Shown one piece after another: positions 1-64,000 of a stretch of 64,000 nucleotides of DNA (the first letter of the stretch is position 1; each line of letters begins with the position of its first letter). The translations under genes and the position numbers were made by a program. The stretch is from a virus. Lineage: Duplodnaviria; Caudoviricetes. The notes beneath the pieces were generated by a model that saw nothing but the letters and a program-made list of their open reading frames with translations, made no database searches and was not told where the DNA came from. The DNA lies in IMG/VR virus record IMGVR_UViG_3300033076_001039, positions 64,110 to 128,109 of that record, one strand, 5' to 3'.

Positions 1-378
1 TATTTTTGCATCATGAAGTAGAAACACTTTAGACATAACTAATGGATTGTAGTTTTCTAATCTACCTTGAGTCGATTCTTTTAACCATCCTGCCAAGTTC
101 TGCCAATTTTCATCTGTCCTAATTTCTTGGATTTTATTAAAGAATTCTGAGTCAGTAAACCAAGACATAGGTCTTAATATGAATTGAGTATTTTCATGAC
201 TCCTTCTTTCAAATACAAATGTTTGAAGTTCTTCATCACCAAAAATAATCATGTTCTCCTCACATTTAAGCAATTGCTCAAACTTATCTAAATAATGTTG
301 GAATGGTCTTGACCATCCTTCGGATAATTGACCTCTACCAATATCCCAAATACCTGTTACTAAAGTTATATTACTCAT
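1..378 (-). CDS. HtrL/YibB (WlaTC)-family putative glycosyltransferase, partial (runs off window edge)
   Basis: Not in ORF track. Manual translation from ATG at 378: MSNITLVTGIWDIGRGQLSEGWSRPFQHYLDKFEQLL...YNPLVMSKVFLLHDAKI; 'ITLVT..WDIGR' and 'Y..+..SK' are typical of the HtrL N-terminus. ATG overlaps the stop of the upstream gene. Confidence 0.7.
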   Translation of the reverse strand, partial: MSNITLVTGIWDIGRGQLSEGWSRPFQHYLDKFEQLLKCEENMIIFGDEELQTFVFERRSHENTQFILRPMSWFTDSEFFNKIQEIRTDENWQNLAGWLKESTQGRLENYNPLVMSKVFLLHDAKI

Positions 379-1252
379 ATATTCTATTAAATTCTTCTAA
401 TATTTTATAAAAACTTTTATTTTGTTCAAACAATTCATCAGTTACACCCGCAGGTGCATTGTCTCTACACCACCAAATGTCAAAGTGTTTACGTTCAAAT
501 AAATCACGATGATTGACATACATTAAAGACATCACGTGTTCTTCGTGTGGTAAACCTTTGTCTTCTTCAATAATTCTTTTTGTGTAATCCTCAAACAAGT
601 TAACAACTGTGTCCCACTTATCTCTATGACCACCAAACATACCACCAATGACGTGGATACTTCTATCGTATTCAGTATACCATTTTCTATCAACAGTACC
701 TGACCAATAGTTACGGTCATTTTCTTTACCAAGGATTAAAAATTTATCACCAGTATCTTCAATAACATTTTTAAGAAAGTCGTTATTAAATAAATTACTT
801 TCATAGTATCTGCCTTGAGGGTGTTGACTTGTCAAATATTTTAAAGGAATTAATCCACAATGAGATAAACCAGCGTCTATCCAATAATAGTAGTCGTAAG
901 ATTTATCTTCATTCCACCACCAATGGAATTTACTATATTGAACCTCAATACATCTATCAGATTTTTTAGTTTCTTCAATATTTTTATACTGATTAATCAA
1001 ATCTTTAAATTTGGTATTACCAATATCAAAAATTTTAAATTCTAATTTCTCGGGTGATATATTATTTTCATTATAAAAAAACTCTTTTAATGAGTCTATT
1101 TCTCTATCTGAAGTATAACACAAAAAATCTGCATCGGTCATTTTTAGTAATGATAGAAGACTATATCTATAGTGTCCTCCTCTACCTACTCGACCTCCGA
1201 ATTCCGTACCATACAAATCGCTGTAAATTGATGTAATAAATTTAACTGACAT
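371..1252 (-). CDS. HtrL/YibB-like putative glycosyltransferase
   Basis: Motifs YSKF, YYWIDAGLSH, IGGMFGG, EEHVM. Start moved to ATG 1252 (MSVKFIT), which overlaps the GT25 stop. Confidence 0.65.
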   Translation of the reverse strand: MSVKFITSIYSDLYGTEFGGRVGRGGHYRYSLLSLLKMTDADFLCYTSDREIDSLKEFFYNENNISPEKLEFKIFDIGNTKFKDLINQYKNIEETKKSDRCIEVQYSKFHWWWNEDKSYDYYYWIDAGLSHCGLIPLKYLTSQHPQGRYYESNLFNNDFLKNVIEDTGDKFLILGKENDRNYWSGTVDRKWYTEYDRSIHVIGGMFGGHRDKWDTVVNLFEDYTKRIIEEDKGLPHEEHVMSLMYVNHRDLFERKHFDIWWCRDNAPAGVTDELFEQNKSFYKILEEFNRIYE

Positions 1253-1985
1253 AATACACTTCTTTATATTCTTTATTGTTTTTAATTTCTTGATTTCTGT
1301 ATTGGTCCATGAATTCACCAGGAATCTTTACAGGACTAAAGACATTCCAGTTATAAGTTTGTAAATAAAAATTATTATACACTCCATCTGAAATATTAGA
1401 CAAATCATTTCCTTGGGGTGCAACTGGTAAAATAGGACAGTAACTTTGGTATTTAGATATTATAAATTGGAAAATAAAATCGTCTATCGCATAAAAATAG
1501 TCTCCACTTGGAAATGCGGTTTCTTTTATTTCGAATAATTTATCGTAAATTGATTCATCAAAAATAATCATATTACATGCGTATATGTCCCGTAAATGTT
1601 CAGGTTTTTCAGGTAAATTAGTCATGTCCAATAACATATCATTATCTGAAGACATATTAATGTGTCTATTTAAAGTCGGTGCCAAATTAAACACACCAAA
1701 TTCTAAACCCTCACATTTTTCTTCTAATTTGGTTAATAAATCTTTGGCATACGGCATAAAACCAATATCATCTTCAATAACCATAACCCGTGGGTATTTA
1801 CGTTCTTTAGCGATTTTAATAATTTCTAAAATTGAACGGGTAATACCCATATAAGAATTGGTATCTATTGCTTTAAAGACTTCATAGTCCCATCCAATAT
1901 ATTCCATCTCCTTTTTAACTTTCTCAAGTCTATCGGGTCTTCTTTCTAAATTGACTACGAATTTAGGTATATTATTGAATTTCAT
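1242..1985 (-). CDS. GT25-family glycosyltransferase
   Basis: N-terminal FVVNLERRPDR and VMVIEDD motifs. Confidence 0.8.
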   Translation of the reverse strand: MKFNNIPKFVVNLERRPDRLEKVKKEMEYIGWDYEVFKAIDTNSYMGITRSILEIIKIAKERKYPRVMVIEDDIGFMPYAKDLLTKLEEKCEGLEFGVFNLAPTLNRHINMSSDNDMLLDMTNLPEKPEHLRDIYACNMIIFDESIYDKLFEIKETAFPSGDYFYAIDDFIFQFIISKYQSYCPILPVAPQGNDLSNISDGVYNNFYLQTYNWNVFSPVKIPGEFMDQYRNQEIKNNKEYKEVYYVS

Positions 1986-3250
1986 TAACTAACGTGATTG
2001 TGAGTTAATCGACCTGTAATTCTATCACACCATCCTTTGGATTCTGAGTGAGGCCATACCACCCAATAAGATGGCATCTCATCAGTTTGGAATTCTCTCC
2101 ATACTTTACAATAACCGTCAGGGTCTCTCATGAAACCTGCAATTTCATTTTTGTCCGCATCTTTACGGAAAAGAGTATCATCTTTATCATTGTGGAATGC
2201 AACAACCCAAAAGTCATAATCAGTTTCAGGTACTTGGGAATACCCAATATCGATACAATGTTTAAACATCATACAGAAACTATCCTTCCATTCTTGTTCA
2301 GTTTCAAAATTGTATGGATTTGGAGGATAATTTTTATCTAAAGTATATTTGTCAATCGCACGTTTTTCAAATAAAATGCCCGCATATTTTTCATAGTCAG
2401 TCAAAGTTCTAACAGGACCAAAACCATAAGGTCCATCATGACCCTCTTGTTTTTCACCATCCATACCAAACAATTTTCTGTTTGTTAAATGTGAATGAGT
2501 ATTTCTTTGACCCCAAGTCTTATCATCATCCCACTGTTTTGTTCTACCCTTACGAGTGTACTCATGGTAAACAACAGGAATGTGTGGGTGGAATAAATCA
2601 TATCCCCAAGTGTAAGCTCTTGCTGCAATTGAAATTTCTTCTCCGTGGAAATAATATTCAGGGTTGTGTTGAACTTCAGTTGAGAATTGTCCTAATGTGA
2701 AACAGAAGTGAGCTGAGTAGAATCTTGCAGTAACAGGTTTTTTCATCTCTTTCCAACCTGGAATTGTTTCAGGTAAGAAGAATACCGCACCTTCAGGAAT
2801 GAATCGGTCAAACACCATTCTCCAAGCATCTGTTGCTCTTCCCGCAGGGTCATTATCGGGGTCAAAAGAAGGAACGTAGCCCGTAAGTAGAGGCTTCTTA
2901 TACCCGTCCTTCTGTAACCCCTTTATCATTTTGATAAGGATGTCATCCCAATCCTTAACAAATCTCATATGAGAATCAATTTGTAATGTATAAGTTTCTC
3001 CTTTATATAGTTGTTGTACTTGATGTCTTGCCCAACATACCCCTTTGGCATCTTGATAAGGAATATCTAATATTCTAAATCTTTTGTCGTTTCTATATTC
3101 GTCTAAATTATCAAACCCATCTTCTTCACTGTATTGTCTTGCAATACCAATAACAAGGTTATTCGGTTTCTTGGCATTTGCCAACATGTCTTTAATGGTG
3201 GGGACCAACTGTGGGTCGCGGTACGATGCAATCTGAACAAAAATTTTCAT
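1985..3250 (-). CDS. GT60-family polypeptide alpha-GlcNAc transferase-like protein (Skp1/mucin GlcNAc-T family), soluble
   Basis: IFVQIASYRD, GVCWAR, LQIDSHMRF (DxH), F.GEEI...ARA.T.G+D motifs. No TM anchor; extra C-terminal domain. Confidence 0.85.
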   Translation of the reverse strand: MKIFVQIASYRDPQLVPTIKDMLANAKKPNNLVIGIARQYSEEDGFDNLDEYRNDKRFRILDIPYQDAKGVCWARHQVQQLYKGETYTLQIDSHMRFVKDWDDILIKMIKGLQKDGYKKPLLTGYVPSFDPDNDPAGRATDAWRMVFDRFIPEGAVFFLPETIPGWKEMKKPVTARFYSAHFCFTLGQFSTEVQHNPEYYFHGEEISIAARAYTWGYDLFHPHIPVVYHEYTRKGRTKQWDDDKTWGQRNTHSHLTNRKLFGMDGEKQEGHDGPYGFGPVRTLTDYEKYAGILFEKRAIDKYTLDKNYPPNPYNFETEQEWKDSFCMMFKHCIDIGYSQVPETDYDFWVVAFHNDKDDTLFRKDADKNEIAGFMRDPDGYCKVWREFQTDEMPSYWVVWPHSESKGWCDRITGRLTHNHVS

Positions 3251-3275
3251 GTAATATTATTTTATATATAAAAAT

Positions 3276-3306
3276 AAAAAACCCTCCACGAAGGTGAAGG
3301 GTTTTT
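3276..3306 (-). terminator. Rho-independent terminator between mucin-like genes and GT60
   Basis: AAAAAACCCT-CCAC-GAAG-GTG-AAGGGTTTTT hairpin with A/T tails. Confidence 0.7.
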
Positions 3307-3327
3307 GTTTATATTAGTTTTGTTTTT

Positions 3328-4434
3328 TTAACATCCGTTAGGGTCACCACTTGTGATTAACCCTGCTCCACCTGTCACTAAGTACCATCCTGTACCGTTA
3401 GAGTAATAACCGTTAGATGCTGGAGTAGTTAATGATGTGTCAGTATAGATTGTATCACCTACGTTAAGAGGGTTTAATGATGGTGACAAGTAGTAGTTTG
3501 TAGTTGAACCTGAACAAGCTGCTGCTGATGAACCAGCATCATAAGATAAACTATACACATAATATCCTACTGTCGGTGTTGGTGAAGGAGTATTTGTTGT
3601 TGTCGCTGTTGGAGTTTGAGTATTAGTTGGAGTTGGTGTTGGAGTTTCTGAACTTGTTGGTGTTGGAGTTAATGTTGGTAATGAAGAACAAAGTGTAAAT
3701 CCTCCTTGTTCAGTACCTGTAGAATCTAAATAAACCACAAGACCTGCATTTGCATAATAACCTGTCATGTCGATTGTTACAGGACCTGTAATTGAATTAA
3801 AGAATTGGGTGTTATTATCAAATATTGGATTTTCAGCATATATTATACCTGAAACTCCGAAATCACATGCAACATTTGAAGTTGAACCTGATGTTACGTT
3901 AAACGCGACTCTAACATTTGTAGGTGTCGGAGTTGGAGTTTCTGTATTAGTTGGAGTTTGAGTGTTAGTAGGGGTTTGAGTGTTAGTTGGTGTTGATGTG
4001 TTAGTAGGGGTTTGAGTATTAGTTGGAGTTTGGGTTGGAGTTTCTGTATTAGTAGGGGTTTGAGTATTAGTAGGGGTTTGAGTATTAGTTGGAGTTTGAG
4101 TATTGGTTGGTGTTTGAGTATTAGTTGGTGTATTAGTTGGGGTTGGTGTGTTAGTTGCCGTATTGCTTGGTGTTGGCGTATTAGTTGGTGTGGTACTTGG
4201 AGTCATTGTTGGTGTTGGTGATGGGTAAACTGGTGGGAATACCTCACTTGTTAACACAACATTACTTTGATAAATTGGCGCGATTGAATACGTACCATTA
4301 ATTAACCAAATATTTTTTGTTTGATTAGGGTTTAATTCTACCTGGTATTCCCACATAGAATCGTCACATCTTCTATAATTAAAATTTATTATAGTTGAAC
4401 CAGTGTTCGTCAAAGTATATTTACTACAAGCCAT
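3328..4434 (-). CDS. Thr/Pro-rich mucin-like virion protein with Cys-containing globular modules
   Basis: (TPTNTQ)n tracts separating three small Cys domains; TATTTATA upstream; no signal peptide. Confidence 0.7.
3945..4130. repeat. 18-bp tandem repeats encoding TPTNTQ
   Basis: Repeated ggggtttgagtattagta / ggagtttgagtgttagta units. Confidence 0.85.
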
Positions 4435-4450
4435 CGTTTTTTTCTTTAAA

Positions 4451-4458
4451 TATAAATA
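4451..4458 (-). promoter_or_regulatory. TATTTATA putative late promoter
   Basis: Coding-strand TATTTATA 16 nt upstream of ATG 4434; one of about 17 similarly placed copies. Confidence 0.6.
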
Positions 4459-4461
4459 GTG

Positions 4462-4674
4462 TTAATTAGGTGGAAATACACCTTCATTTACCAAAACAAC
4501 GCTAGCTCTGAATAACGGTGCAATGGAATAAGTGTCGTTTATCAACCAAATATTTTTAGTTTGATTTGGTTCCAATTCAACTTGATATTCCCACATAGAG
4601 TCGTCACATCTTCTGTAGTTGAAATTTACTTGGGTTGTCCCAGTGTTTGTTAGATTATATTTACTACAAGCCAT
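4462..4674 (-). CDS. Small protein; stand-alone paralog of the N-terminal domain of 3328-4434
   Basis: Both begin [47 protein letters not shown]. Confidence 0.8.
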   Translation of the reverse strand: MACSKYNLTNTGTTQVNFNYRRCDDSMWEYQVELEPNQTKNIWLINDTYSIAPLFRASVVLVNEGVFPPN

Positions 4675-4695
4675 AATTTATTTTTTTAATTTCTA

Positions 4696-6453
4696 TTAGT
4701 CAATTGCAACTATAATTGGTGTTGTTGCATTTATAAATACATTAGTAAATGTGTATGTTGCAGTTGTTGCAGATATACCATATACTGTTTGGTTTAAGTT
4801 CGAATCTCGAACTCTAAGATTATTAAATGCAACGTTATTAGTGGTAACTCCTACCTCAACAGTATATGTTCCACCAAATTGAGTTGTTGAGAATATACTG
4901 TTACCAACAGGAATGTATGGTACTGGGAAATCAGGAGGAGATACGTTAGTTACTAAAACTGAATTTATAGTTATTCCTGATATCTGAGAACCGTTTGTTG
5001 AATCGTTATTTCCAACATATAAAATAACATTTGATATTGTGGATGTTGGAGTAACTGTTGGAGTATTAGTAGGTGTACCTGTTGGAGTTGTGGTATTTGT
5101 TGGTGTTTGAGTATTAGTTGTGGTATTTGTTGGTGTTGGAGTGTTAGTTTCAGTATTTGTTGGTGTGTTAGTAGGTGTTGGTGTAGAGGTGCTTGTTTGT
5201 GTCGGTGTTACAGTTGGTAGACCTGAACAAAGAGATACGATTCCAGCAATACCTAAAGAATCCACGTCAATTACCAAACCTCCGTTGGCATAATATCCTG
5301 TCATATCTATTGTAACAGGACCTGTCGGATTATTGAAGAATTGCGAGTTGTTATCAAATACAGGGTCTTCACCATATATTGTACCCGAATCTCCAAAGTC
5401 ACATGCGATATTTGCAGTTACTCCTGAAGTAATACTAAATGAAGTTCTATTTCTTGTTGGAGTTACAGTATTTGTTGGAGTATTAGTTGGAGTTTCAGTA
5501 TTAGTTGGGGTTTGTGTAGTAGTGTTAGTTGGGGTATTTGTTTGTGTTGGTGTACTTGTGTTAGTTGGTGTAATTGTGTTAGTCGGAGTATTAGTTGGTG
5601 TTGCAGTATTTGTTGGTGTTACACTTGGGGTATTAGTAGGTGTTGAGGTATTTGTTGCGGTATTAGTTGGCGTTGGTGTTTTTGTTGCAGTATTGGTTGG
5701 AGTCGCAGTTGGGGTAGGTAATGGACATCCACCCAAATAAGTTGCACTACCATCTCCGTCAATAATTGTGACAGATTCTGCACAGTAGATAACACTATCA
5801 AGAACATTAACTGTAAATTCAACAATAACTCCTTCACAGTTTCTAACACCAAATCTAGTGTCATTATTAACACCACCAAATAATAGGAATGTTTTACAAA
5901 TTGCGTTTGTTGGTGTTTGAGTATTAGTTGGAGTGTTTGTTGGTGTTGTAGTTGGCGTTGAGGTATTGGTTGGTGTTTGAGTATTAGTTGGCGTATTAGT
6001 CGGAGTTGTTGTTGGTGTTTCAGTGTTAGTCGGTGTGTTTGTTGGTGTTATAGATGGCGTTGGTGTATTACTTGAAGTTGCAGTTGGTGTCAACCCAACG
6101 GTTACTGATGGTGTTGGAGTTGAAGTATTAGTAGGTGTAACTGTAGGTGTTGAAGTGTTAGTTGGTGTTTGTGTTGTAGTTTCCGTAGGTGTTGGACTTA
6201 AACCTGGAGTAACTGTTGGAGTTTGAGTATTTGTTGGTGTTGGACTTGGTGTAGGTCCTGGTACCACAATAGAATAATTATACCCATATAATGGAACATA
6301 ACAGTTATATGTACCGTAGTAATAATCTGAAATATAATTAAAAGGAAATATTTGAGAACCTAAATCAATCGTACCTCCCGTGTCAGGTAAATACGTAACA
6401 TTTGCGGTTTGACCACTCAAATCATCACTTAAAATTCTTACTCCAATTGCCAT
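4696..6453 (-). CDS. Large Thr/Pro mucin-like virion protein
   Basis: Three long TPTNT tracts between globular modules shared with 3328-4434 and 55676-56908. Confidence 0.75.
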   Translation of the reverse strand: MAIGVRILSDDLSGQTANVTYLPDTGGTIDLGSQIFPFNYISDYYYGTYNCYVPLYGYNYSIVVPGPTPSPTPTNTQTPTVTPGLSPTPTETTTQTPTNTSTPTVTPTNTSTPTPSVTVGLTPTATSSNTPTPSITPTNTPTNTETPTTTPTNTPTNTQTPTNTSTPTTTPTNTPTNTQTPTNAICKTFLLFGGVNNDTRFGVRNCEGVIVEFTVNVLDSVIYCAESVTIIDGDGSATYLGGCPLPTPTATPTNTATKTPTPTNTATNTSTPTNTPSVTPTNTATPTNTPTNTITPTNTSTPTQTNTPTNTTTQTPTNTETPTNTPTNTVTPTRNRTSFSITSGVTANIACDFGDSGTIYGEDPVFDNNSQFFNNPTGPVTIDMTGYYANGGLVIDVDSLGIAGIVSLCSGLPTVTPTQTSTSTPTPTNTPTNTETNTPTPTNTTTNTQTPTNTTTPTGTPTNTPTVTPTSTISNVILYVGNNDSTNGSQISGITINSVLVTNVSPPDFPVPYIPVGNSIFSTTQFGGTYTVEVGVTTNNVAFNNLRVRDSNLNQTVYGISATTATYTFTNVFINATTPIIVAID

Positions 6454-6456
6454 GTC

Positions 6457-6464
6457 TATAAATA
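6457..6464 (-). promoter_or_regulatory. TATTTATA putative late promoter
   Basis: 3 nt upstream of ATG 6453. Confidence 0.6.
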
Positions 6465-6479
6465 CTTATTTTTTTTATT

Positions 6480-7043
6480 TTATCCACACACGCCGACATT
6501 AATAATTAGAGTACCTGAAATTTGAATAAATCTCGCACCATTTGATATTGTTGATACAGGGTTAGTTGGTGGTATTGTTAAAACTTCGTTACCATAAACG
6601 TTATCTCCCACTTGTAAATTACCGAATTCTTTTAATGAATATATTGTCACATTTGCAGGATTTGCAAACATGTTTACAGAATTACATACATCTTGATAAT
6701 ATCCACCACCTCTTAAGTTATAACGATAAATTATAACAGGAGTTCGAGTCGGTGTAGGCGTTTGAGTTGGAGTTACTGATGTTTGAGTCGGGGTTGGGGT
6801 TACTGATGTTTGAGTTGGAGTCGGAGTTATTGTCGGAGTTGGTGTATTTGATGGACATACTCCCATATTAACAACGTCCAACGGAGCTGCGTAGTTCTCC
6901 ACATATAATCCATCGGCACACACATAACTGGTTTGCAGTGGGTTTACTCCCGTAACACTGACAATACCAGTACACCCTGTCCATCGATAAAAACCTTCTT
7001 GGACATTATTGTAATTGGTTATTCTATAGTAATAGCAACTCAT
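6480..7043 (-). CDS. Thr/Pro-linker protein with two Cys modules
   Basis: TPTPTQTSV repeats flanked by Cys-containing domains. Confidence 0.7.
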   Translation of the reverse strand: MSCYYYRITNYNNVQEGFYRWTGCTGIVSVTGVNPLQTSYVCADGLYVENYAAPLDVVNMGVCPSNTPTPTITPTPTQTSVTPTPTQTSVTPTQTPTPTRTPVIIYRYNLRGGGYYQDVCNSVNMFANPANVTIYSLKEFGNLQVGDNVYGNEVLTIPPTNPVSTISNGARFIQISGTLIINVGVCG

Positions 7044-7045
7044 TA

Positions 7046-9001
7046 TTATAGTGTTTGATAATATAAATCATTCGCAGGTACACTCAAATAATACAAATCA
7101 TTTCTTGGTATGAATATATAAACCAAATCATTTGCAGGTATTTGAATTCTACAGTTAAGACAATCAGGATTTAATAAATCGTATTTTGCCTGAAGTATTC
7201 TGAAATTATGTTTTATTTGAGAAGCGTTCAATGGTTCTGTATACATTCTAAATGCACTAATATCTCCAATCATACTTCCACCAAAATATTCTTCTAATTT
7301 AACATGTGTTGTTAATCCTGAATATATCGTATGATTTAAATCGTATGTCGTTAAACATTCAGGGTCTTGTTGGTAAACAATTTCATCGATTGTTTCAGGA
7401 CATCCACCTGAGAAAGTTAAATTATCGTGTAGTCCTTGAGTTCCTCCTCCGATTGAAATGTTATATCCGACCCCAATTTGTTTTTCTTTCTCAACATTTA
7501 AAAGTCTTGGAATTATCTCTTCAAAGTTTTCCGTTACCATGAATAACTTTCCATTAACATAAAATTTAAGTGTACCTAATCTATATTTTTGTTCTTCGGT
7601 CCACATGTCGTTAAATGTTACTACTTCAGTCGATGCTGGGTCATAAGGTTGTTCACGAGTTATTGGAGGTTCAATAAGAGTAACACTTCTATTTTCTAAA
7701 GTTGCAAAATAAACATCCTTAACTAACAGACCTAACCCACCTTTATCGTATAAGTCACAGGTGTCAAACCATTCATATCTTTGGAATACCGCATCAATTT
7801 GAACCCAATGTTCGACATTTTGATATGTTGTTCCTGAACAATCATCAAAGATTCCTCTCGTTGAGCACCATTCGGTTAGTGATGTTCCTGTCACATAAGT
7901 TAAACCTGTAAGACAAGTTCCAGTACTTTCACACCCACCAGTTATTCTGTATGTTTTCACACATAATCTTGGACTACCTGTGTCCCCACTTAATCTTAAT
8001 GATAGGGCATTTGAAACCCCATCATATAACGGGTCTTTTTCAGGGTACTTGGCAGTTGTGGTACAATCACAAGGACATCCACAAGTACAAGTTGTTATTG
8101 TCCCACCTGAAGGTTGGTAAACCTGCATACAATCCGAAGATGTGTTTGCGGTACTCGCACAACCACAAGTGTGCATACAAGTCAAACCTGATGTAACTCT
8201 TGTATATCCCGTATCTTGAACAGGACTACCATCAGCATAATGATAGAATTTATTCTCGGCTCTTGCCCCCATATAAAAGAATGTTCCTTTATTATCAGGG
8301 TATCTTGCGTTTAATCCAACAGACGTATCACCTGTCCATCTATATTTTAATAAAAACTCTGCGGTCCAACCTAACGGAACTCTTTGTGGGAATACTTGAT
8401 AGTCATATCCCGCCAATTTATAAAACCCTTGGAAAAACCCTCCATTTAATCTCGCAACATATCCAACGTCGCCACCAGTATTCACATAAGATAAATTATA
8501 CGAATACGAATTATCATTCCATAAACGATTTGAGGTTGTTGTAAATCCTGTGATAGGGTGAAGTTTCATTCTCCTATCATATTTATATCTACTGTATTTG
8601 TCTGAATTATTGGTATATAAACCTGTAGTGATTTGAATAGTTTCTCCTGACATGTTTTGAACTAAACCATTATCAATACCTGTCAATCCTACATCACATA
8701 AATTTGTTACGATTGGACAAAAGTTAGGGTCAACATCATCAGGGTTCCAATAATTTTCTGAAACAATAGTTTGATAATCAAAAGAACATGCAGATGTTTG
8801 ACAAAGAGTTGTTCCCGAACTATTGAAATCAAATTTAAATGGCATTCTATTACCATCGTTCACACCAATCAAAAATGGTGAAAAAACGACTTCTTGGTCA
8901 TAATCCCTCTCGTCCGATGCTAAACAAATATCGGTTACTTCGTTCACAGGTTTTATCCCCCATCTACGAAAATTATACTGATTAATATTCTGATATGCCA
9001 T
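7046..9001 (-). CDS. Putative structural protein with LamG/concanavalin-like fold, Cys-rich
   Basis: C-terminal LKFYVNG...ISIGG...IGDISAFRMYTEPLNASQI.HNF is typical of LamG-like phage proteins; many TG/SG dipeptides. Confidence 0.55.
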   Translation of the reverse strand: MAYQNINQYNFRRWGIKPVNEVTDICLASDERDYDQEVVFSPFLIGVNDGNRMPFKFDFNSSGTTLCQTSACSFDYQTIVSENYWNPDDVDPNFCPIVTNLCDVGLTGIDNGLVQNMSGETIQITTGLYTNNSDKYSRYKYDRRMKLHPITGFTTTSNRLWNDNSYSYNLSYVNTGGDVGYVARLNGGFFQGFYKLAGYDYQVFPQRVPLGWTAEFLLKYRWTGDTSVGLNARYPDNKGTFFYMGARAENKFYHYADGSPVQDTGYTRVTSGLTCMHTCGCASTANTSSDCMQVYQPSGGTITTCTCGCPCDCTTTAKYPEKDPLYDGVSNALSLRLSGDTGSPRLCVKTYRITGGCESTGTCLTGLTYVTGTSLTEWCSTRGIFDDCSGTTYQNVEHWVQIDAVFQRYEWFDTCDLYDKGGLGLLVKDVYFATLENRSVTLIEPPITREQPYDPASTEVVTFNDMWTEEQKYRLGTLKFYVNGKLFMVTENFEEIIPRLLNVEKEKQIGVGYNISIGGGTQGLHDNLTFSGGCPETIDEIVYQQDPECLTTYDLNHTIYSGLTTHVKLEEYFGGSMIGDISAFRMYTEPLNASQIKHNFRILQAKYDLLNPDCLNCRIQIPANDLVYIFIPRNDLYYLSVPANDLYYQTL

Positions 9002-9009
9002 ATACTAAT

Positions 9010-9038
9010 GATAAATACCTTATGAGCTAGTATTTATA
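9010..9038. promoter_or_regulatory. Back-to-back divergent TATTTAT promoters
   Basis: ATAAATA at 9011-9017 (serves minus gene 9001) and TATTTATA at 9031-9038 (serves plus gene 9055). Confidence 0.65.
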
Positions 9039-9054
9039 GATAAAAAAAGAAGAG

Positions 9055-9966
9055 ATGATTAATACAGACCAAGAATTTTATTCGTCACCATATTATTTTT
9101 TATTGAGAGATAAAGGAAATAAGTATTCTTTATACTTCTCAGTGGAAGGAAATTTGAATGAAGCTCGTGAAAAAGATGAGGTAATTCATTTTGAAAAAAA
9201 CAAAGGTGAAAAAGTTAAGAAACACCTGAAAAAAGTTGCCAAAGAGAAAAAAATTAAATCCACTAAAGGATTGAAAAAAGATTTGGAAGAATTGGTAAAC
9301 TTGGATGGGGCGTTGTCTAATTCAAAAATTCCAATCCTTGACCCAAGATTACACCCACAGAAAACCATGGACCAAACTGTTGCTGCCGCAAGAATTACCA
9401 ACGACCCAATTTCTCGTGGATATAGAACATATTATGGGGAATCTGTTGAGGAATCTATCTGTCCTGAACATATTAGTCCGAGTGGTAGAAAAACAAATAT
9501 GTGTCCTGATGATGATGACTATGAAATCAATTATGGTAAAAATGCGCCTAAACTTAAAGAAATTGATATGTCAGGGGCATTTGGGTATGAAGAAACTGAA
9601 GATATGGATGGTGAAGAAACTTTCAAATATTTAGTTAAAAAAATGGGTATGGAACCTGATGAGGCGAAAGAAAGAACAAAACAAAAAGGTCAAGACCCTA
9701 CAGGTAATAAAGACAAAAAATCACCATACTATAAAGATAAAAATTTTATCACAAGAGCAACTTTATCTGAAATCCAAAAACAAAAGATGATTAAAGTTGT
9801 GGAAGATATTTTAATGAAGAAAAAAAATTCAGACGATTCTGAAGTCGGTAAAAAAGATACTGAAGTTTCAAAAGTATTGAAAAAAAATATTTCATCATTA
9901 AAGAAACAAGCAGAAAAGGAAGGTATTTCTATTTCTGAATTACTTAAAATGTTAAAAAGTGAATAA
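9055..9966 (+). CDS. Hypothetical protein, candidate internal head protein
   Basis: Long Lys/Glu-rich ORF with several L/V-x-E sites (LNE, VEE, LKE, LSE). Confidence 0.6.
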   Translation: MINTDQEFYSSPYYFLLRDKGNKYSLYFSVEGNLNEAREKDEVIHFEKNKGEKVKKHLKKVAKEKKIKSTKGLKKDLEELVNLDGALSNSKIPILDPRLHPQKTMDQTVAAARITNDPISRGYRTYYGESVEESICPEHISPSGRKTNMCPDDDDYEINYGKNAPKLKEIDMSGAFGYEETEDMDGEETFKYLVKKMGMEPDEAKERTKQKGQDPTGNKDKKSPYYKDKNFITRATLSEIQKQKMIKVVEDILMKKKNSDDSEVGKKDTEVSKVLKKNISSLKKQAEKEGISISELLKMLKSE

Positions 9967-10426
9967 AAGTTTATACGATAAAGAAATTGAGTTTCCGTCT
10001 GACAAAAGAGACCACATGACAAAGTGTTTTCATATGGTTAAAGGTGCGGATGAAAATACCGAGGGGTTCAATAGAAATAAAGAACTCCAAGGTCAGAAAT
10101 TCATATCATATAAACAATTAAAAAGAATTAAAAACTTTTTTGATAATTTCAAAGGAAACCAAAAAGAACCTTCATTTATTTTAAATGGTGGTGTTGAAAT
10201 GAAAAATTGGGTCGATAATGAACTTAGAAAAATGAGGGATTACATTAAAAATACAAAAACCAATAAAATGAATGCAGGTATGATGAATCAGTTTATTGAC
10301 CCTCATGAGAAAAAAGATTTTACAAATGTAAGAACATCTCAAGAACACTCAAAGACCGTGGACAAATACAATCCATCGGTTAATGAAAGTGTTAAGAGAA
10401 TAAACGAACTAATATCAAAAATATAA
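9959..10426 (+). CDS. Hypothetical protein
   Basis: GTG start overlapping upstream stop; ends VNESVKRINELISKI. Confidence 0.65.
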   Translation: MNKSLYDKEIEFPSDKRDHMTKCFHMVKGADENTEGFNRNKELQGQKFISYKQLKRIKNFFDNFKGNQKEPSFILNGGVEMKNWVDNELRKMRDYIKNTKTNKMNAGMMNQFIDPHEKKDFTNVRTSQEHSKTVDKYNPSVNESVKRINELISKI

Positions 10427-10430
10427 AATT

Positions 10431-10724
10431 ATGGCGACTAAAATTACAGTAGATTTAAGTCAAACAGAACCAAACGCACTTACTGCGTATGCTGACCAAG
10501 AAAGAGCTAAGTTAATCCCTAAAAACGATTACAATGCAGTTGGTAATGAATACTCATCGGTAAACAGAGATGCTGTCGCAGATGGTGACTCCATGGGTAG
10601 AGGTACTGGTGCATTCTTGGATGTTTACAATGTAAATGCAGGTACTATCGACGACGTTGTTGAAAGAAAAAACGAAATTAAAATTAACAAATTTAATTCA
10701 TCAAAAACATATCCTAATTTCTAA
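10431..10724 (+). CDS. Hypothetical protein
   Basis: Operonic ORF, translationally coupled to the next gene. Confidence 0.65.
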   Translation: MATKITVDLSQTEPNALTAYADQERAKLIPKNDYNAVGNEYSSVNRDAVADGDSMGRGTGAFLDVYNVNAGTIDDVVERKNEIKINKFNSSKTYPNF

Positions 10725-11182
10725 TGAAACTTCAAACCGCACTTAAAGGTTTAATATACGAAATCGCTTCTTTAGATAGTATTGTAGACGCTATTAAGAA
10801 ACGACAAGTTGTTGTAATTTACTACGATGGTGACGAACCAGGTGGTAGAGGACTTCGTGAAATTGAACCTGTGTGTTTAGGAGTTAGTAAAGCGGGAAAT
10901 AAAGTATTAAGAGCTTGGGATAGTGAAGGAGCTTCTCACACAGGGTATAAAGGAGAACAACCACTACCAGGGTGGAGAATGTTCAGATTAGATAAAATAC
11001 TATCAAACAAACCAACTGGTGAGGTTTACAATACACCAAGACCTGGTTATAATTTTAATGGTGATAAGAGCATGGTTAGTGTCATCATAAACGCAAGATT
11101 TGATAATCCGAGTCAACCACAACAACCAACACCACAAGAACCTCAAACACCACCAACACCTGAAGAAGAAAATATAACATAA
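10724..11182 (+). CDS. Stand-alone WYL-domain protein
   Basis: AIKKRQVVVIYY...REIEPVCLG...LRAWD...GWRMFRLDKI WYL pattern; no HTH. Confidence 0.8.
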   Translation: MKLQTALKGLIYEIASLDSIVDAIKKRQVVVIYYDGDEPGGRGLREIEPVCLGVSKAGNKVLRAWDSEGASHTGYKGEQPLPGWRMFRLDKILSNKPTGEVYNTPRPGYNFNGDKSMVSVIINARFDNPSQPQQPTPQEPQTPPTPEEENIT

Positions 11183-11183
11183 T

Positions 11184-11816
11184 ATGGACAGATTAATGGA
11201 AAAATTGGCTTTATCTAAAGCAATTATGGATAAAGCAGATAATATAAAATCAACAAATTCTATGAATGGTGGATTACCACCAACTTCATTACAACAATTA
11301 AATTCACCTGAAACGTTTGACATCCCAAACGCAAAGTATAATATTCCTGCAGAATTTTTACAAGAAACATCATCACCACAACAACCTTACTTGTCTAACG
11401 TACCAAGGGAGAATACAAAGCCAGTTGGTGTTCCTACTGTTGATGCAATCAAGAATTCAAAATTACCTGATGAAATTAAAAGGTTAATGATGGAACACCC
11501 GATTGCACAGCCACAACAACAAACAACAACAATTTCAAACGAATTAGTTGAGAAAGCTGCAAGGTTGATGAAAAAAAATGACGGTAATTATTTACCTGAA
11601 TCAGCAAAACCAAAACAAACTCAACAAACACAACAACCATCAGGTAATATTGATTACAAATTACTTCAAAAAATGATTAATGAAGCAGTTAATAATGCCT
11701 TAAAAGAAAATGGTTTATTAGTTGAAAGTTCAGAAAAATCAAACGAGGTATTTAACTTCAAGGTTGGTAAACACGTATTTGAAGGTAAAGTGACCAAAAT
11801 CAAAAAATTGTCTTAA
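11184..11816 (+). CDS. Hypothetical protein
   Basis: Operonic ORF, Q/P-rich; C-terminal FKVGKHVFEGKV beta motif. Confidence 0.65.
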   Translation: MDRLMEKLALSKAIMDKADNIKSTNSMNGGLPPTSLQQLNSPETFDIPNAKYNIPAEFLQETSSPQQPYLSNVPRENTKPVGVPTVDAIKNSKLPDEIKRLMMEHPIAQPQQQTTTISNELVEKAARLMKKNDGNYLPESAKPKQTQQTQQPSGNIDYKLLQKMINEAVNNALKENGLLVESSEKSNEVFNFKVGKHVFEGKVTKIKKLS

Positions 11817-11868
11817 CGTATTTCTTTATTCGACAACAATTACTATATTTTGAACAAATATATTAATA

Positions 11869-13083
11869 ATGTCAAAAATCAAAGTTTTAGTAGTCCCATC
11901 CGATAGAACAGGTGTGGGTAAATTTAGGTCTGTGGACCCTCACGTATTCTTACAGAATTTATACCCTGACGATTTCCATGTAGATATCGTATATGAACCA
12001 CCATATGATGACTTTTCATTTTGGCAAAACTATCAAATAGTTGCATTCCATAGAAGTATTGGACCCGACTTTGAACAGGCAAATAGATTAATCCAAATGT
12101 TAAATTCATTAGGTGTAATTACTATTTGTGATATTGACGATTATTGGATGCCAGGTAAAGAGCACCCAATTCACGATATAATTCGATTCAATAAAATTAA
12201 CGAGAAAATTGTTGCAAATCTTAAAGTAGCATCTTATGTTACCACCACAACAAATTTATTCGCGAATGAAATTAAAAAATTGAATAAGAATGTTGTTGTG
12301 TTCCCAAATGCGATTAATCCAAATGAACCACAGTTCAAAGAACCAACATTAGAATCAGACAGACTTAGAATTGGATGGTTAGGGGGTTCTTCCCACTTAC
12401 ACGATTTACAGTTGTTAGACTCTCCTTTAGCTAAAATTACACACTTAAAAGATAAATTACAATTTGTTCTTTGTGGATTCGATACACGAGGTACTGTAAC
12501 TGAAATCAATCAACAAACAGGTGAACATAAAAAGAGAGATATTCTTCCACACGAAACCGTTTGGGCTCAATATGAAAAAATATTCACTCAAAATCATTCT
12601 TTGGTCTCTGAGGACTACAAGAAATATTTGTTAAAATATACTCAAGAAAAATACCCGAATGAACTTGATGAATCATACGTAAGAGTTTGGACACAACCCG
12701 TAACATCATACGCTAAAAACTACTCAAAGTTTGACGTGTCATTGGCACCAATCAAGAACACCATGTTTAACCGTATGAAATCACAACTTAAAGTTATTGA
12801 GGCAGGTTTCTATAAAAAGGCAATTATTGCTTCCGATTTAGGTCCATATACTTTAGATTTGAAACATTGTTTAGACCATGGTAATTTTGTTGACGGTAAT
12901 GCAATGTTAGTTGATGAAAATAGAAACCACTCTGATTGGGCAAAGTATATCAAAAAACTTGTTGAAAACCCTAACATGGTTAAAGATATGGGTGAAAGAC
13001 TATATGAGACAGTTAAAGACACATATGATTTAAATGTCGTAACCAAAAACAGAGCAGAATTTTATAAATCTTTAATCAAATAA
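11869..13083 (+). CDS. GT-B (GT4-like) glycosyltransferase
   Basis: DIDDYW, IGWLGGSSH, DVSLAP...FN.MKSQLKVIEAG...IASD.GPY. Confidence 0.85.
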   Translation: MSKIKVLVVPSDRTGVGKFRSVDPHVFLQNLYPDDFHVDIVYEPPYDDFSFWQNYQIVAFHRSIGPDFEQANRLIQMLNSLGVITICDIDDYWMPGKEHPIHDIIRFNKINEKIVANLKVASYVTTTTNLFANEIKKLNKNVVVFPNAINPNEPQFKEPTLESDRLRIGWLGGSSHLHDLQLLDSPLAKITHLKDKLQFVLCGFDTRGTVTEINQQTGEHKKRDILPHETVWAQYEKIFTQNHSLVSEDYKKYLLKYTQEKYPNELDESYVRVWTQPVTSYAKNYSKFDVSLAPIKNTMFNRMKSQLKVIEAGFYKKAIIASDLGPYTLDLKHCLDHGNFVDGNAMLVDENRNHSDWAKYIKKLVENPNMVKDMGERLYETVKDTYDLNVVTKNRAEFYKSLIK

Positions 13084-13084
13084 T

Positions 13085-13540
13085 ATGGATTCAAAAAAAG
13101 GTAGAATAGGATTCACCGCAGGTAACTTTGATTTACTACATCCTGGTTACATATACACATTCGAAGCAGCTAAAGAACATTGTGATTATTTCATCGTGTT
13201 CTTACAGAGAGACCCTTCATTAACAAGGTTCACCAAATATAAACCTGTAGTTCCATTATATGAACGTTATAGAACATTAATGTCTATCAAATACATTGAT
13301 GAGGTTGTTTGTTATGACGATGAAGATGATTTGTTAAGAATGATTGAATTCTATAAACCTGATGTAAGAATTCTTGGAGATGATTACATAGGAAAAAGAT
13401 TTACAGGCGACCATTTACCTATTGATGTCGTTTATACAACTCGTTCTCACGGATGGTCAACTACAAAAATCAAAGACTTAATTACAATACAAACTTTAAA
13501 ACAAAATCCCGAAATAACTAATTTAGTAGAAAATGATTAA
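13085..13540 (+). CDS. Cytidylyltransferase (TagD/RfaE-like)
   Basis: GNFDLLHPGY (HxGH variant), G.DY and R.HGWSTT motifs. Confidence 0.85.
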   Translation: MDSKKGRIGFTAGNFDLLHPGYIYTFEAAKEHCDYFIVFLQRDPSLTRFTKYKPVVPLYERYRTLMSIKYIDEVVCYDDEDDLLRMIEFYKPDVRILGDDYIGKRFTGDHLPIDVVYTTRSHGWSTTKIKDLITIQTLKQNPEITNLVEND

Positions 13541-14234
13541 TATTCCTTTACACAAAATTTTATTCTTAGACATCGAAACCGTTGGGGTACACCCCGATTG
13601 GGAAACTTTAGTTAAAGAAAATGAACCTCTGTCATTCCAATTTGAACATTATTTTGATTGGTTCCAAAAAAGATTTCCCGAAGACGCCGATAAAGGTGTT
13701 GGTCAAATGTTTGTTAACAGGTCTGCATTGGTGCCGGAATTTGCAAGAATTGCCTGTGTTAGTGTAGCATTTGTTACGGAAAAAGGTGAAGTTAAAATGC
13801 AATCATTTAGTAATGAGAATGAGAAGACAATGTTATTAGAAGTTCAAAAACTTCTTCATAGAGTTGGTGAACTTGGATTCTTTCTATGTGGTCATAATGT
13901 TAAAGGATTTGATATTCCAATGTTAGCCAAACGTATGATTATGAATGGAATTATGCCACCAAAAATTTTACCAGGTCATGACACTAAACCATGGGAAATT
14001 AAAGCCTTGGATACTAAAGAAGTTTGGCAATACGGAGGGTACGGTTCAATCGCATCCCTTGAATTGATGTGTGTTTGTTTAGGTGTTGAATCATCTAAAA
14101 CAATGGAAGTTACTGGTAATAAAGTTCATGAGGCGTTTTGGGTGAAAAAAGATATTGAGGGTATTGTAAAATACTGTGAAAAAGACGTATCTGTATTGAT
14201 TGATGTTATAAAAAAATTAATCGCATTAAAATAA
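13533..14234 (+). CDS. DnaQ/PolB-type 3'-5' exonuclease
   Basis: LDIET (ExoI), GHNVKGFDIP (ExoII), YCEKD (ExoIII). Confidence 0.85.
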   Translation: MINIPLHKILFLDIETVGVHPDWETLVKENEPLSFQFEHYFDWFQKRFPEDADKGVGQMFVNRSALVPEFARIACVSVAFVTEKGEVKMQSFSNENEKTMLLEVQKLLHRVGELGFFLCGHNVKGFDIPMLAKRMIMNGIMPPKILPGHDTKPWEIKALDTKEVWQYGGYGSIASLELMCVCLGVESSKTMEVTGNKVHEAFWVKKDIEGIVKYCEKDVSVLIDVIKKLIALK

Positions 14235-14854
14235 TGGAAAATTTAAATAAGATGGGGTTGAACTCCGAAATGTACGACGAAATCCTAAAACAATTTGAAA
14301 AAATTAAATCTGAAGCAGGTATTGAACCTGATGATGAATATCAAAAAGAATTAGAGGATTTGTTAGGTCTTGGACTTGAGGAATTGGAGGATGAGATTTA
14401 CCAACAAGCCATGACTAAACATGTTAAGGTAGAAATGACTGCTGCCGATGCAGTTTTTCCAAAATACGCATACCCTTCTGATTCAGGTTTTGATTTACAT
14501 TCAACACAAGATTTAGAAATTGGACCCTTTGGTAGAATACTTGTGCCAACAGGTATTAAAGTTTCATTTCCTGAAGGATATGAGATACAAGTTAGACCTA
14601 AAAGTGGTTTAGCCATCAAACAAGGATTGACTGTTCTTAATACCCCTGGTACTGTTGACCAAGGTTATACAGGAGAAATTCAAGTAATCGTATTTAATAC
14701 TAATAACCATACGGTGGTAATACCAAAAGGTATGAAAGTTGCACAAGCAGTTTTATGTCCTGTAGTTAATGGGAAATATGTTAATTTTGAAAATGTAAGT
14801 TCAATTGAGGATAAGGATAGAGGTGATAACGGATTTGGTAGTACAGGAATTTAA
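14234..14854 (+). CDS. dut: Trimeric dUTPase with acidic N-terminal extension
   Basis: SGFDL, RPKSGLA, GTVDQGYTGE, RGDNGFGSTG motifs. Confidence 0.95.
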   Translation: MENLNKMGLNSEMYDEILKQFEKIKSEAGIEPDDEYQKELEDLLGLGLEELEDEIYQQAMTKHVKVEMTAADAVFPKYAYPSDSGFDLHSTQDLEIGPFGRILVPTGIKVSFPEGYEIQVRPKSGLAIKQGLTVLNTPGTVDQGYTGEIQVIVFNTNNHTVVIPKGMKVAQAVLCPVVNGKYVNFENVSSIEDKDRGDNGFGSTGI

Positions 14855-14865
14855 CACATAACAAA

Positions 14866-16494
14866 ATGATTACAGTAGGATATTCAACAAGAGAACACAA
14901 CCCAAAATTTATTGAATACTTGAAAAAAAGTTCAGGGTTCAAAAAAATTGAGGTGATTGAAAAAATAAATAATGGTGAGAAGTCATTATCTGAAACATAT
15001 AATGAGATATTAAATGAATCTAAAACTGATATCGTAGTATTGTGTCACGACGACATTTATTTCGATACTTCAAGTTGGTTTCATAAAATTAAAACTCACT
15101 TTGAAAAAAGTGATTTTGGTATTTTAGGAGTTGCTGGCACAACCAACATGCCCGAAACTGGTAGATGGTGGGACAATAGAAAAACCATGATTGGAATTGT
15201 TAATCATGAAAATGAAGGTAAAAAATGGACTTCAAAATATTCTGATGACCACGGTAAGTCTATTAAACCTACAGTTATTGTTGACGGTTTGTTTATTGCA
15301 CTAAGTAAATCAAGAATCAAACACACATTTGATGAAGATTTTAAAGGTTTCCACTTTTATGACATCGCATTTTGTTATAGAAACTATTTGGAAAATGTTA
15401 AAGTTGGTGTTATTAGTAATGTTAGAATTACACACAAATCAATAGGTCAAACAAACCAACAATGGGAAGATAATAGACAATTCTTTGTTGAGAAATATGG
15501 TCAGTCTTTACCAACTAAAATTCCTTTTGATAAAAATAAAAGATTGAAGGTATTACTGTCTTGTATTTCATTTAGAAATTTCACAGGTTCAGAACTTTAC
15601 GTATTTGAATTGGCCAAAAGTCTAATTAAGTTAAATTGTAGTGTTACCGTTCTTTCTCAAATTGGGGGTCCTGTAACAGACATGGCAAAAAAACTTGGTA
15701 TTAAGTGTGTTTCATTTGAAAATGCACCAGGGTTTAAACTTGGGGACGGTCAGTGGGGTATGAATACACCTGAAGGATTTAAACCTTCAACACCAAATAT
15801 GTTATATCGGGTTTCTGATGTTGATTATGATATTGTTCATTTCCAACACAAACCAGTTGCAGAACGTATATTAAATATGTACCCCGAATTACCAAAAATT
15901 TCGGCAATACACTCTGAAGTTATTTCTTTAGAAGACCCTGTTACTGACCCAACGATTAAAAAATACATTGCAATTAGACCAGAAATTAAAGAACATATTG
16001 TTAATAATTTTGAAATACCTGAAGAAATGGTTGAGGTAATATACAATCCTGTTGATAATGAAAAATTTCAATCAAAGGATGTTACTGAAGAAAATTATGT
16101 GTTGTTTGTTGGTACAATCGACTATTTGAGAAAAGAAGCAATATTAGACCTAATCGAATATACAAGGGAGATTGGAAAAGAATTATGGTTGGTTGGTGAG
16201 AATAATGGTAATTATTTGGAAAATGTCCTGTTAGAAGACCATGTGAAACATTTCCCATCAACTTGGAATGTAGAGAACTTTATATTAAAATCTTACGAAA
16301 CCGCAGGAATTCAATTGGGTAGAACAACTATTGAAAGTTGGATGTGTGGTAAATCAAGTTGGATATATAAAGTGGATAAGGGAGGTTTTATCTTATCTAA
16401 AGAAAAATACAATCCACCAAGTGATATTGAAAAATATTATGCGATGAATGTTGCGCAACAAATAAAAGATGAATATATTAAAATTTTAGAATGA
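14866..16494 (+). CDS. Bifunctional glycosyltransferase (GT-A N-terminal + GT-B C-terminal)
   Basis: CHDD and FDE.F.GFHFYD (GT2-like), then TGSELY..ELA and YNPVD (GT4-like). Confidence 0.75.
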   Translation: MITVGYSTREHNPKFIEYLKKSSGFKKIEVIEKINNGEKSLSETYNEILNESKTDIVVLCHDDIYFDTSSWFHKIKTHFEKSDFGILGVAGTTNMPETGRWWDNRKTMIGIVNHENEGKKWTSKYSDDHGKSIKPTVIVDGLFIALSKSRIKHTFDEDFKGFHFYDIAFCYRNYLENVKVGVISNVRITHKSIGQTNQQWEDNRQFFVEKYGQSLPTKIPFDKNKRLKVLLSCISFRNFTGSELYVFELAKSLIKLNCSVTVLSQIGGPVTDMAKKLGIKCVSFENAPGFKLGDGQWGMNTPEGFKPSTPNMLYRVSDVDYDIVHFQHKPVAERILNMYPELPKISAIHSEVISLEDPVTDPTIKKYIAIRPEIKEHIVNNFEIPEEMVEVIYNPVDNEKFQSKDVTEENYVLFVGTIDYLRKEAILDLIEYTREIGKELWLVGENNGNYLENVLLEDHVKHFPSTWNVENFILKSYETAGIQLGRTTIESWMCGKSSWIYKVDKGGFILSKEKYNPPSDIEKYYAMNVAQQIKDEYIKILE

Positions 16495-17273
16495 ACCGAA
16501 TAGTTGATTACGAAAACCTATCAAAAAAAATCCAAACATGGATTATTGATTATGCGGATACGCATAATATTAAAACATTAGTTGTTGGTGTTTCAGGTGG
16601 AATTGATTCCGCAGTCGTGTCAACATTATGTGCATTAACGGGTATTGATACAATTGCCGTTGGGATGCCGATTAACTCCAATTCCGATAACACAAAATTA
16701 TCGAAGAAACAATTAGAATACCTTTCCATGTCATTTGGGATTAATACTGATGAAATAGATTTAAGTTCAATTTATAATTCATTTAATAAATTGATGTCAC
16801 CGAATTTTTCGTCTGATTTGGGATTTGCCAATAGTAAATCAAGACTTCGTATGATTACTTTATATCAAATTGCGTCAAGTTTAGGCGGTATTGTTGTTGG
16901 TACAGGAAATAAAGTTGAGGACTTTGGTGTTGGATTTTATACAAAATATGGTGATGGTGGTGTGGATATTTCACCTATCGCAGATTTATACAAATCAGAA
17001 GTAAGGGAACTTGGACGTTATTTAGGTGTACCTCAAGAAATTATTGATGCCGAACCTACTGATGGTTTATGGGATGACAATAGAGTTGATGAGACTCAAA
17101 TAGGTGCAACATATGAAGAACTAGAATGGGCCATGGAATATGGACAGAGTAAATCAGTTTACACTGAAAAAGAATATAATATATTAAACATATATCAAAA
17201 CTTTAATCAAAAAAATAAACATAAAATGGTTCCAATCCCAATTTTTGATTTAAAAGAAAACGAAATTATATGA
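16491..17273 (+). CDS. nadE: NH3-dependent NAD+ synthetase
   Basis: GVSGGIDS, N.KSRLRM, GTGNKVE, FYTKYGDGG, PTDGLW, DE.QIG.TY. Confidence 0.93.
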   Translation: MNRIVDYENLSKKIQTWIIDYADTHNIKTLVVGVSGGIDSAVVSTLCALTGIDTIAVGMPINSNSDNTKLSKKQLEYLSMSFGINTDEIDLSSIYNSFNKLMSPNFSSDLGFANSKSRLRMITLYQIASSLGGIVVGTGNKVEDFGVGFYTKYGDGGVDISPIADLYKSEVRELGRYLGVPQEIIDAEPTDGLWDDNRVDETQIGATYEELEWAMEYGQSKSVYTEKEYNILNIYQNFNQKNKHKMVPIPIFDLKENEII

Positions 17274-18430
17274 AAATAGGTGTTATTGGTGCGGGAAGAC
17301 TTGGTCTAACATTTGCACTACTTTGTGAAAAAAATGGGTACGACGTATTAGTATCTGACGTGAGAGAAGATTATGTTTTTAATCTTAATCAAAAAATTTG
17401 TATAACTAATGAACCTTTAGTCCAATCAATGTTATTGGACACGACTAAATTTAGTGCAACAACTAATAATATTGAAGTAATTGAAAATTCAGACATTATA
17501 TTCATTTTTGTTGCCACTCCGTCAACTTTAGACGGTAACTATGATACCGCCAAAGTTTTTGAAGTGGTGTCTGATTTCTACACCGCAAATAGTTTAGACG
17601 TTCAACTGTACGGTAAAAAAGTTATTGTAGGATGTACAACAAATCCTGGTGATACAGAACAAGTACAGCAAAGATTGAATATGTTTAATATCCAAGTCGC
17701 ATATAATCCTGAATTTATTGCACAAGGTGAAATTGTAAAAGGTCTTGAAGAGTCTGACATAGTTTTAATAGGTACCAATTATACTGAATTAGGTAATGAA
17801 CTAATTGAAATTTATAAGAGAATCCAAACTACTTCAGTAAACGCCTACGTAATGTCCCCTAAAGCCGCAGAATTAACTAAAATCGGTATTAATTGTTTCT
17901 TAACTACTAAAATTAGTTATGCAAACATGATGGGTGATATTATGGTTAAAGCTGGTTTGGAAGATGAAATCAATATGGTTTTAACCGCAATAGGTGGAGA
18001 TACCAGAGTTGGTAAAAAATACATGAAATATGGGTTTGGGTTTGGGGGACCATGTCTTCCTAGAGATAATAGAGCTTTGGGGTACTACGCAAAAAATTTA
18101 GGTATGGAATTAAACTTACCATTAACTGTGGATAATTTTAATAAAGAACATGCTAATTTCTTAAAAGAATACTACATCAGCAAAAACCCCGATAAATCAG
18201 TACCATTTGTCATGAACTATATCACATACAAAAAAGGTACGGATATTACCGAAGAATCACAACAGTTCCAATTATGTATCGATTTATTAACTGAAGGTTA
18301 TTCGGTCAACGTTATAGAAATTGATGCTGTTTCCAAACAATTAAATTCATTAAGTGAATCTTACAATGGTAGACTGAGGTTTTTTAAACCAGGTACAAAT
18401 CCTGAAGGATTTAAAATTAATTTACAGTAA
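17270..18430 (+). CDS. UDP-glucose/GDP-mannose dehydrogenase family protein
   Basis: GAGRLG, NPEF, AELTK, KISYAN, GFGGPCLPRD (catalytic Cys). Confidence 0.9.
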   Translation: MKIGVIGAGRLGLTFALLCEKNGYDVLVSDVREDYVFNLNQKICITNEPLVQSMLLDTTKFSATTNNIEVIENSDIIFIFVATPSTLDGNYDTAKVFEVVSDFYTANSLDVQLYGKKVIVGCTTNPGDTEQVQQRLNMFNIQVAYNPEFIAQGEIVKGLEESDIVLIGTNYTELGNELIEIYKRIQTTSVNAYVMSPKAAELTKIGINCFLTTKISYANMMGDIMVKAGLEDEINMVLTAIGGDTRVGKKYMKYGFGFGGPCLPRDNRALGYYAKNLGMELNLPLTVDNFNKEHANFLKEYYISKNPDKSVPFVMNYITYKKGTDITEESQQFQLCIDLLTEGYSVNVIEIDAVSKQLNSLSESYNGRLRFFKPGTNPEGFKINLQ

Positions 18431-19158
18431 TGATTAAAGTTGTAAGTTGTTTTTGGAATGCAGAACAATATATTCCAAACTGTATCAGAACATTAAAGAA
18501 TCAAACCGATAAAGATTTTAAAGTTTATCTTATAGATGATGTGTCTACAGACAATACTGTATCCATAGTCCAAAAACTAATTGAAGGTGATGAAAGGTTT
18601 GAATTAATCTCAAATCAAGAAAAAAAATTTAAGTTAAAAAATTTAGATGACTTGATATCAACATTTGATGATGAAGATATTATAATCGAATTGGACGGAG
18701 ATGATTTTTTGTTGGGTAATGAAGTGATAGGTGACATTAGAAAAATTTACTCAGACAAATCCGTATGGTTAACTAATGGTTCTTTTATGTACACTAACGG
18801 TTCACAAGGGTTTTCTTCAAAGGCAAATCCAAATAATGTTAGGTCGGCAGTATTCACATTTTCACATTTAAGAACTTGGAAATCTTTTCTTTGGAAATCC
18901 ATACCTAAAGAATATTTTAAAGACGAAGACGGTACATATTTTAAATCAGCCGCGGATGTTGCATACACTATCCCTCTTTTAGAATTATCAGGAGAGGAAC
19001 ACTATAGATTTAATCCAAAAGTAGTTTATGTTTATAATGGAAGTTCACCATATAACGACCATAAGGACGGTAGCGCATCTGGTGGAGGACTTCAAGAACA
19101 ATCAAGATGTGCTAATATCATAAGAAATAAACAAAAATTAAATAAATTAATTAAATGA
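18430..19158 (+). CDS. GT2 glycosyltransferase
   Basis: NAEQYI, IDDVSTD, LDGDD. Confidence 0.85.
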   Translation: MIKVVSCFWNAEQYIPNCIRTLKNQTDKDFKVYLIDDVSTDNTVSIVQKLIEGDERFELISNQEKKFKLKNLDDLISTFDDEDIIIELDGDDFLLGNEVIGDIRKIYSDKSVWLTNGSFMYTNGSQGFSSKANPNNVRSAVFTFSHLRTWKSFLWKSIPKEYFKDEDGTYFKSAADVAYTIPLLELSGEEHYRFNPKVVYVYNGSSPYNDHKDGSASGGGLQEQSRCANIIRNKQKLNKLIK

Positions 19159-19964
19159 ACAATTTAATATCGTGTAATTTAATGGGTGGTTTGGGTAATC
19201 AAATATTCCAAGCCGCTCACGCATTGGCACAAGGTATGAAACATAATAGAGAAGTCGTATTTGTACCTCAGTCATGGACCCCAATGCAAGGCAGACAAGC
19301 GTCAAATTATGTTAACAACGTTTTTAGAAACCTTAAATTTGTTGACAGTATTGATGGATTTGAAAAAGTGGTTGAAGGACCTTGGGAATATAGCGAAGTT
19401 CCCCCTAAAGACCATAATACAGTATTCGACGGGTACTTCCAAAGTAGTAAAAACTTTTTAGGGTTTGATGAGGAAATTAAAAAAATATTTTCACCTACTG
19501 AAGAATTTGTTTCCGAAATGTATGAGAAATACCCTGAACTAAATCAAGAAAATACTTTGTCAATCCATATCCGTAGAGGTGATTGTTTTATGAATCCTGA
19601 TATTCACCCAATAGCAAATGAAAAATATGTTGAGAGAGCATTGAAAGAGATTGGGGATTATACTCATGTTTTTGTTTTCAGTGATGACAAAAATTGGGTT
19701 ATGGATAATCTTAAATTTGAAAATGTTACTTACGTTGATGATGAGGATTATAGAGAAATGTGGTTAATGTCTTTATGTAAAAATCATATTATGGTTAACT
19801 CTACATTTTCATGGTGGGGAACTTTTCTAAATACCAATCCCAATAAAAAAATAATCGCTCCGTCAATTTGGTTTGGTCCAAGAGGTCCTCAAAACTATAA
19901 GGATATTTACGAATCAAATTGGACGGTATTAGATGTAAAATACGAAGACGGATGGTTAAGTTAA
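19155..19964 (+). CDS. GT11 alpha-1,2-fucosyltransferase-like protein
   Basis: GGLGNQ, GYFQS, HIRRGD, FSDD, NSTFSWW. Confidence 0.92.
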   Translation: MNNLISCNLMGGLGNQIFQAAHALAQGMKHNREVVFVPQSWTPMQGRQASNYVNNVFRNLKFVDSIDGFEKVVEGPWEYSEVPPKDHNTVFDGYFQSSKNFLGFDEEIKKIFSPTEEFVSEMYEKYPELNQENTLSIHIRRGDCFMNPDIHPIANEKYVERALKEIGDYTHVFVFSDDKNWVMDNLKFENVTYVDDEDYREMWLMSLCKNHIMVNSTFSWWGTFLNTNPNKKIIAPSIWFGPRGPQNYKDIYESNWTVLDVKYEDGWLS

Positions 19965-20770
19965 ATATGTTGTCCACAAATTTTGCTCATGACAAAGGTT
20001 CTACGGCAAATAAACCACCAGTACATATTGAGTGGTGTTTTAATAGTTATGACAATCCCATTTCGGTTTATTTAGATGGAGACCTTTTTAAAGGAATCCA
20101 AGACCACAAAGTTGATGGAGGGGCAAAAAAGAAATTTTTATGGGTTATTGAGTCTCGTAAGTTTGATGGTGGAGCGGTTGATAACATTAAAAATAATTTA
20201 GATGATGTCCTTAATACTTTTGAACAAATATGGACACATAATGATGAATTATTATCATTACACCCTAAATTTAAATGGACACCTGCTTATGGTTCTTACA
20301 TTAAAGAATTTGGGATTTACCCAAAAACTAAAATGGCATCTATGATAACATCAAATAAAAGATGGACTCACCAGCATGAAATTAGACATGATTTTGCAAT
20401 GGCAAATCAGGACAAAATTGATGTATACGGTAGAGGTATTCATGAGATACCAAACAAAGAAATTGGTCTAAAAGATTATAGATTTTCTTTTTGTGTTGAA
20501 AATGACACATATGATACATATTTCACTGAAAAGATATTAGATTGTTTTGCAACAGGTACTATACCAATCTATATGGGTACGAAAAAAGTTGTTGAATATT
20601 TTAATCCTGACGGGATTATATTTTTTGAAGGTACTTTTGATTTATCAACATTAACTGAAGAACTATATAATTCAAAAATAAATGCAATTAAAGATAATTA
20701 TGAAAGAGTACAAAAATACAGTGTTCTTGATGATTGGATTTTTGAAAATTACTTAATTAATTATGTCTAA
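19952..20770 (+). CDS. GT10-like fucosyltransferase-family protein
   Basis: YRFSFCVEN...YFTEKILDCF.TGTIPIY.G (GT10 motif). Start adjusted to ATG 19952. Confidence 0.8.
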   Translation: MVKLNMLSTNFAHDKGSTANKPPVHIEWCFNSYDNPISVYLDGDLFKGIQDHKVDGGAKKKFLWVIESRKFDGGAVDNIKNNLDDVLNTFEQIWTHNDELLSLHPKFKWTPAYGSYIKEFGIYPKTKMASMITSNKRWTHQHEIRHDFAMANQDKIDVYGRGIHEIPNKEIGLKDYRFSFCVENDTYDTYFTEKILDCFATGTIPIYMGTKKVVEYFNPDGIIFFEGTFDLSTLTEELYNSKINAIKDNYERVQKYSVLDDWIFENYLINYV

Positions 20771-21470
20771 AATTTGTTTGATACGCCAGCCAGCGGGTAT
20801 TGGTGATATTTTCTTTTTACAAAAAATTGCTAAACATTACTTATCATTAGGATATGAGATTTTATGGCCAGTAATTTCTCAATTCAGTTATATTAAAAAT
20901 TACATCAAAGTAGATGGTATTACATTTGTGGATGAAAATGATTCGTTCCCACATAAAAATATCTACATGCAAGGGTACTCAACACCAACTCAAATAAGTG
21001 ATTCGTTACTTTATCTACCAATTCAAAATTTTGATAGAAATTATCCGAATCAATCTGTTATGTATTCAAAATATAAACTATTAGGTATCGATTACCATGA
21101 TTGGTCAAATTATTTTGAATTTGAAAGAAATATAGAGAAAGAAGAACAATTGATTGATTTATTAAACATAAGAGGTACTGAATACAATTTTGTTAATCGT
21201 CAGTATGGGTCTCCACCAAATACTCAAGATTGTCTTCACATGGGTAATTATGAAAATTCAGTTGAAATGAGGTATATTGATGGGTACACCATTTTTGATT
21301 GGATTGGTGTAATCCTTAATGCGAAACATATCTATACCGCAGAAACATCATTACTTTACATATTAACAAAATTAAACCTTAATAATATAACCGTTTATTC
21401 TAAACATAACCCTCCGAACTATTTTCACGTTTCGGAACTATTCCCTAAAAATTGGACTTACACATTATGA
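20763..21470 (+). CDS. Putative glycosyltransferase (GT9/GT-B-like, divergent)
   Basis: GIGDIFF N-terminal motif and cluster context. Confidence 0.45.
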   Translation: MSKICLIRQPAGIGDIFFLQKIAKHYLSLGYEILWPVISQFSYIKNYIKVDGITFVDENDSFPHKNIYMQGYSTPTQISDSLLYLPIQNFDRNYPNQSVMYSKYKLLGIDYHDWSNYFEFERNIEKEEQLIDLLNIRGTEYNFVNRQYGSPPNTQDCLHMGNYENSVEMRYIDGYTIFDWIGVILNAKHIYTAETSLLYILTKLNLNNITVYSKHNPPNYFHVSELFPKNWTYTL

Positions 21471-22102
21471 TTGAAAACATTAAAGAAGAGTTAAAAAAGT
21501 ATTTTGAATCCGAAACTTATTTGGATGATGAGACAGGATACACCAAAGATGGTAGAGGTGTTGATTGGATGATTGATAATCTTTTACCTAAAGTTGAAAG
21601 ATTGATTGATAAAAATTTACATAAGAACTGTTTGGATGTTGGTTCAGCTCAGGGGTATTTTACAAGAGTTTTAAAAGAACATTTTGAAAATGCATATGGT
21701 GTTGATTTTTCCGAAAATAGAATTTCTTACGCAAAAAAATATGAAACAGATAATCTAAAATTTGTTGTTGCGGATTTAACTGAAAGTCTTTCGTCTAAAA
21801 TACCTATGAAGTTTGACTTTATGTTTACAAATGCAGTTATCCCTCACATTCCAGCACAATTTAAATCAGACGTATTTAAGAATTTGGCTGAGATTGCAAA
21901 CCCTGGTTGTATTTTTACAATCTACGACGGTATGATTCCTGAAGGTGTTGATTTAACATTTAATACTTGGAAACCAGGACAACATATCAATGTCACTTTT
22001 TTTAGTAAGAGTTGGTTGGAAGAAAACGCAACTGATTGGGAAATTGTTGAAATTAACAATATCGGTAATTTAACTGAAGAAATTATATTAAAAAGAAAAT
22101 AA
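21467..22102 (+). CDS. Class I SAM-dependent methyltransferase
   Basis: LDVGSAQG, GVDFS, FDF...VIPHI. Confidence 0.85.
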   Translation: MIENIKEELKKYFESETYLDDETGYTKDGRGVDWMIDNLLPKVERLIDKNLHKNCLDVGSAQGYFTRVLKEHFENAYGVDFSENRISYAKKYETDNLKFVVADLTESLSSKIPMKFDFMFTNAVIPHIPAQFKSDVFKNLAEIANPGCIFTIYDGMIPEGVDLTFNTWKPGQHINVTFFSKSWLEENATDWEIVEINNIGNLTEEIILKRK

Positions 22103-22109
22103 TTTTAAA

Positions 22110-22763
22110 ATGAGTTTATTTGGTGCATTTTGGGATAAAGACCCTAATCCTGTTGGTAGTGAGAATTTTGGAAACAATAAAGGATTGTTTTATAATTTAA
22201 ATTGGGAACCTAAAGGTGTTTTACACATTGGAGCTTGGGACGCATGGGAAGCAAAACAATATGCTCACGTTTGTGGAAACAACTCAATTTTTTTGGAAGC
22301 TAATCCAAATTCATACGAAAGATTTAAAAATGAAATTGAACAATTTGGTCAGAGAATTTACAATCTGGCGGCTTGGAATGTTGATGATTTAGAGATGGAT
22401 TTATATTGTCCACCACATAATCCTGATTCAAGTTCTTTGGTTGAAAGAATCGGCAACCCAATTAAAACAAAAACAATAACAATTAAAACATTATTTGAAC
22501 GAGAAAATTTATCATTTAATGATTATGATTTACTAAATATAGACACAGAAGGTGCGGAATTACAAGTTCTTGAAGGGATTGGAGAAGAAATTAAAAACTT
22601 CCAATACATCATTATTGAAGTTTCTGACTTGGGTTCTGAATCAGATTTGGCAGTAACCAACTATATTACTAACATGGGTTTTTCACATTACAAAGATAGT
22701 ACCGTTCATAGAAGCAGTGTTAATGGTAAAATGTTTTGTGATAGATTATTTAAAAAAGATTAA
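22110..22763 (+). CDS. FkbM-family methyltransferase
   Basis: LHIGA, EANP, LNIDTEGAELQVLEG. Confidence 0.88.
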   Translation: MSLFGAFWDKDPNPVGSENFGNNKGLFYNLNWEPKGVLHIGAWDAWEAKQYAHVCGNNSIFLEANPNSYERFKNEIEQFGQRIYNLAAWNVDDLEMDLYCPPHNPDSSSLVERIGNPIKTKTITIKTLFERENLSFNDYDLLNIDTEGAELQVLEGIGEEIKNFQYIIIEVSDLGSESDLAVTNYITNMGFSHYKDSTVHRSSVNGKMFCDRLFKKD

Positions 22764-23597
22764 ATGAAGAAAACAGCAATACTAACATCAAGAAATGATA
22801 ACTATGGTGGTAATCTACACCATAGAGCCCTAATGTGTTTAACATCTTTAATTGAAACTCATGACGAAGTTATTTTTGTCGATTGGAGAACTAAAGAGGG
22901 TAATGGAATTATTGAAAACATTAAAGACAGATTACCTCACCAAAAAAAATTAAAGAGTATTCACGTCCCCAAAAATTTATTAATAGAAAAATATCCTAAC
23001 ATTTCAATGTATAGTATGATTGAATCTATTGGAAGAAATGTTGGTATTAGAAGAGCTGAAGGAGATTATATCATATCAACAAACATTGATATTTTGTCAT
23101 CACCAATTAACGATGATATATTATCTGAGGATACTTTTTATACGGTACCTAGACGTGATGTTGATGAAGGTTTTCATTTAGGATTTACATCCTTCAAAGA
23201 TTTATATAACGAGATATGGAATCGTAGAGATTCCTACCAACAAAAAGAAAGGTCAAGCAGTACTACAGATATATGGTCTTTAATAAATTGTTGTGGGGAT
23301 TACCAAATAGGTCATAGAAATGTTTGGGAAAAAATGAAAGGATTTGAAGAATCTATCTTATTTGGGTGTGGTATTGATACAAATGTAATGAAGAAAGCAT
23401 CATTTTATTCTCAGATAAAAGTTTTAGACGAACATTACGTTTTCCATCTTAACCATGGAAAGAACGGACATAGAGATGAGGATGAACAAATCCCACCGAT
23501 GTCAGACCAAAAATCAATAATTGAAAATTTCACATCAACATCTAACTCAGATAATTGGGGGATGTATAATGAAGATTTACCTATTGAGTTAATATGA
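22764..23597 (+). CDS. GT-A fold putative glycosyltransferase
   Basis: SRNDNYGG, RNVGIRRA.G.YIISTNID, GD+Q, GFEE, HLNH. Confidence 0.65.
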   Translation: MKKTAILTSRNDNYGGNLHHRALMCLTSLIETHDEVIFVDWRTKEGNGIIENIKDRLPHQKKLKSIHVPKNLLIEKYPNISMYSMIESIGRNVGIRRAEGDYIISTNIDILSSPINDDILSEDTFYTVPRRDVDEGFHLGFTSFKDLYNEIWNRRDSYQQKERSSSTTDIWSLINCCGDYQIGHRNVWEKMKGFEESILFGCGIDTNVMKKASFYSQIKVLDEHYVFHLNHGKNGHRDEDEQIPPMSDQKSIIENFTSTSNSDNWGMYNEDLPIELI

Positions 23598-24232
23598 GTG
23601 AACCAAAATCAATAATAATTGTTGGTGGTTCTGCAGGTGCCAAAATTGCAACAAAGATTTTTAACTTAACCCACCCACACCACATAATTTATTATGTTGA
23701 ATGTTTTAGTGAGGACATCACACAAAATATATTGTACCCGACAATTGATAAAGCACTTGACCATATAATGTTACCAAATGTTGAATATTTTATTGCGACG
23801 GGAGATAATAACATGAGGTCAGAACATTATAGATTAATTAAGAATTATACAAAAAAAGAACCTCTTAATTGTATTCATCCATCATCAGTAATTTCTTCAA
23901 AACGAATTGGGAATGGTAATTTGATTTGTCCAAATTCCGTTGTACATGTCGATGCTTATGTTGGAGACTGTACCATAATCAACACTGGTGCTGTTGTTGA
24001 ACATGACTGTCATGTCGGGGATTTTTCACAAATATCACCAAATGCAACACTTTGTGGATACGTTAAAATTGGTGATTACTCATTTATTAGTGCTGGCTCA
24101 ACAATTATTCCTAAAATCAAAGTCGGGGACCACTCGACAATTGCTGCAGGTTCTGTAGTCATAGAGGACGTTCCTTCTAATGTTATGGTTGCAGGAGTAC
24201 CATCAAAAATTAAAAAAAATTATAAATCATGA
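23594..24232 (+). CDS. PglD/NeuD-family hexapeptide sugar acetyltransferase
   Basis: Left-handed beta-helix repeats, VEHDC, VAGVPSK. Confidence 0.9.
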   Translation: MSEPKSIIIVGGSAGAKIATKIFNLTHPHHIIYYVECFSEDITQNILYPTIDKALDHIMLPNVEYFIATGDNNMRSEHYRLIKNYTKKEPLNCIHPSSVISSKRIGNGNLICPNSVVHVDAYVGDCTIINTGAVVEHDCHVGDFSQISPNATLCGYVKIGDYSFISAGSTIIPKIKVGDHSTIAAGSVVIEDVPSNVMVAGVPSKIKKNYKS

Positions 24233-25383
24233 ATATTCCAATTTTCAAATTAAATTTCGATTTAAAATCAAAATTAAAATTTATTAAAGGGTCTTGGGAC
24301 ATATTGTCATCTGACAGGCCATTAGGGGAATCGAAATATGTTTCAGAATTTGAAACCAAGTTCGGTAAATTAATTAACTCAAAATACACCATCGCATGTT
24401 CTAATGGAACTACTGCAATTGAATTAGCATTAAAGGCGATTGATGTTAAAGGTAAAAAAGTTATAATCCCATCTAACACATTTTTTGCAACTAGTGTTGC
24501 GGTCACTAATTCAGGAGGTATTGTTGAACTGGTCGATATGGAGTCAGATTCGTTTTCAATATGTCCAAAAGATTTGAAATCAAAATTAACACCTGATGTT
24601 GGTGCGGTGATTATTGTTCATATTGGTGGTATCATTTCACATAAGATTTCTAAAATCGTTGATTTATGTAAAAAAATGAATGTTCCCTTAATTGAGGACG
24701 CGGCTCACGCACATTTATCATATCGAGGAAAATATACCGCAGGTACTATTGGAGATATTGGGTGTTTTTCATTTTTCCCGACAAAGGTTATGACAACAGG
24801 TGAGGGTGGCATCGTCTCAACAAACAACAAAAGATTTTATGAAAAAATGAAATCTTTAAAGAACTTTGGTAGGGATATTAATGATGCCGGAATTATTGTA
24901 AATCCCGAAGGTAACAATTTTAAAATTAATGAATTCACAGGTTTGTTAGGTAGTATTGAATGTGATAGAGTTATTTCAAGGATTGAAAGAAGAACAAAAT
25001 TACTTGATAGATATTATGAAAATTTAAAAGATACTAAGTACTCTGTGATAAAGCAAAAGGGTGATGGTCGTTGTGCATATTATAAAGCAATTGTTAAAAC
25101 TCCTATTGATAGTTCATGGTTAAAAACATATTGTAAAGAACATAATATTTCACTAACAGGTGAAGTGTATAAAATACCTGTTCATTTACAACCTTTATAT
25201 AAGAAACAATTTTCCTATGTAAATTTACCAAATACTGATTATTATTATAATCATCACATCTGTCCGCCCTTATACCCTGAATTAACAATTAAAGAGGTGG
25301 ATTATATTTGTGATGTATTAAAACAAGCTTTAATTGATTATGAAAAACAGAGTAGCAAAACTAACAGCAATAAGAAAGATTGA
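24229..25383 (+). CDS. DegT/DnrJ/StrS PLP-dependent aminotransferase
   Basis: SNGTTA, EDAAHA, FSFFPTKVMTTGEGG. Confidence 0.92.
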   Translation: MNIPIFKLNFDLKSKLKFIKGSWDILSSDRPLGESKYVSEFETKFGKLINSKYTIACSNGTTAIELALKAIDVKGKKVIIPSNTFFATSVAVTNSGGIVELVDMESDSFSICPKDLKSKLTPDVGAVIIVHIGGIISHKISKIVDLCKKMNVPLIEDAAHAHLSYRGKYTAGTIGDIGCFSFFPTKVMTTGEGGIVSTNNKRFYEKMKSLKNFGRDINDAGIIVNPEGNNFKINEFTGLLGSIECDRVISRIERRTKLLDRYYENLKDTKYSVIKQKGDGRCAYYKAIVKTPIDSSWLKTYCKEHNISLTGEVYKIPVHLQPLYKKQFSYVNLPNTDYYYNHHICPPLYPELTIKEVDYICDVLKQALIDYEKQSSKTNSNKKD

Positions 25384-26368
25384 AATCTTTGAAGAAGAAA
25401 TTCCAAAATTACAAGAAGGTCAGATATTAGTTGCAATGAAATCAGTTGGGATTTGTGGTTCCGACATGCATTACTTTAAAGAAGGTGGTTTAGGTTCATT
25501 TAAGAATCCACTACCTATGTATATGGGACATGAACCTGCAGGTGTTGTAGTTGATTCAAATGGGTCAACAAAATTTAATGATGGTGATAGAGTTGCAGTT
25601 GAGCCAGGTATGCCATGTGTAACATCCTATTGGTCTTTAAAAGGAAAACATAACCTTTGTGAAAAAGGTACATTCATGGGGGCAAACGCTCAAGGAGCAT
25701 TTGCTGACTACGTAATTGTTGAAGAATTACAATTAGTTAAAATCCCTGATTCGATGTCATTTAATTTAGCAAGTTTGTTGGAACCGTTAGGAGTATGTCT
25801 TCACACCGCAAACTTAATTGAACCTAAATTTACCGAATCTGCAACAATATTTGGAGCAGGTCCTATTGGACTTTGTATGTTCTCAATACTCAAAAAAATG
25901 GGATTAAAGGACATTTACATGATAGACAAACTACCATATAGAGTTGATTTTGCCAAAAAATTTGGTGCAACTGAATCATTTTTATTAGCAGATGATTATA
26001 ACAAAAAAATCAAAGAACTTAGTCATGGTATGGGTACTACTATTACTGTAGATACTGGTGGTACCGTTGAATCAATTGATGGGTGTATTAATGTTGCATC
26101 AGTTAATGGTAAAGTTGCACTAATCGGTATTCCTGAATCTGATTTTGTTTCTTACAATCCACATAGAATGAGGACTAAGGAATTAACAATTAAGAATGTT
26201 AGAAGGTCAAATCAAACCTTAGACGATTGTGTTAAACAATACACAGGAGATACCGAAATTGAGGGTATAGTTTCGCATGAATTTAAATTTGAAGATATTC
26301 AAAAGGCCTTTGATTTAGTTGCCGACTATGGTGACCAAGTATTAAAATGTATTATAAAAAACAACTAA
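25340..26368 (+). CDS. Zn-dependent (MDR) polyol/alcohol dehydrogenase
   Basis: GICGSD, GHE, GDRVAVEPG, GAGPIG; the structural Zn cysteines are partly lost. Confidence 0.88.
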   Translation: MKNRVAKLTAIRKIEIFEEEIPKLQEGQILVAMKSVGICGSDMHYFKEGGLGSFKNPLPMYMGHEPAGVVVDSNGSTKFNDGDRVAVEPGMPCVTSYWSLKGKHNLCEKGTFMGANAQGAFADYVIVEELQLVKIPDSMSFNLASLLEPLGVCLHTANLIEPKFTESATIFGAGPIGLCMFSILKKMGLKDIYMIDKLPYRVDFAKKFGATESFLLADDYNKKIKELSHGMGTTITVDTGGTVESIDGCINVASVNGKVALIGIPESDFVSYNPHRMRTKELTIKNVRRSNQTLDDCVKQYTGDTEIEGIVSHEFKFEDIQKAFDLVADYGDQVLKCIIKNN

Positions 26369-26369
26369 T

Positions 26370-26978
26370 ATGAAATTAAATTTAGATTATACAGGCGACC
26401 CAAGATGGGATGATATGTCAAGAGAACATAGGGAGACATCATCTTTACCCAATCTATTTTTAGATATTTTATACAAATATCAAAATGAAATACCAAACTT
26501 ACAAGATATTAGTTTTGCCGTTGAGACGGGAACTCATGATGCAAGAACTTCAAAGTTTTTAGCAGAACATTTTGATGTTGTGTTTACGATTGAGTTATTC
26601 CCTGACAAGAATCCTTATGATGGTAAAACTTTCAGAGAGTTGTATGAAGAAATAAATAAGACTTATGAAAATCTTACATTCTTATTTGGAGATTCAAGGG
26701 ACGTATTAGGGACTGTTTTGTCTGAATTACCTGATGAAAGATTCTTCATTCTTTTAGATGCTCACTCAATGTTAGACGGACCATTAAAACACGAATTAGA
26801 ACTTATCAAAAATTCAAGTAATAGAAATGACCATGTAATTTTAGTTGACGATTGTCGTGATTTGGGTCAGGGAGAATATCCAACATTAGATGAATTTACA
26901 GAACTGATAAAATCAATAAATCCTAATTATACAATTAAAAATACTTTAGTTGGTAATCACGTATATCTAATTTATTAA
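26370..26978 (+). CDS. Putative SAM-dependent methyltransferase-like protein
   Basis: VETGT, TIEL, GDS, LDAH, ILVDD pattern. Confidence 0.6.
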   Translation: MKLNLDYTGDPRWDDMSREHRETSSLPNLFLDILYKYQNEIPNLQDISFAVETGTHDARTSKFLAEHFDVVFTIELFPDKNPYDGKTFRELYEEINKTYENLTFLFGDSRDVLGTVLSELPDERFFILLDAHSMLDGPLKHELELIKNSSNRNDHVILVDDCRDLGQGEYPTLDEFTELIKSINPNYTIKNTLVGNHVYLIY

Positions 26979-26979
26979 T

Positions 26980-27915
26980 ATGAAAAAATTTATAGTAACC
27001 ACAACAATTAATGAACCAACAGAAGCAACCCTTAAGTTTGGAGATATTGCAGATAAAAAAGATTTCACATTTGTAGTTGTTGGAGATTTAAAGACTCCAC
27101 ATCACATGTACGAGTATTTAGAAAAACACTACAAGAACTTTATTTATTTACACCCTGACAAACAAACAGAATTATATCCTGAACTATCTGAAATAATCGG
27201 ATGGAGAACAATCCAAAGAAGAAATATTGGATTTGTTTATGCTTATCAACAAGGAGCTGAAATTATTGCAACCGTGGATGATGATAATATCCCATATGAT
27301 AGTTGGGGTGATAATATCATGTTAGGTCAAGAAATTGAAGTTGATGAATATGAAAACACTTCTTGCCCTTATTTCGATGCAATTTCAACTACAGAACACA
27401 ATGATTTATGGCATAGAGGATTCCCAATCGAATACCTTCAAGTAAAAAATAATATTGAATACAAAGGTAAGACAAAAATTAAACCTTTGGTCCAAGCAGA
27501 ATTTTGGGACGGTGACCCAGATATTGATGCAATTTGTAGATTAAGTAAAAAACCAATTGTTAAGTTCAAACCATTTGAACCGTTCACAACAAAACAATTA
27601 ACACCATTTAATTCACAAAACACATTTATCCATAGAAGTGTTTTAAAATACTACACAGTGTTTCCATACACAGGTAGAATGGACGACATATGGGGCGCAT
27701 ATGTTATGCAACACCACTTCCCTAACTCCGTTATGTTTACAAAAGCATCTGTTTATCAGGCAAGAAATCCACAAGATTTAGTGAAGAATTTAGAAAATGA
27801 AGTAATCGGATATAGAGGTACTTTACCTTTATTGGAGAATTTACATAATTACAGGGATTTACTTCCTGAAAAAACTGTCGAATATTTTGACATATACCAA
27901 AAATATTTTAACTAA
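26980..27915 (+). CDS. STELLO/DUF288 (GT75/RGP-related) protein
   Basis: IVTTTIN.PT, VVVGDLKTP, RRNIG+.YA, DDDN, W.RGFP, DPD+DAI.RL, FNSQNT, R..DIW. Confidence 0.75.
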   Translation: MKKFIVTTTINEPTEATLKFGDIADKKDFTFVVVGDLKTPHHMYEYLEKHYKNFIYLHPDKQTELYPELSEIIGWRTIQRRNIGFVYAYQQGAEIIATVDDDNIPYDSWGDNIMLGQEIEVDEYENTSCPYFDAISTTEHNDLWHRGFPIEYLQVKNNIEYKGKTKIKPLVQAEFWDGDPDIDAICRLSKKPIVKFKPFEPFTTKQLTPFNSQNTFIHRSVLKYYTVFPYTGRMDDIWGAYVMQHHFPNSVMFTKASVYQARNPQDLVKNLENEVIGYRGTLPLLENLHNYRDLLPEKTVEYFDIYQKYFN

Positions 27916-28997
27916 TGAAAAGAGTAGTAGTATTAGGCGGGGGAGGGTTCATAGGTGGACACCTCGCAAAAAGATTAAAAGATGAAGGAAATCACGTTAG
28001 AATATGTGATATAAAAAAACACGAATATTTTCCACATGAAGAAATATGTCATGAGTTTATCTTAGGTGATTTAACAGACCCTAAAGTGGTTGAGTTAGTA
28101 ATTGAAGATGGTGTTGATGAGGTTTACCAATTAGCCGCAGATATGGGTGGAGCACTTTATATCTTTACTGGTGAAAATGACGCAAACGTAATGTACAACT
28201 CAGCAACAATTAACCTTAACGTTGTTCATGAATGTGTTAAAAAGAAAGTTAAGAAAGTATTCTACTCTTCTTCTGCATGTATGTATCCTGAGCACAATCA
28301 ACTTGACCCATTAAACCCTAACTGTGAAGAATCTTCAGCATACCCTGCAAATCCTGATTCAGAATATGGATGGGAAAAATTATTCTCTGAAAGATTATTT
28401 TTAGCATTTAATAGAAATTATGGGTTAGATGTTAGAGTTGCAAGATTCCATAACATTTTTGGACCTCAGGGAACTTGGACAGGGGGTAGAGAAAAATCAC
28501 CAGCGGCAATGTGTAGAAAAGCCGCAGAAACTGAAGATGGTGGTGTAATTGAAGTTTGGGGTAATGGTTTACAAACTCGTTCATTCTTATACGTTGATGA
28601 ATGTGTTGAGGCAGTATTAAGATTAATGGATAGTGATTTTGTTGGACCTGTTAATATTGGTTCTGAAGAGATGGTAACCATTAACCAATTAGCATCAATG
28701 GCAATTAACATTTCAGGGAAAAATATTTCAATTCAAAATATTGAAGGTGATGAGTTTGTTGAAAAATACGGATTTAAATGTCCTTTAGGTGTTAAAGGTC
28801 GTAATTCAGATAATAAGTTATATAAAGAAAAAGTAGGATGGGAAGTAAACCAACCTTTATCGGTAGGACTTCAAAAAACTTACGAGTGGATTTCAGAACA
28901 AGTCGCAAATAAGAAATGGATATATGAGAGTCCTGATAAGGGAGAATCAATTTATCGTAGAGGAATTTCTGAAACTAAAAGAGAAAAAATTAAATAA
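27915..28997 (+). CDS. GDP-mannose 3',5'-epimerase-like NAD-dependent epimerase
   Basis: GGGGFIG, LAADMGG, SSAC.YP, YGWEK, RFHNIFGP, GGREK.PAA.CRK, GRNSDN. Confidence 0.85.
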   Translation: MKRVVVLGGGGFIGGHLAKRLKDEGNHVRICDIKKHEYFPHEEICHEFILGDLTDPKVVELVIEDGVDEVYQLAADMGGALYIFTGENDANVMYNSATINLNVVHECVKKKVKKVFYSSSACMYPEHNQLDPLNPNCEESSAYPANPDSEYGWEKLFSERLFLAFNRNYGLDVRVARFHNIFGPQGTWTGGREKSPAAMCRKAAETEDGGVIEVWGNGLQTRSFLYVDECVEAVLRLMDSDFVGPVNIGSEEMVTINQLASMAINISGKNISIQNIEGDEFVEKYGFKCPLGVKGRNSDNKLYKEKVGWEVNQPLSVGLQKTYEWISEQVANKKWIYESPDKGESIYRRGISETKREKIK

Positions 28998-29746
28998 TGG
29001 CAAAACCAACAAGAAAGTCACCAACGCCAACACCTTCTTTACAAGAAGAGAGACAGGCAAAAACAAAGAAAGAAATAATTTGTTCAATCATTAAAAGAAA
29101 AACCAAAGAAAAGTTTTTAACTCAGACACAGAAAAATTATTATGATGTGTTAACGTCAAGTGAGGTGACTATTTGTTCAGGACCTGCGGGCGTGGGTAAA
29201 AGTTATATCACGATGAAAGCTGCGGTTGATTTATTAGCAGACCCTAACACACCTTACGAAAAAATTATTATTGTAAGACCCGCGGTTGAAGCGGAAGAAA
29301 AGTTAGGTAGTTTACCTGGTAATGTTGAGGAGAAATTAGACCCTTATATCTTCCCATCATATTATCTTTTGAATAAAATTATTGGGAAAGAAGCGAGAGA
29401 AAAATTAAAAGATTTAGAAATTATTGAGGTTTTTGCATTAGCATTCATGAGAGGTATGAACATCGACAATTCAATTTTAATCTTTGAGGAGGGTCAAAAT
29501 GCAACACCAAGTCAAATGAAATTATTATTGACAAGAATTGGGTTTAATAGTAAATTTTTCATCTCGGGAGATGTTGAGCAATCCGATAGATACAAAAATA
29601 AAACACATAGTGGTCTATGGGATGCTATTGAGAAATTTAGAGACTCAAGTGTGATTTCAACTTTCGAATTTAAAGACAAAAAAGATATTGTAAGGAATCC
29701 ATTGATTACTAAAATTTTACAGAAATACGATAACGAAATAGAATGA
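28997..29746 (+). CDS. phoH: PhoH-like ATPase
   Basis: GPAGVGKS, RPAVEA.EKLG.LPG, FMRG, EGQN, GD..QSD. Confidence 0.92.
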   Translation: MAKPTRKSPTPTPSLQEERQAKTKKEIICSIIKRKTKEKFLTQTQKNYYDVLTSSEVTICSGPAGVGKSYITMKAAVDLLADPNTPYEKIIIVRPAVEAEEKLGSLPGNVEEKLDPYIFPSYYLLNKIIGKEAREKLKDLEIIEVFALAFMRGMNIDNSILIFEEGQNATPSQMKLLLTRIGFNSKFFISGDVEQSDRYKNKTHSGLWDAIEKFRDSSVISTFEFKDKKDIVRNPLITKILQKYDNEIE

Positions 29747-30339
29747 GAATAGGTATAGAATTAAATGGTGTTTTACGAGACACTTTAAAAAAAATCCAAC
29801 AGGAATACGAAAAATGGTATTTAGACAATCCATTTAAAGAAGATGAGGAGAAATCTCATTATGAGGTAATATCCGATTTAACTTCTTTGGATATTATGTC
29901 TCATCTTAAATTTAAAGATGAGGATGAGTTATATAATTTTTTATATAAAGAACATACTATGGAAATTTTTGGTCATGCTGGTTCGGTAGAAACTTCAAGT
30001 ATGATGGATTTTAATAATTTTTATTTAGATATGAGAGACAAACACGATATTCTAATTGTATCGGATGAGATGGGTAAGTCAAAACCAGCGTCATTATTTT
30101 TCATATCTAAATTTGGGTGTTTAGTAGAAACAGTTAAATTTTATAGTGAATCTACAATAAATTCTCTTTGGGACTCTGTAGACGTTTTACTTACGGCGAA
30201 TCCTAAACTATTATTAGATTATCCAAAAGAAAAAACAATTATAAAATATGAAACCTCATATAATAAAGAAATTGAGGTTGAACATTTTATAACAACATTA
30301 AAAGAATTAAATAATAAAATAACAGAACTATATGATTAA
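29743..30339 (+). CDS. HAD/5'(3')-nucleotidase-like protein with degenerate catalytic motif
   Basis: MRIGIELNGVLRD in place of IGIDxDGVL. Confidence 0.55.
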   Translation: MRIGIELNGVLRDTLKKIQQEYEKWYLDNPFKEDEEKSHYEVISDLTSLDIMSHLKFKDEDELYNFLYKEHTMEIFGHAGSVETSSMMDFNNFYLDMRDKHDILIVSDEMGKSKPASLFFISKFGCLVETVKFYSESTINSLWDSVDVLLTANPKLLLDYPKEKTIIKYETSYNKEIEVEHFITTLKELNNKITELYD

Positions 30340-30616
30340 CGTATTAGGAGAAAATTATTATATCGATTTAGACAAAGTAGAAGAATATCTCGATATGTCA
30401 TCACAATATGAAGATGACGAAACAGTGTCGGGGTCTACCGAAATGAAAATCAATATTGTAAAATTTGAAATGGTTAAAATGTTAATGGACACTATTTTAA
30501 CTGAACATGAAGACATTGATGAAAAATTAGCAATGAAGTCAAGTACAAACACTAGCATACCTTTTAGGTTGGCTTTCAACAGCTTATTAAATAAAAAACT
30601 TATAAATTATTATTAA
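30332..30616 (+). CDS. Hypothetical protein
   Basis: Operonic ORF overlapping the upstream gene. Confidence 0.65.
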   Translation: MINVLGENYYIDLDKVEEYLDMSSQYEDDETVSGSTEMKINIVKFEMVKMLMDTILTEHEDIDEKLAMKSSTNTSIPFRLAFNSLLNKKLINYY

Positions 30617-30617
30617 T

Positions 30618-31670
30618 ATGGACGCATCGTTAAACGAAAAAGTAAAAGAATCAATTAAAAATCTTAGGGATAAGAAATCAAGAATTTATTTCTTAGTTCA
30701 AGACACTAAAGGAAATGCGAAAGCATCTGTTAGATTTATTTATCAGATGGCAAAAACTTTATTAGACTCTGGGTTTAATCCAATTATCCTTCATGAGAAA
30801 AATGACTACGCAGGAGTTGTTGCATGGATGGATGAAGAATATATGTCAATTCCACATAAATCTATTGAAGGTCAAAATTTAGAAATTTCACCTGAAGACT
30901 TTATCGTTATTCCTGAACTTTTTGGGTATATCATGGAACAAATCAAAAATTTACCTTGTGGTAAAATTGTATTAACACAAAACTACTCTTACATTGTTGA
31001 GACACTTCAGCCAGGTCAAAATTGGGCTCAGTATGGTTTCTTCAAATGTATTACTACAACAACAAAACAACAAGAATATATTGAAAATGTTATGAGGCAA
31101 AGTAGTTTTGATATTGTTAAACCATTAATTACTGATAGTTTTTACCCTAAGGAATTACCTGCAATGCCAATTATTGGTATTCACACTAAAGAACAATCAG
31201 ACGCAATTAATATCATCAAAACTTTCTACCTTAAATTCCCACAATACCGTTGGTTCACATTTAGAGATTTAAGAGGTCTGTCTGAAAAGGAATTCGCAAA
31301 CTCATTAAGAGATTGTTTTGTTAGTGTATGGATGGATGAACAAAGTGGTTTTGGTACATTCCCATTAGAGTCCATGGCGTCAGGAGTTCCTGTAATTGGT
31401 AAAGTACCTTACTTACAACCTGAGTGGATGAATGAAGACAATGGTGTGTGGTTAACCGACCCAAATATGATGTGTGATTTCATTGCAGACTTTATCCAAA
31501 ATTGGTTAGAGGATAACATCAAACCTGAGTTGTATGAGAACATGAAAAAAACAGCTGAAAAATATACAAATAAACAAGAATTTGACTCAACAGTTATTAC
31601 CTTATTTGAAGAATACTTAAACGTTAGAGCAAATTCATTTGAAGAACAAATTTCTAAAACCGAAGAATAA
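30618..31670 (+). CDS. GT-B (GT4-like) glycosyltransferase
   Basis: VIPE, SGFGTFPLESMASGVPVIG. Confidence 0.75.
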   Translation: MDASLNEKVKESIKNLRDKKSRIYFLVQDTKGNAKASVRFIYQMAKTLLDSGFNPIILHEKNDYAGVVAWMDEEYMSIPHKSIEGQNLEISPEDFIVIPELFGYIMEQIKNLPCGKIVLTQNYSYIVETLQPGQNWAQYGFFKCITTTTKQQEYIENVMRQSSFDIVKPLITDSFYPKELPAMPIIGIHTKEQSDAINIIKTFYLKFPQYRWFTFRDLRGLSEKEFANSLRDCFVSVWMDEQSGFGTFPLESMASGVPVIGKVPYLQPEWMNEDNGVWLTDPNMMCDFIADFIQNWLEDNIKPELYENMKKTAEKYTNKQEFDSTVITLFEEYLNVRANSFEEQISKTEE

Positions 31671-31671
31671 T

Positions 31672-32478
31672 ATGAATACTAAATTATCACTATCCGTAAT
31701 TTTACCAATTAAATCGTCTAAAGCTAGAAACTTTGACGAATATTTTGAAAAAGCAATTACATCTATTAAAACACAGACCGTAGGTATTGAAGAATTGATT
31801 ATCGTACATTCTTCTGAAGAAACTTTAGTAAATTTTTTGAATGACTACGATTTTGAATCCCTGAATGTTGTTAAATTATTGTGGGATAAAGAACCTAATT
31901 ATAGTGGTCAAGTAAACTACGGTATTAGTAATGCCAAAGGTACTTGGATTTCTTTATTTGAATTTGACGATGAGTATTCATCAATATGGTTTAAAAACGT
32001 ACAGAAATACATTGAGTCTTACCCTAACGTACAAGCATTCTTACCTGTTGTTGTCGAAACAGATGAAAAAGGTATGTTTGCTGGTTTCACAAATGAAGCA
32101 ACTTTCGCGGCTAATTTTACACAAGAAATGGGATTCCTTACAAACGAAACTTTACAAGATTATCAAAATTTCCAAACTGCAGGATGTGTAATTAAAAAAT
32201 CAGTTATTGATGATTTTGGAGGATTTAAATCATCAATTAAGTTAACGTTTGTATATGAGTTTTTATTGAGGTTGACTTATAATTCAGTTTCCATCATGAC
32301 AATTCCAAGACTTGGTTATAAACACACAAATATGAGAGAAGGTTCTATTTTTTGGAACTACAAATTTGGTGAGAATAAAATGTTGGAAGATGAGGTTAAG
32401 TTTTGGGTTCAGACCGCAAAAAAAGAATATTTCTTTGTAGATGATAGAAACATAAAATACCAATCTGAAAATGTATAA
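31672..32478 (+). CDS. GT2-like glycosyltransferase
   Basis: SVILP, N.GI..AKG.W+S..EFDD, EFLLRL. Start set at ATG 31672. Confidence 0.75.
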   Translation: MNTKLSLSVILPIKSSKARNFDEYFEKAITSIKTQTVGIEELIIVHSSEETLVNFLNDYDFESLNVVKLLWDKEPNYSGQVNYGISNAKGTWISLFEFDDEYSSIWFKNVQKYIESYPNVQAFLPVVVETDEKGMFAGFTNEATFAANFTQEMGFLTNETLQDYQNFQTAGCVIKKSVIDDFGGFKSSIKLTFVYEFLLRLTYNSVSIMTIPRLGYKHTNMREGSIFWNYKFGENKMLEDEVKFWVQTAKKEYFFVDDRNIKYQSENV

Positions 32479-33227
32479 TGTTAGAAACTCTATCTGCAAC
32501 AACAGAAGATGTTTCATCAAAAAAAAGAGGTAGGAAAACGGTAAATGTAAATTATTTTGACGTTAGAGAAGAAGAGGCAGTTAAAAGATTTTTATTAGCT
32601 CAAACCTTCGAAGAAAAAAACAAAATATATAACGAATACTTACGAGGACCTCTCGATAAGATGATTTCATCAATTATACGAAGATACAAATTGTATCGTA
32701 AAGATATGGATTTCACCGAAATCCATTGCGATACGCATTCCTTTTTAATGACTAAGGTTGACAAGTTTAAACCTTCAAAAGAAAAAAAGGCATATTCTTA
32801 TTTTGGTACTATTTGTAAAAATTATCTAATGGGTCAAATCATTAAAGACCAAAAGGAAATTAATCGAAAAGTATCTTATGAAGACATGTCGGCAAGTATT
32901 GAGGAAAGACCTGACATGATGTATCGTATAGATGATGATGTTGTAGATACTACAGTTATAATCACACAATACATAAAAGAGTTAAAAGATTTTATTGAGA
33001 ATGAGAATCTAAATGAGAATGAAACCAAACTTGGGTATGCATTAATTGACTTATTTGAAAATTACGAATCAATCTTTTCAAGTGCGGATAATAATAAATT
33101 TAATAAAAATGTGATTTTATTATCCTTAAGAGAAATGACTAATTTAAGTACAAAAGAAATTCGTAGTTCAATCAAAAGATTTAAGAAACTATATATTTTG
33201 ATTCAATCTAAAATGAAAACAGATTAA
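32478..33227 (+). CDS. Phage sigma factor, T4 gp55 (late sigma)-like
   Basis: Region-2-like KVDKFKPSKEKKAYSYFGTICKNYL (compare gp55 F+.+K..N..AY+T..C.N.F). Confidence 0.7.
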   Translation: MLETLSATTEDVSSKKRGRKTVNVNYFDVREEEAVKRFLLAQTFEEKNKIYNEYLRGPLDKMISSIIRRYKLYRKDMDFTEIHCDTHSFLMTKVDKFKPSKEKKAYSYFGTICKNYLMGQIIKDQKEINRKVSYEDMSASIEERPDMMYRIDDDVVDTTVIITQYIKELKDFIENENLNENETKLGYALIDLFENYESIFSSADNNKFNKNVILLSLREMTNLSTKEIRSSIKRFKKLYILIQSKMKTD

Positions 33228-33231
33228 AAAG

Positions 33232-33239
33232 TATTTATA
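33232..33239 (+). promoter_or_regulatory. TATTTATA putative late promoter
   Basis: Directly after the sigma gene, 3 nt before ATG 33243. Confidence 0.65.
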
Positions 33240-33242
33240 GAT

Positions 33243-33611
33243 ATGCCAAGACCTCAACGTAAAGAAATTAATTTTACTAAAGATTCAATTTTATCTTTAA
33301 TGCAGGAAATCTATAATGAACTTGTAGAACAAAGACAAACTGCAATTAGAATTCAAAATAAAATGTTATCTATGTTGAAAGACCCAGGAGATATGATGAC
33401 TATCGGTCCTGTGATTGAAAAGCAACAAAAAATAGTTAACGAATGTGTTGAGAAAAAAATTAGTTTGTCAAAACTACAATCTAGTATTTGGGAAAAATCA
33501 AATAATAACAATACCGAATCTTTTTCACTTGCAGATTTGGATGACGACTTAATTCAAAATCTGATTGACAAGGATGTTTCAAACGATGAAGAATCGTACA
33601 AAATGAAGTAA
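33243..33611 (+). CDS. Hypothetical coiled-coil protein
   Basis: Helical ORF heading a late operon. Confidence 0.65.
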   Translation: MPRPQRKEINFTKDSILSLMQEIYNELVEQRQTAIRIQNKMLSMLKDPGDMMTIGPVIEKQQKIVNECVEKKISLSKLQSSIWEKSNNNNTESFSLADLDDDLIQNLIDKDVSNDEESYKMK

Positions 33612-33612
33612 C

Positions 33613-35709
33613 ATGCCAACAGATTTAAATCAAGGATACGACTCAGCCAAAAGTGAAATTAGTTCAATAAAGACTTATATTGAGGTATCTAAATCTGCAA
33701 AAAAATTAAAAAGTACTGCAGGTAATTCTCAATCTGAAGGTATACCTGATATTGCGTCTCAATTAAATAAGATTGCAACCCAACAAAAAAGGTATTTAAG
33801 ACAACCACCAAATTCATTTAATCAATTGTTAGACATGATTAGTTTAGCAAATGGTTCTGGTTTGTCCACACTACAATACCTAAAGAAAAAACTTTTAGAA
33901 ACCGCAGTTAAAATTGAACCTAAAGTAAAGAAGATTGTTAGTGAGGAAGCAATAAGGGCAATAGGATGTTCTCAAGAACAAACCTTTGAGGGTTATACAT
34001 CAACTGATTTAGAAATTAATCCATTAGAAACATTACCTGTTGGCCAGGGTATATACGTACCCGTTCAGTCGATGGACATTGCAAGTATTTTAAAAATTAG
34101 TTCAGATTCTAAATTAGGTAAGGTAATATATGAAAAACCAACACCTAATGTCCAACCAAATATATTTAAACCTTATGGTGGTTTGAAACCTTTTCCAATG
34201 AACAAAGAATTTAACTTTAGATTGGAGGGTGCGAATGCGACCAATTCATTTAAAGGACAGTACGGTAAGTTTTACCAAGGAATTTCAGGACAAGACTTAT
34301 TTGATTTTCAATTTAGCACTACTAATCAATTTGGGGTAGACCAGCCATGTTTTAGAGTTGCACTGATTTCTAAAGTTGACCCAATTGCAGGTATCACTGG
34401 TGGTACAATGAACAAAGTTGTTGACTTTTTAGAAGATTATTACGGAACTATAAAATTATTCGACAGTGTTGATTTTGCGGCAAATTTAGTCAATATCCTT
34501 TCAGGTGCCATAAGTATTCAGGCTAAGATGGGTTCGGATGAAATTCAAAAACAATCACAATTTTTATTAATATTACAAAGAATATTAGGATTATGTTTTG
34601 ATTCAAGAAGAGAAATTGATGTTAGTGGTATTTCTAAAATTGCCGAATTAGACGGTGTGGATGAATCTTTTTTTGAACTAACTGAAGTTGATTTAAGAAA
34701 TATAGATTTAGCAATCAGTAACATTCAAAATGGTGTTATGGAATTTGAAGATTGTGAAAATGTGAAATTACCTGTAGATACCGAAACATTAATCAATGAA
34801 TTAACTGGTTTTAGAGAAAATGAAGATTTAAGTATTGAAGACCAAGTACAGAATATCTCCGACATAACTAACACTATTTTTGAAAATCCTGATTGGAAAG
34901 TTTTTTTACCAACAAATTTTGATTTACAAATTGCTGTCAATAAAGATGTAATTAAAGAAATACCTAAAGCAGTTGCGGGTTCAATATTGAGTCCAAAAGT
35001 TCTATTCCCAATATTTGTCTTGCTTAGGGTCGTTCAAAAAGATGCAACTGGATTATATAATCAAGCGGTAACATCTGCAAATACTTATACTCAAAGCGGT
35101 AGTACGGTTAATGGTTCGGTTAATAATATTGTAAATGACCAAGTAGATTTTTTAAAGTCGTTTGAGTCATTTAATATTCAAGTCACATCTAAAATAGGTG
35201 CAATTTTTGTTGAGGAACTTTTTCAATTATTAAAGAAAGATATCATTAATTTAATTTCATCCGTATTAAAAGACATTGCAAAAGGTAAGTTAGAGAAAAA
35301 AACTCTTGTAATTCAAAGGTTAACAGACATTGCACTTATAGTTCAGCAAGTTGTACGAGGAGTACAAGATTACAGAAAATGTAAATCTTTGGTTGATGAT
35401 ATTTTAATCATATTAAAATTACTTAGCGGTTTTGCAACTCCAGGTTCAAAAACACCCGCAGCATTGTTATTGTTGACTGAGTTTTTACCAGGAACTTCAG
35501 CCGAAAGGTCGACAATTAATGTGATAAAACAATTACAATCTTTTGGAATTCCGACAGGTACATTACCTGATGGGTCACCAAATTTAATGGCATTATATAA
35601 TTTAGCTTCAAACAAAGGTGCAGAGCAAGAAGAGGCTCAAAATGGTGCAATAGACGCTGTTGGTGTTAGCGCAGCAGGACCAATTAAAATATTTGCAAAA
35701 AGTAGGTAA
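33613..35709 (+). CDS. Hypothetical large protein (probably baseplate/tail)
   Basis: 698-aa ORF upstream of the gp5-like gene. Confidence 0.55.
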   Translation: MPTDLNQGYDSAKSEISSIKTYIEVSKSAKKLKSTAGNSQSEGIPDIASQLNKIATQQKRYLRQPPNSFNQLLDMISLANGSGLSTLQYLKKKLLETAVKIEPKVKKIVSEEAIRAIGCSQEQTFEGYTSTDLEINPLETLPVGQGIYVPVQSMDIASILKISSDSKLGKVIYEKPTPNVQPNIFKPYGGLKPFPMNKEFNFRLEGANATNSFKGQYGKFYQGISGQDLFDFQFSTTNQFGVDQPCFRVALISKVDPIAGITGGTMNKVVDFLEDYYGTIKLFDSVDFAANLVNILSGAISIQAKMGSDEIQKQSQFLLILQRILGLCFDSRREIDVSGISKIAELDGVDESFFELTEVDLRNIDLAISNIQNGVMEFEDCENVKLPVDTETLINELTGFRENEDLSIEDQVQNISDITNTIFENPDWKVFLPTNFDLQIAVNKDVIKEIPKAVAGSILSPKVLFPIFVLLRVVQKDATGLYNQAVTSANTYTQSGSTVNGSVNNIVNDQVDFLKSFESFNIQVTSKIGAIFVEELFQLLKKDIINLISSVLKDIAKGKLEKKTLVIQRLTDIALIVQQVVRGVQDYRKCKSLVDDILIILKLLSGFATPGSKTPAALLLLTEFLPGTSAERSTINVIKQLQSFGIPTGTLPDGSPNLMALYNLASNKGAEQEEAQNGAIDAVGVSAAGPIKIFAKSR

Positions 35710-35710
35710 A

Positions 35711-35914
35711 ATGAATAAAGAAGAATTTGAAAATATAATCGAATTACAAAAAGAGTTAAAAGACCAACCAAATTCAAAGTTAATTGAAGTTATGGATAAA
35801 TTAACAACCGAGTTTGACCTTACAAAGGAAAGTATTATTAATTCAACCATTTATTTGGATAAAGTGGAAGAGTTATATAATACAATTCTTAAAGAATACG
35901 AATCAAGGAAATAA
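35711..35914 (+). CDS. Hypothetical protein
   Basis: Start adjusted to ATG 35711; TAATG coupling to the next gene. Confidence 0.6.
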   Translation: MNKEEFENIIELQKELKDQPNSKLIEVMDKLTTEFDLTKESIINSTIYLDKVEELYNTILKEYESRK

Positions 35915-37443
35915 TGAACGATAATACAATATTTTTTCAGGTAACCGTAATAGACAACCAAGACCCAATGATGTTGGGTCGAATTAGAGCCAAATTGTTA
36001 ATTGACAACTATGATGATATTGTACGCTCAATTACCGACCCGCCATGGAACGAAGAAAAAGATGCTTGGAGTATCAGGGACCCTTTTGTTTTCAGTCCTC
36101 TTATGCCGTATTTTATGTATCAAGTACCAAAGGTTACAGAAATGGCTCAGGTATTATACACAAACAAAGACTTTAAGTATCAAAACCAATATTACATTCA
36201 GAATACGTTTTCAAGTCCAACAACTACAGGATATGAATACTATCAAGGTGCCAACAAATTCACGGGTACAGGTACTCAATTAAAAAACCCAAAACCCCTT
36301 AAAAACCAAGATGGTACATATACTGACCAAGCGGTTCATAAAGGAGTATTCCCCGAGCCTGGTGACAATGCCCTATTAGGTAGAGGAAGCGCTGATGTCG
36401 TAGTTAAACAAGATGAAGTTTTAATTAGAGCAGGTAAATTTAAAGGAACTCAATTACAACCAAATATTGTTCCTGTTGGTAACCAACAAAGAGGTTTTTT
36501 ACAGTTGTCAAGATTTAACCAATCAAAGACTCCATTACCAAGTAAACTTGTGTCAAGAACAAATGAGATTGTTGTTCAAGTAAAATATCTTATTGAGTGG
36601 GTTATTACTAACCCTGAGAATACACAAGACTTATTTGCAGGTACAGTTTATCTTTATCAACTAAAACCTGATTTATCAACAAATTCTAAAAATTTAACTG
36701 TTGGTACTGAAGTCAGTGAAAGTTTAAAAATAATGGTCGCATCTGAATCGTTCTCATTATTATCCAAAACTGAAACAATTAAATTCATAAATGAGTTTAT
36801 TAAAACTTGTAATGAAAAAACCACAACGACTTCAGGTATTCAATTATTTTCAGACCAACAAAATAAATTCCCGATTTTTTATAGACCAAATAATTTAACA
36901 TATTCTATAATTAATCCTTCTTCAAATTCGGGTTCAACTGCAACAGATTCATTTATTAATGTTTCTCAAATATTCAATCAAGTAAAATTATACCCTGCAT
37001 TAAAACAAGGTGGTTATGGTTTAATTTATGCCAAAAATAAAGTAGGGGTTCCTTTAGAAATTAAAACTACTTTAGTTCCTCAACAATCCTATTCTAATAG
37101 TCAAACAACTTACGGAGCATTGGCTAGCGACACCCTATACCTATTATCGAATACTTCATCAATACCAGGTAAAGGTAAAATTAATTTTGCCAATACATTA
37201 TATGGTGTGTCACTTGACCAATTTGTGGATGAGTTCTTACCAAAAACATCAAGTTTGGTTAGGGGTGAAGAACTTTTAGAGTTGTTAAATCTTATCGTTA
37301 GATTCTTAATTACACATACTCACGCGTATCCAGGACTACCACCTGTACCTGTCACTCAAGACGGTACAAGTGTTCCAAATATCCTTACGGAAATGCAAAA
37401 TGCTTATACAAAAATTCTTAATGCGAATATTCGACTTAATTGA
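35914..37443 (+). CDS. Baseplate hub/central spike protein (gp5/VgrG OB-fold-like)
   Basis: V.DNQDP..LGRIRA OB-fold start, PEPGD..L.GR, C-terminal THTH metal-tip motif. Confidence 0.7.
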   Translation: MNDNTIFFQVTVIDNQDPMMLGRIRAKLLIDNYDDIVRSITDPPWNEEKDAWSIRDPFVFSPLMPYFMYQVPKVTEMAQVLYTNKDFKYQNQYYIQNTFSSPTTTGYEYYQGANKFTGTGTQLKNPKPLKNQDGTYTDQAVHKGVFPEPGDNALLGRGSADVVVKQDEVLIRAGKFKGTQLQPNIVPVGNQQRGFLQLSRFNQSKTPLPSKLVSRTNEIVVQVKYLIEWVITNPENTQDLFAGTVYLYQLKPDLSTNSKNLTVGTEVSESLKIMVASESFSLLSKTETIKFINEFIKTCNEKTTTTSGIQLFSDQQNKFPIFYRPNNLTYSIINPSSNSGSTATDSFINVSQIFNQVKLYPALKQGGYGLIYAKNKVGVPLEIKTTLVPQQSYSNSQTTYGALASDTLYLLSNTSSIPGKGKINFANTLYGVSLDQFVDEFLPKTSSLVRGEELLELLNLIVRFLITHTHAYPGLPPVPVTQDGTSVPNILTEMQNAYTKILNANIRLN

Positions 37444-37451
37444 TATTTATA
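37444..37451 (+). promoter_or_regulatory. TATTTATA putative late promoter
   Basis: 12 nt upstream of ATG 37464. Confidence 0.6.
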
Positions 37452-37463
37452 TTAAAAAGATTA

Positions 37464-38987
37464 ATGTCAATTTTAAGGTCGTACGTAAATAAGAATAATA
37501 CAATCATTTCAGATTCATATGTTAATACGGGTAGAAACCCTATTATTGAACTGAATTTTGGTGCGTCAGATTATATAGTACCAAATTATGGGTATAGTCG
37601 TTTATTGTTTGACTTAGATTTAGATTTATTAAGACAGAACATTTCAACAGGTGTAATATCTACAGGATGTACTACAGGTATGACTCACGTTTTACAAATG
37701 ACAAATACCTCATCATTTGATAATGAGTTGTTGAATACATTTATGTCTAATGAGAGAAGAAGAGCGACATCATTTGATTTGATTCTTTTTAGAATTCCAA
37801 AAACTTCAGGTAGTACTGGTAATCCACAACTTTGGGATGAAGGTGTTGGATATGATTACAACGATTTTAATCTCACAAAAAATAGTGCCAACGGTGGTTC
37901 AACACCTTTAACTTATGTAGATAGTAGAGCGTTTTCTACAAGACCTTCCAATTGGTATCAAACAACAACAATAAGTGGGTGGTCTCAATCAGGTTTATAT
38001 AATAACAAAAATGAAGGTTCAGTTAATTTTTCAGGTCTAACTATTGTTGCAAGACAACATTTTGAGTTAGGTAATGAAGACATTAACATGGATATGACCA
38101 GTGAAATTAATGGTATTTTAAATGGCACCATTACTGGTGTAACAGGTTGGGGGATTGCATATTTACCTCAAATAGAAAATATCACAGGTTTGACCGATAG
38201 TTATAGTGTTGCGTTTTTCTCAAGACACACACAAACATTCTACCAACCATTTTTACAAACAACATATGATGATTTAATTAAGGATGACCGAAATATCTTC
38301 CTTAAAAATCAAGTTAATAAATTATATTTATATGTTTATCAAAATGGTGATTTTGTTAATCTTGATGCAAACCCTGTTGTAAGGATTGAAGACCGAAATG
38401 GTAATGCAGTTCCTGGTATGGCAACTTTACCAACATGTCTAAGAACGAGGGGTGTTTATGAAGTTGTGGTACCTAATTCATTTACTGCCGCAACTCCATG
38501 TATGTTTTACGATTCATGGTCAGGTTTAACTATTAATGGACAGGCACTACCAAATGTTATAAATCAATTTGTTTTACAAGAGTATACCGCAGGGATTCAA
38601 ATAGGTTCTACATCAAAAGAACCAAGTAAATTTGGATTTGAGTTTTACGGTATATTACAAAACGAACAAATCCTTAATACCGATATTAGAAAAGTTGGGG
38701 TCACAATTAAAAGAGCGTATACTGCACAAGCACCATTAGAAGACGTATCGGCATTTTATAGGGTATATGTGAAAGAAGGTACTACGGAAGTATTAGTACA
38801 AGATTGGACACCTGTAAATAGAACACCAAATGAGTATTATTTCATGTTTGACACCAGAGATAAAATACCAAATGACTACTATGTTGACATCCAAGTGAAT
38901 ACTTCGGGTAATAAAGATACTTATAAGAAAGAATTAACTTTTAGTATTGTTAATTATAAAACAAATAATACATCATTTAGACAATAA
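37464..38987 (+). CDS. Putative virion structural protein
   Basis: K.NTI...SRLLFD...WDEG.G...Q.F..GNE....D+T...F+SRHT..F+.P.L, a pattern seen in large-phage structural proteins. Confidence 0.6.
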   Translation: MSILRSYVNKNNTIISDSYVNTGRNPIIELNFGASDYIVPNYGYSRLLFDLDLDLLRQNISTGVISTGCTTGMTHVLQMTNTSSFDNELLNTFMSNERRRATSFDLILFRIPKTSGSTGNPQLWDEGVGYDYNDFNLTKNSANGGSTPLTYVDSRAFSTRPSNWYQTTTISGWSQSGLYNNKNEGSVNFSGLTIVARQHFELGNEDINMDMTSEINGILNGTITGVTGWGIAYLPQIENITGLTDSYSVAFFSRHTQTFYQPFLQTTYDDLIKDDRNIFLKNQVNKLYLYVYQNGDFVNLDANPVVRIEDRNGNAVPGMATLPTCLRTRGVYEVVVPNSFTAATPCMFYDSWSGLTINGQALPNVINQFVLQEYTAGIQIGSTSKEPSKFGFEFYGILQNEQILNTDIRKVGVTIKRAYTAQAPLEDVSAFYRVYVKEGTTEVLVQDWTPVNRTPNEYYFMFDTRDKIPNDYYVDIQVNTSGNKDTYKKELTFSIVNYKTNNTSFRQ

Positions 38988-38988
38988 T

Positions 38989-39468
38989 ATGAAAACATTA
39001 AAATTAACTGAATCGGATTTAAACAGAATTGTTAAAAAAGTTCTATTAGAACAAGAAAATGAAAGATATATGTTTTTTTCAAATCTTGAACAAATTCGTA
39101 GACAATGTGATATGTTATTGCAAATGGACAAAGATATGATTGAGTCTATTTTAGATAATGGCCACGATTGGGCACAAGACCACATCGCTGAAGCCAAAAA
39201 TAATATGGACCAAGTTTTCGATTTTTTAATGAACGAAACAAAAAGAGACGACATGGAATCATCTATGGAGGATGAAGATGAAGATATGGTGATGTATGAA
39301 GGTAGGAAAAAAACGGGTACTAAATTATGTGCTCGTGGTAAAGCCGCGGCCAAAGCTAAATTTGATGTGTACCCATCGGCATATGCTAACGGATACGCAG
39401 TTCAAGTATGTAAAGGTAAACAACCAGGTACTGACGGTAAAAAACGTTGTTCTGGCGTTTATTGTTAA
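38989..39468 (+). CDS. Candidate internal head protein with C-terminal Cys/Lys module
   Basis: N-terminal KLTESDLNRIVKKVLLEQ; C-terminal LCARGK...YPSAYANG...C. Confidence 0.65.
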   Translation: MKTLKLTESDLNRIVKKVLLEQENERYMFFSNLEQIRRQCDMLLQMDKDMIESILDNGHDWAQDHIAEAKNNMDQVFDFLMNETKRDDMESSMEDEDEDMVMYEGRKKTGTKLCARGKAAAKAKFDVYPSAYANGYAVQVCKGKQPGTDGKKRCSGVYC

Positions 39469-39508
39469 TATATTTTCACCAATAGTTTTTTTATCCAAAA
39501 AAAGGTTT

Positions 39509-39516
39509 TATCTTTG
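39509..39516 (+). promoter_or_regulatory. Bacteroidota sigmaA -7 element TATCTTTG
   Basis: TAnnTTTG 22 nt upstream of ATG 39539. Confidence 0.55.
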
Positions 39517-39538
39517 TCGTAAATATTGACATAAGACC

Positions 39539-39940
39539 ATGAAAAACCTTTCCCACAAATTTAGAAGAGCGGTACAAAAAGCCTACATCTCATTCAAAAG
39601 ATTATCAACACCACCTACAGAAAAATCGGAATACGAAAAAGATTGTATTGCGATTTGTAAGAAACTAATTAATTTGGATGAAACCATTCTTCTTCTCACA
39701 CCACTTTCAGACAAAAGATATATCCGTAATGAAGAACACGATATTTTCGTAATTTTAGAAAACCACAACGTAAAAGTAATTAATCACGTCTATTCTTATA
39801 CCGTATACTTGGAAGTTGATTCTTGGCGTAAAATTATTTCATTGTTCGATAATGAAGTTGAAAAAAGACGTATTGAATTCGAAAAGGAAATTACTTCAAA
39901 TATTAAACATTCACTTCAGAACATTTTACACAAAATCTAA
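39539..39940 (+). CDS. Hypothetical protein
   Basis: ORF with host-type promoter. Confidence 0.65.
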   Translation: MKNLSHKFRRAVQKAYISFKRLSTPPTEKSEYEKDCIAICKKLINLDETILLLTPLSDKRYIRNEEHDIFVILENHNVKVINHVYSYTVYLEVDSWRKIISLFDNEVEKRRIEFEKEITSNIKHSLQNILHKI

Positions 39941-40212
39941 TGAAAAACAGCCCTTTTAAACTAACCTATTATTTTGGATTGATAATGTTATCAATCCCTA
40001 CTTTTTTATTGTTACTGATTGGCATATTCAGTCTTAATTACGGTCGTAAAGATGAATCGTATACTGAACCAAAAAAAGTGATTGAAACTAAAGTTGTAAC
40101 TAAAATTGTATATGATACAATAAAGGTTGAAAAACCCAAACAAAAATCTATTCCAAAAGTAGATACTGAACCTAAAAAAGTCGATACTAATATTATTAAG
40201 GATTCTTTATAA
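39940..40212 (+). CDS. Small membrane protein
   Basis: N-terminal hydrophobic segment followed by a Lys/Thr/Val/Asp-rich tail. Confidence 0.55.
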   Translation: MKNSPFKLTYYFGLIMLSIPTFLLLLIGIFSLNYGRKDESYTEPKKVIETKVVTKIVYDTIKVEKPKQKSIPKVDTEPKKVDTNIIKDSL

Positions 40213-40909
40213 TATTTTTGATAATATCAATTAACTGACTTTCAGTAATTCTAATTTTATTATCATTTGATTCGTTTCTTGGTTTGTATGATACCATTGT
40301 AGGTTTATTACCTTTACCTACTTTAGGGTCTTTTTTCTCAGCTCTTCTTTTTTGAGAACAAGCGGCTTTTTTCTGTGAGTCCGACATTTTGGCAGCAACA
40401 CCTGCAGCTCTACACTTTGGGTAACCTTTTGGGTCAGCATCAGGTCTTCCACATGGAGGATGCCCACCACCTTCTTTTTTTCTACAAATATTAACCCAAG
40501 GACCTTTTGGTTGTTTTGAACCTTTTGGTTTTTTCTTTGTACCAAACCAAACCGCTAAATCTTCTCTTAATGGGCCAACTGCTTGTTGTATAATTTTTTC
40601 AGGTTGTTCGACATCACCAATATTACTACCATCTTCATCATTTTGTCCTGTGTAAAAACTTTTTAAATATGCGTCAACTTGAGCGATTTTATCAGTTCTT
40701 TTTTCAATCTTGGCTCTTTGTTCGGGACTTTCTTTAAAATCTCCGTCAGCTTCTTCATATGCCAATTCGGCATTATCATAACTATAAACAGAATCAATAA
40801 ATGGTGCAACTTGATTTTCTTTCCACGGTTGTGGTGATAATACAATAGGTACTTTGAAATGACCAGCATTTCCTGAACCTGTAGCTTCACTAATTCTATT
40901 TCTTTTCAT
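40196..40909 (-). CDS. Candidate internal head protein with basic Cys module (DUF5872-like)
   Basis: LRE|DLAVWF...WVNIC...PCGR...YPKCR...QK..A...KR; ends KIRITESQLIDIIKNII; TATTTATA at 40918-40925. Confidence 0.65.
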   Translation of the reverse strand: MKRNRISEATGSGNAGHFKVPIVLSPQPWKENQVAPFIDSVYSYDNAELAYEEADGDFKESPEQRAKIEKRTDKIAQVDAYLKSFYTGQNDEDGSNIGDVEQPEKIIQQAVGPLREDLAVWFGTKKKPKGSKQPKGPWVNICRKKEGGGHPPCGRPDADPKGYPKCRAAGVAAKMSDSQKKAACSQKRRAEKKDPKVGKGNKPTMVSYKPRNESNDNKIRITESQLIDIIKNIIKNP

Positions 40910-40940
40910 ATACTTACTATAAATATATCGACAATACGTT

Positions 40941-41147
40941 ATGGAACAACAAACACAACCAGTTGCATATCTTTTCGAAGATGTGGAAATTTACAATCCT
41001 GAAGATATTGAAAAACTTATTGATGGTTTAACTGAAGAACAAGCTAAATTCATGTTGGTACGTGCAGTTCAAATGGCGTACAGAAGTGGTTTATACTCAT
41101 TAACCGAATCTGAACTCATATCTAAATCATTAAGGATGTTAAAATAA
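40941..41147 (+). CDS. Hypothetical protein
   Basis: ORF followed by a terminator. Confidence 0.6.
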   Translation: MEQQTQPVAYLFEDVEIYNPEDIEKLIDGLTEEQAKFMLVRAVQMAYRSGLYSLTESELISKSLRMLK

Positions 41148-41176
41148 AAAAGGGGTCTCACGGAACCCCTTTTTTT
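41146..41176. terminator. Bidirectional Rho-independent terminator
   Basis: AAAAAAGGGGT-ctcacgga-ACCCCTTTTTTT between convergent genes. Confidence 0.8.
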
Positions 41177-41181
41177 ATTTG

Positions 41182-42132
41182 TTATAAAATAATCGCTCTT
41201 AAATTATCCTCACATAATGATGGTTTATGTATTATAATTGTTTTTCCTGAGTGTATTTCCAATAATTTTGATAAAGATAAATTAAAAGTTGACATCGTGT
41301 AATGTTTACCATTAATTATCTCATTAACATTCTCAGTATATCTAATAATTGTCTCTTTTTTAGAATTTAAATCATACCCACAAGACGGACAAAACTTATA
41401 TTTTGATTTTGTCTTGGTACCGCATTCGGTACAATAATGTTTAATATCGTCTGTAGTTTTATTTTTATTACTTAAAGGTAATATTTTAAAAGTGACTGAA
41501 TTACATACATTGTACTCAAAATTTTGATATGAGTTGGTGAATTGTTGATTTGACTTTTCACCTTTCTCAACTCTACCCGTTTCAATAGATTTTTTAGATT
41601 TTAATTTTCTAATGTTTGGACCTTCAAATGTGTTAGTTGGCCCATTAAGAGATGTTGTAGAAAAATATGCATTTGATGAACTTGTTGTAAATGTTATATC
41701 ACCATAATACGGAGAACCTGTATTGATTACGGTTCCAATATTATTCAACCCTAATGTTGTAAAATAACCTGGTTGATACGTTTGTTCATTATAGAACTCA
41801 ATTCTGACATCCCCATTTAAGTCAATTGCATCACGATTCTCGGACGTATCTTTAACTTCATAGGTACTGAACTCAAACTTGTTATTTGAATCAAGGAAAC
41901 GTTCTAAAAACACCCTTTGTCCTGGTTTAATAACAATCCCACTTGTTGAGATGTACTCACCATTAAGTTTGATTTTACAAAGTACTGATTTTTGTGTTGG
42001 ATTATGAATTTCGAATTCGAAATTATCTTTGTCGTTAAGGAATACGACATTACCATTGTAGATTTTTAAACGCGACTTTTTCTTTGTGATGTGAGCAGTC
42101 GGCTTGCCCACTTTAGTTGTTGTGTAATACAT
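41182..42132 (-). CDS. Zinc-ribbon protein with N-terminal beta domain
   Basis: YCTECG...FCPSCG double CxxC. Confidence 0.7.
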   Translation of the reverse strand: MYYTTTKVGKPTAHITKKKSRLKIYNGNVVFLNDKDNFEFEIHNPTQKSVLCKIKLNGEYISTSGIVIKPGQRVFLERFLDSNNKFEFSTYEVKDTSENRDAIDLNGDVRIEFYNEQTYQPGYFTTLGLNNIGTVINTGSPYYGDITFTTSSSNAYFSTTSLNGPTNTFEGPNIRKLKSKKSIETGRVEKGEKSNQQFTNSYQNFEYNVCNSVTFKILPLSNKNKTTDDIKHYCTECGTKTKSKYKFCPSCGYDLNSKKETIIRYTENVNEIINGKHYTMSTFNLSLSKLLEIHSGKTIIIHKPSLCEDNLRAIIL

Positions 42133-42164
42133 TTTGTATAATTTTAAAATAGTTAATGACTATG

Positions 42165-42223
42165 TTACCAATACCTTCGTGTCCGTGAATACTCAACAGC
42201 TTGTTAGGGCTGGGGACTGATAA
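42165..42223 (-). ncRNA. Candidate structured 5'-leader RNA (three-way junction)
   Basis: GC-rich island in an AT-rich spacer: UUAUCAGU/AUUGGUAA closing stem, CAGC/GCUG hairpin, UUGA and GAA linkers; lies just after TATTTAT (42238-42244). Confidence 0.4.
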
Positions 42224-42269
42224 ACTAAAATCTAATAATAAATATATACGAATTTAAATTTGTGTAAAT

Positions 42270-42299
42270 AAAAAAAGGAGACAATTTCTTGTCTCCTTT
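42270..42299 (-). terminator. Terminator after major capsid gene
   Basis: AAAGGAGACAA-tttc-TTGTCTCCTTT with a U-tract on the minus strand. Confidence 0.85.
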
Positions 42300-42319
42300 C
42301 TTATAGGGTAAGATATTGA

Positions 42320-44131
42320 TTATCTCAATTCTCTTAAGTCGAATGTTCTAACACCATCAACTGTGATACGACCGTAGAAACGGTTGTTAACCATCTTCTT
42401 AGCGTATCTAGTCATGATACCTTTGATTGGTGTAAAGTTGAATGGGTTATACATTGTAGGTGTTAATTGTAGAGGTACATACGGTGCGTAGATGTAACCT
42501 GTGTCAAGTAAAGACGTACCTTTGTGACCCAACAATACTTGGTTTGGTGGGAAGTAAGGGTCTCTATACACTTGGTAACGACCTGCTAATGTACCAACTC
42601 TTTCAATACCCATGTTGTATTGGTCTTGCTCAGGAGCCGCATTTGATACGTGGAAGTATTCCAAGTCATCAAAGATAGCACTGATTTCAGAAGATACAAC
42701 AATCCAGTTAGCTCCACCTCTTAATGTAGATTTGTGGATTTGTGCTGAAATTTGGTTGATAGCCGTGATTAATGTTTGGTTCCAGTCTTTTTGAGTGTAA
42801 GGAACTGCACTTGCTCCAAGACGCTTCCATCCGTTGTAATCCCAACGTAAGTTCCAAGCCGCACCTTTACGTAAATCTCTTAAGATTTCACGGTCGATTT
42901 CAGCCGCAACTTGCTCAGACAATAAAGCTGTTAATTCAGCTTCAGCGTCAATGTTGTGGAATGCAGCAACGTCTTGAGCCATTTCAGGAGACCATTGTGC
43001 TCTTAATTTTCTTTCTGTTACAGATACAGTAACTGACATAAGGTCGAAAGAAACTTCACCGATTCTATCTTCGAATTCTAAGTTCTTGTAGATTCTGTAA
43101 GTTGCAGTAAACGCGTTGTTAGCAGCTGCTGTAGATTCGAAAGTTGAACCTGTGTAACCGTCCATAGAACCACCACAAGTGATACATACTGGTACTTGTA
43201 AGTCAACCTCTAAATAGATTTTACCATCAGGAGTACATAAGTTGTCATATTGACCACCATCAGTTTTACTGTTAGGGAAAATCGCAGTAGCGTTGTTGTT
43301 ACCATACTGAACGATACCTTTACCATATCTTTGAGTTACTACTCTGAATAAGTAAGGGTTTGTAGTATTACCTGAAGTGTAAGCATTACCTGCAACACCC
43401 AAGATAGTTAAATCAGACAAGAAAGCTTCGTTGTCCATTGGTTGACCATCAGGACCGATTAATTTACCAGCTCCGTCAGTTGCGAAACCTGACATAACTA
43501 CTAATACTTTTCTGTAGTTGTCAAGAGTGTAAGCTGAAGGTACTAATGAATCACCTAACCAAGCAACTGTACCAACTTCTGCAGTGATTGCAGAATATTG
43601 ACCTTTAGAATAGTCGAACAATCCTGGAGGGTCTAATGCTGGTTCGTTACCTTCGTAGAATCTATCATAAAGGTCTCTTGTGTTATTGTAGTCGTAACCA
43701 CTGTTTGGTGTTTGGTCAGCTGCAGCGTTTGGAGAACCATAAGGTGCGTAGTGAATACCAGTACCTGGATAGCTAGCTAAATCTTCGTTAGCGTAAGCTT
43801 GGATGTTAGGTACAAAGTAGAACAATTTACCGATAGGTAAGTTCATTGCTTGTACAGAAACGATGTCGTTTGCTAATAATTTAGAGAAAACACGTCTAAC
43901 GATTGGGAAAACCACTGTTTCAAATGCACCTGTGTCAGATGTAGATGATGCTTCGTTGATTAAGTACGATGCTTGGTTTTCATACAATTGTGCTACGTTT
44001 TCTTTCATGTGACCTTTAAGACCCTCTAAGAATCCTAATTTGTCCCATTTGTTGATTGTATCTTCTTTGATAACTTTAAGGTGCTTAAGACCGATGTTAC
44101 CAACAAGACCTGATTCTAATAATGCTCCCAT
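42320..44131 (-). CDS. Major capsid protein (T4 gp23-like) with large insertion
   Basis: P+VRRVF..L.A.+IVSVQ.M..P.G, R.L+A.W+.E.AQD, DAEAEL..+LS.++..EIDREI, GYIYAPY+PL, F.P..G..TRY. Confidence 0.95.
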   Translation of the reverse strand: MGALLESGLVGNIGLKHLKVIKEDTINKWDKLGFLEGLKGHMKENVAQLYENQASYLINEASSTSDTGAFETVVFPIVRRVFSKLLANDIVSVQAMNLPIGKLFYFVPNIQAYANEDLASYPGTGIHYAPYGSPNAAADQTPNSGYDYNNTRDLYDRFYEGNEPALDPPGLFDYSKGQYSAITAEVGTVAWLGDSLVPSAYTLDNYRKVLVVMSGFATDGAGKLIGPDGQPMDNEAFLSDLTILGVAGNAYTSGNTTNPYLFRVVTQRYGKGIVQYGNNNATAIFPNSKTDGGQYDNLCTPDGKIYLEVDLQVPVCITCGGSMDGYTGSTFESTAAANNAFTATYRIYKNLEFEDRIGEVSFDLMSVTVSVTERKLRAQWSPEMAQDVAAFHNIDAEAELTALLSEQVAAEIDREILRDLRKGAAWNLRWDYNGWKRLGASAVPYTQKDWNQTLITAINQISAQIHKSTLRGGANWIVVSSEISAIFDDLEYFHVSNAAPEQDQYNMGIERVGTLAGRYQVYRDPYFPPNQVLLGHKGTSLLDTGYIYAPYVPLQLTPTMYNPFNFTPIKGIMTRYAKKMVNNRFYGRITVDGVRTFDLRELR

Positions 44132-44178
44132 TTTAGTATTTGTTTTGTTTTTAGTTTATTTTTGTTTATTTTATTTTT

Positions 44179-45717
44179 TTAACCTATCTTACCCATTAAG
44201 TCCTTCATTCTTAAGAATTGAGGATTTTCATAAGTTTTTGATTCGATTAGTGTTGTTGATGAACCTGTAGATACTGTTTTATTTAATTTTGTAACTACTG
44301 ACTCATTCATTGTTTTTGTTTCTACCTTAGATAACTCATCTTTAATTGACTTATAAAGATTTTTAGATTCTTTTAAAGTTTCAACATCGTCAAATCTTCT
44401 AAGGATATTGATTTTTTCTTTTTTAGTAGTTGAGTGTTCTGTGAACAATCTAGTTGCGTAAGCTAAATTTGAATTAAAGATTGCAACTTCGTTAAGTTTT
44501 TCTCTAAACACATTTAATGCTTTTCTATATTCTTCATTCTTTTCTCTCAACATTCTAACTTCTTCTGAAGTAGATTCATAAGTCATATTACGATTAGGTG
44601 TAATACCTTTTCTTAAACCTCTACCTTCTTTGGAACCCATTCCGTATGTTCTAGCAGCTTCTTTAGTTTCTTCTTTTTCAAAAGCTTTTCTTTTTAAAGT
44701 GTCACCTTTTTTAGTCGTATAATCTTTATCACCTTTGTGAGTTTTAGATTTATCACCTTTATTCATTCCGTAATCACCTTCTTTAGTTTCTGCCTTAACA
44801 GTTTTGGACTTACCTTCCATATTTTCACCTTTCTTGTAATCGAATTTCGCTTTACCAGTACCAACTGATTTAGGTCCTTCTTTTTTCTTTTCATTGAATC
44901 CGCCTTTAGCTTTATCTTTGTAAGAAAATTTAGGTCCTGAGCCCATTCCAACACCTTTAGGTTTGTAAGTTTCATTTTGCATTTCGTCCTCTTCTTCTTC
45001 CATCATGTCGTCATCATCTTCTTCCATCATTTCAAGGTCATCCCCTTCCATCATGTCGTCCTCTTCTTGTTCCATCATTTCATCCTCATCTTCTTCGTCT
45101 AATGTGATTTCATAAACAACTTCTTCGTCGTCAAATTCTTCAACATCAGATGAATCAACATCAGATACATCACCACTGTCAGAGAAAATTGCGTTGATAA
45201 CGTCATCAACAGATTCGTCAGTTTCTTCGTAACTCATTTCGTCTTCCATTAATTCGTCTTCTTCAGACTCACCAAGCTTAACAAGATATTCTACATCAGC
45301 ATCGTCATCACTTAAATGAACACTGTCGCCATCTTTTTTTACAATGATGCCGTCATCTTCACCCATAGCTTTAAATACTTTAAGAATTTCTTCGTCAGAA
45401 GCACCAGTTAGGTCGATTGGACTTTCTTCGTCTGAATCCATGTCCATATCCATGTCAAATTCCATGTCGTCATCATCTGACCCCATGTCCATATCCATGT
45501 CCATCTCCATTTCATCGTTATCAGCATCCGTATCAACGTCTGCATCTAATTCAATCTCATCCTCTTCTTCTTGTTCGGATAATGATTCTTTTACTAATTG
45601 GTTGATTTCTTCCTTCATAGTTGAAGCAAGTATTCCTTTTGCATTCTCGGCTATCGCTTCTTCAACTTGTTTCATTTGAATAAGAGCCTCTTGAACTAAA
45701 GATTTGTTTTCTTTCAT
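44179..45717 (-). CDS. Prohead core scaffold protein (gp22-like)
   Basis: Very acidic; C-terminal LNEV.+FN..L.Y..RLF...K..I+..FD; lies between protease and MCP; TATTTATA at 45739-45746. Confidence 0.8.
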   Translation of the reverse strand: MKENKSLVQEALIQMKQVEEAIAENAKGILASTMKEEINQLVKESLSEQEEEDEIELDADVDTDADNDEMEMDMDMDMGSDDDDMEFDMDMDMDSDEESPIDLTGASDEEILKVFKAMGEDDGIIVKKDGDSVHLSDDDADVEYLVKLGESEEDELMEDEMSYEETDESVDDVINAIFSDSGDVSDVDSSDVEEFDDEEVVYEITLDEEDEDEMMEQEEDDMMEGDDLEMMEEDDDDMMEEEEDEMQNETYKPKGVGMGSGPKFSYKDKAKGGFNEKKKEGPKSVGTGKAKFDYKKGENMEGKSKTVKAETKEGDYGMNKGDKSKTHKGDKDYTTKKGDTLKRKAFEKEETKEAARTYGMGSKEGRGLRKGITPNRNMTYESTSEEVRMLREKNEEYRKALNVFREKLNEVAIFNSNLAYATRLFTEHSTTKKEKINILRRFDDVETLKESKNLYKSIKDELSKVETKTMNESVVTKLNKTVSTGSSTTLIESKTYENPQFLRMKDLMGKIG

Positions 45718-45824
45718 GAAAATCTATTATTTTTACAATATAAATATTACCAAAACACAAAAAATATCGTTTCTTGGTAGTTTTATTATTTTTTTATTTA
45801 TAACTAATAAATATTTCAAGGCAT

Positions 45825-45852
45825 AAAAAAAGTGGTCCGTTAAGACCACTTT
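45825..45852 (-). terminator. Rho-independent terminator
   Basis: AAAGTGGTC-cgttaa-GACCACTTT plus A-tract. Confidence 0.75.
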
Positions 45853-45874
45853 AATTTAAAATGTTTGTTTTTGA

Positions 45875-46084
45875 TTAATCAATCACCTCATCAATTTTAC
45901 TTTCCGATACTGAAGTGATTCTCCAATCGTTAGTAAAACCTTGGTATTTTTCTGTAACTTTCGCTTCAACGTCTGTCACTGAAAAACCTTTAACTAATTT
46001 TTCTTCTCTGATTTTTTTAATCTTACCAGTATTCTCATCAGGTAAATCATACTGAATTTTCGCTACAAAATATTTTTCGTCCAT
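45875..46084 (-). CDS. DUF4494-like protein
   Basis: YF.AKI.Y....ENTGK.KK..E..LV...S.T+.EA+V...I.S+.ESKI; a Bacteroidota-associated family. Confidence 0.65.
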   Translation of the reverse strand: MDEKYFVAKIQYDLPDENTGKIKKIREEKLVKGFSVTDVEAKVTEKYQGFTNDWRITSVSESKIDEVID

Positions 46085-46090
46085 AATTTA

Positions 46091-46813
46091 TTATTTTCCC
46101 AAATAATCGGTTAATTTTCTCATTAAGTCAACACCTTTAGATTGGAATTCCGAATTTTCAGGAGATTTGTATTTCTTTTCTTCTTCTAAATTCTCCTCAT
46201 ATTTTTCACGGTCATTTGGATTACTAAATAAATAAGCACCTGGTGTAGATGGTGATGATACTAAGTCAAAACAAATTAATTCAAAATCATCCTGTACTTC
46301 ATTTCTTTCACCGACTTTTTTTAAGGAACCAACACCTCTTGAAGAAACACCCATAGTAACACCTTGTCTCATTAAGTTTGCTGCTTGGTCTCCTTTGGTA
46401 GATACTATACCTCTTTCATGGAAACCTGGCGATGTTAACAATTTAAGTTTACCCATCAAGATATTCTTATCCCACCAAATGTCGGTAATAATATGAGACA
46501 CACGGTCCAAGTCAATTAACGATGATTCAGGGTGGTTAAGTTCTGAAGTTGATAAACCTTTAGCAATTGCCTTCTTATAGTTTTCCGCTTCTCTTTTTAA
46601 TATTCTTTCAGGATAGAATCTACCATTCCTATTTGGTGTGTCATATTTCTGTAATACCGCATAAAACTCAAAAGGATTTCTATAATCCATCTCGGCAGCT
46701 TCTCTTAATATTTCAGCATTTCTAACGTCTTTTGGTGATATCCATCCCGCATCTGTTTCAACCAATATTCCATGGCCCACTTCACTTGCTTCTAAAATTC
46801 TTAATTGTTTCAT
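46091..46813 (-). CDS. Prohead protease (T4 gp21-like)
   Basis: N.NGR.YP, ELNHP, VSH, GVSSRG.GS, D+V..PS..GA. Confidence 0.93.
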   Translation of the reverse strand: MKQLRILEASEVGHGILVETDAGWISPKDVRNAEILREAAEMDYRNPFEFYAVLQKYDTPNRNGRFYPERILKREAENYKKAIAKGLSTSELNHPESSLIDLDRVSHIITDIWWDKNILMGKLKLLTSPGFHERGIVSTKGDQAANLMRQGVTMGVSSRGVGSLKKVGERNEVQDDFELICFDLVSSPSTPGAYLFSNPNDREKYEENLEEEKKYKSPENSEFQSKGVDLMRKLTDYLGK

Positions 46814-46858
46814 GAATTCTTTTTAAGATAAATATACGCAACAAGTATCTTTTTGATA

Positions 46859-47290
46859 TTAATCGTTTTTAGACGGTGAAAATTCAAAATATTTGTTTTG
46901 AATTACGTTCTCTTTGAATATGTTTTTTATGATTTGTTTTACTGAATTTTTGATTTCGGGTGATTTGAAATCCATTTCTTGATTGGTGTATAAATTTACT
47001 TCTAAATTTAAAAATGATTTTTTTCCGTGGGATATACCACTTGTTCTTAAGTCTAAATCAACAATAGTCTGTTCTTTAAATAATTCTGTGTTTATTGAGT
47101 TGTATACGGAATGTTTGATGTCCCTACTTAAATTACATACAATCCTATTCCAATTATCATAGTCAGATTTGGGGGTAACCCATGATTGAATGTTTATGTA
47201 TACAGATTTTAGGTTTTTAGAATCTACTGTTCCATATACCGATTTAATTGGATTGTAGAGATTTAACTTTACACTTTTTCCCTTTTTCAT
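46859..47290 (-). CDS. Hypothetical protein
   Basis: ORF in the head module. Confidence 0.65.
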   Translation of the reverse strand: MKKGKSVKLNLYNPIKSVYGTVDSKNLKSVYINIQSWVTPKSDYDNWNRIVCNLSRDIKHSVYNSINTELFKEQTIVDLDLRTSGISHGKKSFLNLEVNLYTNQEMDFKSPEIKNSVKQIIKNIFKENVIQNKYFEFSPSKND

Positions 47291-47388
47291 TAATTTTCAT
47301 ATTGTCAATGTTTATTTGTTTGTTAAAAAATAACAAATTTTACAACCATTGTCAAAAACTTTCAGAAAATTTAAGATATTTGTATAAT

Positions 47389-47577
47389 ATGCTAATAGTA
47401 GATGTAAAAAAGGACGGGATTGAAAGAGCCCTCAAAACGTTAAAGTCAAAAGTGATTAAAACCAAACAAAATCAGATATTGTTTGGAAAGAAAGAATTTG
47501 TAAAAAAATCTGTGGAAAAAAGACAACAGAAATTAAAAGCGTCTTACATCCAAAAGATGAAATCAAAATTAGATTGA
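47389..47577 (+). CDS. rpsU: Phage-encoded ribosomal protein bS21
   Basis: MLIVDVKKDGIERALKTLKSK...EFVKKSVEKRQQKLKASYIQK matches bS21 (I+RALK, F.KPS, KA.Y). True start ATG 47389. Confidence 0.88.
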   Translation: MLIVDVKKDGIERALKTLKSKVIKTKQNQILFGKKEFVKKSVEKRQQKLKASYIQKMKSKLD

Positions 47578-48270
47578 TTCTTCTAAGTTTTTTAACTTAA
47601 AGAAATTTAATTGATTAAATTCTTCAATTTTTAATCTATCAATAGTTTCTGACAATTTTGTCTTAACTTCAAAATCATGCTCGGTTTCTAAAATAAAATT
47701 TAACTTACTAATTGCACTTTCACGCAATGTTTCAAATTTTTCTTTTAATGATGAAGTATCTTCAGACATAATTTGAATAAACTCTTTTTTCGCAGATTCG
47801 TCCAAATTATCAAGATAACTTTTCATAGTTTGATTAGCAATACTAACCATAGATTTTAAAGGTATCTTAATACTTTCTTTTATTGATTCTGTCTTTGAAG
47901 ATGTAATAATTTTAATTAAATTTTTCTTTGCCTGAACTCGTTCTAATAAATCCAATTTGTTTGTATAAACAAGAGAATCAATGTCAGAATATGAATTTTT
48001 TACATTTTCCGATATTGTCTTTGGCGTTTTAATTGTTGGAACTAATTTTTGAATTAGATTAATTCCTTCCTCCAAAAAATCTTTAGCATCAGATTCGTTT
48101 AAGCCTTGCGGTGTGCTTAGTTGGTCGTATAAAGAATATAATTTTGACATATTTTTATTTGCCAAAACATTATGTTTGAATTCCTTCAACGATTTCTTAA
48201 ACTCCTGTTCATTTCTGTAGGATTCTAATAAATTATTTTCAATAGTAGATTTTATTTGTCCGAATGTCAT
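47569..48270 (-). CDS. Hypothetical head-module protein
   Basis: Between portal and protease; TATTTATA at 48285-48292. Confidence 0.65.
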   Translation of the reverse strand: MTFGQIKSTIENNLLESYRNEQEFKKSLKEFKHNVLANKNMSKLYSLYDQLSTPQGLNESDAKDFLEEGINLIQKLVPTIKTPKTISENVKNSYSDIDSLVYTNKLDLLERVQAKKNLIKIITSSKTESIKESIKIPLKSMVSIANQTMKSYLDNLDESAKKEFIQIMSEDTSSLKEKFETLRESAISKLNFILETEHDFEVKTKLSETIDRLKIEEFNQLNFFKLKNLEESI

Positions 48271-48292
48271 CTCAAGTATTTTAATATAAATA

Positions 48293-50137
48293 TTATGAGT
48301 TTAACAACTTATCCAGTTCTTTTGAAATTTCACCCAAAGATTCTTGAGCCTGACCTAAATCTAAAAATTTTGAACCTTCAATTATATTATTTTCAACTAA
48401 CAAATTCATGTTCTTTTCTTTAATTGATTCAGGTGTTACCTCACCTCCTGATGCTGGTTCAGCTGGTGGTGTTTCAGTTTCAGGTGTGGCAGTTTCAAAT
48501 CCACCACCTAAATCAGGTGGAGGTGTACCTGCCCCAAATTCTTCACCTCCTGTAGTTGCCGCTGCAGTGGCAGTACCACCAGAACTATTTCCATATAATT
48601 TGTCAATATTGTCAAATAGACCTGTTTTAGTGATAACTGTAGGAGTTGCTTTAAGTTCTTCACCAACAGCTCTTTCAATTCTTTGTTGTTGTAAATCCAA
48701 TCTGATATCTTCATCAGACCAACCAAAGATATGTTTCTTAGCCCATGTTGAAGATGTAGGTTGAATTCCGTTTCCTGGGTCAGCAACTAAATCTTTATAT
48801 AGAAGAACTTTTTCTTTCCATACATCAATTTTTAATAAATCCGCCTGAGTTGATGGGTTTGTAAGACCTAATGTAAAGTTTTGTAATTCATCTTCAAATC
48901 CTAATAAGAATAAGTGGACGATTGCAATTTTGTTTAACTCTGCAATCATACTTTTTTGGATTCTGTTGATTGTACGAGCAAAACGAATATCTTGTAATGA
49001 TAGATTTTTACCATCACCAACTACTTCTTCAAATCCTAAAAATGCTTTAGGTACACGAAGAGCGGTTAATAATTTCTTTTGGATATACTCGATATCGGCA
49101 ATTTCAGATAGGTTAGTTGCACCTGGTAATGTTGTAATTGGGTCTGGTGCCGCAGGGTCACGAACAGGAATAAAGTAATCTTGGTCAACCGCCATTTGGT
49201 TGAATCTCATATCTACATTACCTGTTTTAGAGTCAACAATCTGTTCTCTTTTGAATTTGTTAGCAACACGATTTACGTATGCCTCAACATCATCATCATT
49301 CATGTTACCAACGAACACTTTAAACATTCTTCGTTCAGGTGCTCTTGAGGTACGATAAATCAACATTGCATCTTCCGATAATAATAACTGTTTCCAAATA
49401 CGTCTAGCTTTCTCCAACATAGATGTACCATAAGGAAGTTTTCGGTCGTCACCTAATAATCTAAAGTGAGCAATTTCCCATGATTGAAATTCCATGTTTC
49501 TGTTTTTCCAAGTAAAGTGAAGAGCTTTTTTGTTCTCATCTTTTTCTTGTGTAATATCCACAGTAATCTTAGCGGTAACCCCAACCTCGTGACGTTCAAT
49601 TTCAATTGTTGGTAATTGTTGACAACCAACAACCCCTTTTTCAGGGTCCAATTTTAGATAAACAAAGTTATCACCATACTTACAAGTGTTTCTTGTCCAC
49701 ATTGGTAAGTTGGTATTAATATCAAGGTTGTTATTAAATAAATCGGCTAATACAGATTTAATTCTTTTTGATTCAGAATAAATTTGAAGAATGAATCCAT
49801 CTTCATTTGTTGTTGTAGATTCTTCAGAATAGATGTCTAACGCCGCAGAAATTTCAGGGGTGTACTCCATTGATTCATAATCATACTGAGCAGACAATCT
49901 TGATGGTTCATAATAAATCGCCTGAGAATATAAGTTGTTCTCAACTTTCGCCCATTGATTTGTTAAATAATAAGTTTGTTGTGCTTGGAGTTTTTCACGT
50001 TCATAATCATCACGATTTGTTGTACGCAGAAGTTCTTTTTTATCAAACTTAAAAGTAGGGTAGTCCTGTTTCAATAATGAATTAGGACCGAATGTTTGGG
50101 ATAGCCTCTGCCAGACCGTTAGATTTTGTTCACTCAT
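48293..50137 (-). CDS. Portal protein (T4 gp20-like)
   Basis: PEI..ALD...E, L.EDA..IYR..RAPERR.F.+.VGN+, DY+IP.R, TLPG..NL, Y..KKL..AL.VP, D+RF.+.I.R+Q. Confidence 0.95.
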   Translation of the reverse strand: MSEQNLTVWQRLSQTFGPNSLLKQDYPTFKFDKKELLRTTNRDDYEREKLQAQQTYYLTNQWAKVENNLYSQAIYYEPSRLSAQYDYESMEYTPEISAALDIYSEESTTTNEDGFILQIYSESKRIKSVLADLFNNNLDINTNLPMWTRNTCKYGDNFVYLKLDPEKGVVGCQQLPTIEIERHEVGVTAKITVDITQEKDENKKALHFTWKNRNMEFQSWEIAHFRLLGDDRKLPYGTSMLEKARRIWKQLLLSEDAMLIYRTSRAPERRMFKVFVGNMNDDDVEAYVNRVANKFKREQIVDSKTGNVDMRFNQMAVDQDYFIPVRDPAAPDPITTLPGATNLSEIADIEYIQKKLLTALRVPKAFLGFEEVVGDGKNLSLQDIRFARTINRIQKSMIAELNKIAIVHLFLLGFEDELQNFTLGLTNPSTQADLLKIDVWKEKVLLYKDLVADPGNGIQPTSSTWAKKHIFGWSDEDIRLDLQQQRIERAVGEELKATPTVITKTGLFDNIDKLYGNSSGGTATAAATTGGEEFGAGTPPPDLGGGFETATPETETPPAEPASGGEVTPESIKEKNMNLLVENNIIEGSKFLDLGQAQESLGEISKELDKLLNS

Positions 50138-50177
50138 AATACAATTTTACTAATTACTTCGATAATATAAATACTTA

Positions 50178-51938
50178 TCATGACCCAAATAACCATCCGT
50201 ATTTTTGGTAATCCTCTTTAGTTGCATTGCCATTATTACTTAATCCGTTACCTCTACCCATTTGAGGAACCATAGGATTGAAAAATTCTGACGAATTTTT
50301 ATTTTCATTTACGGTTGTTGCCCATGAGTTAATCATAGCTTTAGTATGGTTTGTAACCTTCTCTAAAGATTGGAATGATTTCTCAGCAACATATAACGCC
50401 ATCGATACACCCATGATACAATCATCATGGTGTCCTTTTTGGTGGTCAGGTCTTCCATTAATGTATACGAATGTATTCATCTCGTTATACAATCTATTTG
50501 AATAAACCTTAAATCCATGTCTAACCGCTTCCTCAAATGCCGATATAATCTGAACACGTTTTGAGTTAAAGTTAATACCAGGAATTCTGTCGTTAATCTT
50601 GGGGTCCCATTTCCATTTATTGGAAGTGTCCACATTATCAACATATAACCCACCAGGGTAACTTAATTCTTGTAGTTTTCTTGCGGTGGAAATACCCATA
50701 CCACCCGTAATATCAATTACACAGTATGCGTTATACATGGTTCCCCATTTATATGCAACTTCTGCCAATACATCAGGTGGAATCTTGGCAACATATTCTA
50801 ACACTTGTTCTCTTGTGTCAAAATCAATAATTTGAATACTTGAGAAGTCCTCGGAGTCACCTCTTGATACATCGACACCCATTACATACTTATGTCCGTT
50901 TACAGGTTCTTTAAATATCCATAATGAACCACCCATTAGTTTTGCTTGTGGGTCACGCAACATATTTTTGGATATGTTTTGCATCAATTCAGATTCGAAT
51001 ACGTTATCACCCGAACCCAAAAAGTTACATTCCAACTCTTGTGCGACTTTTCTCCTATCAAATTTTAACTTCTTAACCATACTCTCAAACCACGCAGAAC
51101 ATGGTTTGTACCCTTGTTCCATATAGTCAGTGGTAATTGAATGGTCTCTTTCATATGGATTTTCCATAGACAAATCCACAATGTCTTTTTCTGAATACTC
51201 TTCTCTATTCAAAAGATAGTGAACCAAGTCATTAGTCTTAACCATATACAAATCTTTTGTATATCGAGGGTCACGATACCAAAACATCTCAGATATTTTG
51301 AAATCGTTCATATTTCTTAATGACTGGTCATAAATTTCATAATAAATTGGGTCATAACCATTAGGGGTGGATACAACGATTACTTTACCACCCGTAGATA
51401 GTGATGCCATACACGCAGACCAGAAATCCGCATCTGCCTCGATAAACGCCGCCTCGTCAAATACAAGAATGGTAGGGGTATAACCCCTCAAAGCATCTCG
51501 TGAGGTTGCAACGGCTTTAACTTCACAGTTATTAGTTAATTTAAAATGTCGTTGTGAGTTTTTTTCTTTTGAGAATCCAACACCAACCCATTCAGGCCAC
51601 TGTTCAGTAAATCCTCTAACCTTATTTGCCATCTCCATAGATGTATCCAACTTGTTGGCAATAATAAGAATCTTTTCGGGTTTGTTTTTCTTGGCAAATA
51701 CCAATCTTTTTGATATCCAAGCGGCAGTTACTGTTGATACACCCGCCTGACGATACTTTAACGCAATGTTTTCGTTGTAGTTATCGTAGTCCTCAATTAA
51801 ACTAACTTGGTCGGGGAAAAGGTCTAATGGGACGTATTTTGATACGGTATTATCGTATGTCTGTAAATAAGTACGAAGTGCATAAGGTGTGTTCCTCATA
51901 CACTTCGTTACTTCAATAATCAGTTGTTCTTTATTCAC
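50178..51938 (-). CDS. Terminase large subunit (T4 gp17-like)
   Basis: K.RQ.G.ST Walker A, LVFDEAAF Walker B, STPNG, QE.EC.FLGS, GVDVSRG...D.S, HDD..M. Confidence 0.95.
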   Translation of the reverse strand: MNKEQLIIEVTKCMRNTPYALRTYLQTYDNTVSKYVPLDLFPDQVSLIEDYDNYNENIALKYRQAGVSTVTAAWISKRLVFAKKNKPEKILIIANKLDTSMEMANKVRGFTEQWPEWVGVGFSKEKNSQRHFKLTNNCEVKAVATSRDALRGYTPTILVFDEAAFIEADADFWSACMASLSTGGKVIVVSTPNGYDPIYYEIYDQSLRNMNDFKISEMFWYRDPRYTKDLYMVKTNDLVHYLLNREEYSEKDIVDLSMENPYERDHSITTDYMEQGYKPCSAWFESMVKKLKFDRRKVAQELECNFLGSGDNVFESELMQNISKNMLRDPQAKLMGGSLWIFKEPVNGHKYVMGVDVSRGDSEDFSSIQIIDFDTREQVLEYVAKIPPDVLAEVAYKWGTMYNAYCVIDITGGMGISTARKLQELSYPGGLYVDNVDTSNKWKWDPKINDRIPGINFNSKRVQIISAFEEAVRHGFKVYSNRLYNEMNTFVYINGRPDHQKGHHDDCIMGVSMALYVAEKSFQSLEKVTNHTKAMINSWATTVNENKNSSEFFNPMVPQMGRGNGLSNNGNATKEDYQKYGWLFGS

Positions 51939-51943
51939 ACATG

Positions 51944-53263
51944 TTACTTAGGTCTGCTTATGCCTAAACTACCTAAGAAATCATCTAAACCATCATCATC
52001 GTCGGGGTCGATATCCTCTTCCTCTTTGTAGTTGTCATACTCATCTTTCATTTGTTTAGCTTCTTTAACAATTTCTTCAAATCGTTTTTTAGCCTTACCA
52101 ACTTTAGATGAATCTTCAGAGATGGCATTTCCAATGATTTCCAAGAATTCTTGGGCTTCAATTTGATATAATAAGATATGGAACCAATTAATCAATCCTT
52201 TGTATTCAGGGTCAAAAATATCATCAGGTAATGCAAAACGTATTTTCTCTACGATTTCAGGACCAATACGTAATTGCATTGGTTCATTTGCCAATGTGTC
52301 AACTTGACCCATAACTTTTTGTCTCATACCAGGGTCAGATGGTAATCCATGTCTACCTTTGGCTTCTTCTAAACCTTTAATAATTTCATGACAAAGGATT
52401 GGGAAAATTAAACCTGTGGCGACAATTCTAGTATCAGGTCTTTCTTCACCTTCTTCTCCTTCTCCACCACCATCTTCATCATCATCGGTATCTTCTAATT
52501 CAACTTTACCTGCAACTCCTTGACCTGTTTGACTCATCATTTCAATCATCTGTTCCATACTAAAGTATAAGAAGTCGTTGATTGCCATGATACCCAAATA
52601 GTCACGATATAATGAAGGGTCGATTGCATCCAATCTTGCTTTTACATCAGGTTTTTGGAAAAGGTAATGTCCTTTTTTTGCAGCTCCTTGGATAAGGGCG
52701 TTAATAATATTTCTTTTGTGTTTTTCTAACTCTAATATCTCTTCGTCAGTCAAATCCTCAATATCGAAAGAAGGGAATTGTAATTTTTCCTTTTTCTCTT
52801 CATCATCGTCTTCGTCCTCATCATCCTCGTCCTCATCATCTTCAGGTTCAGATTGCATTCTGAAATTATCTGTAGATGGCATCCCTAAAGAAGCTTCAAT
52901 TTCATACCAATCAGCAGGAACCTCTGCATCTTCTAATGACGCTTCTTTTGCTAACTCAATTAACTCATCTCTGTGAGCAGCTTCAATTCTCATGATGTTA
53001 GGTAGTTTTCTCATCATTTCCTGATAAATCATACCTTGTACTTGTTGAGAACTCAAATCTTCAATACCAGTAACCTGACTTAACTTATCCGCAACTTTTT
53101 GGAATCTGCTACTAACCAATCTTTGTACGTCTTCAGCACCTTTTTTCATTGCAGGATTCGTAGCATATAATCCTTCAGGACTAGCCAACTTTCTTTCAAG
53201 GTTGGGGTCCATTCTTTCGGGTCTGTTCCCGTAATTGATTTGTTCTTTAATTTTTCTTGCCAT
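51944..53263 (-). CDS. Hypothetical acidic protein
   Basis: 439-aa ORF upstream of terminase. Confidence 0.65.
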   Translation of the reverse strand: MARKIKEQINYGNRPERMDPNLERKLASPEGLYATNPAMKKGAEDVQRLVSSRFQKVADKLSQVTGIEDLSSQQVQGMIYQEMMRKLPNIMRIEAAHRDELIELAKEASLEDAEVPADWYEIEASLGMPSTDNFRMQSEPEDDEDEDDEDEDDDEEKKEKLQFPSFDIEDLTDEEILELEKHKRNIINALIQGAAKKGHYLFQKPDVKARLDAIDPSLYRDYLGIMAINDFLYFSMEQMIEMMSQTGQGVAGKVELEDTDDDEDGGGEGEEGEERPDTRIVATGLIFPILCHEIIKGLEEAKGRHGLPSDPGMRQKVMGQVDTLANEPMQLRIGPEIVEKIRFALPDDIFDPEYKGLINWFHILLYQIEAQEFLEIIGNAISEDSSKVGKAKKRFEEIVKEAKQMKDEYDNYKEEEDIDPDDDDGLDDFLGSLGISRPK

Positions 53264-53265
53264 GA

Positions 53266-54042
53266 TTATTTTTGTAGTATTTGCATTATAACGTCAATCA
53301 CTTTTTCCTTTGCATCTTCAGGTGATACCTTTTTAGCTTTTGGAGCTGGGTTTTCACCAGGATTAGGATTTTTACCAGGGTGAGCAGGTCTTGGTTTCTT
53401 ACCTGGTGATACACCTGGTTTTGTAGGTGCTGGTTTTGTTGTTGGTGAAGGTGAAGTACCTTGTTCAGTAATGTATTTTACTAAGTCACCTTTTGTAATT
53501 TTTGGAGGCATGTGTTTTTCCACGATTTTTTGTATTTGAGATTCTAAGTACAAAGATACAGGATTTTTTCCTTCCTTCAACTGGTCTTTAACAGATTTAA
53601 CACATCTTTCAAATTTTCTTGTCTTTTTTGGTCCAACTTGAGCGTGACAAATTGCCCATGGATTTGGTTCTCCTTGTTTTTCTTCTGACATTCCAATCAT
53701 ATTACTATCATGATTTTGTGGAGATGTATCATCATCCATACCATCATCAGCTTCTTGGTCTTGGTCATGAGAACCTTGTTGACCTGTATATGCTTGGTCA
53801 GCATCCAAATCAAAATCATCCTCCTCACCTAATCCAAGTTTTTTCATTTTAACTTCAAGACCAGTTAATTTTTGGTCTAAAGCATCAATATCTTTCATTT
53901 TTTCAGCAACCTTGGGATTAGTTGCTTGTTCGGCAAACATTTTTTTATGTAATACGTTAATTTGAGATTCGTTTAACTTACTAACAGTATTAGAAGATAA
54001 ACCTTTCTCAATTAATTGGAGTGCTTTTATATTAGTTTTCAT
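53266..54042 (-). CDS. Candidate internal head protein
   Basis: LNE, LES and ITE sites; NPWAIC...FERCV module; P/K-rich tail. Start set at ATG 54042. Confidence 0.6.
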   Translation of the reverse strand: MKTNIKALQLIEKGLSSNTVSKLNESQINVLHKKMFAEQATNPKVAEKMKDIDALDQKLTGLEVKMKKLGLGEEDDFDLDADQAYTGQQGSHDQDQEADDGMDDDTSPQNHDSNMIGMSEEKQGEPNPWAICHAQVGPKKTRKFERCVKSVKDQLKEGKNPVSLYLESQIQKIVEKHMPPKITKGDLVKYITEQGTSPSPTTKPAPTKPGVSPGKKPRPAHPGKNPNPGENPAPKAKKVSPEDAKEKVIDVIMQILQK

Positions 54043-54427
54043 AAACGACTTTATTTTCAAATTCTAAAATTAAATCTCTTTCATAGAGTTTATCTTTTAT
54101 TTCTTGTTCTGTGTTCCCAAATCTAAAAACGAATCTTTTTTGATTTTCATTTTCTTCAGGTTCCCAGGCCAATGCAATTACATCATCCATTGCATCTATC
54201 ATAGAAAAAAAATCGGAGTTCTGAATCAATTCCAATTTTAAATCAGTATTTCTCAGAACTCCTACTTTCTTAATGTATTTTATTTCAGGTGGTGATGGGT
54301 ATCCGTTGGAAGGTCTACTTTCCCAAGAATCTCCCCAAACATCCAAACTATCTGAAAAAATAAACTCATATAAATTATCTCCCTTATAGTTAGGACCAAG
54401 TCCATTAACATAAGTTAAATAACTCAT
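54032..54427 (-). CDS. Hypothetical protein
   Basis: Operonic ORF. Confidence 0.65.
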   Translation of the reverse strand: MSYLTYVNGLGPNYKGDNLYEFIFSDSLDVWGDSWESRPSNGYPSPPEIKYIKKVGVLRNTDLKLELIQNSDFFSMIDAMDDVIALAWEPEENENQKRFVFRFGNTEQEIKDKLYERDLILEFENKVVYEN

Positions 54428-55656
54428 AGTATTTCTCCGTTTGGTGTAATTTTAACTTGACCTGACTTGGTTTCAAAAACCAAATTCTTTTTATTTGTAA
54501 TTCCAACAAATTTAGAATTTACGTTTTCTTTTACAAATCTTTCTGCAGCTAATTCTTGTTCAATAGTCTCAGTCATTTTTGTAACTGATTCCATGATAGT
54601 TTTAACAACTGCTCTTTTTTGTAATTGTTGTTTTACTTGTTTTTCTTTTTGTTCTCTAATTTCTCTTTTAGATACTTCAAAATATTTTGAAATTACTTTG
54701 TCAACTTGAGATTCACCAAAAATACTATCGAAGATTGCTCCGTTTCCGTAGTTTTCCTCTTCCATTTCAAATCCTTCAACAGGAAGGTCCATGTCAGCTT
54801 GAATATCTTCAACTTCAGTATCATCTGTAAAATCTTCACCGTCCATATCATCTTCTTGACCAAATTCTTCAGTTTCATCCTCTTCAAATTTTGACATAAT
54901 ATCTTCCTTATCTTCTTCAGATAATGATGTTAAATCAAGAGCGGATAATACCATATTAATAACGTATTTAACATCTTCAGATGTCATTCCCTCTTCATTA
55001 TCAAGAGTTCTGATTTTTTGAGTTAATTTACCTGTTAACTTTTGAATTGTTTTGAAAGTAACTTTATCCTCAAGATTTTCACCACCTTCTTCTGCGTCAA
55101 TATCAACGTCAACGTCAAGTTCTTCACCGCCCATGTCATCCATCGGCATTTCTTCATCACCCATCGGCATTTCTTCACCACCCATGTCAGTAGGTGACGG
55201 TGGTAATTCAGGTGATGGAACTGATGGTGGTGCCGCTGGTGGTGCCGCCATTGGTTCAGGTGCGGGAGCTGCAGGTTTTGGAGTTTTTAATGTGAATTTT
55301 TTTTGTTCACCATATAAAGAAACTCCTTCCTCATTTTCATTAATTCTATTTAATTCACCTGCGACAATATTCAATCTTTTTAAAGCTTGTGAATATGAAG
55401 AATAGTATTTTCTATTTTTCATAGGTTCAATATAATCACTTTCTGATTCAGAAATTGTTTTCTTGATTATATAACCTTGTCTTTCTTTAACGATTTGATA
55501 GTTATTACCGTCCGCAAGAGATATTGAATACTCTGTCGAAGCATTTTCATTAATAGTTTTAGGAACCACTTCTTTGAATCTAGCGATTTCCATGATTCTA
55601 TTTAACTTGTCTTGGCCTGTAAGTTTTTCACTTCCAATTGGTTTTAAGTCTGCCAT
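54424..55656 (-). CDS. Acidic hypothetical protein (prohead core-like)
   Basis: D/E/M/P-rich tracts and multiple I/L-x-E sites. Confidence 0.6.
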   Translation of the reverse strand: MADLKPIGSEKLTGQDKLNRIMEIARFKEVVPKTINENASTEYSISLADGNNYQIVKERQGYIIKKTISESESDYIEPMKNRKYYSSYSQALKRLNIVAGELNRINENEEGVSLYGEQKKFTLKTPKPAAPAPEPMAAPPAAPPSVPSPELPPSPTDMGGEEMPMGDEEMPMDDMGGEELDVDVDIDAEEGGENLEDKVTFKTIQKLTGKLTQKIRTLDNEEGMTSEDVKYVINMVLSALDLTSLSEEDKEDIMSKFEEDETEEFGQEDDMDGEDFTDDTEVEDIQADMDLPVEGFEMEEENYGNGAIFDSIFGESQVDKVISKYFEVSKREIREQKEKQVKQQLQKRAVVKTIMESVTKMTETIEQELAAERFVKENVNSKFVGITNKKNLVFETKSGQVKITPNGEIL

Positions 55657-55675
55657 ATTTGTTGTTCTTTATATT

Positions 55676-56908
55676 TTAGTTATTTAGTCCTTGGAAACCT
55701 CCAAGAGTAATTCCGTTTAATTGTTGTACTGGTACTCCATTAGCATCTAAGAATACAGGGTGTGGTGCGTAAGCTCCTGAGAAATCTGCAGTACCTCCAC
55801 TAAATCCACCTAAAATATCTAAGGTGTATGCGTATTGGTCATCTGCCGAGAATCCTGTAAATCCAGGCGTAATGGACGGTGTTGGTGTTACCGCTGGTGT
55901 ACCTGTCTGTGTTTGTGTTGGAGTATTAGTAGGTGTTTTTGTTGGTGTTACCGATGGTGTACCTGTCTGTGTTTGTGTTGGAGTATTAGTAGGTGTCTTT
56001 GTTGGTGTTGGTGTTTGAGTTGTGGTATTAGTTGGTGTTTTAGTAACTGTTGGTGTTGGTGTAACCGCTGCAGTACCTGTTTGAGTATTAGTTGGTGTTG
56101 GCGTACTTGTCGCTGTTTTAGTTGGTGTATTAGTTGGGGTAGTTGTATTTGTTGGTGTATTAGTAGGGGTTTTAGTAGGGGTTGTTGTATTTGTTGGTGT
56201 ATTTGTTGAAGTGACACTTGGGGTTGGTGTTGGTAAAGGACACGGTCCTATTACTGTAAATGAACCATCTCCACTAATAACCGTTACAAATGTACCACAC
56301 CTTATAACACTATTATACGGACCTATGTTAAATGTTGTTGTTATTCCGTCACAATCTTTGAATCCAAAGAAACTACCTGTTGAGCCCCCATTTAATTCAT
56401 ATGTTTTACATACACCAGGAGTCTCACTTGGTGTAGGTGAATGACTTGGTGTATTTGTTTGAGTTGGAGTATTTGTTTGAGTTGGAGTATTTGTTGGTGT
56501 TTTAGTTTGAGTTGGAGTATTTGTTGGTGTTTTAGTTTGAGTTGGTGTTACTGTTGAAGTAGTTGTTGGTGTCGGAGTACTAGTTGATGTTACTGTTGGA
56601 GTTGGCGTGACATCTGGTTCGACACTACACATGGTAATAGATTTCACCAATCTGTCTGATGTGTTATTGGCATCCCTCGCTAAAACCCAATATGTTTGAC
56701 CACTAAAGACTCCACTAAACACAGGAGTATTACCTGGTGTATTGTTTACAGAACTAAATCCGCTATTATAACTAGTCGCTCCAGATTCACTACTAAAAGT
56801 TGTTGGTGCGTATTCATAAACTCCCGAACCTCCCGTAAACCCACTCATCCCAAGAAATACTGGTGGAGAGTCACAATTTATCGAATATACTGAATAATTA
56901 ATTGCCAT
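55676..56908 (-). CDS. Thr/Pro mucin-like virion protein
   Basis: Two TPTNT tracts; CKT...CPLPTP module shared with 4696-6453; TATTTAT at 56923-56929. Confidence 0.75.
   Translation of the reverse strand: MAINYSVYSINCDSPPVFLGMSGFTGGSGVYEYAPTTFSSESGATSYNSGFSSVNNTPGNTPVFSGVFSGQTYWVLARDANNTSDRLVKSITMCSVEPDVTPTPTVTSTSTPTPTTTSTVTPTQTKTPTNTPTQTKTPTNTPTQTNTPTQTNTPSHSPTPSETPGVCKTYELNGGSTGSFFGFKDCDGITTTFNIGPYNSVIRCGTFVTVISGDGSFTVIGPCPLPTPTPSVTSTNTPTNTTTPTKTPTNTPTNTTTPTNTPTKTATSTPTPTNTQTGTAAVTPTPTVTKTPTNTTTQTPTPTKTPTNTPTQTQTGTPSVTPTKTPTNTPTQTQTGTPAVTPTPSITPGFTGFSADDQYAYTLDILGGFSGGTADFSGAYAPHPVFLDANGVPVQQLNGITLGGFQGLNN
55881..56000. repeat. 60-bp tandem duplication
   Basis: 55881-55940 and 55941-56000 differ at 2 positions. 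Confidence 0.9.
56481..56540. repeat. 30-bp exact tandem duplication
   Basis: gttggagtatttgttggtgttttagtttga x2. Confidence 0.9.
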
Positions 56909-56934
56909 CGATTTTTTTCTTAATAAATATACGA

Positions 56935-57678
56935 TTAATGTGAATTATTTGAATATTCTTGAATTGTTCTTTCAACAGACAACTCTTTGTCGGTTTCCTT
57001 GTTTGCAGTGTCAAATAATTTTTCAATATGACCTGACCTTCTTAAGAATTTAAATACAAGGTTTTCGTAAGATAATTCACCATCTTTTTCGAGTCCTGAC
57101 TTTCTATATTCTTTTAGTTTTTCTTTGATTTTTTCCAAGTCTTTACCCTCATCAATTGCGGTGTCAATCTTCTCAACCCAACATTTAATCTTATTTGTTA
57201 AGACTTCTTTATCAACGTTATTTTTGAATTCTTTAGGTTTTGTAACCCATTCGTTATTCATAATAGAATATACTCCTGAGCTTGTATGAATCTCCTCAAC
57301 ATCTTGAGCATACAATTCAACATCATATCCAAAGATTTTGATATTGTGTTTGTCATTGAAAACTTGTTTTTTCAAGTTAAACAATTCTTTATATAATTCC
57401 GATTGGTTTTCATATTGTTGTAGGTCAACAATAATGTGTAAGTCAAAGTCAGAAAACTCGGACCAATTATAATTTGCCAATGAACCTGTAAGATGAATAT
57501 CATCAACAAAAACCTCATCACCTAAATAATCAATAAACTTTTCAGCGATGAGCATAAGTGCCTTTCTGACCTTTGGTTTCATAACCGCTTTGTCAGGATT
57601 GTTTGGGTTATCCCAAATTTTCGGATTCAAACTATCTTTGACCGAAAAACTATTAAGGATTTTTTGGAAATTACTCAT
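56935..57678 (-). CDS. Pol-beta superfamily nucleotidyltransferase
   Basis: LTGSLANYNWS..SDFDLH and third carboxylate in DVELY; TATTTAT at 57684-57690. Confidence 0.8.
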   Translation of the reverse strand: MSNFQKILNSFSVKDSLNPKIWDNPNNPDKAVMKPKVRKALMLIAEKFIDYLGDEVFVDDIHLTGSLANYNWSEFSDFDLHIIVDLQQYENQSELYKELFNLKKQVFNDKHNIKIFGYDVELYAQDVEEIHTSSGVYSIMNNEWVTKPKEFKNNVDKEVLTNKIKCWVEKIDTAIDEGKDLEKIKEKLKEYRKSGLEKDGELSYENLVFKFLRRSGHIEKLFDTANKETDKELSVERTIQEYSNNSH

Positions 57679-57699
57679 CCTTAATAAATAGTATGAAAA

Positions 57700-57942
57700 T
57701 TAAACTTTTTTATATGAATATTGTTTAGCAATGTCAGTTGTAAAAAATTTACCCTGAGATTCTGCCAATCGGAACTTCGTATATACTTGGTGAGGTACGT
57801 TGTCGTACTTGTATTTTGCTCCGTTATTGAATTCTACAACCAACTCTTTTGATTCAGTGTCGTATTCAGATGCTTTAATATTTGAAGATTTAATTTGATT
57901 TTTAATCTTCGTCCCATCGATTTCTTCTTTGATTATGGCCAT
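57700..57942 (-). CDS. KTSC-domain protein
   Basis: SSNI....YD...L.VEF.NG..Y.Y..VP...Y..F..A.S.G.FF...I. Confidence 0.9.
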   Translation of the reverse strand: MAIIKEEIDGTKIKNQIKSSNIKASEYDTESKELVVEFNNGAKYKYDNVPHQVYTKFRLAESQGKFFTTDIAKQYSYKKV

Positions 57943-58234
57943 GTTCACTTAGTGGTGTTAGTTCATTTATTTTTGACATTAATGGTTGGATGTAGTTTAT
58001 CAACTCATTTAATGACATATCAAAACCATAAGAATTAGTATGTTTAAGTAAAGATTCTTTTAAGTCATTAAACTTATTAAATAATCTTATCATGGTTGGT
58101 GTGTACGTTGGTGGTTTTTTTAAATCATTTTCACTAAAACCCAACTCTTGGAAATGTTGTCTCAATTCAAGATACGTGTCAAGTAATTCTCTCAACGTAA
58201 GTGACTCTTCCAAAAATTTTTCATATGGTCTCAT
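57902..58234 (-). CDS. Hypothetical protein
   Basis: Starts MRPYEKFLEES; TATTTATA at 58238-58245. Confidence 0.6.
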   Translation of the reverse strand: MRPYEKFLEESLTLRELLDTYLELRQHFQELGFSENDLKKPPTYTPTMIRLFNKFNDLKESLLKHTNSYGFDMSLNELINYIQPLMSKINELTPLSEHGHNQRRNRWDED

Positions 58235-58246
58235 GGTTATAAATAT

Positions 58247-58274
58247 TAAACCCCCACCGTTTTGGTGAGGGTTT
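58247..58274 (-). terminator. Terminator after UVR gene
   Basis: AAACCC-CCACC-gtttt-GGTG-AGGGTTT hairpin. Confidence 0.6.
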
Positions 58275-58277
58275 CTG

Positions 58278-58700
58278 TTAAGACCTTAATTTTTTTAATT
58301 TGTCTCGTAGTTCGATAGAAAGTTCAAAGTTTTGGTCTTCGATAGATTTCTTTAATGCCGATTCGAGCTTTTCAATTTGTTCTTTATTGGTTCCCAAATT
58401 TTTGATTTGGTCTCTTAACCTAACCGCCTCTTCGAAATCTTCTTTTTCGATTGCTCGTTCAAGTTTAATTTTAAGGTATTCTTCCTTGCTCATCTCTTTT
58501 GAATTGGGAGCGTCAAAGTCAGATAAGTCAAATACCTTAACATAACTAGTGTAACGGTAATTTCCATCAGGAGATTCATAAGATTCTTTTTTCCAATCGT
58601 CTTTATTTAAAGAACTTATGTTTTTATCAAAGTCCTCCATCATTTTGTTGTAACGAGCCATCAGCTCATCAATGTTTAAATTAAATCTTCTACCAAACAT
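58278..58700 (-). CDS. Protein with two tandem UVR (UvrB/C) motifs
   Basis: LERAIEKEDFEEAVRLRDQI and LKKSIEDQNFELSIELRDKL. Confidence 0.85.
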   Translation of the reverse strand: MFGRRFNLNIDELMARYNKMMEDFDKNISSLNKDDWKKESYESPDGNYRYTSYVKVFDLSDFDAPNSKEMSKEEYLKIKLERAIEKEDFEEAVRLRDQIKNLGTNKEQIEKLESALKKSIEDQNFELSIELRDKLKKLRS

Positions 58701-58743
58701 ATTTTTTTTGTTTTATTTAAATTTATTAATTACTTTTGTTCTT

Positions 58744-58864
58744 GTCAAGTTTCATACCATCATAAATATATGGTCAGAAAATTAATAGTATATGACAAAA
58801 TGTCAGTATAAAAAAAATTTTACTGACAATTTGACAAACCGCTTGGATATGTATGAAATTTGAC
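58744..58864. promoter_or_regulatory. Symmetric divergent control region: two outward sigma54-like boxes around TGACA-N3-TG(T/A)CA sites
   Basis: Minus strand TGGTATG-AAAC-TTGA (58745-58759); plus strand GTATGAAATTTGAC (58851-58864); TGACAAAATGTCA (58793-58805); TGACAATTTGACA (58824-58836). Confidence 0.55.
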
Positions 58865-58889
58865 GGACATTTGTAAAACAATTAAAAAT

Positions 58890-60905
58890 ATGAACGATTT
58901 AATGGACGACGACGACAAAACAACAAACAAAAAGACCAAATCATCTGAAGGTTCTAACACTCCTGTATTGGATAACTTCAGTAGGGACTTGATTAAACTG
59001 GCGGAAGCTGGCAAACTTGACCCTGTTATTGGTCGTGACCGAGAAATCTTAAGGATTGCTCAGATTCTTTCTCGTAGAAAGAAAAATAACCCAATTATTA
59101 TTGGTGAACCTGGTTGTGGTAAGACCGCACTTGTTGAAGGTTTGGCAATTAAGATTGTTAATGGTGATTGTCCTCGTAATTTGGTGGATAAACGTCTTGT
59201 CAATCTTGACCTAACTTCAGTAGTTGCAGGTACCAAATACCGTGGTCAGTTCGAGGAACGTATGAAGGTGATTATCGAAGAACTTCAAGCAAACCCGAAT
59301 ATCATCGTATTCATCGATGAGATTCACACTTTGGTTGGTTCAGGTAACTCATCAGGTTCCATGGACGGTTCAAACATCTTTAAACCCGCATTGGCACGTG
59401 GGGAAGTTCAATGTATCGGAGCAACTACTTTGGATGAGTTCCGTAAAAACATTGAAAAAGATGGGGCATTGGAACGTCGTTTTCAAAAGGTGATTGTTGA
59501 ACCATCTTCAGTAGATGAAACAATCCAAATCCTTAAGAACGTACGTGACAAATACGAATCATTCCACAAGGTACACTACAGTGATGAGGTTATTGAGACT
59601 TGTGTGAAATTGGCAGACCGTTACATTACGGACCGTGAGTTTCCTGACAAAGCGTTCGATATCTTGGATGAGGTTGGTGCAAGAATGCAAACTGACTTAA
59701 AGATTCCTGAAGCAATTGAGGAATTGAAGAAAAAGGCGGCAGACATCAAGAAAGAAAAGATGGAGGTAGTTAAACGACAAAACTACGAACAAGCTGCGGA
59801 ACTCCGAGACAAAGAACGTAAGTTATTGTCAAAACTCGAACAAGAGAAAATCAAGTTCGAAGAAAAGTTAGAGAAGGAGAAACAAACCATTTTGTTGGAA
59901 CATGTTTATGATGTAGTGTCAAACATGACTAAAATCCCTGTAAGCAAAATGAGTGTGGATGACACCAAAGCTCTACTTGACTTGGACAAGAGCTTAATCG
60001 ACAAGGTTATCGGTCAGAATGATGCGGTTGTCAAGATTGCAAAATCAATCAAACGTAATCGTTTGGGTATTAAAGACCCTAATCGCCCAATCGGTTCATT
60101 CGTCTTTTTGGGTTCGACTGGTGTTGGTAAGACATATTTGGCAAAACAACTGGCAAAAGAAATGTTTGGTTCCGAAGATGCTCTCATTCGTGTCGATATG
60201 TCTGAGTACCAAGAGAAACACACAGTATCCAAATTGGTCGGAGCCCCTCCAGGATACGTAGGTTACGAAGAAGGTGGATTGTTGACAGAGAAAGTCAAAA
60301 ACAAACCATACTCGGTAATCCTATTTGACGAGGTGGAAAAGGCACACAGAGATGTGTTTACCATTCTACTTCAAATCTTGGATGATGGTCACGTTACCGA
60401 CAGTCTTGGTCGTAAGATTAACTTCAAGAACACCTTGATTATCTTGACCTCAAACTTGGGTGTTAAGAAACTTCAAGATTTTGGAACAGGTATTGGTTTC
60501 TCAAGCAACTCATACAGTAATGAGGAAGCAAAGAAACAAATGTTGATGAAGGAAATGAAAAACTTCTTCTCACCTGAGTTCATCAACCGTATCGATGATA
60601 CAATCGTATTCAACTCTTTGGGTCAGGAAGACATCAAAAAGATTACTGACATCGAATTGAAAAAGTTGATGACTCGTTTGACCGACTTGAACTACAAAAT
60701 CACATACGATGAATCTTTGGTGGAATATATCTCAAAGATTGGGTATGATGAATTGTACGGAGCTCGTCCTATGAAACGAGCAATTCAGGACAAGGTGGAA
60801 GATTTAATCTCCGAAGAAGTTCTGACGGGAAAAATGATTGAAGGTAAATCATATCTCATCAAGGTTGTTGATGAGGATGTGATAATCCAAAAGAAAGGTC
60901 GTTAA
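58890..60905 (+). CDS. clpC: ClpC-type AAA+ unfoldase lacking the N-terminal domain
   Basis: GEPGCGKT, FIDEIH, UVR M-domain (QNYEQAAELRD), GSTGVGKT, GYVGY, FDEVEK, GIGF ClpP-binding loop, GAR. Likely start ATG 58890. Confidence 0.92.
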   Translation: MNDLMDDDDKTTNKKTKSSEGSNTPVLDNFSRDLIKLAEAGKLDPVIGRDREILRIAQILSRRKKNNPIIIGEPGCGKTALVEGLAIKIVNGDCPRNLVDKRLVNLDLTSVVAGTKYRGQFEERMKVIIEELQANPNIIVFIDEIHTLVGSGNSSGSMDGSNIFKPALARGEVQCIGATTLDEFRKNIEKDGALERRFQKVIVEPSSVDETIQILKNVRDKYESFHKVHYSDEVIETCVKLADRYITDREFPDKAFDILDEVGARMQTDLKIPEAIEELKKKAADIKKEKMEVVKRQNYEQAAELRDKERKLLSKLEQEKIKFEEKLEKEKQTILLEHVYDVVSNMTKIPVSKMSVDDTKALLDLDKSLIDKVIGQNDAVVKIAKSIKRNRLGIKDPNRPIGSFVFLGSTGVGKTYLAKQLAKEMFGSEDALIRVDMSEYQEKHTVSKLVGAPPGYVGYEEGGLLTEKVKNKPYSVILFDEVEKAHRDVFTILLQILDDGHVTDSLGRKINFKNTLIILTSNLGVKKLQDFGTGIGFSSNSYSNEEAKKQMLMKEMKNFFSPEFINRIDDTIVFNSLGQEDIKKITDIELKKLMTRLTDLNYKITYDESLVEYISKIGYDELYGARPMKRAIQDKVEDLISEEVLTGKMIEGKSYLIKVVDEDVIIQKKGR

Positions 60906-60909
60906 TAAG

Positions 60910-60936
60910 AAAAGGGAGATTTATTCTCCCTTTTTT
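60910..60936 (+). terminator. Terminator after clpC
   Basis: AAAAGGGAGA-tttat-TCTCCCTTTTTT. Confidence 0.85.
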
Positions 60937-60946
60937 ATATTTATAA

Positions 60947-61216
60947 ATGATGAAAGATTTAATCAGAAAAGTCCTTAGAGAGATGGTGACCAAAACAAAG
61001 GTCATTTGTGATGAGTGTGGATGGTCTTGGGATATTGCCGATGGTGGTGATGACCTATATATCTGTCATAAGTGTGGTCATGATAATGAACCCGTAGAAA
61101 AGGGGGAACACAAAGAAAGTGAACTAACTGAAAGATGCTGGAAAGGTTATACCCAAAAAGGTATGAAAACCATGTTTGGTAAAAGATACCCTAACTGTGT
61201 AAAAATAAAGAAATAA
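60947..61216 (+). CDS. Small protein: Zn ribbon plus C-terminal CWKGY...YPNCVK module
   Basis: CDECG...CHKCG; N-terminal DLIRKVLRE; TATTTATA at 60938-60945. Confidence 0.7.
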   Translation: MMKDLIRKVLREMVTKTKVICDECGWSWDIADGGDDLYICHKCGHDNEPVEKGEHKESELTERCWKGYTQKGMKTMFGKRYPNCVKIKK

Positions 61217-61245
61217 AAAAAATCGGATGATTTCTCACCCGATTT
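61216..61245. terminator. Terminator between convergent genes
   Basis: AAATCGG...CCGATTT hairpin with A-tract. Confidence 0.55.
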
Positions 61246-61249
61246 ACAT

Positions 61250-62089
61250 TTAGAATAACCATTGTTTTTTCCAACCGTATTCAACCAACTGTTTGTAATG
61301 CAATTTGTGACCAAGTTTTTCAATCATCTTACGACCCATTTCAATACCATTCATTACATCCTCAACAACGACGTATTCGTGCTTGGTGTGATAGTTGTAA
61401 TATCCAATTGAGAAGTTAATACAAGAGAAATCGAACTTACCTCGTAGAGCGTACACGTCAGTGTAGGGGTGAACCATGTATCTCATTCTATCACCCATAC
61501 CTTCTGTTAATACTTTATCACAAGCATCAAAGAATTCTGTTTCACGGTCAAACAAAACTTGACCAAAACATTTTTCAGTAATCATCCAATTTTCAGGTGC
61601 ATCAAACTGAATACCATAACCTACATTTGTAAAGAATGATGGGTCAGCTTTCATGGAACCATGACAACCAGTTTCTTCAGATACAAAGAATGCCGCTTTA
61701 ACATATTGTAATTCTTTTAACAAAGTAAGACATGCAAAAACACCACACTTGTCGTCACCTCCAATACCTGTTGGGTCTCCGTTATCATCATATCCTTTAT
61801 ATGACAACTTAATCTCTTTTTGGGCATTTGGTAACATTTCCTCAACGACGTTAATCTCATTCAAACCATGAACGGTATCCGTGTGGGAAATAACACAAGG
61901 GAAATAAAAATCTTCAGGAAGGTCTTTGGATTCTTGTTTTGTTGCGTAGACGTTATTATATTGGTCTACATAATGTTCAATATTATTTTCAGTTAACCAA
62001 TTAACCAAAAATGCAACCATTTTGTCTTCGTGATACGTTGCGGTTGGCACGCTCAAAACGGCTTTGAGTAATTCTAAATTTTGTTCCAT
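61250..62089 (-). CDS. M20/M28-like zinc metallopeptidase
   Basis: SHTDTV, GGDDKCG, SEETG, QFD, GYY..HT..E. Confidence 0.85.
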   Translation of the reverse strand: MEQNLELLKAVLSVPTATYHEDKMVAFLVNWLTENNIEHYVDQYNNVYATKQESKDLPEDFYFPCVISHTDTVHGLNEINVVEEMLPNAQKEIKLSYKGYDDNGDPTGIGGDDKCGVFACLTLLKELQYVKAAFFVSEETGCHGSMKADPSFFTNVGYGIQFDAPENWMITEKCFGQVLFDRETEFFDACDKVLTEGMGDRMRYMVHPYTDVYALRGKFDFSCINFSIGYYNYHTKHEYVVVEDVMNGIEMGRKMIEKLGHKLHYKQLVEYGWKKQWLF

Positions 62090-62093
62090 AGAG

Positions 62094-62125
62094 CAAATAT
62101 ATAACTTTAATTAGAACTAACCAAA
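62094..62125 (-). promoter_or_regulatory. Bacteroidota sigmaA promoter TTTG-N20-TATATTTG
   Basis: CAAA 62122-62125 and CAAATATA 62094-62101 on the plus strand; only 4 nt before ATG 62089. Confidence 0.65.
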
Positions 62126-63919
62126 TTAAAATAACTCTGGTTGGTGTAATAAATTATAAAATTGTTCTTCTGAATATTTTTTAGTTTCAAATCCTCCTTC
62201 AGGTGTTCTCATTTCAACAGATACTGTCATATCATCTCTATCAAAATCTTTTATTTTGAAACTTTTTTCCTTGTCTTTTGGTAATTCATACCATACCTTT
62301 ATTTTATATTTAGATAATATTTTTTTCCTAAATTCAATAAATTCATCTAGGTTTTCATCCTCTTCCAATTTTTCAAGAATTGAGTCTAATTGTCTTTCAA
62401 CATAATTATTAAATGACTCACTGTCGAAATTATCATAATCTTGATATTCATATTGGTCCTCAGCCCAATTACCTATATTTCCTCCGTGGTCTTCAATAAG
62501 TTTTTGAATTAATGACATGGCATCAATTTTAGTTATTCCATATCTTGCAGTCCACATTAATAAGTTTGCTGCGGTTGTATAAATCTCATCATGTTTTCTT
62601 TTAAATGCAAACCCGATAGATTCTAATGCCTTGTCAAGTTCATTATTCATACTCTCCCTTGCAGTAATTGTCATTTCCCTATTTTTTTCCACAAAATAGT
62701 CGCTAAGAATATTATCAGTTTCTCTTTCAAATAAATCCGACAATACTGAGGATAATTCTTGTCTATATTCGTCACTATTTAAATTAAATTCTTTTGATGG
62801 TAATATAACTTCCGAAATTTTTTTTAATTTTTCTTTATTCTCATCATTTAAATCACCATAAACAATATACCCTTCTTTCCAATCTTCATCAACAGTATAT
62901 GAATCCATAAATTCATAATCACTGTAATAACTATTTATTACGTTGAAGAACCAAATATCGTCGTCGGTTAAATCCAAAAATTTAAGGAAGTTATCGTCGT
63001 CACCAAAATCAAAAACAATTTTACTTTGTCCCAACGGGTCTGCAGGAATAATTTCAAGAATCGACCCATCTGAATTCTCAAGGTCTCTAACACTTGTTTG
63101 ATTTCGAACAAACTCACGTAGTTTTTTGACAAATTCACCCATTCCAAGTAATTCATCAATTAAATCATTTTGATTTGGGAATTGTTCTCTCAACTCCTCT
63201 AAATCTACGTTTCTGTCTTCGGCGTTATATACATCCATTATTCTTTCTTTTTCATTTCTGAATAACGCCATTTTTAATCCTGTTTTCTTGTTTAAGAAAT
63301 AATATAAATTACCATCTCTAAAATATTTGTCAAAGTAACCAGGATTACCTTTTTGAGTTGTACACCATTTTGTATTGGCTCCGTAATAACAAGATGCGGC
63401 ATGTGATTTAGGTCTAACAACTAAAACATCATTGTCTTCGTAAATCTTGTCGGCTTGGGTTTTAATTTCCCTTTCAATTTCTCTTTGTGTTTTTCTTGCA
63501 TCAATCGTATTCATCAATTTCTTGATGAATTGTGGGTTTTCATATTGATTGATATCTTTTGGTGAACGAGCAATACCTTCAATATTTGGTACAACATATT
63601 CACTGTTCATATCATTTCTAAATGCCGTCTCAGCATTCCAAATGTCATCTTCCTTAATTCTATTTACGTTTGCATGGAACCAAGGAATTATAGTCCCGAA
63701 TAAATCTTGAAGTGCCTCACCTTGTTGGACATTTAATCCACCTGTTGGACCAGCCAATTCAGGAATGATTTTTTCTAATTTTTTGGCAATGTAATCTACG
63801 TATTTGTATCGTGTTGGGTCAACGCTCAATATCCTGTCAATAAATGGACCGTCATATTGAAACTTTTGTTTCAGTCTTTTTGCCGCGTCTTCTGTTTTAC
63901 CTTCAATTATAATCTTCAC
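62126..63919 (-). CDS. Hypothetical protein with HAASCYYGANTKWCT domain
   Basis: 597 aa, GTG start MKIIIEG; TATTTATA at 63935-63942. Confidence 0.65.
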   Translation of the reverse strand: MKIIIEGKTEDAAKRLKQKFQYDGPFIDRILSVDPTRYKYVDYIAKKLEKIIPELAGPTGGLNVQQGEALQDLFGTIIPWFHANVNRIKEDDIWNAETAFRNDMNSEYVVPNIEGIARSPKDINQYENPQFIKKLMNTIDARKTQREIEREIKTQADKIYEDNDVLVVRPKSHAASCYYGANTKWCTTQKGNPGYFDKYFRDGNLYYFLNKKTGLKMALFRNEKERIMDVYNAEDRNVDLEELREQFPNQNDLIDELLGMGEFVKKLREFVRNQTSVRDLENSDGSILEIIPADPLGQSKIVFDFGDDDNFLKFLDLTDDDIWFFNVINSYYSDYEFMDSYTVDEDWKEGYIVYGDLNDENKEKLKKISEVILPSKEFNLNSDEYRQELSSVLSDLFERETDNILSDYFVEKNREMTITARESMNNELDKALESIGFAFKRKHDEIYTTAANLLMWTARYGITKIDAMSLIQKLIEDHGGNIGNWAEDQYEYQDYDNFDSESFNNYVERQLDSILEKLEEDENLDEFIEFRKKILSKYKIKVWYELPKDKEKSFKIKDFDRDDMTVSVEMRTPEGGFETKKYSEEQFYNLLHQPELF

Positions 63920-63951
63920 AGGATATTTTTTTACTATAAATACAAGTTTTG

Positions 63952-63982
63952 TTTGGAATATTCATATTTATACTTACCTTTG
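63952..63982 (+). promoter_or_regulatory. Bacteroidota sigmaA promoter TTTG-N19-TACCTTTG, pointing out of the window
   Basis: Exact -33/-7 consensus with a 19-nt spacer. Confidence 0.7.
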
Positions 63983-64000
63983 TAAAACAAATCACGGGTG

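Follow-up and report, generated by a model that had tools for sequence, protein, structure and literature searches.

A jumbo phage gene set that joins a GT60-family glycosyltransferase with Thr-Pro tract proteins, its candidate acceptors

We analysed a 64,000-nucleotide stretch of DNA, hereafter the window. It makes up the latter half of a 128-kb fragment that derives from a roughly 300-kb jumbo phage of the T4 superfamily. The phage is uncultured and stems from freshwater. Since Bacteroidota MAG bins hold related contigs, its host may be a member of the Bacteroidota, which is uncertain. Terminase, portal and major head protein are encoded at 42320-51938. Positions 1-9001, where the ORF calls place all genes named below at the given coordinates on the minus strand, contain a set of Thr-Pro (TP) tract, GT60, GT25-like and HtrL-like genes; the presence of this set, noted in a preliminary description of the DNA, is confirmed.

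The late block begins with the gene for a 651-aa Cys-rich protein with 24 Cys (7046..9001), which has no match in Pfam or PHROG. LamG_3 (PF13385), taken from Atlas features, is a weak lead only and the C-terminal part is possibly LamG/ConA-like; the homologue in a complete 309-kb relative (G001) bears a 144-aa TP tract. Next come a 187-aa protein (6480..7043) built of an N-domain, a 42-aa TP tract and a C-domain, its domains recurring in 47-48 of 80 related loci, and a 585-aa modular protein (4696..6453) in which four TP tracts link five small globular beta-rich domains. The latter's tracts total 268 aa, with 127 Thr and 56 Pro, and a beta-sandwich is a weak lead only for its C-terminal domain. 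A 70-aa stand-alone N-domain copy (4462..4674) ends where a TP tract would start and is 82% identical over 60 aa to the N-domain of the protein encoded by the next gene (3328..4434). That 368-aa modular protein has two TP tracts, in the order N-domain, 110-aa (TPTNTQ)n tract, middle domain, TP tract and C-domain, the middle domain being 70% identical to one domain of the 585-aa protein. A fourth TP protein of 410 aa, 184 of them in tracts, is encoded on the minus strand at 55676..56908, about 3.7 kb past the terminase end of the head and packaging genes, and a fifth lies on the same contig outside the window. Thus the three co-oriented TP-tract genes initially described in positions 1-9001 and the one at 55676 were all recovered.

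The tracts measure 42-268 aa per protein, consist of 40-47% Thr and 21-26% Pro with charged residues nearly absent, and are coded by imperfect tandem repeats of 18 nt, those of the 585-aa and 368-aa genes included. Applied to random bacterial DNA totalling 800 kb and to four related phages totalling 859 kb, the same detector found no TP-tract ORF; the occurrence of such tracts in the window is far beyond chance.

The GT60 gene (1985..3250, minus strand) encodes a soluble GT-A glycosyltransferase of 421 aa that matches PF11397 'GlcNAc' with an E-value of 9e-68 and a score of 229.7 bits, where the cut-off is 21, and phrog_24687 at 1.6e-166, which settles the family identity proposed earlier. Residues D92, H94, E204, E205 and H229 are invariant across 48 homologues; the DxH motif, read beforehand as DSH, is the invariant D92-S93-H94. 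In the structure model (pLDDT 94.6) the catalytic domain takes up about residues 1-305; the C-terminal domain behind it, roughly 110 aa long and beta-rich, matched no fold in structure searches. Each of the 29 best-scoring PDB entries is a GT27 polypeptide GalNAc-transferase (Z 19.2-22.5, rmsd 3.2-3.7 A over 252-278 residues; best match Z 22.5, 3.3 A over 268 residues), the next class reaching at most Z 17.9. The order, with GT27 on top, was the same when 48,161 representative chains were searched exhaustively, so the proposed kinship to these mucin-type initiators holds at the level of the nearest solved structures. GT27 and GT60 have the DxH motif and a polypeptide Ser/Thr O-glycosylation mode in common (PMC7185993). 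A PF13640-type prolyl hydroxylase was found neither in the source contig nor in the complete relative. By this indirect argument Thr, the acceptor originally suggested, or Ser fits better than hydroxyproline, and a Skp1-type route is unlikely.

A GT25-like gene for a putative transferase of 247 aa (1242..1985, minus strand) overlaps the GT60 stop with its start by one base. The gene is present as described, yet its assignment depends on a 39-residue match to PF01755/GT25 (E 7e-9, 36.2 bits; residues 6-44 on profile positions 2-40 of 199). It is a dispensable, variable accessory: 51 of the 80 close loci have it, and none of the distant ones does. Further along lie H315 (371..1252, minus strand), a protein of about 293 aa of no named family, and a 558-aa member of the HtrL_YibB family, of which the window encodes the initial 126 aa (1..378, minus strand) and whose remainder lies before position 1. 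The latter matches PF09612 with E 3e-11 for the 126-aa piece and 3.8e-21 for the whole. H315 has no match in Pfam, NCBIfam or PHROG and is only weakly HtrL-like (pairwise E 3e-4), so that of the two HtrL-like genes initially named one is a clear member. By tblastn H315 matches were found beside GT60 in loci L003, L004, L088, L101-L104, L118 and L121; it is a conserved GT60 companion in Xanthomonas phages and some bacteria. Of the 80 close loci, 76 have the 558-aa protein beside GT60, and the same pairing occurs in a marine contig, in 28 bacterial loci and in the two Xanthomonas phages. The conserved core is thus GT60 plus the 558-aa HtrL protein, not GT25.

Between the last TP gene (that of the 368-aa protein) and GT60 sits an intrinsic-terminator-like hairpin (3277..3306, minus strand) with a 13-bp stem, a 4-nt loop and a T run. 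The TP genes do lie directly upstream of GT60; they do not form one operon with it, since this terminator intervenes. A promoter-like motif, TATTTAT, lies at 9011..9017 (minus strand), 10 nt upstream of the 651-aa gene, and recurs 5, 18 and 15 nt upstream of the genes starting at 6453, 4434 and 56908, respectively. It is common to these TP genes and the head genes; of its 30 copies, 14 fall within the 35 nt before a co-oriented start, where 0.43 would be expected. No TATTTAT precedes the GT60 start. The strong terminator between the TP block and GT60, together with the lack of the late motif at GT60, speaks against the reading that we favour below.

Divergent from the TP/GT60 block, a run of sugar-nucleotide and transferase genes, mixed with nucleotide/NAD genes and all encoding soluble products, extends over 11869..32478 on the plus strand. 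It comprises GT4-like, cytidylyltransferase, GT2_5+GT4 fusion, UDP-sugar dehydrogenase, GT2, GT11 and GT10 genes, as well as two methyltransferases, a PglD-like acetyltransferase, a DegT aminotransferase, a Zn-dehydrogenase, an epimerase/dehydratase, GT1 and a further GT2. This run likely supplies sugars and extension enzymes. No transmembrane segment or signal peptide was detected in any glycosyltransferase or TP protein, in agreement with the solubility of GT60 and the missing signal peptides of the TP proteins claimed beforehand. Bac_transf, Glycos_transf_4 and a Wzx-type flippase (PF01943) are absent from both the source contig and the complete relative, and the latter has no lipid-carrier priming enzymes. 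Together these results show no phage-encoded route for export of a glycan among the families covered.

Co-occurrence of GT60 and TP tracts was evaluated in phages and bacteria and was positive in both. The GT60-bearing phages contain 5 (the partial source contig, G000), 6 (G001), 11 (Xoo-sp13) and about 17 (XacN1) TP-tract ORFs, whereas Mel-JY01, immuto, CBB and RM378, which lack PF11397, contain none in 859 kb (Fisher p = 0.029 for four versus four genomes, phylogeny ignored). In Xoo-sp13 and XacN1 replication genes surround the GT60 module and none of the TP genes adjoins it, and in G001 the largest TP genes are about 80 kb from GT60. The presumed TP substrates are therefore not confined to GT60 neighbours and TP genes are scattered in relatives: the enzyme is encoded with its presumed substrates in the same genomes, as had been proposed, while the idea of neighbours as the sole substrates is not supported. 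More distant phages, with GT60 47-49% identical, keep PT/TP-linker proteins adjoining the enzyme (L170, L109, L086/L087). Among bacterial GT60 loci 24 of 80 have a TP-tract ORF, about 11 of these 24 directly adjoining, compared with 0 of 40 random 20-kb control regions, drawn only from 10 GT60-bearing genomes and totalling 800 kb (p = 1.8e-5); restricted to the same 10 genomes the count is 4 of 10 loci versus 0 of 40 (p = 9e-4). The TP proteins encoded near GT60 in bacteria come from families unrelated to one another (PqqD-TP, Tat-signal-like TP, LamG-PT, FN3-PT). The remaining 56 of 80 loci have no TP ORF within 8 kb.

As TP-tract proteins adjoin an enzyme akin to the initiators of animal mucin chains, the phage probably sugar-coats its own proteins. 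On evidence that is indirect and correlative, we consider it fairly probable that soluble GT60 glycosylates the TP tracts of the phage's own modular proteins, that HtrL extends the sugars and that the products are late virion appendages. GT60, a soluble, Mn-type (DxH), retaining-type GT-A enzyme, would act in the cytoplasm of the infected cell, most likely moving HexNAc, probably GlcNAc, from a UDP-sugar to Thr (and Ser) hydroxyls of the tracts. The 558-aa HtrL protein and H315 would then extend the sugar, and so would variable accessories, among them the GT25-like gene and transferases from the neighbouring run, which would also produce unusual nucleotide sugars. The TP genes share their promoter-like motif with the head genes, and their products are probably late virion parts, presumably surface-exposed appendages or decorations, with small Cys-containing beta-domains arranged as beads on extended, sugar-coated linkers. 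Of the mucin-glycosylation proposal as first made, family, fold, solubility and co-occurrence thus stand; the single operon, the neighbour-only substrates and a core role of GT25 are not supported as worded. In the literature we found no paper describing the GT60/TP-tract pairing.

PT linkers may serve as spacers without glycosylation, which counts against our reading. The GT60/HtrL module and the sugar run could instead build a glycan on another acceptor, be it the capsid or some other virion protein, a protein of the host, or a molecule that is soluble or bound to lipid. On this reading the TP tracts would be plain flexible spacers, and the co-occurrence would arise from shared ancestry or lifestyle (large appendage-rich virions, surface-protein-rich bacteria). 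The terminator and differing promoter context, the location of the module among replication genes in the Xanthomonas phages and by DNA polymerase B here, the 56 bacterial loci without a TP neighbour and a Gemmatimonadaceae cluster with a Bac_transf priming enzyme plus GT4, as in polysaccharide loci, are in its favour. We nevertheless regard it as rather unlikely: a common background does not explain the tracts, as neither the 800 kb of random regions of the same bacterial genomes nor the four relatives without GT60 contain them, the TP proteins near GT60 come from unrelated families, the nearest solved structures of GT60 act on Thr/Ser-Pro-rich peptides, and the phage lacks a lipid-carrier priming enzyme or Wzx-type flippase.

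Alternatively, the enzymes could remodel envelope components of the infected host, be they LPS, capsule or exopolysaccharide, for instance as a superinfection block, relying on lipid carriers and export machinery of the host. That GT25 and HtrL_YibB are named for LPS-core-region genes and that the content of the sugar run resembles O-antigen and capsule loci agrees with such a role, but it seems improbable given that fragment and complete relative lack a priming transferase, a Wzx-type flippase and any membrane-anchored glycosyltransferase, that the TP-tract association is left without a reason, and that glycoproteins are present in XacN1 virions themselves. Least credible, and in our judgement very improbable, is glycosylation by GT60 of modified bases in phage DNA as anti-restriction hypermodification. 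DNA polymerase B, NUDIX and RNase H genes do adjoin the module in the Xanthomonas phages, as DNA polymerase B does in the source contig, and the window has a dUTPase/dCTP-deaminase-like gene. A ThyA/hydroxymethylase homologue was, however, not found in the fragment, the one of the complete relative matches thymidylate synthase families, and more than 10 transferases, fucosyltransferase-like ones included, exceed any known DNA glycan. To our knowledge no GT60 or GT27 member acts on DNA.

Characterized protist GT60/PF11397 enzymes act on Skp1 hydroxyproline (Gnt1 of Dictyostelium and Toxoplasma) or on Thr of mucin-like repeats (Trypanosoma cruzi and Dictyostelium). The phage enzyme resembles them, at family level, in its high PF11397 score and DxH motif, in being soluble like Gnt1 and in having Thr/Pro-rich candidate acceptors in its own genome. 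It differs by being phage-encoded with bacterial relatives, by its additional C-terminal domain of about 110 aa and by its pairing with HtrL; unlike in the Skp1 system, there is no PF13640 prolyl hydroxylase. GT27, the animal and Toxoplasma initiators of mucin-type O-glycosylation, give the best structural matches to the catalytic domain, have DxH as well and act on Thr/Ser-Pro-rich peptides, although sequence identity is only 12-15% and they carry a ricin-type lectin domain and reside in the Golgi as type II membrane proteins, whereas phage GT60 has no membrane anchor. The closest phage parallels are XacN1 and Xoo-sp13, with homologues of GT60 (45-50% identical; ORF334 in XacN1), of the 558-aa HtrL protein (39-41%) and of H315, and with 11 to about 17 TP-tract proteins, one annotated 'mucin-16-like'. 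XacN1 virions show at least two Schiff-stained glycoprotein bands without protein identity, which is a hint in favour of our reading, and the authors drew no link from ORF334 to GT60 or TP proteins (PMC5852040). Unlike in the source phage, the XacN1/Xoo-sp13 module has a carbamoyltransferase and lacks GT25.

Mycobacteriophages modify capsid and tail-tube proteins with their own transferases, which like those proposed here are phage-encoded and cytoplasmic and are believed to attach O-linked sugars to structural proteins of the same phage. They belong to other families, and their acceptors are short C-terminal capsid and tail-tube extensions, in contrast to separate modular proteins with TP repeats of 40-270 aa, backed by a sugar-gene run of roughly 20 kb. 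In the serine-rich-repeat adhesins of Gram-positive bacteria, a Ser/Thr repeat protein is similarly O-GlcNAc-primed in the cytoplasm, extended by neighbouring soluble transferases and then displayed; there GtfA/GtfB, a GT4 (GT-B fold) pair, is the primer for the extension enzymes, export occurs via the accessory Sec system, and the system is bacterial, not viral. Giant viruses also glycosylate themselves, as in the capsid glycans of chloroviruses and the fibrils of mimivirus. Chlorovirus glycosylation is cited by the XacN1 paper as well (PMC5852040). Giant viruses resemble the present case in that virus-encoded sugar-nucleotide synthesis and cytoplasmic transferases coat the particle without host secretion, and differ from it in infecting eukaryotes and in using other transferase families and acceptors.

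All genes named in the preliminary description were found, on the minus strand. Its assignment of the 421-aa gene at 1985-3250 to GT60 was confirmed with the PF11397 profile (229.7 bits, cut-off 21), which aligned in two stretches, profile positions 2-43 and 93-351 of 352. Residues D92, H94, E204, E205 and H229 do not vary among 48 aligned homologues (33-92% identical); D92-S93-H94 constitutes the DxH motif and we infer H229 to be the third metal ligand. A DxH metal-binding motif, replacing DxD, separates GT27 and GT60 from other GT-A families (PMC7185993). AlphaFold2 with the 48-homologue alignment yielded a model with pLDDT 94.6 (37 for a single-sequence fold). Its PDB fold matches at ranks 1-29 were all GT27 polypeptide GalNAc-transferases (Z 19.2-22.5), headed by GalNAc-T2 with an rmsd of 3.3 Å over 268 residues; generic GT-A enzymes scored Z 17.9 or less. 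A Foldseek-independent search of 48,161 representative chains returned the same order, GT27 enzymes taking the top two places, and the modelled enzyme is predicted to have a GT-A fold nearest that of GT27. The fold matches included no solved structure of GT60 or Gnt1, which does not count against family membership. Sequence and profile searches against PDB chains gave nothing meaningful, and the beta-rich domain at residues ~310-421 lacked a match in the PDB fold searches. More than 7,000 proteins were homologous to the enzyme at E <= 1e-5 in one search, and the proteins P0122, P0123, P0124, P0134 and P0151 are giants of 1,600-2,500 aa, each with 4-5 GT60-like stretches.

The four Thr-Pro (TP) proteins of the window, three encoded upstream of GT60 (187, 585 and 368 aa) and one at 55676-56908, and a fifth from another part of the contig contain mucin-like tracts of 42-268 residues with 40-47% Thr, 21-26% Pro and nearly no charge. 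The DNA of these tracts consists of imperfect 18-nt repeats, hence the (TPTNTQ)n unit. The tracts serve as linkers between small globular domains (55-110 aa), of which most contain paired Cys and which are shuffled between the paralogues; for the 585-aa protein's C-terminal domain the Atlas search gave generic beta-sandwich matches alone, with a poor model. A 70-aa free-standing copy of a TP-protein N-domain is encoded at 4462-4674 and ends just at the point at which a TP tract would follow; either repeat loss, with this copy as a leftover, or a separately made domain could explain it. In a close relative (L078, 3-896) a 298-aa open frame upstream of GT60, running off the locus end, contains 46% Ser and 31% Gly, and Gly-rich paralogues and this Ser/Gly frame occupy the place where long TP proteins would stand. 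Judging by this locus, the low-complexity type of the cassette upstream of GT60 is exchangeable.

The source IMG/VR virus record comprises 128 kb, with a completeness of 43% according to CheckV; its bases 64110-128109 make up the window. A gp23-type major head protein, portal and large terminase are encoded at 42320-51938; the closest cultured capsids, those of Microcystis phage Mel-JY01 and Flavobacterium phage immuto, are ~42% identical, with Rak2-like and Xanthomonas jumbo phages further off. One relative, G001, is a complete genome of 309,177 bp whose GT60 is 86% identical to that of the window. Because of these head, portal and terminase genes, the distance to cultured capsids and the complete relative, the gene content identifies the phage as an uncultured T4-superfamily jumbo phage. 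It belongs to a large freshwater clade (431 IMG/VR contigs). Neither megablast of 12 kb of the window nor tblastn of the 651-aa Cys-rich protein, the first of the TP block, matched cultured phages. Copies 60-70% identical occur in MAG bins, mostly of Bacteroidota, a hint at the host that goes no further than these bins. The major head protein itself (42320-44131, minus strand) has 603 aa; the gp23-type profile spans residues 276-580 only and tblastn to cultured phages aligns 53-60% in two pieces, which leaves a big N-terminal part or insertion without explanation.

The last TP gene is separated from GT60 by a 13-bp hairpin with a T run. The motif TATTTAT is not enriched in overall frequency, but of 30 copies 14 stand no more than 35 nt before a gene start of the same orientation (0.43 expected). 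The genes so preceded include the portal and others of the head region, three of the four in the TP-block cluster, and the fourth TP gene; the motif is lacking before GT60 and the sugar-gene run. Given the hairpin and this distribution, the TP genes resemble late structural genes, and the enzymes seem to form a unit of their own, which reads GT60, GT25-like, ~293-aa H315, 558-aa HtrL protein, a 135-aa gene and DNA polymerase B. The divergent sugar-gene run (11869-32478, plus strand) encodes at least seven further transferases and sugar-nucleotide enzymes among nucleotide and NAD genes. A PolB-type 3'-5' exonuclease, a dUTPase/dCTP-deaminase-like protein, NAD synthase and PhoH are found among the sugar genes at 13533-17273 and 28997-29746 (plus strand).

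The proposed partners of GT60 fared less uniformly. The gene described as GT25 scores 36.2 bits against PF01755 (cut-off 24), but only 39 residues (6-44) align, to profile positions 2-40 of 199; it has no PHROG or NCBIfam match and is confined to the close clade. Two HtrL-like genes had been proposed, of which the 558-aa protein, whose gene extends past the edge of the window, is a clear HtrL_YibB member, aligning to PF09612 over profile positions 2-253 of 267 with 76.3 bits (threshold 24.1), but H315 lacks a profile match and is related at a pairwise E of 3e-4. With 81.5 against a cut-off of 264.9 the 558-aa protein falls far under the NCBIfam equivalog threshold and is therefore a family member, not a YibB equivalent. 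Its homologues adjoin GT60, often immediately downstream, in 76 of the 80 close loci and 28 bacterial ones, as well as in a marine contig and both cultured Xanthomonas jumbo phages, Xoo-sp13 and XacN1 (tblastn); H315 recurs beside GT60 less often. Gene order thus compared indicates GT60 plus the 558-aa HtrL protein as the conserved core of the module. In the Xanthomonas phages (locus 11390-13706) a 765-aa carbamoyltransferase stands between GT60 and the H315/HtrL homologues, which hints at carbamoylated sugars. A marine TARA contig (L085, 296-5864) carries two tandem GT60 genes, then an FkbM methyltransferase, a weak sulfotransferase match and a 568-aa HtrL protein, suggesting methylated or sulfated glycans.

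In close relatives (80 loci, GT60 86-97% identical) S/T/P-rich genes stand directly upstream of GT60 wherever the DNA is long enough, varying greatly in number and length; this is synteny, not independent evidence. The apparent exceptions (L040, L078, L035, L057-L059) mostly dissolve, as TP, Ser/Thr/Pro- or Ser/Gly-rich genes had been missed by the first filter. PT/TP-linker proteins still adjoin the enzyme in further phages with GT60 47-49% identical (L170, L109, L086/L087). The expected co-occurrence was borne out among phages, in a comparison of only 4 versus 4 genomes: TP tracts are found in 4/4 GT60-positive and 0/4 GT60-negative phages (p = 0.029), the 859 kb of four related phages without PF11397 containing no TP-tract ORF. 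Among bacteria, 24 of 80 GT60 loci have a TP-tract ORF (~11 of these ORFs directly adjacent), against 0/40 random 20-kb regions drawn from just ten GT60-bearing genomes (p = 1.8e-5). The bacterial neighbours are mutually unrelated. TP tails occur on a PqqD-domain protein and on small Tat-signal-like proteins, and PT linkers in proteins that bear LamG, FN3 or hydrolase domains. TP frequency did not differ between bacterial loci that have the HtrL partner and those that lack it (12/35 vs 17/56), and this comparison is therefore not used as evidence. Bacterial GT60 genes are accompanied by PqqD-like peptide-chaperone and ScmC-type cassette genes in L088 (14-4673) and by PqqD-like genes, an HprK-related kinase, an NTP_transf_5 fusion and Bac_transf in L103 (4233-10972); in Gemmatimonadaceae the PqqD protein itself bears the TP tail.

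The co-occurrence with TP genes lends indirect support to a putative alpha-GlcNAc transfer from UDP-GlcNAc to polypeptide Thr/Ser or hydroxyproline. The Skp1-type hydroxyproline route is less likely, since a search for the prolyl hydroxylase family PF13640, made in phage DNA, found none in the 128-kb fragment or the 309-kb relative. The most likely mechanism, and in our view a reasonably probable one, is that the phage modifies its own TP proteins by mucin-type O-glycosylation in the cytoplasm: GT60 would prime them there, and the 558-aa HtrL partner with accessory transferases would extend the sugar. The main rival, in which another acceptor receives the glycan and the TP tracts are unmodified spacers, appears unlikely beside the association in phages and bacteria. 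Xoo-sp13 and XacN1 have no TP gene next to the module, but genome-wide they contain 11 and ~17 TP-tract ORFs respectively, one annotated 'mucin-16-like'. In G001, four large TP-tract genes (332-822 aa) form a second cluster at 72786-88747, ~80 kb away from GT60. The GT60 homologue of XacN1 is ORF334, one of two transferases listed for that phage, and its virions show at least two Schiff-stained glycoprotein bands, the identity of which is not given and which the authors suggest are made by phage enzymes (PMC5852040).

Two further readings concern other targets of the sugar genes. Envelope remodelling would draw on the many transferases of the run, and we hold it improbable: membrane segments and signal peptides are absent from the TP proteins, module enzymes and sugar-run proteins, and a priming transferase and flippase (PF02397, PF00953, PF01943) from both the fragment and complete G001. 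By these three families a lipid-linked Wzx/Wzy-type pathway appears not to be phage-encoded, and host enzymes may serve. DNA glycosylation, with nucleotide genes lying among the sugar genes, has still less to recommend it and would be very surprising; a search for makers of hydroxymethyl pyrimidines that covered ThyA-type PF00303 found none in the fragment, and the single PF00303 homologue of G001 best matches thymidylate synthase PHROGs.

Cytoplasmic O-glycosylation of the TP proteins is directly testable, because two phages in culture, XacN1 and Xoo-sp13, have both the module and numerous TP proteins; glycoprotein staining of XacN1 virions is already on record, and the raw proteomics data of that phage are public (PXD008065). 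To our knowledge glycosylated phage-particle proteins are known from few cases only, and the limited literature searched contained no paper linking GT60/PF11397 to phages or TP-repeat proteins and no description of mucin-like phage proteins with transferases. We give roughly even chances to the wider proposal that GT60 and HtrL partners constitute a widespread, undescribed cytoplasmic mucin-type O-glycosylation of prokaryotes and phages, with which phages would clothe hypervariable TP appendages in a viral 'glycocalyx' and bacteria their secreted TP-tail proteins. If so, Thr-Pro repeats are primed by an enzyme of mucin-initiator descent in a very abundant group of freshwater jumbo phages and in many bacteria, and the freshwater clade and cultured Xanthomonas jumbo phages would wear a coat of complex glycans, with a bearing on protease resistance, sticking to hosts or slime, and escape from recognition. 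It would equally bear on the annotation of metagenomic 'auxiliary' sugar genes and on the origin of eukaryotic mucin glycosylation. Mucin-type O-glycosylation is regarded as a eukaryotic trait; the eukaryotic GT27/GT60 mucin initiators would gain a counterpart in prokaryotes or viruses that follows the same acceptor logic.
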